Assembly: GCA_022605425.2 (NCBI GenBank)
Contig: JAKIMF020000005.1
Location: forward strand, 620,001-684,000
Source of the DNA: Hamiltosporidium tvaerminnensis FI-OER-3-3
Taxonomy: Eukaryota > Fungi > Microsporidia
DNA length: 64,000 bases
Direction of reading: 5' to 3'
In this document: positions 1-64,000 of the stretch, in pieces
Numbering within the stretch: position 1 is the stretch's first letter
Layout of the letters: the number at the start of each line of letters is the position of its first letter
Position numbers and translations under genes: made by a program
The notes under the pieces: generated by a model
Seen by the model: the letters and a program-made list of their open reading frames with translations, nothing else
Database searches by the model: none
What the model was told of the DNA's origin: nothing

Positions 1-1362
1 TCTCTCAGTATCTTCTTTTATAACCGATTTTCTTTAAATTTTGATTGAAATTTTGAAATTCTTGATTCCTTTTGTAACTGGTTGGTTATTAACTGTACCG
101 TTTATTGATTATCCTTTTACGCATTTATCTATATAAGTGATAATATCTTTGTACTAAATAAGTCTCTACTGTTTCTTATGCAGTCCAATTTGGATTTTTT
201 TAATCCTTATTTGCGTTTTTTATTGTTATAAAATATTTTTTTAAATCCAATAAAGATATATAAATATCTCTGTTTCGATTTGAATTTACAGATTTTAAAC
301 ACCTATCAGAAATATAATATTAGTACAGAGTGTTTTAAAATATCTTTATAGTTCTTTTGATTTAATATTCTGCTTAATTCTTCTGTATATATTCTCCAAT
401 ATATTTTCTTAGCTACATCTATAAAATAATTGATTTACCCCTTTACATAGTTAAAACCATTGTCTCTTTTCCCCATTTCTGTGCTTATCAAAAAAATGTG
501 CTTCATTCTTGCGTTATCTAAACATATTTCAATCAATTGAATTGCTTATATTTTGATTTTTTGGATCATTTGAATTTTAATAAAAAAAAATAAAATTCTT
601 GGGTGGTTTGAATAATATTTGTTATTTTGAGGTATAAAAACAAACTTAATTTGAAATTATACCTTCTTTTTAAAACACTGGCACGTTTTATATTGTTTTC
701 ATTACATTAACAAATTCTAGGTTTGACATAAATAATTGTTACCCCAAAAATATTATCCCCTACAATACCTAAACACCATAGCCTTCTATTCATAAGGTAG
801 GAATAATCTATCGAATAGGTGTAATAGTCGTCGGAAGCTTAAGAATCTAAGTTTAATAAACTGTAAACACGAATACAAACCTACATTGGGCCCCTTCTGA
901 ACCATGCAGCATTCCTATTAACTCTACACTTTCTGAACCTAATAAACTTCTATCTAAGATATATCTCAGGGACTTATACTTGGGTCACCTAGACATTCCA
1001 ATATCATACCAACAAGTAACCCTGGTGTTATCTTTTAGGCTTTAAAGGGTATTATTTTTGTATCTCCTTGACCCAAATCTTCTAAATCGAGTGAGCTCGG
1101 CTAAGTTTCTATCTTTTACATGGTAATTACCTACAATATAGGCTGCAGTCTGCGATCTAGTTACATAAAAAACTACAAATTAAAGTTGCAAAAAAAGGTT
1201 TTTCTATTCTATAGGCCTTCTTCTCTTCATAAAAACCCCCATGGAACAAATGTAAATATAATGTAATTCCATTTCCACCTAAAAATTAACGCAGGTTTCA
1301 AACATCAATTTCAACTAATTGTTGTTAAGCAGATAATTTTTATTCAGTTATTCTTCCTCCTA
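1..1362 (-). mobile_element. Decayed APE-type LINE, 5' portion (family A), truncated by window start
   Basis: Reverse complement aligns by eye to 12256-13400 and 24190-24690 (e.g. tttctgaacctaataaacttct, gtctgcgatctagttacataaaaa). Minus strand has broken APE-like motifs GVTIIYVKP (~715-745) and IIFLIG.(L)N (~295-325), with many stops. Confidence 0.6.
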
Positions 1363-2056
1363 TATAAGCTCTGTCTATCTTTATTCTTAAATAAGAAGTC
1401 TAAAGTGCTAGTTTTAAGTCTTAAAGAAATCAAAACTCAAGACCTGAGAATCGCTAAAAAAATGTTGTATTGATATTTGTAGAAATAAATGACAATAATA
1501 CGTTTATACGGTTGTAAATAATAAAATAGATAAATAAAAGTAAAATGAGCAAAGAGGAACAAAAATTAAAAAAAATATTTAAAACTTTACAGAACAAAAT
1601 TAAATTTGAAATAATCAGATTAAAAAAGATTTAATTAAACTATCAATTAAATATAAACTATGAAGCTATAGAACTAGTATTAAACGTTCTTAATCATAAA
1701 TATCTTATTAATAATTTTTGATCAGAAATTTATCTGGGAGTGAATTAGAAAAGCATTTTCTAGGTTTAATAAATGTATTTTTTACTCATTTTTTTCTTTA
1801 TTATATTAAGTAAGCATCCTATTTTATATTTGAAGTTAAATCTTATAAAAATTTATATTTATTATTTAATTTAATTTAAATGATGCTTTCTTTAAAACCA
1901 ACTTAAGATTGTGATAAATCGAATGATATATAATCTGCACTAAGATAAGTGAAATAGTATTATAAATTCACTTATAGACAATTAGATAGAAAAAGATCAA
2001 TAAAGAAATATCTTTAATAATTTTTAAGTCAATTATTTTCACTTTTTAAAGAAACT

Positions 2057-2290
2057 AGGTGGAGAAGGAATACCCAAAAAGGAAAGTTTGTTTTTTAATG
2101 AGTATTTATAACTTGTTTTGAAATCATTGCTGCCATTGTGGTGAAATATAAACCAAACCGAAACTATAGGCCAATCCCCTATAATCTCGAGTTACAACAG
2201 ATTAAAAAAATAACTGGAGAACCTTCATTTGTTAATCCTCGACGTTGGAAGGTAAAATAGAAACGGAATGAGTATATTAGAGAAACTCAT
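2057..2290 (+). repeat. Dispersed repeat family B (LINE-like 5' end with shared head)
   Basis: cattgtggtgaaatataaacc...tataggccaatcccctataat recurs with divergence at ~14884, ~34110 and ~42020. Confidence 0.7.
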
Positions 2291-2299
2291 AAAGCTAAT

Positions 2300-3100
2300 T
2301 GGTCAATTTTGGGTTTGTTTTAACTCTTCTGAAGATTTATCCAATTTTAACATATTCGGAGCGGTTTTTAAGTAAATTGATTCTGTATCTTCAAGTTAAA
2401 ATAAATTTTAATCTTTTTTTCGGAAATTGTTTTGGAAATTTATTCCATGCCACACCGCTCATGCACCAACATATTTCGGTTCTTTTAACAAAATAAATTA
2501 AATTTTTGGCTTTCTAGCTTAAATTTTAGCTTTTTTATAAGATCCTTTATTAATACTATTCCCGGAGATTTGCGAAAATCGAACTGAGTTTGTTCTGCGT
2601 TGTAATTGAAAGAAATTAAAAACTTAAGTTTACACATCGACATTGTTTACAAGAATGTGTTACTGCATTATGACTCTATTAAGCTTCTTTGTGGTGCTTT
2701 TCTTTTAAAAAATTTTTAAAACCCAAATTTTACTTTTTTTTAGAATAACTAACTATTTTTTCCCATAGAAGAACTGTTTATATAACACTATTCAAGAAAG
2801 CTAGAAAAATACATAATCACATTTTCTTATTTCAATGGTCGGACAAATGATAAATATTTTACATCACCATTATTGTTTGGTCTAAATTTTTTATTAAATA
2901 AATTTTTATGGCATTTGTATTTTCCTTTATTTTTCAACACAAAATTCTTATGTTTTTTGTTGTTACTGGTTCGCTTTGTAATACTCATTCCAAAATATCA
3001 TAAAAATACTATCATTTAGTAATAATGAATATAAAATAGAATTTTTAGAAATATTTGCGAAGTATATCTTGAAACCCTAACATAATTATCAGACCGATCA
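2300..3100 (-). mobile_element. Possible highly decayed Ty3/Gypsy RNaseH-integrase relic
   Basis: Minus-strand fragments LSDH (TDH-like) and VHERCG (integrase zinc-finger H..GH-like) in the expected order; no open frame. Confidence 0.25.
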
Positions 3101-3348
3101 TTTTAGTTTGGTTTGATTATAAATCTGTATAAAAAAAGAATAAGATGAAAATTTGTTTTTTATGGTATATTAAACAACTCGTGTTTATAGAATTAAAAAC
3201 GGCAGGTATCAAAAAAAATTGTATAAATACATTTAAATTCTTAAGATTTTTATTGGATATTGCAAATCATACTTTTCAAAATTCAATGCAGAGTAGATCA
3301 ATATCAGTAAAAGAAATCAATAGAAGAAACTTGTTATGATATTTATTT

Positions 3349-5655
3349 CTAAAACAACCTAGAAAACCTTAGACCAAACTCTTCATGAATCAAAGTTTTA
3401 TACTCCAGAAACTTTTCAATATCGATTTCTGCAACTGATGAAAAAGCCTTAAGAAAATAAATTATATCGATTTTGACACGGAAACTATAAAAATATACTT
3501 TTTTCAGAGACTTAAGTTTTAAAAAAAATAGAAAATCACAATAATTAAATTCTATATCAGGTAGTCTTAATTCTTGTAATGAATATTTAAGTTTACAATC
3601 AAAAATTTCAGAGAATGATATTACTTTAATTTTGCAACTTAGCGAAAAATAAATATGAGTAAGATTTGTGTATTTTTCCAATGCAAGATAATCGTTTTTT
3701 CCTATTTTTATTCCATTAAATATAATTTTTTTAAGATTAACAAAAGGTTGATCATGAAAAATTTTATAGACTGTACCTTCTGGATAGTCGAAACCAAAAT
3801 TAAACTCTGAAAGATTTCTAAAAATTGAAAATTTGGGTAAAGAATCCGTAAAATAATGCTTAACAGAATACTTTAATTGAGTTAAATTGATAAAGCTTGA
3901 ATTCATACAATCTAGCTTTGAGAAAAGAGAATTTTTATCTTTCAAATTACATGAAATTTCCAAATTTTTCAAAGCAATCATTTTAAATATATATTTTAAA
4001 AAATAATCTTTATTTTCAATCAAAGAGACTCGATAGTACAATTTTTCTATTTTTGTGTTTTCACTAAAGGTAATCTCACGATCATTAAATATAATTGAAC
4101 AGTCATGAATAAATAGGCTTTTTAAAGAAGGAAATAATAAAATCTTTGCTAAAAATATATCTGTTATTGTTGATCTAACAAGCCTCATATGTATTATATT
4201 GCTAAATAAATCCGTATCGAGTAAATTGAAATCTTTAATATAGGTATCAGTAAATATTATCGTTATATTTTTTAAATCTTTTAAATTTATAGTATAAAAC
4301 TCAAATGATATCAAAGGATTTGTTAATTCGACATAAATGAAAGCATTAAACGGAAATTCTATTATTTTAAGCTTTTCTATTATGCTTAGTTCTTGGTAAA
4401 ATATGATATTCATTTCAGTGTGCCAATCTATACAAGGCAAGTTTGTATCGCGACCTAAAATCCGTGATTGGTTTTCTTTGTTGTATATCTCGATTTCGAA
4501 TCTCGAAAAGAAGTTCTGAAATAAAGACTCAACTCCTAAATTCATAAAAATCGATATCAACTCATGTTTAGTAGCATCGTAATTTAATATTTTTACTTTA
4601 AGATTTCTTAAAAATGAAATTTCATCTTTAATAGTAAACTTACAATGTATTATTGTCAATATTTTCGGATTGGTTGCAATATCTAAAGTATAAATTTTTT
4701 GTATTAAAAAGTCGGTTTGAAAACATTCAAAAAAAAATATTTCATCAAGATTATTGAATAAACACAAATCAAAGAAGGTATTAAATCTACTTAAATAAGA
4801 TATTTTGTACATAAAAATGCTTCGAAAGTGATGAATAGAAAAAATAATATGAATTATTTTAGAAAAATTATCTATTTTTAAATATTTTTCTAAGATTTCA
4901 TCTATAATATAATTATCAAGGTACAAATAATCTTCATTTAAGTTTATAAAATCAAGATTATAATATTTAGTCAAGGCCATGGCAATAGAAATATCTTTTA
5001 TTTTGTTAAGTGTTTTCTTAGAGAACAGATATAATTTAAATAATTGCACAATAATTCTTTTTGATAAATAACCAGGAAATGAATATATGTTTGCTTTTAA
5101 TAAGCCATTCAATTTACTTGTGGGTTTTATGTTTATCATCAAAGAAACCAATATTAATCGAATAAATTCTTCAAAAGACTTATCGTATTTGAACTTAAAA
5201 ATGTTTATTATTCTTAAAATTTTAAGATACTTACATTCGTCCATAAAATCAATTAAATATGGAAAACACATTACTATATTATAGAAATAGAGAAAATCCT
5301 CATAACTTATTGAACTCTTATTTATATAAATGCTATTCTGATGGCCTTCTATAATTTCTTCTTCATTCAAAAATTTTAAAAGGAAAGTATCTAATTCTAT
5401 TATAAATACTTGGAAATCCTTATTTTTTAAATTATATTTACCCGAAATATAGTTTATATTTGAAAAATATGAACTTGTATTGGAATTTTTATTGTTATTT
5501 ACTTTATTCTCTAATAGACTACCTTCTATATTTTCATAAAAATGTATGGCGATCGTTTTTTGTGCAAATATAATTCTATTGATGTAAAGAATAAAGAATA
5601 TAATACAGTGAATATTATTTTTCGTATAGGTTGCATTCAAAATTATTTCTCTCAT
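3349..5655 (-). CDS. Secreted BTB-like + LRR family protein, subfamily A (768 aa)
   Basis: Long ORF. Hydrophobic N-terminus ending IIFA-QKTIAIHFY; LxxLxL-type repeats in the C-terminal half; clear paralog of 7028, 36664 and 62992. Confidence 0.85.
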   Translation of the reverse strand: MREIILNATYTKNNIHCIIFFILYINRIIFAQKTIAIHFYENIEGSLLENKVNNNKNSNTSSYFSNINYISGKYNLKNKDFQVFIIELDTFLLKFLNEEEIIEGHQNSIYINKSSISYEDFLYFYNIVMCFPYLIDFMDECKYLKILRIINIFKFKYDKSFEEFIRLILVSLMINIKPTSKLNGLLKANIYSFPGYLSKRIIVQLFKLYLFSKKTLNKIKDISIAMALTKYYNLDFINLNEDYLYLDNYIIDEILEKYLKIDNFSKIIHIIFSIHHFRSIFMYKISYLSRFNTFFDLCLFNNLDEIFFFECFQTDFLIQKIYTLDIATNPKILTIIHCKFTIKDEISFLRNLKVKILNYDATKHELISIFMNLGVESLFQNFFSRFEIEIYNKENQSRILGRDTNLPCIDWHTEMNIIFYQELSIIEKLKIIEFPFNAFIYVELTNPLISFEFYTINLKDLKNITIIFTDTYIKDFNLLDTDLFSNIIHMRLVRSTITDIFLAKILLFPSLKSLFIHDCSIIFNDREITFSENTKIEKLYYRVSLIENKDYFLKYIFKMIALKNLEISCNLKDKNSLFSKLDCMNSSFINLTQLKYSVKHYFTDSLPKFSIFRNLSEFNFGFDYPEGTVYKIFHDQPFVNLKKIIFNGIKIGKNDYLALEKYTNLTHIYFSLSCKIKVISFSEIFDCKLKYSLQELRLPDIEFNYCDFLFFLKLKSLKKVYFYSFRVKIDIIYFLKAFSSVAEIDIEKFLEYKTLIHEEFGLRFSRLF

Positions 5656-7027
5656 TAAATCTCGAATTTCACCAATAAAAATTATTAAGTATTAAAAATA
5701 TATATTAAAAGAACCAAATCGAATCAATTAAGAACGAAAGATGTTCTTTTAACCATCTTTATTGAAACACAAACAAAAATATTATATTAAAATTCAAAAA
5801 CAATTTTTTATATATAAGAAGTCTAGAACTAAATAGAAGAAGGAGACTTTTATAGACAATCTCTCATATTTCGTATATATTCAAGGTTTCATCTATAGTT
5901 TTTTGCTGCTATAGACAAAAATTAATTTATAATTTTAATGAAAAAAATATATATTTGATTAATTAAAATCATATAGTGATATTTGGAGGGAATATTTCGA
6001 TCTTGAAATAAGCTAGGCCATATTCATCTTCAATATGTTTTATTTCTTACGATTAATATGTTGTATGATAGCTACATTTTAGTTTACATATTAATATTAG
6101 CCATGAGATATCATTTATAGGTGGTTCGTGATTTAAATTTCGTATACTTCAAAGAGTTTTAAGTTAGGCTCCCTTTTTGTTTTCTATCATGAACTGTTTA
6201 ATGTAATTCAATATTATTTGAATTAATTTAATTATTCTTTCGCCGTGACTGTATTCCTTTTCTGATCAATATTAGATGAATTTGCTTTATATTTAGTGTT
6301 TGAATCTAATATATTTTGCTATACTAGCATATATTTATAAATATATATTATATTTCATAAGCTGGATATGAATACATGTTTGGCTTATTAAACGGGCGAT
6401 AATTTAAACATTCATAAATTTAAATATGTTTAAAACCGGTTATTTTTTGTTCTAGTTAGAACCGAATATATTCGAATTATTTGAAGGTATTATTTGCTCG
6501 TTTTTTGTATTTTATTTCGTTTCTATATATTATAAAAGCTCTGATTGGGCTTAGGATATTTGCATTGTTAGTCAAAATTTTCGCTAATTTCTTAAAACAA
6601 TCATTTTTCCACTTGAAATGTATTTTTAGTTGGAGTTAGAAATCTTTCGGGCATTTTACTCCGTAAATTACACGTTTGAATGTCCCAATATTTATTTAAA
6701 GTTTGTTTGATTGTATTCTCATTTTTGTATAAAGAAATAATTTAAAATCACTTTTTAAGTACTACAGACAAAATAAATATCTCTATTATTTAGGTATATA
6801 ACTTGTCATCCAGTAAATCTTTATATTTCTATTTAACTTATCGTTTAGGTTATAAAATAAAGGATTATTACCTAGATTATACAAATATTAAGGTTTGGGT
6901 TTATGGAATTTTATATCGTCTATCATAAGACTTTTTGATTGTTTGGAAAACTATACCGAAAACACCCTAGAAATTTTTAAACTGTGGAGAAACAGCAAAA
7001 AATATGTTTTAATAAAAAATACCGGTA

Positions 7028-9364
7028 TTAAATCGCGGCTAAACCAAATCCTTCAACAATTTGATTCTTGAACTGAAATACATTTTTTATAGTAATTTTT
7101 ACACCAGAAGAAAAGACTTTGAGTAAAAATATAATATTATTTTTGTTTATAAAGCCATGAACGTATATTTTTTTAAGAAATTTAAGCCTCATAAGAAATT
7201 GTAAATCACAATATGTATATTCCATATTAGGAAATCTTAATTCTTCTAATAAATATGAATTATTTGAATCAAAAAGATTACAGAATGATATTTCTGTAAA
7301 TTTGCAATTTTCATTGAAATACAAAAGAGTAAGATTCCTCAAATCTTTTAGTGCATTTGCATCTTTTATACCTACAGTAATATCGTTAAAGGTTAATGAT
7401 CTAAGATAAACAAAATTTTTTTTAAAAAATATATTATACAGTGTACCTTCAGAACATTCGAAACTGAAATTAAAGTGTAAAAGATTTGGAAAAATAGAAT
7501 AAAATGGTGTGTAATCATTATTATAATATTTAACTGAATATTTTAAATTGGTTACATTGATCATAATTAGATTTTCATCATAAAATTTTGGTTCAAAAAT
7601 ATTTGTAATTTGTGTGTAACAACTTATTTCGAATTCTTTTAAAGCATCCAATTTATAAATAAAATCAAATACGCATTTTTTATTATTTACACGCGATTCG
7701 TTACAACAAAAGCTTTCTATTTTATAATTTCTATCAAACTCAACTTTTTCCTTAGAAAAAATAATTTCAGATTTGGAAATAAATAGTCTTTTTAAAGAAG
7801 GAAACAATAGTACTTTAGACAAAAAAATATCATTTAGTATGGAATTGTATATGCGCATGGTTACTATATTAGTTAAAATTTCTATATTGGTATAAATTTC
7901 TCTATTATTCAAAATTTCTAATTTTTTTAAGTTAAAATCGTTAAGATTCGTATATGAAAACTCTATCGTTATATTTTGAAACTCTTTATAATTCATTAAA
8001 TAAAAAGAAAATTTTATAAATGAATTTGTCACTTCCATATAAACAAATTCCTGAAACGGAAATTTTATATTTATCAACCTTTCTATTTTACTTTTTTCTT
8101 GATGACATTTTAGATCAATTCTTGTGTTTTGGTCATAACACGGACAATCACTATCTCGATAATAAATATTTGATTCGTTTTCTTTATTGTATATTTGTTC
8201 TTTGAATTTATAAAAAATATTACACAATGGTGATTCTGGGCCAAATTTTGAAAATTTAGTTGCTGAATTATATTTTGATACAACATAATAGAATTTTTCG
8301 ACATTTAGTGTTTCAAACCATGAAATTTCATCTTTAATAGTAAATTTCGAATCAATAATACTCAATGTTTTTAAAGGTATGAATTTCCTAAATTCATATA
8401 TTTTTTGGATTAAAATTTCGGTATTTAAACACTCTAATAAAAAAATTTCATCACAATTTTTAAACAGACATAAATCCAATAAACAATTATACTTACAGTT
8501 GTAATTTATCTTAAATAGCAACAAACGTTTAAAGATATGAATCTTAAAAATTGTATTAAATATTTTTTGAAAACTTTTTATATTTTTGTGTATTTTTAAT
8601 ATTTCTTGTAAAATATCATTATAAATATATAGGAAATCCTCTTTTGTGTTTATAATCACAAATTTATACAATTTTATCGATTCTAATATACGAGAAATGT
8701 CTCTTATCTTATTCGATGTTCTATTGTCAATAAAATACAATCTAAAAAATTCTAAAATGACTTTTTTAGAAATAGCATCATTAACTAAATAGACGTTTTT
8801 TGTTTTTGAAAATACGTTCCATTTTTCTAGATCTACTAGATTAAATACAACAGAAGCAAGCATATACCGAATAAAATCTATAAATAACTTATCATTTTTA
8901 AACTTAAAAATATCTATTATTCTAAAAATTTTAAGATATTTGCATTCATTAATATTCTCGATCAAATACGGAAAACTCATTACTATATTATAGAAATATA
9001 CAAAATCATCATAATTTAATAAATTATTATTTATATAAATATTATATTGTTGGTTTTCTGGTATTTCATCTTCATTCAAAAATTTTAATGGAAAAATATT
9101 TATATCTATTATAAATATCTGCGAAATCTTATTCTTAATATCGAAAAGAGAAATATCACGTTTCTCTAATGTGGATTGAGATAAAACTTCGGAATAAATA
9201 TAATTATTTAAGCTGTCTCGCTGTATTTTTGTTTCGACAGATCTATAGAAGTGTATAGCGATTGTTTTCTGCGGAAATATTACTTTGAGAGTAATTAATA
9301 AAACAAATAACAAAGAATTTAGATTCAAATTTCTATTAGTTACGATTTGATTACCTTCTCTCAT
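7028..9364 (-). CDS. Secreted BTB-like + LRR family protein, subfamily A (ATG at 9364 rather than TTG at 9385)
   Basis: Tandem paralog of 3349-5655 (QKTIAIHFY, ECKYLKI, FTIKDEIS, ILLFPSLK/VLLFPSLK, LQELRLP/LEELRFP). First in-frame ATG gives MRE, as in the paralog. Confidence 0.85.
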   Translation of the reverse strand: MREGNQIVTNRNLNLNSLLFVLLITLKVIFPQKTIAIHFYRSVETKIQRDSLNNYIYSEVLSQSTLEKRDISLFDIKNKISQIFIIDINIFPLKFLNEDEIPENQQYNIYINNNLLNYDDFVYFYNIVMSFPYLIENINECKYLKIFRIIDIFKFKNDKLFIDFIRYMLASVVFNLVDLEKWNVFSKTKNVYLVNDAISKKVILEFFRLYFIDNRTSNKIRDISRILESIKLYKFVIINTKEDFLYIYNDILQEILKIHKNIKSFQKIFNTIFKIHIFKRLLLFKINYNCKYNCLLDLCLFKNCDEIFLLECLNTEILIQKIYEFRKFIPLKTLSIIDSKFTIKDEISWFETLNVEKFYYVVSKYNSATKFSKFGPESPLCNIFYKFKEQIYNKENESNIYYRDSDCPCYDQNTRIDLKCHQEKSKIERLINIKFPFQEFVYMEVTNSFIKFSFYLMNYKEFQNITIEFSYTNLNDFNLKKLEILNNREIYTNIEILTNIVTMRIYNSILNDIFLSKVLLFPSLKRLFISKSEIIFSKEKVEFDRNYKIESFCCNESRVNNKKCVFDFIYKLDALKEFEISCYTQITNIFEPKFYDENLIMINVTNLKYSVKYYNNDYTPFYSIFPNLLHFNFSFECSEGTLYNIFFKKNFVYLRSLTFNDITVGIKDANALKDLRNLTLLYFNENCKFTEISFCNLFDSNNSYLLEELRFPNMEYTYCDLQFLMRLKFLKKIYVHGFINKNNIIFLLKVFSSGVKITIKNVFQFKNQIVEGFGLAAI

Positions 9365-11060
9365 CCTACCCTTATATTTTTCCAATTAATTTAATATAAA
9401 TTAATGAAGTAAATTATTTTTTTTAATCGATGATAAGAAATATAGATTGATAATTAATGTAAAAGTGTGCGGTTTTTTTTAATCTGATGATAAAGATTAA
9501 ATACTTTTTTAGTTTTTACTTTTTCTTTATTAAAAAGTTTTCTAATAATTTATTAATTCATTATTTTTATAATCTTACATAGCTTAATTATAAAGTTTAT
9601 ACAAAAAGATATTCTCTAGATTTGAACACAAATATATGATAATATAAAATTTTTGGTTTTTACTTGACAAATAATATTGCAGAAAAATAAAAAAAGGTGT
9701 ATAAATTTGCTTTTGAATAATATATTTAATCATATAACGTATAACCTTTGTATCTAGTAAAATCATTTTGCTGTTTTTTTTATTGGATTAATTGTCTATA
9801 ATTTATAACTTTGCTTTAAATACTACTAACCGAGGCCAAAGCTTTTGAAGATCCCCAACGGCCCAACGATCTTTCCCTATTCTATGCCTTTGTCTTTAAT
9901 CGCCTTCTATAAAGCATTCTGAGGTCTTTTTCCGCAGACATTTTTGTGTTATGAAACTTTGCTTCCAATATTTTCAAAATCGATATTAAAACTTCGTATC
10001 AAATTTTTATAGGTATTTGTGCAGAATAGGTGTAGGATTTTGTGTAAGTCTATTTTTACATCGGGTTACTCATACTCTTAAAAAAATTAGTTCACATAAT
10101 ACCTCCTTACTTGTTTGATGGTATTGAATATATTTAATTCAATTTATTTTGACTATTTCTATCGAATATCTTTGCTATCTGCTGTAATTGAGCTTTCTAG
10201 AAATAAATTTAATATTTTGCAAATATATTCTAAATAATAATAAATAGATAATCGGGTTTTTAAGATAAATATAAAAACCTAAAATTATCAGCAACAAAGT
10301 GATTCCCAATCAATTTTTTCAATTAAAACACTTCAAAAGAGTTATTTAAGAAATTTAGACTTTAATGAACATCATCATATAATTTTCCTATTCCCAATGT
10401 ATATTTGATCAATCCTTTTGAATTTTGAAAGTATATTTTATTATGCCATTAAATTAGTAATAATTTAACTTATTTATAAGAAATTCATTAATAGTAACTT
10501 ATTTATAAGAATTTTTAAAAATTCGCCATCCACCATTCGTTAAAAGACTTTTATTTATGTTTATTTAAGGAAAAAACACGAGAATAATCTTATTATTTTT
10601 GGTTTTCTATTTAGTCATTTCAGATATTTTAATAGTATTCAATTTAGTTAACAAATATAATTATCCAGGTGTAACTAATTATAAAATTTAATTTCTGATT
10701 TTAGTAATAGCTCTCTGTTTTGTATAGTAATATACGAGCTTATTTCCGAGTTTAATATTCAAAATTTTAAGCTCTTTAAAACAACCAAACTCAATTTTTT
10801 TTATTGTGTAATATTTAAACCAAAATTTAGTTTTCTAATTTTATTTTTTTTATTAATAAGTAAGTTTAGTTCTATTAAAGCGCCTCTTGTTACATTTGAG
10901 TTTTGATTTTTAATTGTGAAAAGAGACTTCAAAATAAAATCTTAGGAGATTCTATCGTTTAAATATATATTTTAATTTTTTTATTGCAAAAAGCTTTACC
11001 TTAAAATAACTAGAATTAAAATTAAATAAATAACTTAAAGATCCATTCATATTTATTGTT

Positions 11061-12053
11061 TCAGTTCAAATAATTTTTTGGGATCAAAGTTACAAAATAT
11101 TTTTCGGTTCCGTATTTTTCTTTAACTCTTTTTATAAATTCATCACTTATTTCAATGATTTTAGATCTTATTTCTTGATTTTCTCCCCAGAAAAAAGCAA
11201 CACGACACATTTCTATCAATTCTTTATGTTCTTTACTATCTAAAGACACCTTGGGTTTATCTTCATCAATTTTTAAATTTAAATTACATTTTAAATTTAC
11301 TGTTTTTGGAAATGAAAATTCGTTAGAAATTTGATTTTCTATCGAAGTAGATTCGTCATTAAACGGATATATCGGTTCAAAATCAACAATTTTTTCTTCC
11401 AAATTCTTTTCCTCTACAACTAACTCATGTACATCACCTATTTCCATAACACTTTTACTATTCAATCTGCTACTAAAATTCATCTCGTTTTGCGCTAAAA
11501 TTTCTGAAATAATTCTGTCCACACTGTTTTTGTCGTTCCGTACATCAAAAAAATACGACTGCTTGTAAATATTATTAAATTGGTTCAATGTTACATTCAT
11601 CTTGACATAACAACTATACAATATTTCATTATCAGCCAACATACTCACAACACTACCCACATTATTTTCACTCTTATAATTTTGTAAATACTCGTTTACC
11701 ATCTTCCCACGCATCTGCCAATACGTGTCTTCTCCAAAATACTTACTCACAATTTCATATTCCCCTTTACACCCACTTTTTAAAATATCACTTTTTATCT
11801 TTTTTTCATTTATTACGTTCATCATTATTAAATTCTTAAAAAAGTCTCGGATGTGTAAATTTGTAAATTTTAGTGTATAAGACTCGTCAGAAGATATTTT
11901 TAAACAGTAAAAATCTGTACTGTCTTTGGTATGAAGAGATTTTATTGAAGTAAAACTTATTTTTATGTTTTGTGGCTCAAATATAAGAAATGTAGATGTA
12001 AATGATATAGAAGATTGCTCGTTTTCAATAAATATTGGTACTGAAACGTGCAT
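11061..12053 (-). CDS. TFB1: TFIIH p62 subunit (PH domain + two BSD domains)
   Basis: PH end LKFTNLHIRDFFKNL; BSD1 EYEIVSKYFGEDTYWQMR (cf. LYKDLV....AEEFWANR); BSD2 ending YKQSYFF (cf. FFQSHYF); C-terminal ELIEMCRVAFFW (cf. ELLRHFW). CCACCC immediately before ATG. Confidence 0.75.
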   Translation of the reverse strand: MHVSVPIFIENEQSSISFTSTFLIFEPQNIKISFTSIKSLHTKDSTDFYCLKISSDESYTLKFTNLHIRDFFKNLIMMNVINEKKIKSDILKSGCKGEYEIVSKYFGEDTYWQMRGKMVNEYLQNYKSENNVGSVVSMLADNEILYSCYVKMNVTLNQFNNIYKQSYFFDVRNDKNSVDRIISEILAQNEMNFSSRLNSKSVMEIGDVHELVVEEKNLEEKIVDFEPIYPFNDESTSIENQISNEFSFPKTVNLKCNLNLKIDEDKPKVSLDSKEHKELIEMCRVAFFWGENQEIRSKIIEISDEFIKRVKEKYGTEKYFVTLIPKNYLN

Positions 12054-12255
12054 GGGTGGTATAATTTTTTAAAACAAAAATTTTAAAATAATTTATCTGT
12101 GCTTATATAAAAAAATATTTTTTTACATTTACAAACTAATATTTTTCTATTCTTTCATAAATTTAGAATTTAATAGATTACTACATCAGTAAATCTTGGC
12201 GAAGCAAAAAAATTTTCTAATATTTATACTTTTTACTTTCTTATTTCTTATAATT

Positions 12256-13400
12256 TGGTGGAGAGAAGATAACCCCATAAAAAACTTTCTGCTTGGCGAT
12301 GAGTGCGTGAAACTGGTGTGAGATCATTGTTTAGATTTTTCGTGGGAATACAACCACACTACATCTTCGGTTGTTCCATGGGAGTTGTTATGAGGAGGAG
12401 AGGTCTACGAAATCGCAAAACTTTTTCCACAAATATATTTGTAGTTTTTTATGTAACTAGATTGCAGACCGCAAATGAACATGTAGGTAATTTCCATATA
12501 AAAGCATAGAAACTTAATCTTAGTCACTCGGGTTAGAAGACTTAGCGCCTGGGAGATATAAAAATAAAACCATAAAAAGCCGGGAAAGCTAAGTAGCAGA
12601 TTATACCTGTGGTATGACATTTTACTGCCTAGGTTGGCCCCATGTAAATCTTTGAAATATATTGTAGCTAGAAGTTTATTGGGTTCAGAAAGTGTAAAGT
12701 AGGTGAGAATGCTGTATAGTCTTGGGGGAGCCCAGGATGGGTTACAGCTTTCGATCACACTTCATGCAACGGACATTAACGAACTCCGGGCTACTGCCCC
12801 ACCTAGTAATTAGGTTCTACACACCTGGAGATGAAATACTTTGGAGGTGTAGGTATCGAAAAAATTACCGATGGAGTGGGGGTAGCAGTTATTTATGTTA
12901 AACCTAGAACTGCGGTAATGTCATGAAAACAAATATAACACATTCAATGTTTTAAAAAGATGTGATTTTTTTAAATAAAGTAAAATATCAAATAATATGT
13001 TTAAATAATATTAGAACTGGCTTGTATTAAAGAACATTAAAACATTATTTTTTTTGCTGATAAAGAATATAAACTCAAGAATGAATAAAGATGTAGACTG
13101 GGGAAAACGGTATACACGAATTTGATATAACAAGTATTGTAAACAATAATTCATAGACAAACAATAGACACATTGATATAATAAATACTTGCAATTATAT
13201 AGACACTAGGATTACTGAATCTTTAATTGTATGAAAGTGAGTATCAAATCAAAATATAAAACAGAATTTGAATATAAAAATACATTGAATTTAAATGCAA
13301 ATGATAGAAAAAAGAGGGAAGAAAAGCAGAATTAATTAAATCTTATATTAAATAAATTAGATTTTTAAATAATGTAAAACCAGAATCAAATATTTTAATT
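12256..13400 (+). mobile_element. Decayed APE-type LINE, 5' portion (family A)
   Basis: Homologous to 1-1362 (inverted) and 24190-24690. Begins with the shared head; broken frame includes SLKYIVARSL and GVGVAVIYVKP (APE GGVAIYVK-like). Right boundary approximate. Confidence 0.6.
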
Positions 13401-13884
13401 GTTTAAAAATAATAGAATTTTTGTTTGGAATACATATTTAATTTTTTAGTCTAATTTTTATAAATATTAGTCAAATAACTTATAATTTCAAGTTTAAAAT
13501 TAAATTAATGTTGTTTTTGTAAAACAATTATATGTTTCAATAACAACCGAATTAATAAGAAATAAATTTCTGAAAAATACCGCTCGGTACTAATAAAAAC
13601 CAGTTTAAATATAATAAATAGATTACGAAGTGATTTTATTGGAAAAATTTCTTAATATTAAAAAAACTACAAACAATGTTTTGTAAGATTTAGAAAGAAA
13701 AGGTTTTAGAATAAATATGTATAATAAAAATGATTGAAACTGATTTTAATCAAGTATTCTATGAAATAAATAAAATATTTTAATCCAGTATTATGTTAAA
13801 TATATAATAAGGATTTAATACTAAGAATTCTATAAAATAAATAAGTCGTGTTTTTATTACAAAAGTATTAAAAAAACCCTTTAT

Positions 13885-14766
13885 ATGGAAAATTTTACGT
13901 CAACGGTATTTTGTGTTTCAAAACTTAAGCAGGAGCTTACGCTTCCACATACAAAGACTGTTATATTACATTGTGGTAAACAAGCAATTAAAAGTTTTAA
14001 TGGTGTTCCTGTATTTTTTGTAAGTTTTTATCGAAAAAATTTTATATTTTTTCAGATTTCTCCATACAAAGAAATAAAATCGATTGTTTATTTAGAAGAA
14101 TTTAAAAATTATACATTTTTTAATGATAAAATTTGTGTTTTAAAAGATAATTCTGTAGAACATTTGGATGGAGAAAAGATGTTAGAAGGTGACTTTTCAC
14201 AATTTACTGATATTTATATGATCAATGATAATATTGTATTGAGTGGAAATAAATATTTAAAAATATTTGAAATTTGTAGAAATAATTCTGAAAATGAAAA
14301 AAAAGTATTTTCTGTTGAAAATATGCATTCATATTTTATTAAATGTGACTGTTTTTTTATTGGGTATGCAGTTACTCTTATTGGAAGAAAAAATTTGATT
14401 GATATAAAAAAGGAAAACCAATTATTAGGTACGTTAACTTTTCCGGAAAATATTACTTCAGTAATATCTGATACGCTTGTTACCAAAGTTTATTCTGGTT
14501 CTGAATCAGGAAAAATATATTTTTCTAGTTTGGAAGATAATAATTGTTTGGAACATATTTTATATTTCCATGAATCTTCTATTATTCAATTAAAAATGTC
14601 GTTTTGTGAAAAGTTTTTGTATTCTTTGGATTCAAATGGAAAAATAGCAGTTTGGAATACAGAATATAATAATTTTTTAGGATTTAATAATTTTGAAGCA
14701 GAGAGTATGCTAGTTTGTTGTGAAAATGAGGTAGGTGATTTTCAAAACGAAGATTTTATTAAATAA
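13885..14766 (+). CDS. WD40-repeat protein, probably Ipi3/WDR18-like (Rix1 complex)
   Basis: FPENITSVISDTLVTKVYSGSESGKI and HESSIIQLKMSFCEKFLYSLDSNGKIAVWN resemble the C-terminal WD repeats of Ipi3/WDR18. CCC motif 6-8 nt upstream of ATG. Confidence 0.6.
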   Translation: MENFTSTVFCVSKLKQELTLPHTKTVILHCGKQAIKSFNGVPVFFVSFYRKNFIFFQISPYKEIKSIVYLEEFKNYTFFNDKICVLKDNSVEHLDGEKMLEGDFSQFTDIYMINDNIVLSGNKYLKIFEICRNNSENEKKVFSVENMHSYFIKCDCFFIGYAVTLIGRKNLIDIKKENQLLGTLTFPENITSVISDTLVTKVYSGSESGKIYFSSLEDNNCLEHILYFHESSIIQLKMSFCEKFLYSLDSNGKIAVWNTEYNNFLGFNNFEAESMLVCCENEVGDFQNEDFIK

Positions 14767-14883
14767 ATTTTATATTATTTTGTGTTAAAAACTTTAAATT
14801 CATATAAAAAATATAGAATTATTATCGATAGAATTCTATTTTGAGTCTGTTTTTTTAGTTACTATATTAATTTTGAATTACAG

Positions 14884-15500
14884 CGGTGACGAGAGTGTAA
14901 CCAATGTAAAAACTATCTGTTTGGCAATGAGTATGTGAAATTGATGTGAAAATTATTATTGACATTTTGGTGGAATATAAACCATGCTGGGCTTACGAGC
15001 CAATCTCCTTTAATCCAGAACCACATCAGTAAAAAAAAATGGAAATATAAATGTCAGTTTTATAAATCACTGGCAAAATGGCAACCAGACATTTAATCAT
15101 AAAAAATGTATGCAGGATATTTAATTGAGAAAGTAGAAGAACTACTGAAAGTTTAAACGTTTCGAATCCTTTAAACCCGCTTTTTTGATAATAGTAATAG
15201 ACTTTGGATATACTAGAACACTGAAAATTGAAAAAATACTTAAGCGTTCTATCTCATCATACTCACCCCCGAGAGATAAAAGTAAATTGGTTTAAGCAAG
15301 TAAGTAAAATTATTAAATCGAAAAATGATTCTATCTCTCAAATATTGCATTATTAAATTTGGATTCATAGATCTTTATACACAAAAATTGAAATTAATCG
15401 AATATAAAAAAATAGAAATTAGATACTTTTTAGGTAGTTTGGAAACTCATTTCTATTTAGGATATAAAAAATCCGGGTATTAACTTTATATTTTCTAACA
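14884..15500 (+). mobile_element. Decayed LINE 5' portion (family B) with shared head
   Basis: Head motif at 14884-14990; downstream SYSPPR (APE VYxPP-like) near 15260. End approximate. Confidence 0.5.
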
Positions 15501-16139
15501 TATAGATCAGTAACTATAACCAGAATCTTAGAATAATTAATTCTTATGAATATATTTTTTGCCTCGTTTTTTAAATTACATAGTATTCACATTGGTTTAT
15601 AATCTTTTTAATGATTCTTTTAAAGTAAATCTAACTTTTATTTTACCTTAATAAAGCTTTTATCAACGAAAGATTGATTTATGATTTTTTTACATTTGTA
15701 ATTCCAGCTATTATATTAAAGATTTTTAATTTCATTTTCCAAATTTTTAAAAGTGCAAAAAAATATTTACTTTTATGGATTTAAAAGATGTCATTTCCAA
15801 GCTCATATAAAAAATAAGACGATTCATAACTCATATTCTAATATATTTTTATTGAAAACTAATATGCTTCTTATTACATCATAATATAAAACGAAATTAT
15901 TTAGTTTAAGTCGAAGTACTCTTATATGATAGATTATCTCTCATATGGATTTTTTATCAAACCCAATAAGTTTTTTTGCATTTAATCAAGTATGACAAAG
16001 TTTTTACCCCTAATAAGCTTATGTGTAGCTTCTTCTTCAATCAGCATATTCTTTTACTTTTCATTATTGATAATTCCAAGCATAAAAAGATTATTTTTTT
16101 AATATTTTTAAAATAAAAAATGCATAAATAAGAACCCAT

Positions 16140-17819
16140 ATGGATTATCTAGAAATTTCTAATAAAACCAGAGATTTGGAGCACAAATACAATTCCCTTC
16201 TTATAAACAGACTAAATAAGGAAAAGGAAATATTAAAAGATAAAATAACGCATTTGAAATCAAAAAATACAGAAATTACAGATTTACTTTTGCAAACACA
16301 AGAAACACTAAAAATATCGAAAGAAGAAATAAAATCGCTTATGGAAGTAAAAGAGAAGATTTTAAAAAACAATTTAAATCTTGAAAACACAAAAAAAGAA
16401 GAAAATTTACGGTATGTTTTAGGAGGTGAAGAAAATAAAAAAATAATTAAAGAATTACAAAAAGAAATAGAAAATCTAAAAAATGAACAAATTTTAAATA
16501 AAAGAATTAAAGAAGATTTAGATTTATTAAAAATTGAAAATACAAAAATTATTTTAGCCGATTCTAGTTTAAAAGCTAAAAATACTGTTTTAGAAAATGA
16601 AATTTTAAGTTTAAAAAACGAAAAAAATAAATTTTTCAATGAAATTATTTCGTTTAAAGATAAAATAATTAGAATGGAAAGAAATATTGAATTTTATCAA
16701 AATGAAAATAAAGAAAATGAAAGTAAAATTAAAAATTATGAAAAAGATATTTCTGAATTGAGAAATAATAACAAATTTTCTGTTTCCAAAGAAACAATTA
16801 AAAAGTTAGAAATACTTGAAAATGAAAATAATGAATTAAAAACTTTAAAAAATATTTATAAAGAAAAAGATAATTTATTGAATTCCTTAAAAGAGAATTT
16901 AAAACATAAAGAAGAAATTATTTCTTTACAAAGAGAAGTACTAAATAAATATAAAAATACTGATGAATATAAACAGAATGGAGCAACAGTTTCTTTACAA
17001 AGAGAAGTACTAAATAAATATAAAAATACTGATGAATACAAACAAAATGGAGAAACAGTTTCTTTACAAAGAGAAGTACTAAATAAATATAAAAATACTG
17101 ATGAATATAAACAAAATGGAGAAACAGTTTCTTTACAAAGAGAAGTACTAAATAAATATAAAAATACTGATGAATATAAATGTAAAGAAAATATTGAAGA
17201 ATCAAAAGAAGTAGAATCAGAAAGTCTTATATTTTCTCCGTTAAATAAATTTAAAAACCTAGAATCTAATTATTTAGAAAAAAAAGAATTTAAAAAAAGT
17301 ATTTTAAATCCTAAAAAACCAAATTCCAAGAAAAATAAAGATTTAGAAAAAGAAAATAAAAATATTTTTACAGATGAAATTTTACCAAAAAATAAAACCA
17401 TTAATAAATTTAAGGAGGGCGAAAATAAAAAGAACTCAGAAATTAAAAAAAATACTGTCACATTTAAAGAACCAGAAAATAAAAATAAGAAAAGTATTTT
17501 AAATAAAAATAGCCATTTAAAAAAAACGCCCTTAAATTCAAACACTAAATTACCTTCGATTTCGAGTTCCCCTTTTTCATCAAGAAAACCAAAAAAATCT
17601 GTGATTTTCCATCCAATTAAAAAAACTTCAAAAGCACGTTTATTAACTCAAAAAGAAGAAATCGAATCTGATTTTATTGTAAATTCTAAAGAAAACAACA
17701 CCAAACAAAGTAATGAAAATGTAAGTTTATCTCAACCTATAAAATTAGAAAATTCTTCTTTCTTTGCAAACCTTACTTTCACAGATTCAAGTCCTGTCAT
17801 TAAAAAACACAGATTTTAA
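16140..17819 (+). CDS. Coiled-coil protein with internal 23-aa repeats and basic, SP/TP-containing C-terminal tail
   Basis: 559-aa ORF with heptad-rich K/E/L N-terminal ~270 aa; CCC just upstream of ATG. Confidence 0.85.
   Translation: MDYLEISNKTRDLEHKYNSLLINRLNKEKEILKDKITHLKSKNTEITDLLLQTQETLKISKEEIKSLMEVKEKILKNNLNLENTKKEENLRYVLGGEENKKIIKELQKEIENLKNEQILNKRIKEDLDLLKIENTKIILADSSLKAKNTVLENEILSLKNEKNKFFNEIISFKDKIIRMERNIEFYQNENKENESKIKNYEKDISELRNNNKFSVSKETIKKLEILENENNELKTLKNIYKEKDNLLNSLKENLKHKEEIISLQREVLNKYKNTDEYKQNGATVSLQREVLNKYKNTDEYKQNGETVSLQREVLNKYKNTDEYKQNGETVSLQREVLNKYKNTDEYKCKENIEESKEVESESLIFSPLNKFKNLESNYLEKKEFKKSILNPKKPNSKKNKDLEKENKNIFTDEILPKNKTINKFKEGENKKNSEIKKNTVTFKEPENKNKKSILNKNSHLKKTPLNSNTKLPSISSSPFSSRKPKKSVIFHPIKKTSKARLLTQKEEIESDFIVNSKENNTKQSNENVSLSQPIKLENSSFFANLTFTDSSPVIKKHRF
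16921..17180 (+). repeat. Coding tandem repeat, 69-bp unit x ~3.8
   Basis: tttctttacaaagagaagtactaaataaatataaaaatactgatgaat starts at 16921, 16990, 17059 and 17128. Confidence 0.95.
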
Positions 17820-18039
17820 GTTTTAAATTTCTTTTAAATCAATACAATGTTCGTTAAAATTTTTATAAATCATTTTCCATTTTTTTATAATTTTTTCATT
17901 TACAATTTATTTATAAATCCTTTTTTTATTACATTTTCTTTTCTAAAAATGTACTTTTCATTCTCAATTCATATATTAAATTATAATTCAGAATTTTTTT
18001 TATTCTATTTCTCATTCATATAGTCTATAATTAAAATCG

Positions 18040-18215
18040 ATGGTTCTGAATTCCATTTCTAAATCTATAAATATTTAATTATAATTCACAAATTTATTTT
18101 TTATTGTATTCCTCAATCTATTAATTCCTAAATCTATAAATATTTAATTCTGGTTCATAAATTTATTTTTCATTGTATTCCTCAGTTTATTAATTTCTAA
18201 ATCTAAAATATTTAT
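18040..18215. repeat. Intergenic tandem repeat, 69-bp period x ~2.4, between convergent genes
   Basis: ctaaatcta recurs at 18059, 18128 and 18197 with conserved aaatttatttt..attgtattcctca. Confidence 0.85.
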
Positions 18216-18223
18216 TTTTTTAA

Positions 18224-20794
18224 TTAAATAATTGAAAAGAAACCAAAAATACAATCATAACCACTTTCATTAGTAAATATATAATTATACTCTCTTGAAA
18301 TAAAATTTCCTAAAAATAAAATTCTATTAAAATAAGAATAGCAAGGAACTCCATTTTTGAGGGTTTCTTTAGGTTGAAATGTAATTTCATGTTCTTTTAA
18401 ATCGTCAAAATTTTTTAAAATTATACTTAAATAATTTCTAGAAAGTATTTTTTTAAATTTATTATCTTGAATTAACTCTTGAATAGTTTTTCTTGATAAA
18501 ATAATTGGTGTATCAATATTTCCTAAAAAAAGTAAATTTTTATTTTTATATTTGTATTGCAAATCATTTAAAAATAAATAAAAAAGATTTTTTTTATCAA
18601 AATCTAATTTGTTGAGTTTGAAATCACAATTAATGATTACAAAGGTTTTGTTTTGAAATATAAATGTACTTGTAATCAATGTGTTGCTAGTTGATGCTTC
18701 AAATTTTATTTTTTCTTTTTTATTTGAAATACTTGATATTTCATCTATTTTGTCGTTTTTTATAAAAACCAAAGTAGCCAATTCGTAGGAAAAGTTTTGA
18801 AAAGCTAAAATAAAATTATTTTCTAAAAATTTTGATTCTAAAAAATTTTTCCATTTCAATCTTTCAATACTTTTATCTTTAAAAAACATTTTACTGACAT
18901 TAAAGTACATCTTTTGTAAACAAATTATAATTATATTTGTATTTTCTGGTATATTCAAATCAAAAGAATATGATGATTTGTAAGGAATATGATTAAGATT
19001 ACAACAAAGTACTAAAAAATTATTACCGCACTTTTCTAAAGACATATTCTCAAATTTATTTTTAATATCTAAAACTGTAAAATCTTTTTCCAATTTAAAA
19101 TTTTCTTCTTCTAAAATTAAATTTGTTTCCAATATAGTTGGACTTTCATTTTTTTCAGTTTTAAATTCTTCAGAAAAAATTGTAGGTTCTTCATTATTTT
19201 TTTCTAAAAGTAAATTTATTAATTCATATTTCATTTTATCTGAAAATCCACTGTTTATAATACGAGAAGCTGAAATTATAAAATCATCTATGATTCCAAC
19301 AAATGACCGCTTTTCTTTTAAAGCAAGTTCACTTCTCATGGCATCAGAACCAGAATAAAAATAACTTAAGATGTGTCCATTTTCTACCCAAATCGTTTTT
19401 AAATTTAATTTTACATTTTCAATAATTTTATAATTTAAATCGTATTTTTCTAAAATTTGGTAAAAAAAATATTCACAAATTAAATATTGTGCAAGATTTG
19501 TTCTGTCCAAACAATCTACACACGAAACACGAAAAATAACATTTTTATCTTCAATTCTTACAAGTTTTTCCATAAATATTTTCTTCAATAATCTGAAATT
19601 ACCTGTATAATTATTTATGTCAAAAGAAGTAAATGGAATATTTTGATTCAAAAGACACTCTTCGTACATTCCAGATAATTTTGTTTCTCCTCTTTTTTTC
19701 CCCAAAAGATTCCACACATGTATTTTTCCATATTTAGTTTTCAAATGATCAAAATGTCTTTTAAATGCATTTTTGCTAATTTCACTTTCTCTTGAAAATT
19801 TAAATTCAAATTTTAAAGGATTTTTTTCTTGGTACCAAAATAAAGGAATTGAACCTCTGATTAATGTAATTTCAAAAATAATATTTTCTTTCAAATAAAT
19901 TCTACACAATGTTTTTACAAAGAAAGAAACATTTCCATTGTCATCTAATCCTCTACAATACAACCTAGGACCTACTTTTGCACTTGAAATAAGAGAAAGT
20001 AATTGTATTTCAAATTTATCAGAATAAATGTGACGTTCTTCTTTGAAAGTTTCATTTTCTTGTATCAAAATATTTTCTTCAAATAAATTTAAAGTTTTTA
20101 ATGAATCTTTAGAATTAATTTGAATTTCTTTAGAATTAAAATTTAATTCTTTTTCTTTCTTGTATTCTTTTAAAGGAACATATTTTATATTGAAAAATCC
20201 ACATACCATAATTCCTATTCCTAAATCATTATAATCTCCTGATTTGGCATTTGAACTTTCGAAAAATAATTGAATTTCTAAATTTTCTTCAGAAATTTTT
20301 AAAAATCTTTTTTTCATTATCGAATTCCAAATAAACTTTTCATTTTCTAAAAAATCACTAACAAAGGTATTTTTTTCTAAATCTGAATTCTTCATAAAAT
20401 AAAAATTGTGTGTTTGAACAAAGCCAGCCATTCTAAGATTTTCATTCGATAAATCTTCATCACTAAAATTTTCATTTTTTTCTTTTCTTCCTAATTTTTT
20501 TAATGCATAAAATTTTATTTTATTTATTTTATAAATATTTATTTCATTAAATTTTCCAACAAAATTACATCTTGAAACATAACTAAAATACCAATTGGTT
20601 TCTTCATTTTTTTTAATCTCTAAAATACCGATAGCACAACAAAAATCATCAATTAATGTATCGCTATAATCGGTTTCAAAACAATTTTTATTACTAGTTT
20701 CAGTATCCTGTTTTCCCTGTATGAACACGTAACCATTAGATGTTTTATATGATATTCTTTTGGTTTGCTGTGATATTTCTATTTTACCATCCAT
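18224..20794 (-). CDS. Synaptojanin/INP5x-type polyphosphoinositide phosphatase (Sac1 domain + degenerate 5-phosphatase domain)
   Basis: Sac1 motifs GPRLYCRGLDDNGNVSFFV, IRGSIPLFWYQ, FRVSCVDCLDRTNLAQ (CX5R) and NGHILSYFYSGSDA; C-terminal ~265 aa follow 5-phosphatase motif order. Confidence 0.9.
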   Translation of the reverse strand: MDGKIEISQQTKRISYKTSNGYVFIQGKQDTETSNKNCFETDYSDTLIDDFCCAIGILEIKKNEETNWYFSYVSRCNFVGKFNEINIYKINKIKFYALKKLGRKEKNENFSDEDLSNENLRMAGFVQTHNFYFMKNSDLEKNTFVSDFLENEKFIWNSIMKKRFLKISEENLEIQLFFESSNAKSGDYNDLGIGIMVCGFFNIKYVPLKEYKKEKELNFNSKEIQINSKDSLKTLNLFEENILIQENETFKEERHIYSDKFEIQLLSLISSAKVGPRLYCRGLDDNGNVSFFVKTLCRIYLKENIIFEITLIRGSIPLFWYQEKNPLKFEFKFSRESEISKNAFKRHFDHLKTKYGKIHVWNLLGKKRGETKLSGMYEECLLNQNIPFTSFDINNYTGNFRLLKKIFMEKLVRIEDKNVIFRVSCVDCLDRTNLAQYLICEYFFYQILEKYDLNYKIIENVKLNLKTIWVENGHILSYFYSGSDAMRSELALKEKRSFVGIIDDFIISASRIINSGFSDKMKYELINLLLEKNNEEPTIFSEEFKTEKNESPTILETNLILEEENFKLEKDFTVLDIKNKFENMSLEKCGNNFLVLCCNLNHIPYKSSYSFDLNIPENTNIIIICLQKMYFNVSKMFFKDKSIERLKWKNFLESKFLENNFILAFQNFSYELATLVFIKNDKIDEISSISNKKEKIKFEASTSNTLITSTFIFQNKTFVIINCDFKLNKLDFDKKNLFYLFLNDLQYKYKNKNLLFLGNIDTPIILSRKTIQELIQDNKFKKILSRNYLSIILKNFDDLKEHEITFQPKETLKNGVPCYSYFNRILFLGNFISREYNYIFTNESGYDCIFGFFSII

Positions 20795-21299
20795 TTGAAA
20801 GGATAATTTTTTTTTATTTAAAATAATATTTTTTTTGATACCAAATGTTTTAGTATCACATTTAATAGTGATAACAACTTCAGAATTATTTGTATACGAG
20901 TAAATATAAATTAGAATTAAAGAAATTATTTGAAATTTGGAATCTAAGAAATTTAAAAACTATGAAATTTTGTAACAAAGAAAACTTTTAAATTATTCAA
21001 TAATTTATTTTTTGAAAAGTGAAAAGAACTAAGAAATTGTTTTGTAAAAGTCAAAGTTGAAATTAGAATTTTAAGATTCAAATAAATTTTCCGCAATTTA
21101 AGCAACTACATTTAAACTTAACCAACCTTTTATACTTTAATTTCTGAATAAATATAAAAAAAATATAAACTTTGTCATTTTTTTATTGTATATCGTATGA
21201 TATATTAAGTTTAATTCCATTATATAGATTTATTTTATATGTACATATATTACCGGAATTAAAGTGTCACACCTACAGACAAATTGGAAAATTGTATAC

Positions 21300-23700
21300 A
21301 ATATAACAGATTAGTATGAAAACAGATAAGCCTGATTGAATCGGACTAAATAAGTAAGATCTATTGTTTGGACTGTACACTTAAAACAAATATAAAATTC
21401 ATTTTTAGAATGGAATAAGTACAATTAATATTAAATATCCTTGAAAACGCGTAAAGAAATTATTTTGGGAACCAAAATAAAATATATTTCAAATATCGGA
21501 ATGGTTAAACCGATATATGTTTCGAGGTAAGAGCAAAATCATGGTAATCCTCATTAGAGTTGGAAATATTTTAAAAGTTTCGGTTTAAATAATTATAATC
21601 AGGAATCCAATTATTTAAATAAGATTAAAAAATAATCTAACATATTTATTGATTTGGCGTTGGGATAATATTTTTTGAAATAATTTGCAGAGGCATTGTC
21701 CCTAAATATCCAAGAGTGTATTTAAAAAATTCATAATACAATCAATATTATAAGAATTATACTCGAAATACCAAAAATATTTCCAGAAACCATTTTCTCA
21801 ATATTTTTCTGATATGAGGCAGACTAAAAGATATTTAAAGTTGAAAATCATATCTGCATGTCGTACACAAAATTAGAATACACATGTAGCTTATACTTCC
21901 TTGTGAAACATGCAAATATAAAAAATTATGTTCGCTAAGAAAGACGAAAAATATATCTTTAAATTTTAGATAAGGCAACCATAGACTAAGATTCGATAAA
22001 AAAATTCTTATTTAGTAAGATACGGAGAAGAGAACCAAATATACAACTAGATAGAAAATGAAATGTAATATTCCACTCTATATAACTTAGCCTTTCCGTT
22101 AAAATTTTAATTAGTAATGAATGAAGCAAGTATGTGTAAAAAATTTTGCATGTAAAAAGCAACTAAAACCAACTTTCGAATTGCATAGATAAGGCAAACA
22201 AAATAATAAATTTCAACCAAAATTATAAACTGGAACTAAGAATCTCTTAATTTCCTCTTTATTTAGGCAAACCTGCATCTTAAGCTGAAAAAAGTTCGGA
22301 CAAATCAACCAATTACAAAATAAACAGTAGAAACCTACGCTCGGCTAATATTTAAGATTCTTCCGGACTTAAGGTTCTACTTCAATCATTAATATAACAT
22401 AACAAATGCCCGTTCTAAACTATTAAAATGGGCCTGGTTTATAGCACACAATTAACTATTCAGGTCATTAAAAGCTGTGCAAAAATTTTACTTCTCGTAT
22501 AATTTTAGCATTAGGACACGGTTTTGCAGGATGCCTAAAGATTTTTAATATACCTTTAAAGCTTAATAAACAAAAATATTGTGATTTAACATACAATTGT
22601 CGTAAAAAATGAACAAATTATTTAAGTAATGCAAGAAGTTAAACAATAGGAGAAAGAAGAACAATGAAAAAACCTTTACTTTTTTTACCAAAAGATGTTC
22701 CTATACCGATATGCAAGTAACCGCTTAAAAATCTAGATCTTAATTGTAAATCAAGAAATATCAAGGAATATGATATTCGAACCTTTTAAACTGGAAGTTT
22801 TAAATTTACTCTGTTGCTAGAGGGTTATATTTTTGATTGCGTTAAACAGTAAATACCCGGGTTTAAATTAAATCTGATGATTTCAAAGACTACGAGCATA
22901 TGAAGATAGCTCAAGAAAGTTATACATATGCAGGATTTAAAAATAAGTCCATATTTGATCGGAAATAAAACATTACGAGGCGTTTCCAATTTATTACTCT
23001 TTAAAAGCGATTAAAAAAACATCTTAAAAAAATATTATGCTTTAAACAAAAGTTTAAAAATTTTTTTGCCCGAATTTATTTAAGGTTAATTAATGGAGCG
23101 CTTACCCGAAGCTCTTGTTGGTCGCAACGACCATTTAATGATATTAAAAACAAATCTCGATGAATTGTATATTAAGAATTTTCGATAATATAATCACATA
23201 TTTGAGCTAATTTGAGGCCCAAAATTTTGTTAAAAATATAAGGTTTTCGATCAACATAGCGAATGGGTGAAAAAAGATAGTTTCGATCAACCGTCTTCTA
23301 AGGTTTGCTTCGAAGAAATTATAGGCTTATAGGCTTCTGTAATTTATGATTATTATGAGGCGACTTTTTTTTGAAAAGTCATTTTTTTGCATGATTTTGA
23401 TATTTTTTTCAATAATACCACCCTTAAATATCTTTTAATTGCATTAAAGTCATATGTCTTTAAAGAAATACGAAAGCCTTTTCTTTTTTTTGAGAAAACA
23501 TATTTAATTTTAAACAAAATGCCATAGAAACGTTGATACACATATCACTTATATCCCATGTCTCCAAAAAAAAGGACAAATATCTGGGAAATATCGTTAA
23601 ACATAAATGTAAAAACGAGCGTTGAAACAACAGAATTTATCAAGACGCTAATAAATTAGCAACTACAGAACGAAATAGGATCTGCGATCTTTTTCTCAAA
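21300..23700 (+). mobile_element. Decayed Ty3/Gypsy pol relic (RT-RNaseH-integrase)
   Basis: Broken motifs in correct order: KYP (~21435), FGLNN (~21580), VETYA (ETDAS-like, ~22330), KEYDI (~22765), NG..(E)R-like (~23260). Boundaries approximate. Confidence 0.5.
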
Positions 23701-24189
23701 AAGACTATGCCATAAACCAAATAATATAAGTTTCAATTAAAAAAATCATTTCAAAAATTATTCTGGTTGTATAAAAAGAATTGAAAATGTAAATTTCTCT
23801 TTGTGTCTTGAAATTTATTAAGGTAACAATATCAAAAGTAAATATTAAAATATCTGAAGCACAGATAAAAACACGAAAAAAATTTTGAAAATTACGTCCA
23901 AACAAGAAAGATGATAATATCTTTTATTGTGTTCTAAATGTATTGATTAAATCTACATACCAAAAAAAGAATATTAAGAGTCGATATATATATGAAAGGA
24001 TTCACATATAAATTGATTTTAGTATTTCAATTTTTGGAAGACGTTTTAATTTTGAGAAGAACATATAAATGCATAGAAAATAATGACAATCCTTGGAATC
24101 AAGAAGCTTTATTTAAAAGTTCGCATCTTTTTAAAACAGTGGCAAGCGTTATATTTGTTTTCATGATATTAACGCAGATTTGGGTCTAA

Positions 24190-24690
24190 CATAAATAACT
24201 GCTGCCTCAAAACTCCATCAGTCCCTCCTGCCATACCTATGTTCCAAACGCTTTCATCTACCAGGTGTGTAGAATTCAATTAATAGGCGAGGCAGTTGCC
24301 CGGATTTAGTTAATGTCGTTGCATGAAGTTTGATCGAAGGCCGAAGCCCTCCCGGGGCTAACCAAGACTATGCAGCGTTCTTACTTACTTTATATTTTCT
24401 GAACCCAATAAACTTCTTGCTAAGATATATTTCAGGGATTAACATGGGATCAACCTAAGCAGTAAAATGCCATACTAACAGGTATAACCTGCTACTTAGC
24501 TTTTCCGACTTTTAAGGGTTTTATTTTATATCTCCCAGGTGACAAGTCTTCTAACACGAGTGAGAAAGGTTGAATTTTTAAGCTTTTACCTGGCACTTAT
24601 CTACGTGTTAACTACGGTCTGCAATCTGGTTACATAAAAAACTTAAAATAAATCTGTAGAAAAAGTTTCGCCATTTCGTGGACCTAGATA
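24190..24690 (-). mobile_element. Internal fragment of family A LINE relic
   Basis: Aligns to ~725-1215 (same strand) and ~12400-12900 (inverted). Confidence 0.75.
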
Positions 24691-25149
24691 TCAAGAAAAC
24701 CATTAGTTATTTTAACATAAAACAAAATCGTAGGAACCAGCACGACGAATATTCTACACTTCAATTTGAATATATATTTATAGATATTATAAGATGATAA
24801 AAACAAGCAAAGAAAATTCTAACACATATTTTTAAAATATAGATGTAAAATTTCAAAGCATAAAAATTATGTCGTGTCAAATGGAATTATAGAAATTTAT
24901 TTTTTTCAAAAAATAATATTAAATACTGTTTTATGAACTATCATGTGCAAATTTTGTATTTATTGTCTGACTTTTTGTATTGAATGATAGGGTAGTGAGC
25001 GTATAGATACGAATTAAGAAACTCTTAAGTAAATACAAATGGCTCAATATCTATCTAAAGTAGTTCCCGAGAATATTCATATATTATGACCTTACTAAAT
25101 GATTATATACCAATTCAACTTTTAGAAACTTCTGAAAGAATTAAAAAAA

Positions 25150-26250
25150 TGGGATTCAAGCAATTCTAATCTTAGAAAATAGCGAATAACACGAGCTTTT
25201 TGAAAACTTTATTCAAGACAAAATATTTAAAAATAGAGAAACAAAAACAATTATGGAGCAAAAGAAATTTGCAAATATATATTAATAGGTTAAAATCATG
25301 GTTCAAATGTATATTCATTACAAACATTGAAATTTATATTTCTGTGAAATAGGCTAAAAAGGATAGCATATGCTGCTAAATGACAATTCCTTTGTGTTTT
25401 TTTAATAGTAATCTATTTCAGAGGAAAAAAGAAGGCTTCATCAATTGTATTATATCAGTTAAAACCCAATAACATGAAATCAAGCAGACACAAAAATAAA
25501 TCTGACACTATTAAATGACATTAAAAGGATCTTTGGCACCTGTGTTTTGGGTTACATATACCTTTTTATCAAACAAGAATCGGGAATTAGTCGTTATAGT
25601 GATTTCTTTAAACGTAATAAATAATAATGGGAAAAAACACATTTCCTATTTAGTAAATCATAAATTAGCAATTATTTTGTATCACAAATCAAGGATAAAA
25701 AAATTTAGGAAATCCGAATTACTTACAAACTTCTTAAGGCATTGCTTTTAGAAACTTCGAATTTAATTTTTAATGAAAAGTTTCTTTTTAATTTAAATTT
25801 AGTAGCATATGATTTCTTCATATAATTGTGTTGATATCACCAACGGCATATAAGAGGAATCTTTAAAGGCTGAATATTAGTAAGAATAAAAACATGTATT
25901 TAAATGTAATATCAGAATGCTGAAAAAGAAATTCTGTTGATAAAGGTGTTTTTCGTTAGAAAAAAGTTAATGAGGTTTGCAGAAAGAGAATAAAATATGC
26001 CATACAAGTAGAAATAGTTCAGATAGAATCCAATCTTTCTTGTATATATAAACGTATTAGAAATTATATGTATAATAGTACAGACCCAAAATATTTATTC
26101 ACAAATGTGAATATACCGACTAAAAAGAGTGCACTGGCACAAAATATAAAAGCGCATACTTCGAAACACTAGTAAAATTTTCCAGAAAGCAGAGATAAAA
26201 CAAAAAAAAACTTTCAAGCAAATACCTCGATAGTAAATCCATTTGAATAT
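25150..26250 (+). mobile_element. Old relic of RT domain of an RLE-type (R4-like) non-LTR element
   Basis: YGAKEI (cf. QGAKEQ), KGSLAPVFWVTYTFLSNKNRE (cf. QGDSLSPLLFVLCMDPLSRKLNE) and HISYLVNHKL (cf. HLLFIDDLKL), in order relative to the intact element in this window. Confidence 0.45.
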
Positions 26251-26834
26251 AGTAACATATTGAGTGAATTATACTATTTTTATATTAAATAAACAAGTTT
26301 TTTGTATTTTTTTTTAATAATTTATCCATAAAAATTTAAATTAATTTTGAGATAATTTTAATATTCGTTTTTAATTTAGTTATAATTTTTTTAAAAAATT
26401 TTTGTCTATATTTTAAAAATACATTTCAAAGTTATTGTAAGAAAATTAATAGATTTTGTTATAATTATAAACAAATTTTCATTTCTGATCTTTTTTGTCA
26501 AAGTTTAAAAGACCACCTTTTGAAATTTTCTTTTATAAATTATGATATTTTGATTTACAAATTCTCGTATTTAATATTTTAAGATTTTGTATTAAAAAAG
26601 TTTTCAACACTATAAATCTTAATTAATTATAATTTTAAATAAAAGAAATCTTATTTTGTTTAAAAGTATTCTAGATAGTAGACATGTTTAATTTTTGATT
26701 GGTATTACTTTAATATATATTTTTAAATGAGAAACGTCATAATTTATTCTCTTTGAGATATATTATTTTTTTTCAAATTAATTTAATCAATTTTTAACTT
26801 TATAAATAGAAAAACTTATATAAAAATCCTTGTA

Positions 26835-29036
26835 ATGAAATCATTTGTATTCATTAAAAATTTTTTGTTCTTATATTTCTTTTTTGTTAGAGAAATATCC
26901 ACATCTGATATTCAAATATCATTTTTACTGGAAAAAGAGGTCAAATCAACTTTCAAAAAAATTTTCAAACAATCTGATAATCAGAAAATATATGGAAAAT
27001 TCGATTTATATGGCAAATTACTTTCTATAAATCATAAAAAGATTCTTTCAACCGAAATTTATAATGAAGATGAATTTATAATTTGCGAATTAAAAAAGGT
27101 TACTTTGAATTATCCAACTGATTTTTCGGTTAAATTTGAATACCTAGACATTTTATTATTGAAAAAATACAAAACTTCAAATGAAATTTATATCGGCAAC
27201 ATGGTTTCATATAAAAACTTTAAACTGTTTATGAAAATTTGTTCAGATACCGAAAATAATCTTAAAAAGCGAATAAATATTGGAGATATTTTTCAAATAT
27301 TACATTTAATCGATTTTTTGAATCCGATTGACAAATATTTCGAGAAAAAAATAGTTAAGAAAATTTATGAAATTAAATTTAAAAGATATACACTTTATTC
27401 GGATTTCTTTGATTATTATAAGAAACTTATAATATATCAAAGGTATATACACGAGTTTATATATTTTATACGAAATATAATCACCGGAAAAAATTTAGAT
27501 ATTTTAATCAACAAAGATTTTCTGGTCATCGATAACAATTATATGAATTTAATAGATGACTCTTTCAAAAAACAAGCTGTATTTTCCGAGTCTGTTGAAT
27601 TCGTTGTCACCAAAAATGTAATTCTTAAGATTAGTATGTTTGATAAGAAAGATAGAGATACGCTAATTAATTCCATAGTTCATACTATTATTCTTTGTCA
27701 TATAAAGAAAATATCTATCTTAACAGACTGTCCCTTTGACAGAATAACACATATATTCGAAAGAAAATCTCTTCTTTCAATCAAAAATAGTTTTAGAACT
27801 TCATATAGCTGCCCAGATATATTTAAAATATTTATTTTAATTGAAAAATATGGTTATAGTGATGAAATAACTCACATAAGATTAGAGAAAATAAATATTT
27901 CTAAAAAAACATGTAATTGCATTTCCAAATTTAGAAAGATTAAATCGCTAGAAATTAGTTTTTGTAAAAAAAATTCAGAATTATTTCTGAAAAAAACTCT
28001 TGAAACTTCAAAAGAGTTAGAAATTTTAAAACTCAATGATATGTATATCTCACGAAATACTTTAAAACTAATATCGAAGATGAATCTTAGTAAAATTAGT
28101 TTTAAGTCTTGCAGATTTGAAAAATCACAAGAAATTTTTTTTACTTTAAATATTCCATTATGTATAAGAAAATTAAATTTTTGCAGAAATACAATCGAAT
28201 ATTCTTTTTTCATTTATTTGGAAGCAATAAAAAACCTCGAATCTTTAAATATTTCTTTTGCGGTTATAATGTCTCCATTACCCACCAAAATTAATCTAGG
28301 CAATTTAAAAAAGATAAATCTAACTGGAATCAAGAGTTTTTATTTAGGAAATGTTTTGATGTACAAAATGAATAATTTAAGAAAAATAATTATTTCAGAA
28401 ATATTTTTCTTTCATTTTTTAACTAAACCGGTAGATATGAACAATGTATTTTACAAAATAAAAGAAATAAAAATACCTTTTTCACTTTCTATACTAAGAT
28501 ATGTAAACACATTGAAAGAATTTAATTGTTTGGAAAAATTAACTATGGAAAATACTTTTTTTAAACAAAACGATTTTCTTAAATTAGATGGAGTTTTATT
28601 TATCCATACTCTGCAGTATTTAAAAATATCAGCTGCAACTTTTGGCAACAATGATATTTTAATATTGAAAAAATTCAATAACCTTCAGTTTTTAGGCTTG
28701 ATAAAATGTAGTTTGGATAAAGTAGAATCTAATCTATTTAATATAGATTTATGGAAAAAAACCATAATGAGTTTAGATCTTAGATTTACAAAAATAAACG
28801 ACGAGGACATAAATAATATACTTCAATTCGAAAATCTTAAATACCTTTCATTAACTATATTCTCTCGGCAAAGACAAAATTTTATTGTACAAATTTTGAG
28901 ATTTTCCAAAACATTGAATTTGCAAGAATTAATTCTTTTTAATAGTTATTTAACAGATCAAGAAATACTTAGTTTGATTCAAAGTAAAGTATCTAAACGA
29001 ACTTTCTTTATTGAAAATGAATATATTATAGCCTAA
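26835..29036 (+). CDS. Secreted BTB-like + LRR family protein, subfamily B (733 aa)
   Basis: Signal-like FLFLYFFFVREIST; LRRs IKSLEISFC, LEILKLNDM, LESLNISF, LQFLGLIKC, IMSLDLRFT. Confidence 0.85.
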   Translation: MKSFVFIKNFLFLYFFFVREISTSDIQISFLLEKEVKSTFKKIFKQSDNQKIYGKFDLYGKLLSINHKKILSTEIYNEDEFIICELKKVTLNYPTDFSVKFEYLDILLLKKYKTSNEIYIGNMVSYKNFKLFMKICSDTENNLKKRINIGDIFQILHLIDFLNPIDKYFEKKIVKKIYEIKFKRYTLYSDFFDYYKKLIIYQRYIHEFIYFIRNIITGKNLDILINKDFLVIDNNYMNLIDDSFKKQAVFSESVEFVVTKNVILKISMFDKKDRDTLINSIVHTIILCHIKKISILTDCPFDRITHIFERKSLLSIKNSFRTSYSCPDIFKIFILIEKYGYSDEITHIRLEKINISKKTCNCISKFRKIKSLEISFCKKNSELFLKKTLETSKELEILKLNDMYISRNTLKLISKMNLSKISFKSCRFEKSQEIFFTLNIPLCIRKLNFCRNTIEYSFFIYLEAIKNLESLNISFAVIMSPLPTKINLGNLKKINLTGIKSFYLGNVLMYKMNNLRKIIISEIFFFHFLTKPVDMNNVFYKIKEIKIPFSLSILRYVNTLKEFNCLEKLTMENTFFKQNDFLKLDGVLFIHTLQYLKISAATFGNNDILILKKFNNLQFLGLIKCSLDKVESNLFNIDLWKKTIMSLDLRFTKINDEDINNILQFENLKYLSLTIFSRQRQNFIVQILRFSKTLNLQELILFNSYLTDQEILSLIQSKVSKRTFFIENEYIIA

Positions 29037-29537
29037 AAATGTGGAGACAGGACTCAGATTAATTTTTATGAAATATCCTTATTAAAAATATTTATACTTT
29101 TATAATAAAATTCTATTTTTAGACATAAGTTTAAATCTCTTTTTTTTAAATAACTTTATTGTACAAATTATGTTACATGTAAATGTTTATTGAGGGAATT
29201 AATTCGAATATTTTAAAATACTATAATAAATTAATTTGTATCATATAGATTAGAAATTCCAAATAAACCAATGATTCTAATTCATTTCCAAATTACAATT
29301 CAATTATCCATGATATCATAAATTAGTGTACAGAAATCCAGTCTTTTTCTATAAATATTCATATTATCCAATATTTTAGTCAATCGGCATTTTTAATATC
29401 TTTTTGGTTTAATTAAGACCTTTACTTACAAAAATTTAGAGAAATTTAACGCGAAAAAACACAAAGTACGATTTAAATGAAAGCAATACAAAAAAACTAT
29501 TTATCGAACTAAAAATAAGTACATAAATAATTTTTAT

Positions 29538-30224
29538 TTATAAACTTCTAGGTATTTGAATTTCCAAATAAGTATTTTCATATTTTTTAAAAAGAAATTG
29601 AATTGAAAGAATATTTTCATTAAAAGAAAAAAGTGTTCCTTCGATAAAACCAAACAACTCTTCAAATATATTTGCCCAATTATTTAAACATTTGAAATAT
29701 AAATAGTTTGATTCAATAATTTCAATATCATTTATCACTATTCTTTCATTACTTTCCTCCACTTCCCTCCTTATAATAAGATTCATATTTTCAAGACTAT
29801 AGGTTACAATTCCCTTAAACATTGCAAGTATCTTGGATTGTTCTGGTTTTAAAATAAATTTTATTTTAGAATCTTCAACAAATTTATATTCATTGTCCAG
29901 TAAATCTATAAAAGGAATTTTTACAAATAAAGAATAATTCTCGCTTTTGGTTGTTAAATTTAAATTATTATCGATATAAAGGCAAAGATTTTTTTTGAAA
30001 TGATTTATATACGAAAGTAAAAGACTATGATCAATTGTGAAAATTATATCTCTATAGTCAATATAGTTAAAAATAATATTTTCTAAAATAATATATTGCC
30101 TTAGATTATTAATAGCAGAAATTTCTAGTGTTTCGTTGCTAAATTTGAAAGTAATTTTATTTTTTGAATTAAAAGATTTGAGAATTGCTACAAAGAATTT
30201 AACATCTTTTATTTCTAATTTCAT
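29538..30224 (-). CDS. RAD1: PCNA-fold 9-1-1 checkpoint clamp subunit, Rad1/Rec1/ScRad17-like
   Basis: DVKFFVAILKSFNSKNKITFKFSNETLEIS and YIILENIIF...IIFTIDHSLLLSYINHF parallel Rad1 NVRNLSTILKAIHF.. and AFIQAGIF...VTFRINLTVLLDCLSIF. Confidence 0.55.
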   Translation of the reverse strand: MKLEIKDVKFFVAILKSFNSKNKITFKFSNETLEISAINNLRQYIILENIIFNYIDYRDIIFTIDHSLLLSYINHFKKNLCLYIDNNLNLTTKSENYSLFVKIPFIDLLDNEYKFVEDSKIKFILKPEQSKILAMFKGIVTYSLENMNLIIRREVEESNERIVINDIEIIESNYLYFKCLNNWANIFEELFGFIEGTLFSFNENILSIQFLFKKYENTYLEIQIPRSL

Positions 30225-30999
30225 AGGTTAGGAAAAAAAAATTATTTAAATGGTTCTAGGTTTGTAAAAAAAATTCTGATTTTTACTTGTTTATTGAATT
30301 GCCAATTTATTATGTAATATTTCTAGCGATCATTGTATTGGTGATATAATAGCTTCTTAGTCATACAAAAATCCATTTTTGCTGATTTATTTACCGTTAT
30401 ATTTTTTATACTAATTCCATCTCATTATCTTTTGAAAAATCATTTTTTTTTATAAAAATTTCCTTAAATTTTGGCTCTTGTACTACTTTTGGTCGTTTTT
30501 TATCACTATGAAATACAATATTATAGTCTTTCCCGTTCAACACTTTCTTTAATATTGCTTTGTATGTAAATCAGTGGTAAAAAATTTCAAGACCCATCAG
30601 CTCTTCATATTAATTTTGGCTGCACTATTTAGCAGATGGTTTCGGTGTGTAGTCTTGAATATTTTTGTACCACAAATTAAAGAAAATTTCAACGAGTTTC
30701 TAGTAATAGAACAAAAATGCGAATCGATTTTTGATAATAAGTGGTACTTTTTAAAGTTCATATTGAGGTATAAATTAAAAAAGATTTCATAATAATTCAA
30801 CAGAGATGATTTCCAAATCACATATATATAATATGTGGCAGTTTGGCTAATGAATTGTAATACTGAGTTTACTGTTTCAAAAATTCAATGGCATTTTGGG
30901 AAAAAAACCCAAATATGGTTATTGAACTTGTTTAGTTTTTTATTTGAAACAATATATCGTGTCTATTATTTCGAATTTAGGAACCGGCTTTTATTTTAT

Positions 31000-33900
31000 G
31001 TGTCATTTAGGCTTTTGTACTGAATTCCAAGGATTTTTTGAATATGATGATGCTTAGTTTGTTTGGAAGCCCAAATTAATAGTTTTTGAAAAGTACTAGA
31101 TAAACCGAACCACTTCACTATGTCTTTTAATATAGTCATCTCTTGTTTTTTTCTTCAATTGCGAATACTATACCGAAATAGCAGACTTCTTACCAGGCGA
31201 TGTCTTCTATCGTTCTCTTAGAATAAATTCTTATTTTAATGATACAAAAAACTGATTTTACGCTTGGCTTAATGTTGTTAATTCTTCAGCCATTTCGAGA
31301 CATCTCGAACACTTATAAAATTTTTAATCGAGTGAAAATAATCTTAATTGTAATTTTTGTTCTTTATTCGTTATAAATTTTTCTATTGATATCTTCTGAT
31401 TTTTTTTAGATTTATAATTCATCATATACTAGACACGATGAAATATTAATTATTATTGAAAGAATATTGTTATTTTGATTTTCTGAATACCAGCAACATT
31501 ATTTTTTTATATTTCAAAATTTTAAAATCATATATTTGATCCACTATTATATATTGTCTAGAATTATTGGAAATATATTTCGAAGTTTGTTATACTATCT
31601 AACGTTCTTCATAAATATTTAGATTCTTTTTTATAAAAATTACAGACATTGTATAGTCTAAATCTGCTATCCCCTGATTTAAATAATGCACATATATCGA
31701 AGATTAATGAAGATTTCTTTAATATACATATATTAGACAGGTTTTTAAAAGTTAAGATGCTTACAGAGTCGTAAATTAAAACAGAAGCTTTGCTTTAACA
31801 GTTTTAATTTAATTACATGTTTTTATTGAAATTTTATATTATTCTGTAATTCTAAAAAATACTCAGAATTCCCAAAAAAGATAATTTCTTTTGTATAAAG
31901 GTTAATTTAATCGGTTTATATTTGTAAATTTTAACTTATATTGTATTAAACAATGTTTTGCATTCTGAGCCATAAGCCAAGAATAACTTGAATTTAAAGG
32001 CTTAACAAAATAGGCTATCAACGGAGAAGATTCATAAAATTAATTTCTGAATATAATTTTAGGAGTCAGTGTCTTAATATAACCTGGTCTGGTAAATTCT
32101 TATACGCCTAGATAAGAGAATCAACAAAAGATCTCTTAATAATTGCTCTTTAAATATTTTATTAGTGATTTCCTTCGTTCTTTTGATAGATAAATTCTAA
32201 TTTTGTTTGAAACATATTTACTGTAAAATACACAAAAAAATGATTGCTTTAGTTTAATAACTCAAATATATATATGCGTTTGGATATAGAGGTTTTGTTC
32301 TTATTGGTTTTTCTATGCCGCAGTTGCATTTTTTACTCCATACAAATTCACCAAAATCTGCTTTTCGTAATTAAAAATTCTCTTCTTTCTAGCCGATTTT
32401 AAATGATCAGTTTTCATTTGCATTTTATAGTGAAGTATTTTCGGGTAGCATTTATTGTTATCTTATATAAGCTTGGTGCATGTTATCTTATTTTTATTGA
32501 ATATTTCTAGCAATGTAATATTTAGTTAAATAAATTAGTCCACAAGAGACTAAATTCTAACCTTCTCTTTGTAACCTACAAATTTTATTGTAGGATAAAT
32601 CATTTCTAAAAAAAACAAATAGATTTTTTATTAACTAATGCATTATTACCAGCCATTTTCGCCGATTTCAACATGCAAGCCTTTAATATATAGAGTTACA
32701 TTTAACAAAGGAAAAAAATACCTGCCTTAGAATGAGTCGGCCGGATTCACATGAATTAATGTTTATTTTTTTATCAGGATGTTTAAAGACAATATTTTTT
32801 TTATGATAAAATATACAAAGTACTTGGTACCATGGATAACGAAGCTTATTATTATCATTAAAAGAACAATATTTATAATTTTTTTTTAATAACAGCTTTT
32901 TTATGTTATAGACCTCGGGTTTATAGAATATTAATTGCTAAGAGTTGTTTTACAAAGTTAAAGCGCTGATAAATAATTTTGTTTCATCAAGCATAAATCG
33001 ATATCAGGATGATTTTCTTCGGTAATATGCTTTTAGTATCAGAGATTTTACTATATAAACATCATAGCAAAGATATTTATACAAAAAATTAAAACTAAGA
33101 CTTTTTTAATAATCTTTAATTAAAATATATGGTTCAATTTTTGTTTTCCAGCAATGAATAAATTTATATTTGTATAATAATCATGATTAAACATGATTCT
33201 AAAATTTAAATTGTCGTAAACTTGTTGTTTTGATTTCGAGTTTTCAAAACGCCATTTCAAGCTTTTTTTTGCAACAATATCCGATTAATTCACAGAGAGA
33301 TATTTTCATGGAATATCAAACACATTATAACTAACGATTTAAAATACCAGTAATTATTCTATGGACTAAATATTGTTCGGTGTCATTATTTTCGCATATT
33401 TAAAGGTATCTAGAGCACAGATAATTATAAGTTTCTTACTTTGTTATTGACAAAGTATTAGTTTGTATACAGAAAAAAGCTGTAAAAAGATTTTCAAAAC
33501 CAGTTTAATATATTATAAAAGTATTAAACATCTAAACGCTTATATGTTTTATTGGGAAATCGATTAGCACCCAGATTTAAAATTTTCTTACATTCGTTGA
33601 AGCCCATGACCAAAGGGGAAATGTAAATAATGAAGATAAAATCTTCATAGATAAAGCATATCAATGGAGGCATGTTCTAGGATGTGTATGCTTTTCTGAT
33701 ATTTATTGAACCAATTACAAAATTTGGCAGTATATTTAAAGCAGTCCAAATATCAATTTAGCTCCATATTCAAGTATTTTTTTGTACCTTTACTGTTTAA
33801 AAGCCCATAATTAACTTTTACTAAGTTAGGATATATCTAAGAACATAAACAAATATAGTTTTTATGCGATTTAACTGCATCATATTGTTTGCAGTTCTTT
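31000..33900 (-). mobile_element. Possible heavily decayed LTR-retrotransposon pol relic
   Basis: Minus-strand FPFG..LQR-like (~33600-33630) and NG..ERIN-like (~31275-31300) remnants in RT-to-integrase order; no ORF. Confidence 0.3.
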
Positions 33901-34109
33901 GGTGTTTCACACAGTTTAGATCTTGATTTTTTTTGGTGGCATATAAGATGTATTTGGAATATATCTGAGTATATAAATATACTCAGATATGTTCATAAAT
34001 TAATAATAAGGTACGTCTAAAAAAATTTGTTTTATATAATAGTAAGCCATGTTTTTAATGACTAATTTAACGACTTACATGATATATTTTCTATAATACG
34101 AGATAAAAA

Positions 34110-34900
34110 TGGTGATATAATAACCAAGCCAAAAATAATTTTTCGGCAAGGAGTATGTAAAGTTCGTGTGAAAATACTTGCGGTCATTGTGGTGGAATAT
34201 AAACCAACTGGATCTATAGGCTAATCCCTATAATGCTAAGTTTCAATGATTATAATAAAATGGAAAACTTTTATTTGTTCATCCCGAGCACTGAGAGGTA
34301 AAAGATACATGGAATATGAACTATCAAGAATCAGACATAAAAAAATAAGCCTTGAATGAAAAGTTAAAATTCAGATTTGTTACTTTAAAAAAACATAAGT
34401 CATTTGAAACATATTTTTTATATAGAGACAACTTTATTTGTAAGTTAAACACCAGTATAGTATCACTGAAGCTATTCTAGCCGAGATAATATAATTATAG
34501 ATAGATAAGAAGGCTATATATCAAAGAATAACTCATATAATAAGAATATAGGTCAGTGAATGAGTATTTAATAGGCTTTCAAAATTAATCCTTTGATTTT
34601 GCTAGAATAATTCGACTCTTATTTCAAATTTAAATCTAATAGTAAAGACCAATATAAAAATATTTATAGATAAACGAAGTATTGTAAAAATTTATAAAAT
34701 GAAAATTCAGATGTAAAATATGCGAACAAAAGTAACAAAATCCAATTATTTGTATAAAATTTATTCAAACATCTAAATAACATCCGAGATTCATATTTAC
34801 AATGCAAATGAATGATAATGGCAAAATTACAAACGAAATACAATTGCCTGGTACATAATACAAAAAGAAGTAATTAAAATCAAATTTATAAGTTTCCCCT
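34110..34900 (+). mobile_element. Decayed LINE 5' portion (family B) with shared head
   Basis: Aligns to 2057-2290 over ~220 nt; downstream SITEAIL (APE ITETWL-like) at ~34460. End approximate. Confidence 0.55.
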
Positions 34901-36663
34901 AAATAAATATTAAAATTCAAAGGAAGAACAAGTTGGGAGTAAATAAGAACTATAAAATACGGTGGATTTTGTCTATTTTTTGATGGTTAGTTTGAATTTC
35001 TATTCGTTTGAAATGTGAAAAAAAAGACGACTTTAAAATACCTTAAAAATTTATCCCGAAGGTAATATTATGTGAAGAACGAATATATCACACATTAAAA
35101 ACAATCTTCTGCGTAATTATTTGAAGAAATCGATAAAAACCTTATGGTTTATCTTTTTTTGTGAGATGAAAACACATAAATTTTAGGTTTTTGAATGAAA
35201 ATTTATTTAAAGAAAATAAGATCTATAAAACGTTGATTACTTTTCTAAAAAGCCGCGTATAATTTTTATATTAAGAAACTCAAACTCATGGTTTAAATCA
35301 TATGGATGACTATGTAAAAACCCAGATTCTGACTTTGTTCTCTCGGGCTGGAATGCTACCGCTCGAGAGATATGAAAACATAATATTAAAAAACAGGAGA
35401 ACTAAGCAGCAGGCTAAATTTTTTGATATGTTATTTCACTGCCCGTATAGGAGTCTATGTAACTTATCGAGATATATCTTAACTAGAAGTTAATTTGATT
35501 CAAAATTTTAAGGCAAATAGAGATGTGGCCTAGTTTCGGAAATCAGGGTGGGTTTTGACCGGTGAACACTTGCCATTCAACAAAAATTAAGGATTTATGG
35601 GACGCTTTTTGCCTATTAATTATAGTCAAAATATTTTTTGAACGAAGAACTATGAAGTATAGATATCTAAATGTACAAAGAGAGTTTTCAGACATAGATA
35701 TCTATGTTAAAACTATAACGCGTTAATTTTAAGAAATTCATATAATATATGCCTTTTTAACAAATGAATTTGCATAGCGTGTGTAATTATTAGTGAGGCT
35801 CTAGTTCTTGCTTCTTCCTAAAATATATCATTGCAAAAAATCTAAAATTTAGAAGATCAAGCCACTGAGGTTATATCTCATGGATTGAAAAAAAGCTATA
35901 ATTTCGCTTTTCATGAAAACAAAAACAAATTTATGAAATAGAAACATTTTTTGTGTAAAAATTTAAGAAATTTAATGGAATTCGAAATAATCCAGAATGT
36001 TTTAATTAAGAAAAACATATGGAAGCTTGATACAAGTTGGAGTATTCATGTGATGCTAATCTATTTTCCTATATATTTTTTAACTTTATATAATATCTGG
36101 TATTTTATCTTTTTGTATTAATGAAATTTTTTCTATATTTTAATTTAAAAAATGATTACATAAAAAAAACCAAAACAAAGTTAAAAAATCAACATCAAAA
36201 AATAGGCGTGCTGTAACAACCTTTTGAGTTAATACGGTTTTATCAGTGCATTTTTCTCTAATTTAATAATTTAACAGAGTACACAATAAAATATGTGAGG
36301 AGAAGAAAAATATAACAATTTAATGGCGAAAAACTTTGGTAAGAATATATACCTAATGTGTGTATAGATGATATTGTAAAAGGCTGATGAAAGTGTCGAA
36401 AAAACCAAGCAAATTGGATAACGAAATATCAGTGCAAGTTAGCGACAATCACATCTCTTATAGTTTTTCACATTACTTAACAGCAGAATGGCAAAATAAA
36501 ATATTTAATTAGAATATAAAATAATCTTTTTTTGATTTTTCGATAATAATATAAAAAGAACGGTATTTGTTCTTATTAATTCTATATACAATTTTATCGA
36601 AAATCCTCATTTATTTCGATAATGTTATTCTTTAATAAAATTTATTTGCAAAGGTAGCAAGTT

Positions 36664-39024
36664 ATGATGTGTGAAGCAATCTTAAAGTCAATTAATATAA
36701 AAACAAATTTCACATTTTGGGCTTTATATATTCTTTCAATATCTAAAGTAATATTAACACAAAAGACAATCGCTTTACATTTTTATGAAGCAGAAGAAAT
36801 CCAATTAACAAAGAATGGAACGAAGAATTGCGATTATTTTGATGAGAGTTTCCATTTTGACGATCAAAAACCCATTCTTTATAGTTTGGATTCAAATAGT
36901 AAAGTTTTACAAGTATTTATAATTAATTTGGAAACTTTCTTCTTGAATTTTTCTAATGACGAGGAAATACAAGAAAACCAGCAACATAACATGCATATAA
37001 ATATAAATCTAGTGAGTTATAAGGAATTTTTATATTTTTATAATATAGTAATGTGTTTTCCATTTTTAATTGGAAATGTGAACGAAAACAGATATCAGCT
37101 TATGCTTAAAATTTGTGATATTCTTAAGATTAAAACCAATAAGCGTTTTGAAGAATTTATTCGTTTGTTGCTAGTTTCTCTGATATTTAATCCAGAAGTA
37201 ACAAACAAATGGAAATTCACATCTACTTCAAAAAATTATCAATCTTCTAGTATTGTATCTAAAAATATTATTGTAGAATATTTTAAAATGCATTTTATTC
37301 CAGAAAAAACACAAAAAAAGATAAAAGATATTTCCCGTGCTTTATATTTAACTGATGGTTTTTCCTTTGATTTTATAAAGTTGACCAATGATTTTCTCTA
37401 TCTCGATGACGAAATTATAAATGAAGTTTTAGAAAAAGTTAAAAAATCAAATGATAATCTAAAAATATTTGATTTTATATTTTGCATTCATAAATTTAAT
37501 TGCATATTTTTGAGTGGGATATCTTATGCCGATGAATATTATCAGTTATTTAATTTGTCGCTATTTAAAAATCTTAATGAAATATTTATAAATCGATGTC
37601 AAAATGCAGATGTATTAATTCAAAAAATTTATAATTCATGTGGTTCGAGATGTATTAAAACCTTAAATATTATTCGCTCGGATTTTACAATGAAATATGA
37701 AATTCCATGGTTAAGAAAGCTTGACTTTAAGGCTGTAAATTATATTGTTGAAAATGATGGCCATATAGCCATTTTCTACAACTCAGATGCCAGTCCACTG
37801 GTTCAAAATATTTTTTCAAGATTTATAGATGAAATATACGAAGAAAACAAATCAAACATTTTTGTGCGCACAGGTGAATTATCTTGTTATGATCAAGATA
37901 AAAAGTTTTTCGTTCAGTTTTATCAAGAAAGAAGTAAATTAGAAAATTTTACAAACACAAAATCCCCAATTTAAACATATATCTACACTGAATTAATCAA
38001 TGATTTTTTATCATTCAATTTCTACATTATTAATTTTTCTGAATTAAAGAATATAAAGATTCATCTTTCAAATACCTGTATTAAGGATTTCAACATATGT
38101 GAATCCGAAATACTAAACAATATAACTAAAATGACCATTGTCGATTCTACATTTGATGCTATTTTTTTGTCGAAAATTCTAATGCTGGTTTCTTTGAAAT
38201 ATGTTGTTTTTATGAAATGTATAGTTACATTCCATAAAAACGAAGTCGTTTTTAATGTAAACAAAAAAATTGAAAAGCTTTATCTCGGAAATTCTTCGGT
38301 GGATGACCAGTATCATTATGTTAAATTTATAAATCATATTCTCAATTTGAAAATCCTAGATATTAATATTTATAGTAGTTCTAGAAATTCAAATATTTTT
38401 TCAATAAAGACAGATACTATTAATATAAAATTATTCCATCTGAGGTCATTGAAATATTCTGCTACTTCTTTTTCTGATTATGCAGAGCCGATTTTCCCAA
38501 AACTTCCATATATTTTACAGATTGAACTTGGATCTAACTTTCCTAAAGGTACACTTCATAGGATATTTTATCAGAATTATTTTGGTAGTCTAAAAAGATT
38601 AAATTTTGATGGGGCTCACCTAGGAAAAGAAGATGAATTTGCATTCGGAAACTATATAAATCTTCTTTCATTGTGTTTCTCTGGATATTCTAAATGCTCG
38701 GAAATAAAATTTTCGGAACTTTTCAATTTAAATAAAATATATTCATTGCAGGAATTAAAACTTCCTGATATTGAAATTACTTGTTTGGATTTGCAATTTC
38801 TTTCAAAACTAAATTGCTTGAAAAGGATTTATATTTATAGTTTAGCGTCACAAGCCCATATTATAAATTTCTTTAAATTGTTATTGTTTGTCCAAGAAAT
38901 TGAAATTAAAAAATTAACGGTTTACGGGAATGAAATATATGAACAATTTGGTACAAAACCTGTAAAATTGATGTGGATGAATAATTATGCGAATCTAAAA
39001 TATTTGAGCAGATGTGTTGAATAA
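36664..39024 (+). pseudogene. Subfamily A BTB-like + LRR gene interrupted by one in-frame TAA (37972-37974)
   Basis: The two track ORFs are in the same frame. The intervening 52 codons are open and homologous: KSPI*TYIYTELINDFLSFNFY vs paralog KFPFQEFVYMEVTNSFIKFSFY. Confidence 0.85.
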
Positions 39025-39719
39025 AGGTTTAAATTTTTAAAACTATTAATCTCTTTTATTTTTGCACACAATAGATTTTTCTTTCAGTTCAAATTATAAA
39101 TTTCATAAAACTTTTTTTGATTCATTATAATGTTACTCGATGATACAAAAGTAAGTCATTTTTGTGTCGGTTTTTAATTAATATTTTTTATGATTTGAAT
39201 AATAGTTATTATTTCCAGCACAATTTCTGCTACCAAAACTTCATTTTACAAGTAAACAATTTATGAAATCCTGCTTATTGATATTCATTAAGTAGAAATA
39301 AAATACATCTATGTCTTGATTTCTGAATATATATCACCCCCTATTATCAAAAATTTGTGTCAAATTGTCTTAATTCTTGAATTAGAATCTTATTCCCATT
39401 CATTCATCCTTGGCACTACAGCCATGCACAAGCCTTTTCCTCCCTAAGTAATGCCGCCCACCATCCCTTTTAGGGGGATTGTTTACCTGTTTTGGGTTTG
39501 GTAAAAAGGTGGGATTAAAGAGGGGGTTGTTAGGCTTAAGCCCAAATTCTATTTTAAAATCAATAATTATAAACGTCATTTATCGTTTTTTTCATGATAT
39601 GATATATTCTAAACTCTCGATTAAAACCGAACTTAACAAAGGGTTTCTATCTTTAATACCTTATATTCAAGTCCTTTAACTAATACGATTCTCTCTTCTA
39701 AATTTAAATATTCGTATAA

Positions 39720-40500
39720 ATTCTATTTTTTATTTATAAATTTGATTTAAACTTTCTATCTCTATAATATATTTTTCCCACAATTTCGGTAACTTATCTT
39801 AAACCAAAAATGTATCTTATTTCTTTTCGTTCTTCCGAGGTGGTTATGTCATCTAAATAAGAGGTAAAATTTTTTTGTATTTTCAGTTCCAACACCATCT
39901 TCCTTATTATTACTTACTTTAAATGAGGTTTAAGTTGTTAATGATTCTCTTTCGTTCAATAAACTTAATATAGTTCTCTCCCAACCCTCTTCGGCATGCT
40001 TCTAGAATCAAGTCCTTTTGGCAATTAAAAGAAATTGTTTCCACTCTGATTGAGTATTATAGATTAGATAATTTCCTTTACATTAATGTTATTTGTGGTC
40101 TTTAAACAAACTTCTTACGATATTTTGTTACAATACCCGTCCTAGGTTATCCCATAAGAAATTTACTCTACCTTACATTTATAAATAAGACCAAAGTTAT
40201 TTAAAATAGCCATGCTTTCTATGTTTTTAGCTTCAACTATTTGAAGTATAGCTTGAGAAGTGATTCAACCTCTACGAGGGTGAAAATACTCGGTCTTTTG
40301 TCTAAATTTAACACGTCAGATCTATTGTTCTAAACCTGACATCAGTTTTTGTTTGGTACCTACTCAATCTCTGCATAGTCGATATTAAGAATTTATTGGA
40401 GAGAGTGGCTCCTAATTCGTTTTGTAAGGCTATAAACAATATGTATTTGTACTAGTAAATGTATGTTGTCATCCCAGTTCATTTTTTCTTCCAGTATAGT
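39720..40500 (-). mobile_element. Degenerate 3' part of RT-RLE retrotransposon
   Basis: Matches the intact element's 3' region: ctctctccca.c.ctcttcggcat, acaatacccgtcc.agg, ttcaactatttgaagt, gagtggctcct.attcgttttg. Confidence 0.85.
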
Positions 40501-41149
40501 CATAACCAAGCATTTAGTACTTCTTGCCAAATGGTCTACTGTTTTTTTAGGTGTATTTTTGTGTTGATACATGCCATATGGTCATCAGAATACATTTCTA
40601 TTCTGAAAATAGAAGAACACTGCCTCATCACGTGGTCTTACACCACTTTTCTGAAATCATCCTAAGAAGTTTTCTAAACTTACCAGCTCGGGATTTTTAG
40701 CCTTAAATGCTTTAATCGTAGTTTTCGGTTTTTGATTTCGTTATATAAATTAGCTAGTTGATCTTCTCTAATTTCTTAACCGTAACTTCTTCTTCAAACC
40801 CGTATTTTAGTTTTAAAAGTTTATTTTAGTACAAGGTGAGTTTTGTTATTGCTCTCAACGTTTCAGATTTCTGCTTTTTTAGCCGATGTAGTTTAAAATT
40901 TTTCCAGACAATACAAGGGTTTCAAAATCATATGTTTCGTTTTTGAACTAAACACTATTTAAACCTCTTACATGTTTATTAAAGGAAGGTATAGGCTTTA
41001 TTAACATTCTGGGAGCAGATTTATTTTATTCTTTACTAAACTACTCGTTGATGCGTATTAGTATCGGTTATCCTAGTATGGTTCCATCGTTTAAAATAAA
41101 AAGTATCTTATTTACAAAGCTTATTTAAATCATCCATCCTCGACGCTCG

Positions 41150-41900
41150 TCTTTCTTAAAAAGCTTTGGTTATTTATGCGTAGCGGCTTATTTAAAAACA
41201 CACTACGACGTCTCTCCCAACTCCCTTTGGCATTTGTTCCTGACTCAAGTTTCTTTGTTGATCAGAATAAATTATTTTGAATGTTTTTTTGTGTCCTATG
41301 AACTTGAGTTGATGGCATAAATATGGGTATCTGAAGTTTTTTGGTGGGATATATTGTAGTACTTCGTCATGATAGCGACCCTGGGCATAATTATGGATTT
41401 TTACAATGCTAATTTAAAAAAAACATAATTATTTCATCTTAGAGTCATGATTCTTCGAGTTTTCAGTTTCAACTTTTGCAGTGAATCTCGTAAAGTAATT
41501 ATTTTTTTAAAAGCGTATCCATATTTATATTCCTATCTAAAATTCTTTCGGCATATTTTGCTAATTTCGAAAATAGTTTTTATCCCTGTGTCCAGTCTTA
41601 ATCAACATATTCATTTTCAAGACATAAATTCGTATCTATTTAGAAGAATTTGGTTTATGCATCTAAAGACTTAATTATATCGCTCTGTGTAGTTCTGCCT
41701 GTGTATTTTCACAAATAAATTGCTAAATGATCCGATGTCTTAACAGATTGATCACTGTTTGAAACTTTCATTCTGAACCCCTCAGAAAATATCTCTATTC
41801 TGGATATAGCAGAAAACTGCTTTATCGCATGGTCACATATTCTTCCTTAGCCATTTTGAAATCACCTGACACATAAAAGCACTTTTTTTCTTGTCCGTTG
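41150..41900 (-). mobile_element. Further degenerate fragments of the RT-RLE retrotransposon
   Basis: ctctcccaactccctttggcatttgttcctgactcaag (~41215-41250) and ctggatatagcagaa (~41800) match 46440-46480 and 47085-47100. Confidence 0.75.
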
Positions 41901-42019
41901 CATTAATGTGGTTTCCACTTTTCAATTTCGTTTTATAATTTTACAAGTTGCAGCTCTCATAAATTATTTTTGAATAGATCTTCTTCAAACCTATATCCAT
42001 ATAGTTTTATGAAAACTTT

Positions 42020-42180
42020 TGGCTAGAGTTAGATACTCCATTGGAACTATCGCTTGCAATAAGTGTGTAGAATTGGTGTAAAATCATTGTTTTCATTTTA
42101 ATAGAATATAAACAACATTAGATCTACAGGCTTATCCTCTATAATCCGAGTTAAACAGATTAAAAGAGGAATGATAATTA
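42020..42180 (+). repeat. Family B repeat / shared LINE head
   Basis: gcaataagtgtgtagaattggtgtaaaatcattg...gaatataaac...tataatccgagttaaacagattaaaa aligns with 2100-2210. Confidence 0.7.
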
Positions 42181-42549
42181 TTTAAAGCAAGAAACGTCAT
42201 ATCAAGGTACCTTAATATATTTAAAACCTTTCATTTTATAAATTAAACCTTAATACTTTCTAAAAATGTTTTCTCTGCTTGAGTCAAAATTTTTTAATTC
42301 GAGATTAAATGTTATTTTAAGATATTTTCCTCTATATATTTTTTTTCGATTTACCACATTCTCTCATAATCAGCTTGATTTATATGTTTTCATCGAATCA
42401 TCGCTGGTAATTTTACCATCCAAAAACAAAGAATCTGAAATGTCGCATATCTATTAATTTGCAACTTTGTCTATTTGCTAGATATTTTAAACTATTTATA
42501 GAAAAAATGTACCGTTTTTTCTTATACAACACACCTTATGTTTTTTTCC

Positions 42550-42870
42550 AGCCCTAATCTGTATTTATATGGATATCATTCTAGTATTTGAACCAAGGAA
42601 ACAATTTAGCATTCTTTCTGTGTACAATCACCGAATATATGGCTATAATCTCGCAGAATTTTGTAGCAATACCATCACAAGGCACAACACATTGAAAACT
42701 TAGATTCATATTTATCAAAAAAGCATAGGCGTCCAAAATCAAGTCATAGTTACTTTATTATTGTTATCCTTAATTCGAGGTATATTGTATGAGATAAGTG
42801 ATACGAACTTCAATAATTAAAAAATCCTTTATTTTCTTTTAAGAAAAAATCCATCGGGGCTACTATAAAT
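42550..42870 (-). mobile_element. Old relic of RLE endonuclease region
   Basis: Minus strand gives PDGFF, EVRIT and CDGIATKF (cf. PDIFI, EVGIT and WDGIVTKY of the intact element). Confidence 0.55.
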
Positions 42871-44927
42871 AATTTCAGCATTTTTTTCTATCCATATATT
42901 TAAATTTATTCTTGCACTTTAATTTAAAAAATTATTAAATAAATTGGCTCCTCTTTTGTTTTAAAGACGCAAATACTGTTTGATATATTTAGAAGAAAAA
43001 TACAGGCTAAAAATACATCAATCCAATATCTAATATAATCATATTTGTATATTTTCTTCGGAAAGCTCGAACCAATTCTCTAAATTTCCAATTAAAGTTT
43101 AATCCCATCATAATTTTAAAATATACAAAATAAGCTTTCACTAAAAAACAGATACCATTCCAACCTAGTTTTTATTATATATTATAAGATAAATCATTAT
43201 ACAAACATGTTGCAATAATTAATTCAAATCCAGAGTACGTTTTATATGACTGTAAAATTCTTGGAATCATTTCATTTATCTTTTATTTTATTTTCTGATT
43301 TAATTTTGACAAAATTGTTTTCTAAAAAAAACTCCTTTAATCTCTTATTTTATTAGAAGAATTCTAAGCAATAAATAAAAAATAATTCACAAATTCAAAA
43401 GATTATGAAATAAAATAATTATTCCGACTTTTTGAAGTCTCAAATCAAAATGAGAATTAAATAAATTATTTTCAAAATAATACCAAAAATAAAAGGTACC
43501 AAAGTATAAACATTGCTAAACAAATAAATTGTAGGTCCTTTTTAAAATATTAAAATCAAAATTTAACTTTTTTTTAAAAATATTTGATTTCAAACTATAA
43601 AATTTCAATTTTTTATTCCGATTGATCGACCATCAAAATTTAAATATTTTCAAAAAATAAGAAAATGTCAGATACAAATTCCGAAGGACTATTAAACATA
43701 TAATAGAACGGTTAGTAAAGTATAGGCGACTAGATGTATAAAATACTTCGATATAACAAAACGATAAATAATATTGAAGGGTATTGTCTCAGAATTCTAT
43801 TTCTTTAAAATAAATTTAAATTCAAGTCTTAGAAAAAAAATTAGGAATCACTTTGTTCAATACATTCTCTTAAATTAGAGTGCAGTAACAAATTTAAATA
43901 GAGAGGATAGAAAAAATATTAAAATTCTTAATAATAAATCCGATTTAACTATTTTATACAACAAAATAAATTTAAGAACTTTATTGAGTCGTAATCATTA
44001 TCTCGAGGCAATCTACATCGAATCAAAGAAAAAAAGAAAGTACTAACGATGACTTTTTTAGGCAATTCTACATAATTCCTTTATAAATTAAATCTAATCC
44101 TTCAATATGCTATAACCCGAGAAAGTATTGTTATAAGACATATCATATTTAATCCATTATTGGTCTAGTACCCGTAAAAAGAGTTATTAATCTACATAAG
44201 CAATAGAAAAGTAGTTATTTTCTTATTATTTAAAGAAAATGAAAAAATATAACAAAAAAGTCTCTTTACCCACCAAAAATATGCTGCTAAATACTATAAC
44301 GATTCTAGAATGTAATTAAACCCCAAGAATTTTCTTAAAAAAACACCGTAAAATGAGTGTATCTACAAAAAAGCACCAGAATTATTTATTTTTATTATCA
44401 GATAGAATAACAGAAATAAAGTATTAATACAAAATACCAATAATAAATTAAGAATGCTTTGAAAGCAAAGAGTATTGAACATAATCCATAAATAATACCT
44501 TTGTGCAATACCAATTTAGTATTAAAGCATTTTTTATTCCTCATTTACTTCTAATTTAATTATTTAAATAAAATAAAGAATTCTTCTTTTCCATAATTTA
44601 AATATTGATAAATATGAGTTTTGCTTTCTACACATTTTTAAATTAAAAAATAAATTTTATTTTCTATAATTTAAATAATGATTATAAAAATATTTTTTGT
44701 TCAAATATTAAAAAAAAATTCTTAAAAAAACTTGAGATAAAAATATTATGAATTGGTAGAAAATGAAAAAATAAATGAGTTTATCTCAATAGAGGAAAGA
44801 ATTAAACAACCTTTAACTATTAAGAAATCCTTTTTTATATTACTATTATATCTTTAATATTTTGTATTTTCTATAATTTTCTAGTTTTTTTAAAAATATT
44901 TAATTCGATAATATATTTTATAAAAAA

Positions 44928-45016
44928 TTTAATAAAATTCTGGGTTAAAATATTTTTACCATTTTTTTATGTTTTCTTCTACCTCTTTAACCACTTTTGT
45001 CTCTTCTTCCAAATCC
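44928..45016 (-). mobile_element. ~90-bp extreme 3' fragment of the RT-RLE retrotransposon
   Basis: Near-identical to ~46175-46265; aaaatttaata at 44924-44934 and 45018-45028 is a possible TSD overlapping the element end. Confidence 0.9.
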
Positions 45017-45249
45017 TAAAATTTAATACAATATATATTTTCATAAAATATTTAAAATTTCATAAAAAATATGCAATTAGTTGTAATTTATGTATTTTTC
45101 TTAGCTATTTGCAGATAGATTCTAATATAAATAAATTCTAAAACTAAGAATCCTATTTATAATTTAAAATATTTGTATTAAATTCATTTTATTTTTTTAC
45201 TTTTTTTTTAAAAAAAAACCTAAAATTTCCCTCTTTTTTTCCCTCCAAA

Positions 45250-45284
45250 TTTTCTATAAATAAATAAAAATGTAGCCCCCAATA
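45250..45284 (+). promoter_or_regulatory. TATA-like element plus CCC motif upstream of H2B start
   Basis: ctataaataaataaaaatgtagcccccaataATG; CCC near the ATG is a known microsporidian transcription-start signal. Confidence 0.55.
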
Positions 45285-45695
45285 ATGAAAAAAACCGTAG
45301 CAGAGAAAAGACCAGCAACAAAAGCACCAGCAAAATCAGTTTCTCACGATTCTCAAGGAGCAGCTGAACCTAAGAAAAAGAAGAGAGGACACAAGACAGA
45401 TTATCATGGTGTAATCTTTAGAAGTTCTGTAAAAAGAATATCTAAAGTTTTATATGCTGAACCACCACAGATTAGTTCAAGTGCACTCGAATGTTTTTCA
45501 TGTATTGCATTGGATATTGTTGAAAGTATCAGTGACTGTGCCGCTGGATTAGCTAAAAAAGTCAACAAACAAACAGTCGGTGCTGATGATATCATAGCTG
45601 CCTTTGATATTTGTTATCGAGGTGAATTGGCACAACAGACTCTCGTCGAAGTTAAGGAATTAGTAGCTAAAAGTCAAATGAAAGTTGCTAAGTAA
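45285..45695 (+). CDS. H2B: Divergent histone H2B
   Basis: K/A/P-rich tail, KKKKR, ISSSA (ISSKA), DIVESISDCAAGLAKKVNKQTV ([22 protein letters not shown]), GELA. Confidence 0.85.
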   Translation: MKKTVAEKRPATKAPAKSVSHDSQGAAEPKKKKRGHKTDYHGVIFRSSVKRISKVLYAEPPQISSSALECFSCIALDIVESISDCAAGLAKKVNKQTVGADDIIAAFDICYRGELAQQTLVEVKELVAKSQMKVAK

Positions 45696-46165
45696 ATAAA
45701 GAAAAAGTAGTTGGTTGTTTAAATTGTTATGTTGTATTATTTGTTTGGTTTTAAAATTAATTTAATTTTCCTTTTTTATAAGTCCATAATTTCCATTCCT
45801 TTCATTTCTATAAATCTATTACTTTTTTATTTATTAAATTTTCAAATGTTTTTGAGGAGGAGAGAATTTTATTTAAATTGATTTTTTATGTGAAAATTAT
45901 TTTAAATAAATATTTTTATTTTTTCAGGGGAATTTTTTAATAATTTTATCGCATTTCTATATATGTTTTTATTAAATATTTTTAAAATATTAAATGGGAT
46001 TAAATTAGAAATTTTTATAGATTTAAATTATAACAAGCTTTAAAATCCATTTTTATTTCTTTTTAATTCTCTTCTTTTATTTGGGCAAATATGTTAAAGT
46101 AATTATAATGGGTTTACAGGTATTTTAATACCTTTTTTTCAACAACCGTGCTGAAATAATAAAAA

Positions 46166-49100
46166 TAATTTTTATTTAATAAAATTCTGGGTTAAAATAT
46201 TTTTTACCATTTTTTACATGTTTTCTTCTACCTCTTTAACCACTTTTGTCTCTTCTTCCAAATCCGACTCTTCATTTATGTTATTGGTCGGTTCCTCTAA
46301 AGTGGTTCCTCCTTGTAAAATAAAGGGGGCTTTATATTTTGGTTTAAAATTTTTGGCACCATCTTCCTCTGTTTTCGCTTCTTTTAAAGGGGGTATTGGT
46401 TCCTCATGCATCTCTGATCTCATAATAACACCCATTGACGCTCTCTCCCAGCTCTCTTCGGCATTTAGTCCTGACTCAAGTCCTCTTCGTCGATCAAAGG
46501 AAATAGTTTCGACTGTCTTTTTAAGTACTATAGACTGAATGTATGCTTCTACATTCATGGGTATTTCTAGTCTTTTAAGATGAGATTTATGGTATTTTGT
46601 CACAATACCGTCCCAGGTCATCACATAAGGGATTATCTCAACACTACACTTATAAATAAGGCCCAACTCATTGGCTAGCAGGTCATACTTCCTAAGTTTT
46701 TCAGTTTCAACTATTTGAAGTGAATCTTGGGAAGTGATTCCTACTTCAATGAGTGTTATCTTATTCTTCTTCTTATCTAAAATAAATATGTCTGGTCTGT
46801 TATTCCGAATTTTAACATCAGTTTTAATTCTGGTGTCCACTCTTATCTCTGCATACTCATTATCAAGAATTTCTTGAACTGAGTGGCTCCTTATTCGTTT
46901 TGAAGACTTAAACTTATATCTATTTAGAAGGAGAAGGTGTAGGCATCTAACCACTTCATTATGCCGTCTAGTGTAATCATGGCCTAGCATTTTTTCACAT
47001 CTAGTTGCTAGATGATCCACAGTCTTACCAGACTTCCCGCAATGTTGACACACACCATCTGCTCCCCAGAATACATTTCTATCCTGGATATAGCAGAACA
47101 CAGCTTCATTTCGTGGCCTAATATTTCCTCTCTTTAGCCATCTTGAAGAGTCACTAACACTCACAAGCTCATTTTTCCTTGCATTATATAACTTTGAATG
47201 GAGTTTTCGTTTTTCTATTTCGTTATATAGTTTTGCAAGTTGAGCTTCTTCTAAACTTTTCTTAGTGACTTCTTCTGCCAACCTGTACTTTACTTTTAAG
47301 AAGCCTTTTATTAGTGCAAGATGGGTTTTATTATTATTCTCCACCTTGAGGATTGCTGCTCGTCTAGTTGATATTTCTTTACTTTTTTCCAGACAATCCA
47401 AGAGTTGCAGAAGCATATGTTCGCTTCGCAACTCAACACTATGTAGGCCTCTTCCAAGTTCTGTTCTAGGAAGATACAACCGCTCTTTACATCCTGGGCA
47501 GAGATGTATCTTATTTTTAACCAACACCGCACGCACTGCCTCATCTAACTTAGAGAAGTCAGCCGGTTCAAGTCGAAGTACTCCTATGTGGTAGTTGATT
47601 AACGATATCGCATGTTGATTGATTGCAGAAAATAAATTTTTTGCATTTAATCTAGTGTGACAAAGTCTTTCAACTCTTGATATAAGTTTGCTCTGTACTT
47701 CTTCAAATGAGCTACGTGTTGGAATTCCTCTGCTATCTTCTATTATTCCTAAATATTTGTAAACACTAACACCTTCTAGAAGAGTAGCAGTATCTTCACA
47801 ACACGTATCATTTGTGGCTGACTTCTCTTTGTTAATCTCTAAGCCAATCACCTCTAAAAATTCCTTTGCCTCGCCTGTCATAGCACTCAATGTGGAGCTG
47901 TCTTTTGCAAGGAGCTTAAGATCATCAATAAACAAGAGATGATTAGTAGAATGGGATTCTGCATCTGTTTGTACTGTCACTTTTGTGTATTTTTCATTAA
48001 GCTTTCGGCTTAATGGATCCATACACAACACAAATAACAAAGGTGACAGACTATCTCCTTGCAGGATCCCTCTATCAATCTTCTTGCTCATGATTTTTTC
48101 AGGCCCTACTGATATATCAATTTTCCATTTTGATATAATTACCTTAATAAATTTCAGGATCCAATCAGGTAAATTAAGGTTTTCAATGCATTGAGTTAAA
48201 TAAGCATGATCTATTGAATCATAAGCTTTTTTAACATCAATCCATGTTGCCTTAAGATTGTTTCCGTACTCTTTATTTAAGGCAATATTCAGTAGAGCCT
48301 GCTCTTTCGCTCCCTGCACACCTCTTACCGCCCCTAGTTGGTTCTCTGCAAGCAACCCTCGCCTTTCCACTTCAATTTGAACGACTTTCGTCACACACTT
48401 TGTCGTTAACTTATAGAGGTTGGACATACAAGTGATTGGCCTGTAGTCAGAGCCTCTTCGTGGACTTCCTTTGGGTATCAAATAGGTAAGCCCGCAGTAA
48501 AACCAATCAGCTTGTGTTGTTCCTTCTAAACATATAACTTTCACAATATCATAAATATATTTGTGTAGAGTTGTAAGTTTCTTAATGAAAAAATTGTAAA
48601 TACCATCAATTCCAGCAGCTTTCCAATTAGGGAGCCAATTAATGATATTCACAAATTCATCAAGTGAAGGAAACGTGGTCGGATGATTATCTGATACAAA
48701 TGGAATCAAATAATCATCGTACGTGACTGTGTCATCATTTTTGTTCCACATTGTAGACCAAAAACTCACAATTTCATCACGGCTAACCACATGCTCGGAT
48801 TCCACACGCTCAGATAACCCACGATAAAATCGACCTCGGAAAAGCTCAAACATACGATTCTCTTTTCGGAATTGCTTCCTACTTTCATGCATCGTAATTT
48901 TTTTCTCGTACACATTCAAAGACTCATTCTTCTTAACTAAAGCCTCAGAAAGATCAGTTACGCTGCTCAAGTTTAAATTAAACTCTCGCATGATTTTCTT
49001 AAGGCTCTTCGTTTCCGAAGTGGAGAGCTTTTCCTGCTTACGAGCTTTCTCGAGAAGATCTTTGGAAAGTACTAACTTAGAAATTTTACTTTCTATGTTT

Positions 49101-49985
49101 TCCTTCCAAGCGGATCTAGGCTTTTCTTTGCGTGTTGCCTCGTCATAGCATACCTGCGCAGCTTGCATGATATACGCGGCTTCCGTAATTGACTCAGGTA
49201 CATGAGCTCCTGCATATTCACCGACTACTCGATTAATGAGATCCATAACTTTACTATCAACCAATTCATTTGGATGTTTTCTAGTTCGGACCACCACTTT
49301 TCCAATTTCGTTCTCAGAGATTTCTTTGATTTTACTCAAGAATTTATCTCTCAGGTTTATGTACTCCGTGGTGTCGGTCAAGGTGCATGTATCAGCGAGA
49401 CAAGTGGCGATTCTACGTCGCTCTCCATTCTCTTCTGATTTTACATCCTTTCCCATCTCACTTTGTGCCAATTTTTTTAACACTTCGAGAGTTTCAGTGC
49501 AGCCGAATTTCTCATTATAGTACCTGTGAAGCTCTGTCCAGCCATTTCTTGGCATTCTTTCAAACCTTGTCTGTACTGCAAAAAAAACAATTCGAGGCCA
49601 TTCCTTCGGGTCGGCTGTTACGGAATCGAATATCGTCCGCAATGTCATTAGCCTGTTACCTTCCGGAATAGCTAGAGTACAGGGGCTTGTCATGTCGTAC
49701 GATGGCTCGCACGCAGAGACTTCAACCGAAGAGGGAACTGGTGCATTAGGCGAAGGTAAGGTGTCAAGCCCACTATTTTGCATTTTACTGCATGTTTGGC
49801 TTGGTGGTGGAGGTGTTATTGTTGTGTAGGAGGAGGAAGGTAGGGGAATCGCCGGTGGGTGTAGCTTACATTTTTGTATCTCACTATCACTCTTTTTCAC
49901 CTCATCAGCGTCGTTTGCAGCCTTTATTTTGGTATTATTCGATATTTCGCTGCTAACATTTTTCTTTCTACCCATTATTTTTTTC
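46166..49985 (-). mobile_element. Intact non-LTR retrotransposon, RT + restriction-like endonuclease (R4/Dong-like), with 15-bp TSD
   Basis: TSD ctgaaataataaaaa at 46151-46165 and 49986-50000; single ORF; GC visibly higher than flanks. Confidence 0.95.
46214..49975 (-). CDS. Retrotransposon polyprotein: Myb-like N-terminal region, reverse transcriptase, CCHC knuckle, PD-(D/E)xK endonuclease
   Basis: KAAGIDGI, YRPITC, DVKKAYDS, GILQGDSLSP, HLLFIDDLKL, YKYLG, LYLPR..GRGL, CQHC..HLATRC, RHN, RPDI, EVGIT, KLRKY. Confidence 0.97.
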   Translation of the reverse strand: MGRKKNVSSEISNNTKIKAANDADEVKKSDSEIQKCKLHPPAIPLPSSSYTTITPPPPSQTCSKMQNSGLDTLPSPNAPVPSSVEVSACEPSYDMTSPCTLAIPEGNRLMTLRTIFDSVTADPKEWPRIVFFAVQTRFERMPRNGWTELHRYYNEKFGCTETLEVLKKLAQSEMGKDVKSEENGERRRIATCLADTCTLTDTTEYINLRDKFLSKIKEISENEIGKVVVRTRKHPNELVDSKVMDLINRVVGEYAGAHVPESITEAAYIMQAAQVCYDEATRKEKPRSAWKENIESKISKLVLSKDLLEKARKQEKLSTSETKSLKKIMREFNLNLSSVTDLSEALVKKNESLNVYEKKITMHESRKQFRKENRMFELFRGRFYRGLSERVESEHVVSRDEIVSFWSTMWNKNDDTVTYDDYLIPFVSDNHPTTFPSLDEFVNIINWLPNWKAAGIDGIYNFFIKKLTTLHKYIYDIVKVICLEGTTQADWFYCGLTYLIPKGSPRRGSDYRPITCMSNLYKLTTKCVTKVVQIEVERRGLLAENQLGAVRGVQGAKEQALLNIALNKEYGNNLKATWIDVKKAYDSIDHAYLTQCIENLNLPDWILKFIKVIISKWKIDISVGPEKIMSKKIDRGILQGDSLSPLLFVLCMDPLSRKLNEKYTKVTVQTDAESHSTNHLLFIDDLKLLAKDSSTLSAMTGEAKEFLEVIGLEINKEKSATNDTCCEDTATLLEGVSVYKYLGIIEDSRGIPTRSSFEEVQSKLISRVERLCHTRLNAKNLFSAINQHAISLINYHIGVLRLEPADFSKLDEAVRAVLVKNKIHLCPGCKERLYLPRTELGRGLHSVELRSEHMLLQLLDCLEKSKEISTRRAAILKVENNNKTHLALIKGFLKVKYRLAEEVTKKSLEEAQLAKLYNEIEKRKLHSKLYNARKNELVSVSDSSRWLKRGNIRPRNEAVFCYIQDRNVFWGADGVCQHCGKSGKTVDHLATRCEKMLGHDYTRRHNEVVRCLHLLLLNRYKFKSSKRIRSHSVQEILDNEYAEIRVDTRIKTDVKIRNNRPDIFILDKKKNKITLIEVGITSQDSLQIVETEKLRKYDLLANELGLIYKCSVEIIPYVMTWDGIVTKYHKSHLKRLEIPMNVEAYIQSIVLKKTVETISFDRRRGLESGLNAEESWERASMGVIMRSEMHEEPIPPLKEAKTEEDGAKNFKPKYKAPFILQGGTTLEEPTNNINEESDLEEETKVVKEVEENM

Positions 49986-50019
49986 CTGAAATAATAAAAA
50001 AAATATCATTTATCAATAC

Positions 50020-50176
50020 ATTAGTAATTCTTTATTCTTTATTGTAAACAATTTAACAACTGAATATAAATTTATTGATATATTAGTAATTATTTATTCT
50101 TTATTCTTTATTGTAAACAACTTAATAAGAATATAAATTTATAGATATTTAGTAATTATTTATTCTTTATTCTTTC
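50020..50176. repeat. Imperfect AT-rich tandem repeat (~60-68 bp x ~2.4)
   Basis: ttagtaatt..tttattctttatt occurs three times; gtaaacaa..taa..gaatataaattta occurs twice. Confidence 0.8.
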
Positions 50177-50247
50177 AATGCATAATTTTTGATTTATTTA
50201 AATGCATAAAAACAAAAACTATTTAATAATTTTTTAGAAAAAAAAGC

Positions 50248-52632
50248 ATGAATAAAAATAATGAATTTTCTTTATTTGGAAATGAAATAAAAGATATGAA
50301 AAATAAATTAAAAAATACAAATTTAAATTTATTTTTTAATCTTTGTCCTGGATTTGATATAAATTTAATATTTGAAGAACTGAAATTTAATGGTAATAGA
50401 AATAAAAGTATTATTGTATTAGAAGAAAATGATTTTATGTGGTTTCTTAGAAATTTTGAAAATTCTAATTTGAAAAAAATAATAAATGAAACAAAAAACA
50501 GTGAATATATAAATAGAGACGAATCTAATGATTTAATTAGAATGAATATTAAAGATTTATATGATAAGTTTTTCGAAATTGATTTAGAAAGAATTGAAAT
50601 GTTTATTTTTATTAATTTTTCGTTTTTTAATTATTTTTATGAAAGTGTTTTATTTCAATTAAGAAAATTTAAGAGAATTATATATTTAGGATATTTTATG
50701 AAAGGTATTAGTGATATTTGTAGATGGTTTAGTAAGGATTCTTGTTTTATAAATATAGATATGTTAAGAAAATATAATTTAAAGGTAAAATCTTTTGAGG
50801 ATAGAAATAATGATTTTTTATTTGAAAATAGTCTTAATAATAAAATTATTGGTGAAATAAATTTGAATGAAAAAATATTAATTGTATGTTCTACATTTAA
50901 GAGTCAAGAAAAATGTTGTAAAGAAATTTATAAAAATTTAGAAAGTCTGGCCAATAATTTGGAGAATTTAGAAAATAAAAAATACATGAATTTAGAAAAT
51001 AAAAAAGATAAGAATTTAGAAACTAAAAAATACAAGAATTTAGAAACTGAAAAATACATGAATTTAGAAAATAAAAAATACATGAATTTAGAAAATAATA
51101 ACGTTAAAAATGATAGGAATTTAGGAACTGAAATTAAAAAATACATGAATTTTCGATTAGAAAATGTATTTTCAAAGAATATTTTTTATTATCATGGAAA
51201 ATTATCAAATGAAACTAAAATTTTTATAGAAAAAAAGATTAAAAATCTTTCTAATTATATAATTTGTTCTACTGCAAGTATTTTAAAGATTCAAAATTTA
51301 AAATTTGATAAAATTATTTTTAAATCCACGAAAAAATATACATGGGAAGGATATGTTGAATACAATAGAGAAGATATTATTTCATTAATGAATATTTTGT
51401 CGTATAAAACCAAAGGAAATATTATTTTATATACGAAATCAAACATGAAAAGTTATTATGACGAATTCATTGTAGGAAGAAATGTAACAAAAAGTTTTTT
51501 ATATTTAAATATCGAAAACTTCATATTATTTAATCTTAAAAATAAGCATTATTCAACCTTTAAAAATATTTGTGAAATATTTAAACGATCATATTTATTT
51601 TTTCATTTTGAAAAATATCAAAATATTTATTCAAATATAAAAAATATTGAATTAACAATTTATAAAACTTTAAAAGACTTGAATTCAGACCAAATAATTT
51701 TTTTAGAAAATTCTAGGAGTTTAAATAATGCAAAAATATTTTTAAAATCCTTTTTATTTACTACTTTAGATTATAAAACGATTAGAATGATTTTAGAATT
51801 CAAAGAAAATAATTTGAAAATCTATTTAAAATATTTTTGTACACCAAAAATATTTCAAGATTTAAATTTGGAAAAAATAAATACAACAGTTTTTAAGGAA
51901 ATAATTGATGGAAAAATGGAAAAAAGAAAAACTTTGGAAGAAAAATTTTATTTTTTAATTTATTTACTCATACATAAAAACCTTTTGGATTTAAAAGATC
52001 AAACAAAATTTTTTATAAGAATTATAGTTGAACATTTTGTAAAGATTATAAATATTTTTATATTTCTAAACAAAAGAACCTTAAAAATATTTTTTGTTAG
52101 AAATTTATTGACTATCAAAGCTAAATTATCATATTTTTTAGAAGACCAGCATATTAAAGTAAACACAAATTCAGAATTCAAAGAAAATTCATTAATTTTA
52201 AAAAATACATATTTTGAAATTATTTTAAATAAAAATATAGAAATAAAAATTTATGAATCTTTTCTTAAAACAGAAGATTTTACCGTTTTTATATCAAATG
52301 ATGTAAATTTTAAAATTAGAAATTGTAAAGGTGATTCATTATTTGAAAATATATATTTAAAAAATATTTCCGAATTATATTTACAATTTTATAAAACTCA
52401 TGCCTATAATATTTTCTTTCGAATCAATTTTAACAAAAAAGAAGCTGAAATTATAGATTCTTCGAAGTTTTATTTAGAAAATATTTTTTTCAAATATTCT
52501 TTTTCGAAAAATACAGCAAACCAAATCAAAAGCAAACAGGAAACCACAGAATATTTGGAAGAAGAAAATAACAATCTAAATATTCTCTATAAGACTGAAG
52601 ACTGTAAAGAAATAATTGTTAAAAAAATATGA
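50248..52632 (+). CDS. MER3/HFM1-like Ski2-family protein with degenerate helicase motifs
   Basis: ILIVCSTFK, YYHGKLS, IICST, IIFKSTKKYTWEGYVEYNREDI (cf. HFM1 VVIKSTMHYAGGLFEEYSETDI), VTKSFLYLNIENFI (cf. IESSLHRHLIEHL). Confidence 0.75.
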   Translation: MNKNNEFSLFGNEIKDMKNKLKNTNLNLFFNLCPGFDINLIFEELKFNGNRNKSIIVLEENDFMWFLRNFENSNLKKIINETKNSEYINRDESNDLIRMNIKDLYDKFFEIDLERIEMFIFINFSFFNYFYESVLFQLRKFKRIIYLGYFMKGISDICRWFSKDSCFINIDMLRKYNLKVKSFEDRNNDFLFENSLNNKIIGEINLNEKILIVCSTFKSQEKCCKEIYKNLESLANNLENLENKKYMNLENKKDKNLETKKYKNLETEKYMNLENKKYMNLENNNVKNDRNLGTEIKKYMNFRLENVFSKNIFYYHGKLSNETKIFIEKKIKNLSNYIICSTASILKIQNLKFDKIIFKSTKKYTWEGYVEYNREDIISLMNILSYKTKGNIILYTKSNMKSYYDEFIVGRNVTKSFLYLNIENFILFNLKNKHYSTFKNICEIFKRSYLFFHFEKYQNIYSNIKNIELTIYKTLKDLNSDQIIFLENSRSLNNAKIFLKSFLFTTLDYKTIRMILEFKENNLKIYLKYFCTPKIFQDLNLEKINTTVFKEIIDGKMEKRKTLEEKFYFLIYLLIHKNLLDLKDQTKFFIRIIVEHFVKIINIFIFLNKRTLKIFFVRNLLTIKAKLSYFLEDQHIKVNTNSEFKENSLILKNTYFEIILNKNIEIKIYESFLKTEDFTVFISNDVNFKIRNCKGDSLFENIYLKNISELYLQFYKTHAYNIFFRINFNKKEAEIIDSSKFYLENIFFKYSFSKNTANQIKSKQETTEYLEEENNNLNILYKTEDCKEIIVKKI
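50965..51150 (+). repeat. Coding 24-bp repeat (NLENKKYM) x ~6-7
   Basis: Variants of aatttagaaaataaaaaatacatg in tandem within the RecA2 region. Confidence 0.9.
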
Positions 52633-52847
52633 ATTTGAATTTATTCTACAAGAATAATCCAAATCTAAATGAAATAATAGTTAAAGAAAATATGAATCTG
52701 AGTGGAGCTTACAAGAAAAATCCAAATCTAAATGAAATAATAGTTAAAGAAAATATGAATCTGAGTGAAACTTACAAGAATAAACCAAATATAAATGAAA
52801 TAATAGTTAAAGAAAATATGAATTTGAGTGGAACTTACAAGAAAAAT
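52588..52847 (+). repeat. 63-bp tandem repeat x ~3.2 plus one degenerate unit
   Basis: tacaagaa.aa.ccaaat.taaatgaaataatagttaaagaaaatatgaat starts at 52647, 52710 and 52773, partial at 52836. Confidence 0.92.
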
Positions 52848-52922
52848 ATAACGAAAAAACTTAAAATAAAATCCGAAAAAGAATTTAAGAACTTAAAAAT
52901 ACAATTCTTTGAGCTTAATTAA
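52629..52922 (+). CDS. Probable frameshifted C-terminal tail of the MER3-like gene (21-aa repeats)
   Basis: Repeat unit EIIVKENMN spans the junction; the first unit lacks the G of aaaGaaaat, which shifts the frame. Confidence 0.6.
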   Translation: MNLNLFYKNNPNLNEIIVKENMNLSGAYKKNPNLNEIIVKENMNLSETYKNKPNINEIIVKENMNLSGTYKKNITKKLKIKSEKEFKNLKIQFFELN

Positions 52923-53129
52923 AAATTAGGTTAATCCAATAGCATTCGTTATTAAAAAAACATATTTAACTAATTATTTATTTAGTAAATACCAGTTTAT
53001 TCCTAAATATTTTGTACTAAAACATAATGTTTATAATAGTTATTAGGAACAAAAGGGTAATAATACTCAATAGTCAGGTTAAATAGTAAAGAAGTTTGCG
53101 ACTTGTTTTTTTAAAAATTCATTGGTACA

Positions 53130-53912
53130 ACTATTTAGACCGACACGATGAGGGACTACAATGGATAAGTATACTTTTACAAAAGATATAATTTAAATCT
53201 TCAAAACGAATTGAGCATCAGTTAATTCATGAAATTTTTGAAAATGAATATGCAGAGATAAGAGTGGACACCATGATGCTAACAGATATAAAATTTCGTA
53301 AAAATAGATCTGAAATATTTATTTTAGACAAAGACCCAATAAGATAACTCTCATTAATCTAAGAATCGCTTCAAATCGATAAAAAAGCAACCTAAGAAGC
53401 ATTACCAATTAGCTAAAGTGTTTAGTCTTATGTATAGAGTTGTACTAGGAGAATATTTTATGATATGGTCTGTTACGGATTGTGAAAAAACTATTCAAGA
53501 AATACTTTAAAAGTCTTCAAATACACATCAATATTGAGGCATATATACAATCCATAGTATTCAAGAAGACAGTCGAAACAATTTCTTTTGATCGACGAAG
53601 AGGACTTGAGTCTGGTCTAAATGCCGAAGAGAGCTGGGAGAGAGCATCATTAAGTGTTATTTTAGGAGCTGAGATGCATAAACAAACAATACCCCCTTTA
53701 AAGCAAGTAGACAACGAGGAAGTTGATGTTAAAACGAAAAATACAAAAAATATTTTACCTCTTATTTTGGACGGCATAACCACAGCAATGAAACCAATAA
53801 CAAAAAAAATGAAGAGTTGGAGTTTGAGGAAGAGATAGAAGTAGTTGAAATGGTGGAAAGAATTATTTAAAAGAAATATTTGTTAACCCAGAATTTTATT
53901 AAATAAAATATT
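53130..53912 (+). mobile_element. Older 5'-truncated copy of the RT-RLE retrotransposon
   Basis: aatgaatatgcagagataagagtggacacc; KKTVETISFDRRRGLESGLNAEESWERAS; 3' end ttaacccagaattttattaaataaaa; frameshifts upstream. Confidence 0.92.
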
Positions 53913-54682
53913 TATTAAAGCTTCAACTTTTTCAGCAATTTTATACTCATATATTTCTCGAAATAAAGACGAAGTTCATCTATCGTCTCTATAGTAAAAA
54001 GACTTTAATTTATATATCATAGATAAATTTATTAAAAAAAACATGGTCTATAAGCCCAATAAGCAGACTTACACTGTATTTTATTTTATTTTACTTCAGT
54101 GTTTGATTAATTTGTGTAAAATTGCTTTCTAATAGGTATTGAAATTCCTAGATAAAAATTTTTTGAAAAAAGCTAGTTTAAGACATGAGTTATATTGATT
54201 TAAAATATTTATGTCATCTTACTTTAATATTTTAGGATTTAAGCAAAAAAACCTATTTTATTGTATAGAATTCATAAAAATGAACTTATATTTCTTTAAA
54301 TATATTCCTAACGTATTTTCCCTCGAAATTTCATTCTAAGAACAATTATGTGTTCTTCTTATGTCACAAATTTCTCAATAAAGTTTCCATAAATAGTTCT
54401 AATTTTTTTAGCTAATACCTCTATGAAAGTTATCTAGCATGTTGAAAAAAATGTATCCTTATTTTTTAAATATAGTGATATTTATTATGCAATTATTCTG
54501 CATATATAGGTTTTTAAAGTTTCAGGAGCTTTAGAATGTTTTTAATACTACTATATGTATATGTATCAATAAAACCGATTAAGGAATTTATAGAAATATA
54601 ATTGAATAGAGTAGGAACTTTAAAAATTTAAATAAAACACTTTAAACTTTATTTATCACAGTAGAACATACTTATATAAAGG

Positions 54683-57169
54683 TTAATGACTAACAATTGA
54701 AAATGAATAATTGTCAAACATTTCTTTTAAAATCTCTTTGGTATGAACATCCAGATTATAATGTCTTAAACCCATTTCAAGCCTAAACTCAGGATTAAAA
54801 AAATCATATTTCACAAATTTTTCTCGGCCTACGGGCAGAAATGTATAGCATTCAATTTTTACTTCCGATAAATTTGAAAAACCAGCTAATCTTACAAGAT
54901 CATCAAAACAAATATTTCCTTCTGTTTCTACACTTAAAATATTCAAATTTTTTTTCATAGCAGCTAAACCTAAAATATTAAAATAGCAAAATAGAAAACA
55001 ATCGGTTGCAACCTTAAAATGTAAATATTTAAGTTTTTTACAATATCGGATCCTTTCAAAATCAGAAAAATACATATCAACACCCGAAAGATCTAACGAA
55101 ACCAACGAAGCAATCAACTGATCATTAAGAACATTTATCCATATTCCCTTCTCTATTTTAGATTTTGAAATACTAAGAGATTCTAAAACAGTGAATTTAG
55201 AAATAAAATCATAATTTTTCGAAGTTATATTATTTCTTGAAATATCCAAAGCCCTTAATGTATCAAACATCCGCAGATTTGGTAAATCATCCGTGTTTAA
55301 AGGAAGACTAGCAGAAAGATTAAGATACTTTAGATTCCGAAAATTATGTATTAAAGTCAGATTATCAACAGTTAGCGAATTGTCACTTAGATCGAGCGTT
55401 TTTACGGAACTATTAAAATAGCCTGTATTAAAAAAGAATAGTATATCACTAAAAACCCTTGACTCACATAAACTCAAAAAAGACACAGAATAGCCTCTAA
55501 GAAAACTCTTTAGATAATCAGTTGGAATATATTTATCCACCTGTAAATAATTCCATTTTCCTTGAAAAGCTACAACAGAAAGAGAAGAATTCGCTGGTAG
55601 AAATTCAAAGTTGCTTATATTTAACTTTTCGAGATTCATAGAGCGCAACAACAACTCTATCAGATCCACAGGAAGTCTAGACGACAAAACACTCAATGTT
55701 CTTAAATGTTCCATTATTTTATACTTAAAAATATGATTTTTTTCGAGTGACCAGACTGAATCATTACATATTGTACATGTATCTAAAACCAAAACCCTGA
55801 TTTTGGAACAAAGAATTATATTCGCATCATCTGATCTCATTTCCATATCACTTAGTTTGAAAATATTGAGATCAGGCATTTTTACTAAGAATTTTGTAAT
55901 TTTCTGGCATTCAACAGACAAACAATATGCCGCCTCCAAAAAAGACACTTTATTTTTCTCAAAAATGGTTTGAAACGTAGCAAAGCAAATATCAATATTT
56001 ACGAATCTTAAATATGTTATTCGTTGTTGATTTGCTTCGCTTAGATTTAAGAAAAATTCCGAGGGTACTGATTTTAACAAATTCGAAGACCTTATTGGTA
56101 CTTCGGCTCTAATAAAACCACACACATTTTGACATTTTATTGGGTTATAAGTATATTCAGTATCATCAAAATAGAAACCTTCGATTTTTGTAACAGTCAA
56201 CAACCAATTAAAAATTTGCATTTTATCATCAAATGCGGACATGAGCAATTCCAATGAGTAAGCAGATATTTTTAAAACAAGTCTCTCTATATTTTTTGCA
56301 TATCTAAAACACCGATCTATGTATTGACTCTTTTTTTGAAATAGTGAAAGAGTGGAAATATTTGGAATTAAACATGCGTCTAATGAATCGTTTAGGACAC
56401 TAAAAAAACTTAAAAACGATGTTTGCAGCCCTTTTTCGCTAAATAATCTGGTTTTATAGTCATAGAAGTCATTCAAAATATCGGCAGAACTAATAGAGTT
56501 TATTAATCCATTTTTATATAAAGCCAAATAAAATTTATCAAGATTCTCACAGCTAATTGGATCTAAAAGATCTAAAACTTTAATAAGCTTATAAAAAAGT
56601 TCATATGATAAATTTTCAGATAAAACAATCGAATCGTTTGATATATATCCAGCAAAAACGCCTAATAATTGATATGAAACATCAAACGAGCCATAAAATA
56701 GAAATGGTTTACCTGAATTTTTCGATAAATAGTCATTTAAGACACGAAATTTTACTTTCCAATCATCTTTATAATTCACCCTATATATATGCAACGGTTC
56801 ATGATTAAGAAAAGAACGGTTATGTGGGCAAACAAAAAATGCCGGATATATCCTATTCGCAGTAAATTGGTGCTTTCCAGAACAAAAGCTAAATCTATCA
56901 TTTTCATTCGAACGAGACAACCAATATTCTACCTTAGCAATTATTTCTCTTCCAATACTTTTCCTCCAGTTAATGTCTATTAATGCAAACTCTATTATAC
57001 CATTATTAGATTGGCATGCGCAATTTATTTCTTTCAAAAAACTTAAGCTATATAAAAATGCAAATAAAGCCCAATATCTCATTATCCACCTTTGAATTTT
57101 CAAACACAAATATTCTATATTTTTTGCAAAAAAGATGCTAAAAAATTGTAGGCTGATTAAAGAATACAT
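54683..57169 (-). CDS. Secreted BTB-like + LRR family protein, subfamily C (start may be Met30 at 57082)
   Basis: MRYWALFAFLYSLSFLKEINC is signal-like; canonical LRRs VKTLDLSDNSL, LKYLNLS, LRALDISRNNI, LESLSISKSKI, LVSLDLSGV. Confidence 0.88.
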   Translation of the reverse strand: MYSLISLQFFSIFFAKNIEYLCLKIQRWIMRYWALFAFLYSLSFLKEINCACQSNNGIIEFALIDINWRKSIGREIIAKVEYWLSRSNENDRFSFCSGKHQFTANRIYPAFFVCPHNRSFLNHEPLHIYRVNYKDDWKVKFRVLNDYLSKNSGKPFLFYGSFDVSYQLLGVFAGYISNDSIVLSENLSYELFYKLIKVLDLLDPISCENLDKFYLALYKNGLINSISSADILNDFYDYKTRLFSEKGLQTSFLSFFSVLNDSLDACLIPNISTLSLFQKKSQYIDRCFRYAKNIERLVLKISAYSLELLMSAFDDKMQIFNWLLTVTKIEGFYFDDTEYTYNPIKCQNVCGFIRAEVPIRSSNLLKSVPSEFFLNLSEANQQRITYLRFVNIDICFATFQTIFEKNKVSFLEAAYCLSVECQKITKFLVKMPDLNIFKLSDMEMRSDDANIILCSKIRVLVLDTCTICNDSVWSLEKNHIFKYKIMEHLRTLSVLSSRLPVDLIELLLRSMNLEKLNISNFEFLPANSSLSVVAFQGKWNYLQVDKYIPTDYLKSFLRGYSVSFLSLCESRVFSDILFFFNTGYFNSSVKTLDLSDNSLTVDNLTLIHNFRNLKYLNLSASLPLNTDDLPNLRMFDTLRALDISRNNITSKNYDFISKFTVLESLSISKSKIEKGIWINVLNDQLIASLVSLDLSGVDMYFSDFERIRYCKKLKYLHFKVATDCFLFCYFNILGLAAMKKNLNILSVETEGNICFDDLVRLAGFSNLSEVKIECYTFLPVGREKFVKYDFFNPEFRLEMGLRHYNLDVHTKEILKEMFDNYSFSIVSH

Positions 57170-57539
57170 GGATTGACATCATTTTTTTTCGTTGAATATT
57201 TTTTTTATTGTTTTTTATCTATAAATTATATGAATATTGATTAATTTGTTACCGAAATAATTTAAATAGCAAACCGCAGCTATTATATCACTCTAAATAG
57301 AACTATAAAATTCTAAGAACTTTATTTTTGTTTTAATATATCACCTTTTAATTTATTTAATTATTTATATTCATTTAAAGAAAAAAATGTCTAAGTCGAG
57401 GAAAAATTCAGACATAATTAGACCAAAAGCCAATTATAAATAGTAAGATTAAACACTTAATGCCTTAATATATAAATTTTAATCCAAAAAAATAAATTAA
57501 GAGTCATTTAGTTTAAAAATTTCTTAAAATGAGTATGCG

Positions 57540-58900
57540 AAATAAGATTAGACATTGTATAAGACCAATGTAAATTTAGAGCAATAGACAAATAAATTTA
57601 TTTTATACAAGAAACTAAATTGATAACTTTAGTTGAAATAGGAATCATCTTCTTAAGATTTATCTCAAATAATTAAAACGATGAAAATTAGGAAGTATGA
57701 ACTTATTAGTAAACAAATTATATCTTTTTTAGGGTATGACACACGAACATCTTGTAGTTCTCTATAAAACTTCACAATGGGCATAAACTACCAAAAAAAG
57801 AACCGAGAAACAGCAACTAAAGGCTTAGATATTAAATTTAAAAGCCTATAATACTTTATTTCATTTGCGGTTTTAGACCTGCCATAATATTATTTCTTGC
57901 ATAGAGATATTTTACCGTATTTCATACAACCCACTTTACCCCATGCTAAAACACCGCATCTAAAATTACTTAAAGTCCCAATTATGATATCCTATACTAT
58001 TATGTCTTACCTCGTTCTTAATTATACACCCCAGTTAGAATACATATTAAAAGTGTAACCCACCATAAAAGAGTAAAAAATTCTAATACTTCATTCTCTT
58101 TTATATTTCTGGAAGTGTAATTTCGAAGCTTAGGTGTTATTTGTCATTTTTTTTTCAATGATTTTCATACTTCAAATTGTTGATATTATACTGAGATTTC
58201 TTGGTTTTCGTCTAATTCGGTTGCTATCCACAAAAAAATCATGTATATACATTTTTTCAGAACATATGGGATTGAAGATGAAAAGATTTGCTGGATATTA
58301 AGTAGGCTAAAGGTAAAGTTTAGTAGAAGAATTTAATATGGGATGTTATAATAGATTATGTAAGGTCTTTATGAGATTTAAGTCATAGAGATTTATGCGT
58401 GGTATGGAACGGGAGTCTTACGGCAGGTCATCGCTATAAATGTAGTATTGATATAATTCCTTGTGTGATAATCTGGAAGGTTGTATTACAAAACACACTT
58501 GATGTATCTCAAAAAAATATAACTACCCATGAATATAAAGGCATAAATATAGTCCATCGTATTAAAAAAAGAATTCGAGACAATATCATTTGATCACCAA
58601 TAAGAATTTAGTGTAAACAAAATTTTAAACCGATTGGGTATAGGGCGTCATCAACTGTTATTGAGGAAGCCACAATCATACCTAACACCCCTTTAAATTA
58701 ATTAAAACGAGAAAGAAAGTGCTAAACAAATAAATTCGAAAAATAATGTAACCACTATTTTAAAGAGTTTATTAACTAAGCAAAATAGCCGAAAATAAAA
58801 TTCCAAGCTTGGAAATTAGAGGGAATAACACAGTGGTTCAGATATTTGAAAATAATATTTAAATGAGAGAAAGTGTTATAAACTGATTCTAATTAAATAA
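57540..58900 (+). mobile_element. Old RT-RLE 3' relic split by a ~700-bp unrelated insert
   Basis: 57540-57720 encodes remnants VEIGI and RKYELL. Homology resumes near 58430 with YKCSIDIIPCVIIW (cf. YKCSVEIIPYVMTW). Confidence 0.65.

Positions 58901-64000: not shown

What the first reader, a model, noticed from the sequence alone, without database searches (positions are those of the whole stretch)
3349..9364. Expanded secreted 'signal peptide - BTB/Skp1-like - LRR' family: candidate host cullin-ligase hijacking system
Seen: six paralogs in 64 kb (3349, 7028, 26835, 36664, 54683, 62992) in three divergent subfamilies. The five with visible N-termini have a hydrophobic leader, and all have C-terminal LRRs. 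Between these lies a shared ~100-aa block: a beta-strand right after the leader (KTIAIHF / SDIQISF / GIIEFAL), then LKFL or VKF..L, then IYI...[IV]SY..F..F, then a helix pair KILRIINIFKF / QILHLIDFLNP / KLIKVLDLLDP. This follows the BTB/Skp1 pattern S.YF..L, I.L..V....F..LL.Y, ELL.AADFL. Known: BTB domains recruit Cullin-3, Skp1 recruits Cullin-1, and LRRs act as substrate receptors. Inference: a fast-evolving exported effector family that redirects host ubiquitin ligases, likely annotated only as hypothetical or LRR proteins.
Basis: partly seen in the sequence, partly recalled or inferred. Interest (0 to 1): 0.85.

Follow-up and report, generated by a model that had tools for sequence, protein, structure and literature searches.

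The report
Secreted BTB-LRR family of a microsporidian
A parasite that lives inside water-flea cells carries about 170 copies of an unannotated gene for exported proteins shaped like the adaptors that tell a cell which proteins to destroy, so it may steer its host's protein disposal, but binding to that machinery has not been shown.

Summary
The window comes from the microsporidian Hamiltosporidium tvaerminnensis, a parasite of Daphnia. All six paralogs are real. One is broken by a stop; one runs off the window but is whole in the genome.

The hidden N-terminal block is a degenerate BTB/Skp1-fold core. In a structure search with an AlphaFold model, 48 of the top 50 hits are BTB, Skp1, Elongin C or T1 domains (Z up to about 7), although Pfam sees nothing. 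It follows a cleavable-looking signal peptide and precedes a long LRR solenoid.

The block marks at least ~168 loci on 16 of 17 contigs, about 96 in full-length frames. It was found only in Hamiltosporidium. It is the most constrained part of the protein (dN/dS 0.27) and is swapped between paralogs as a module.

Cullin binding is untested. The POZ dimer arm and Skp1's PxPN motif are absent, the Cul3 phi-x-D/E motif is patchy, and no positive selection was seen. Best reading: an exported single-chain cullin adaptor (about 50%). The closest precedent is chlamydial PEX1 BTB-LRR effectors. I found no report of this in microsporidia. Other first readers of this scan flagged the same family elsewhere in this genome.

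The parts
3349..5655 (-). Subfamily A member, 768 aa, intact: signal peptide - BTB-fold core - helical linker - LRR solenoid
5563..5655 (-). Predicted signal peptide of the 3349 gene (aa 1-31; basic n-region, hydrophobic core, Ala at -1)
   Evidence: heuristic, SignalP not available
5113..5562 (-). BTB/Skp1-fold domain of the 3349 gene: strand B1, a disordered ~40-aa insert, B2, a shortened A1/A2 region carrying I-I-E (phi-x-E candidate), B3, helices A3-A5
   Evidence: AF2 domain model, core pLDDT about 90; VIA Z up to 7.0-7.4 against BTB and Skp1; HMM core hit; motif count
3352..4929 (-). LRR-type solenoid of the 3349 gene (about aa 243-768; aa 378-768 align to LRR proteins at Z 13-17)
7028..9364 (-). 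Subfamily A member, 778 aa from the ATG at 9364, intact; 45% identical to its tandem neighbour; core block at 8816-9133
26835..29036 (+). Subfamily B member, 733 aa, intact; core block at 27087-27368
36664..39024 (+). Subfamily A member, broken: one in-frame stop at 37972-37974 separates the leader/BTB/first-LRR part (36664-37974) from the remaining LRRs (ORF 38131-39024); core block at 36901-37215. Left as it is.
54683..57169 (-). Subfamily C member, 828 aa, intact; core block at 56492-56794; Cys/His motif C-x-G-x-H...C...H in the B1-B2 insert
62992..64000 (-). 3' (LRR) part of an intact 776-aa subfamily A gene whose leader and BTB block lie beyond the window end (locus L004)

Best explanation
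A Hamiltosporidium-specific, birth-and-death family of exported single-chain cullin-ligase adaptors. Step 1 (inferred from sequence): a signal peptide sends the protein through the parasite's secretory pathway into the Daphnia cell. Step 2 (fold predicted, binding inferred): the N-terminal BTB/Skp1-type core, which lacks the homodimer arm, docks on the N-terminal repeat of a host cullin, with CUL3 or CUL1 not resolved. Step 3 (fold predicted, role inferred): the ~500-aa LRR solenoid, which differs strongly between paralogs, captures a host protein and presents it for ubiquitylation. One chain would thus replace Skp1 plus an F-box/LRR receptor, or a BTB-Kelch adaptor. Different paralogs would give different substrates.
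For: Fold: 48 of the top 50 VIA rows are BTB, Skp1, Elongin C or T1 chains, aligned over 76-117 residues from B1 to A5; Z 7.1-7.4 for ZBTB8A, Skp1 and KEAP1. Atlas structure matches TM 0.42-0.50 to BTB proteins. Language-model neighbours of two subfamilies are BTB clusters. The only PDB sequence hit of the core profile is a BTB domain (E 1.4). Export: leader in 35 of 39; small residue at the -1 column in 32 of 36 against 19% background. LRR families of other microsporidia are secreted into host cells (PMC3976299). Adaptor logic: the core is the most conserved domain among paralogs (36% vs 21-32% identity in A; 49% vs 34-37% in C) and has the lowest pooled dN/dS (0.27 vs 0.34-0.40). Tandem paralogs L009/L011 are 78-95% identical over aa 41-200 but 25-45% elsewhere. 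phi-x-D/E lies in the loop before B3 in 11 of 13 genomic A1 members, including four of the six window genes. Precedent: BTB-LRR effectors of Protochlamydia (PMC4209131) and poxvirus A55 (10.1101/461806). Host SCF ligases act against microsporidia (PMC4063957).
Against: No binding, localisation or expression data; the RNA read test could not be run. Z of about 7 is in the range the tool calls middling, rmsd is 2.8-3.9 A, Foldseek E is at best 1.4, and Pfam finds no BTB. Helices A1/A2, part of the cullin-binding face, are largely missing in the subfamily A model. No member has Skp1's Cul1-binding PxPN. phi-x-D/E is absent from all 10 A2-type members and from 15 of 18 B-E members, and the loop is acid-rich, so matches arise easily. 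Cores of different subfamilies share only 9-20% identity, which is odd for domains binding one conserved cullin. BTB folds also serve oligomerisation (PMC1257465). No positive selection was seen on the LRRs at domain level.
Confidence: 0.5

Rival explanations
1. Exported LRR binding proteins whose BTB core is only an oligomerisation or scaffolding module (as T1/KCTD domains are), or has lost its partner. They bind and sequester host proteins without ubiquitylating them.
For: Core-only BTB folds form tetramers and pentamers (PMC1257465); KCTD and Kv T1 domains are among the hits. Cullin-binding motifs are missing or patchy. Sequestration is the published idea for microsporidian LRR proteins (PMC3749934).
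Against: T1/KCTD hits rank below BTB-ZF, KLHL and Skp1 (Z 4.3-5.6 vs 6-7.4). BTB plus a repeat domain in intracellular parasites is associated with ligase adaptors (PMC4209131, 10.1101/461806).
Confidence: 0.25
2. Decoys or inhibitors: they bind host cullins or Skp1 partners but block or titrate host ligases, protecting the parasite from ubiquitin-based defence.
For: Host SCF components restrict N. parisii, which appears to suppress or evade ubiquitylation (PMC4063957). A55 may also act by sequestering Cul3 (10.1101/461806). The copy number is high.
Against: A decoy would not need about 100 diverse LRR solenoids kept under purifying selection.
Confidence: 0.12
3. They work on the parasite side: in the secretory lumen, at the parasite surface or spore wall, or (if the leader is not a signal) as adaptors for the parasite's own cullins.
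For: The genome has two Skp1/Elongin-like genes and two cullin-like genes. Signal peptides were judged by heuristics only. Some leaders are 30-55 aa long.
Against: A conserved cleavage-site pattern directly before strand B1 separates the proteins from the parasite's cytosolic cullins. There is no conserved downstream transmembrane segment. Zinc-type Cys/His motifs and basic NLS-like runs in the insert fit a cytosolic or nuclear destination.
Confidence: 0.09
4. The BTB resemblance is an artefact: a generic small alpha/beta cap on the LRR that happens to score against BTB.
For: Middling Z, no significant Foldseek or Pfam hit; only one subfamily was modelled.
Against: 48 of the top 50 rows among 48,161 chains belong to one fold. 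Four kinds of search agree, two of them (language-model features and the sequence profile) independent of the model.
Confidence: 0.04

Closest known systems
Protochlamydia PEX1 family (Domman et al. 2014, PMC4209131)
   Same: N-terminal BTB plus C-terminal LRRs; 73 members; birth-and-death evolution with pseudogenes; purifying selection; obligate intracellular parasite; proposed host ubiquitin-ligase effectors.
   Different: Bacterial, exported by type III secretion, BTB detectable by Pfam. Here a eukaryotic parasite with Sec-type signal peptides, a cryptic core-only BTB and about 170 loci. No sequence link was detected.
Poxvirus BTB-Kelch adaptors (vaccinia A55; 10.1101/461806) and giant-virus BTB-WD40 proteins
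   Same: Pathogen protein with a BTB domain joined to a repeat domain; A55 BTB is a structural hit (Z 6.2) and binds host Cul3.
   Different: A55 is long-form, dimeric, with 3-box, BACK and Kelch. These proteins lack the dimer arm, carry LRRs and have a signal peptide.
Secreted LRR families of microsporidia (Spraguea lophii PMC3749934; Antonospora locustae PMC3976299; Reinke et al. PMC5423893)
   Same: Lineage-specific expanded LRR family with signal peptides, no transmembrane anchor, many broken copies.
   Different: No BTB/Skp1 module was seen in the passages of those papers I read, and no sequence link to them was found. Whether they hide one is untested.
Skp1 plus F-box/LRR receptors (SCF-Skp2, FBXL2) and Elc1-Rad7
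   Same: Skp1/EloC-fold next to an LRR solenoid; Skp1 is among the top hits for the core (Z 7.1-7.2); FBXL2 and Rad7 are among the top hits for the LRRs (ties among many LRR proteins).
   Different: Two separate chains in the host, one chain here; no PxPN motif; no F-box was recognised in the linker.

Membership tests
BTB/POZ fold (Stogios 2005, PMC1257465) | Three-strand sheet B1-B3 with helices A3-A5 in BTB order; structural match over most of the core | tested here: met
   76-117 aligned residues, Z up to 7.4, 48 of 50 top rows
BTB/POZ fold (Stogios 2005, PMC1257465) | Helices A1 and A2 between B2 and B3 | tested here: inconclusive
   largely absent in the subfamily A model; an A2-like amphipathic stretch is kept by sequence in subfamilies B-E, which were not modelled
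Pfam BTB / Skp1_POZ families | Score above the family cut-off | tested here: not met
   the Skp1_POZ scan hits only two small separate genes
Long-form CUL3 adaptors (KLHL, SPOP, A55) | N-terminal beta1/alpha1 extension for homodimerisation | tested here: not met
   B1 follows the predicted cleavage site directly; aligned chain ranges start at the core
Long-form CUL3 adaptors (KLHL, SPOP, A55) | phi-x-D/E motif in the alpha3-beta4 loop (10.1101/461806) | tested here: inconclusive
   11 of 13 A1, 0 of 10 A2-type, 3 of 18 B-E; register from the ZBTB18 alignment plus remembered KEAP1 spacing; acid-rich loop
Long-form CUL3 adaptors (KLHL, SPOP, A55) | 3-box helices after A5 | tested here: inconclusive
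   helices follow A5 in the full model, but confidence is low in the domain model and no specific match was obtained
Cullin-RING ligase adaptors (any) | Binds a cullin and directs substrate ubiquitylation | not testable with these tools
   no complex prediction or binding assay available
Skp1 | PxPN motif in B3 (Cul1 contact; PMC1257465) | tested here: not met
   none in 50 cores
Elongin C | Core fold lacking helix A5 | tested here: not met
   A5 is present; lower Z of 4.8-5.6
Microsporidian large host-exposed gene families (Reinke 2017) | At least 10 members in one genome, enriched in signal peptides, lineage-specific | tested here: met
Microsporidian large host-exposed gene families (Reinke 2017) | Protein found inside host cells | not testable with these tools
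Chlamydial PEX1 | N-terminal BTB plus C-terminal LRR architecture | tested here: met
   PMC4209131
Chlamydial PEX1 | Sequence homology to PEX1 and a type III secretion signal | tested here: not met
   only 32 hits among 1.84 billion representatives; those identified are Hamiltosporidium; Sec-type leader instead

The most novel reading that the evidence does not exclude
Hamiltosporidium devotes about 100 intact genes (roughly 3% of its 3,573) to secreted single-chain mimics of a whole Skp1-F-box-LRR or BTB adaptor module that plug into Daphnia cullins and retarget host protein degradation, swapping the cullin-docking module between LRR specificities by gene conversion. The 'orphan' secreted LRR families of other microsporidia might hide the same cryptic BTB.
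Probability: 0.4. Interest if true: 0.85.

Novelty: new variant of a known kind. Interest (0 to 1): 0.7.

Why it matters
Expanded secreted LRR families are a long-noted but unexplained feature of microsporidia. A cryptic BTB/Skp1 core gives this one a specific, cheap test: cullin binding. The two Hamiltosporidium genome papers I checked do not mention the family; one reports only an MCM expansion (PMC6944219; PMC10542269). If the adaptor reading holds, a fungus-related parasite has converged on the strategy of chlamydiae and poxviruses at larger scale. It would also supply about 100 candidate genes for host specificity in the Daphnia-Hamiltosporidium coevolution model. Even if cullin binding fails, it defines a large unannotated family by its fold.

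Tried and rejected
- Pfam, HMM and phmmer searches for BTB gave nothing above threshold. The only BTB sequence hit was E 1.4.
- Fold searches with the full-length model returned only LRRs; the domain had to be modelled alone.
- Relatives outside Hamiltosporidium were not found. Many true paralogs score below the library threshold, so distant microsporidian kin are not excluded. Pattern scans of genome and viral contigs could not run with the diverse alignment.
- Positive selection was not seen at domain level. Site-level tests were not run.
- Expression was not tested. I do not take the contig for human.
- Assembly artefact for the L009/L011 shared module is unlikely, since tandem pairs of both clusters occur in several independent assemblies. 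The chimeric P0020 could still be one.
- The broken 36664 gene was not read through.
Full report
Source. The window is 25% GC and gene-sparse. Its proteins match Hamiltosporidium tvaerminnensis and H. magnivora. The assembly (21,638,905 bases, 17 contigs) has the size and contig count of the published H. tvaerminnensis genome, with 3,573 genes (PMC10542269). This microsporidian grows inside Daphnia magna cells (own knowledge).

Observation. 3349 (768 aa) and 7028 (778 aa from the ATG at 9364) are tandem paralogs at 45% identity. 26835 and 54683 belong to other subfamilies (17-22% identity). 36664 is broken by one in-frame stop at 37972-37974 and was left so. 62992 is the 3' end of an intact 776-aa gene that extends past the window. 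The shared block aligns across subfamilies and passes a leave-one-family-out test against shuffles: 27 of 32 one way and 9 of 18 the other.

Family size. A 106-position profile of the block hits 130 places in the genome. A second profile adds 38 more by my hand count, giving at least about 168 loci on 16 of 17 contigs. About 96 lie in open frames of 730 aa or more and about 72 in short or broken frames. An LRR profile finds LRRs about 1.6 kb downstream of many of the newly found blocks, and further ~800-aa LRR frames that the block profiles missed (150 of 308 candidates scored). The count is therefore a lower bound. The tree of cores shows at least five subfamilies. Among 1.84 billion representative proteins only 32 match, and those identified are Hamiltosporidium, named hypothetical, uncharacterised or LRR protein.

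Anatomy. (1) Leader: a hydrophobic stretch in 35 of 39 intact members and 0 of 8 control ORFs. At the aligned column just before strand B1 or its short lead-in, the -1 residue is small in 32 of 36, against a 19% background. This is a signal-peptidase pattern, judged without SignalP. (2) N-terminal domain: the full-length AlphaFold model (pLDDT 81.8) and the domain model (core about 90) give strand, disordered insert, strand, short loop, strand, then three helices. Against 48,161 PDB representatives, 48 of the top 50 rows are BTB-ZF, KLHL, Skp1, KCTD, Elongin C, Kv T1 or poxvirus A55 domains (Z 4.3-7.0, 76-117 residues aligned, B1 to A5). Realignment gives Z 7.1-7.4 for ZBTB8A, Skp1 and KEAP1. 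Atlas and viral searches lean the same way, weakly. Two searches independent of the model agree: language-model neighbours for subfamilies A and B are BTB clusters, and the profile's only PDB hit is the ZBTB18 BTB, in the expected register (E 1.4). Each score alone is middling; their agreement is the evidence. The core is degenerate: helices A1/A2 are mostly lost in subfamily A. (3) A helical linker of about 100 aa with no assigned family. (4) An LRR solenoid, Z 13-17 to many LRR proteins. The B1-B2 insert carries subfamily-specific Cys/His motifs (C-x2-H-x2-C-x2-C in six genomic A2-type members; C-x-G-x-H...C...H in all ten C members) and basic NLS-like runs in subfamily D. These hint at a reducing cytosolic or nuclear destination, which is inference.

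Evolution. The core is the most conserved long domain among paralogs and has the lowest pooled dN/dS, 0.27 against 0.31-0.47 for the other parts (six pairs, simple counting method). Nothing exceeds 1 in the pooled values. Orthologs in other isolates and in H. magnivora are 90-100% identical per 80-aa block. The tandem pair L009/L011 shares 78-95% identity over aa 41-200 but 25-45% elsewhere, so the BTB module was copied onto a different LRR body. An H. magnivora protein switches from one parent to the other inside the core, which may be a crossover or a misassembly.

Mechanism. Shown by computation: signal-like leader, BTB-fold core, LRR solenoid, expansion with many pseudogenes, and constraint on the core. 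Inferred: export, cullin binding and substrate capture. The long-form dimer arm is absent and no core has Skp1's Cul1-binding PxPN (PMC1257465). The Cul3-binding phi-x-D/E motif (10.1101/461806; 10.1101/2023.02.15.528651) has a candidate in 11 of 13 A1 members, including the 3349, 7028, 36664 and 62992 genes. It is absent from A2-type members and complete in only 3 of 18 B-E members; its register rests partly on my memory of the KEAP1 sequence. So the proteins are not members of the KLHL/SPOP, Skp1 or Elongin C families, but they may work like them. I put an exported cullin adaptor at 0.5, a scaffold or oligomer role at 0.25, a ligase decoy at 0.12, a parasite-side role at 0.09, and artefact at 0.04. 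The parasite has its own Skp1/Elongin-like and cullin-like genes, a possible origin of the domain, which I did not test.

Known relatives and novelty. BTB-LRR effector families are described in Protochlamydia (PEX1, 73 members, purifying selection, many pseudogenes; PMC4209131). BTB-Kelch cullin adaptors are described in poxviruses. Secreted LRR families are described in Spraguea, Antonospora and other microsporidia, without a BTB module in the passages I read. Paper searches found no report of BTB-LRR proteins in microsporidia, in a library that lacks most subscription journals. Haag et al. saw only an MCM expansion in this genus. Verdict: a new variant of a known kind. Several other first readers of this scan flagged the same family on other pieces of this genome; these notes are unchecked and are not independent support.

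Limits. Only subfamily A was modelled. Locus counts are by hand from two capped lists.

Noticed in passing
window 46214-49975 (-), with 3' fragments at 60472-60771 and 53482-53838: Intact 1253-aa non-LTR retrotransposon ORF (RVT_1, E 4e-27); its 3' end recurs at 94% identity 14.3 kb away.
   Followed up: partly
protein P0032: A family member closely matching L014 runs, after about 150 aa, into sequence matching the start of the window's retrotransposon ORF: an apparent insertion of this element into a family gene in another assembly.
   Followed up: no
L009 and L011 (G000:C14 about 839-848 kb); protein P0020: Tandem paralogs share only the BTB module at high identity; an H. magnivora protein is a chimera of the two with the switch inside the core.
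   Followed up: partly
L020-L029, L034-L048, B1-B2 insert: Subfamily-specific Cys/His clusters that look like zinc sites, and basic NLS-like runs in subfamily D.
   Followed up: partly
G000:C10:16641-17780, C17:907754-908893, C2:30882-32021: Three near-identical 1180-aa LRR frames, two of them within about 32 kb of a contig start, that lack a hit to the BTB-block profiles: a separate LRR family.
   Followed up: no
G000:C4:576699, C1:1869529, C13:479977, C15:1157311: The parasite's own Skp1/Elongin-like genes (106- and 97-aa frames) and two cullin-like genes (793- and 1118-aa frames).
   Followed up: no
window 18224-20794 (-): Synaptojanin-like gene with Sac1 and 5-phosphatase-type domains.
   Followed up: no
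window 45285-45695 (+); 13885-14766 (+): Histone-fold protein of 136 aa, and a WD40-like protein of 293 aa.
   Followed up: no
window 50248-52632 (+); 29538-30224 (-); 16140-17819 (+): Orphans without Pfam hits: a 794-aa protein in very AT-rich DNA that by eye recalls a decayed helicase, a 228-aa protein that by eye recalls a sliding-clamp subunit, and a coiled-coil protein with a short internal repeat.
   Followed up: no
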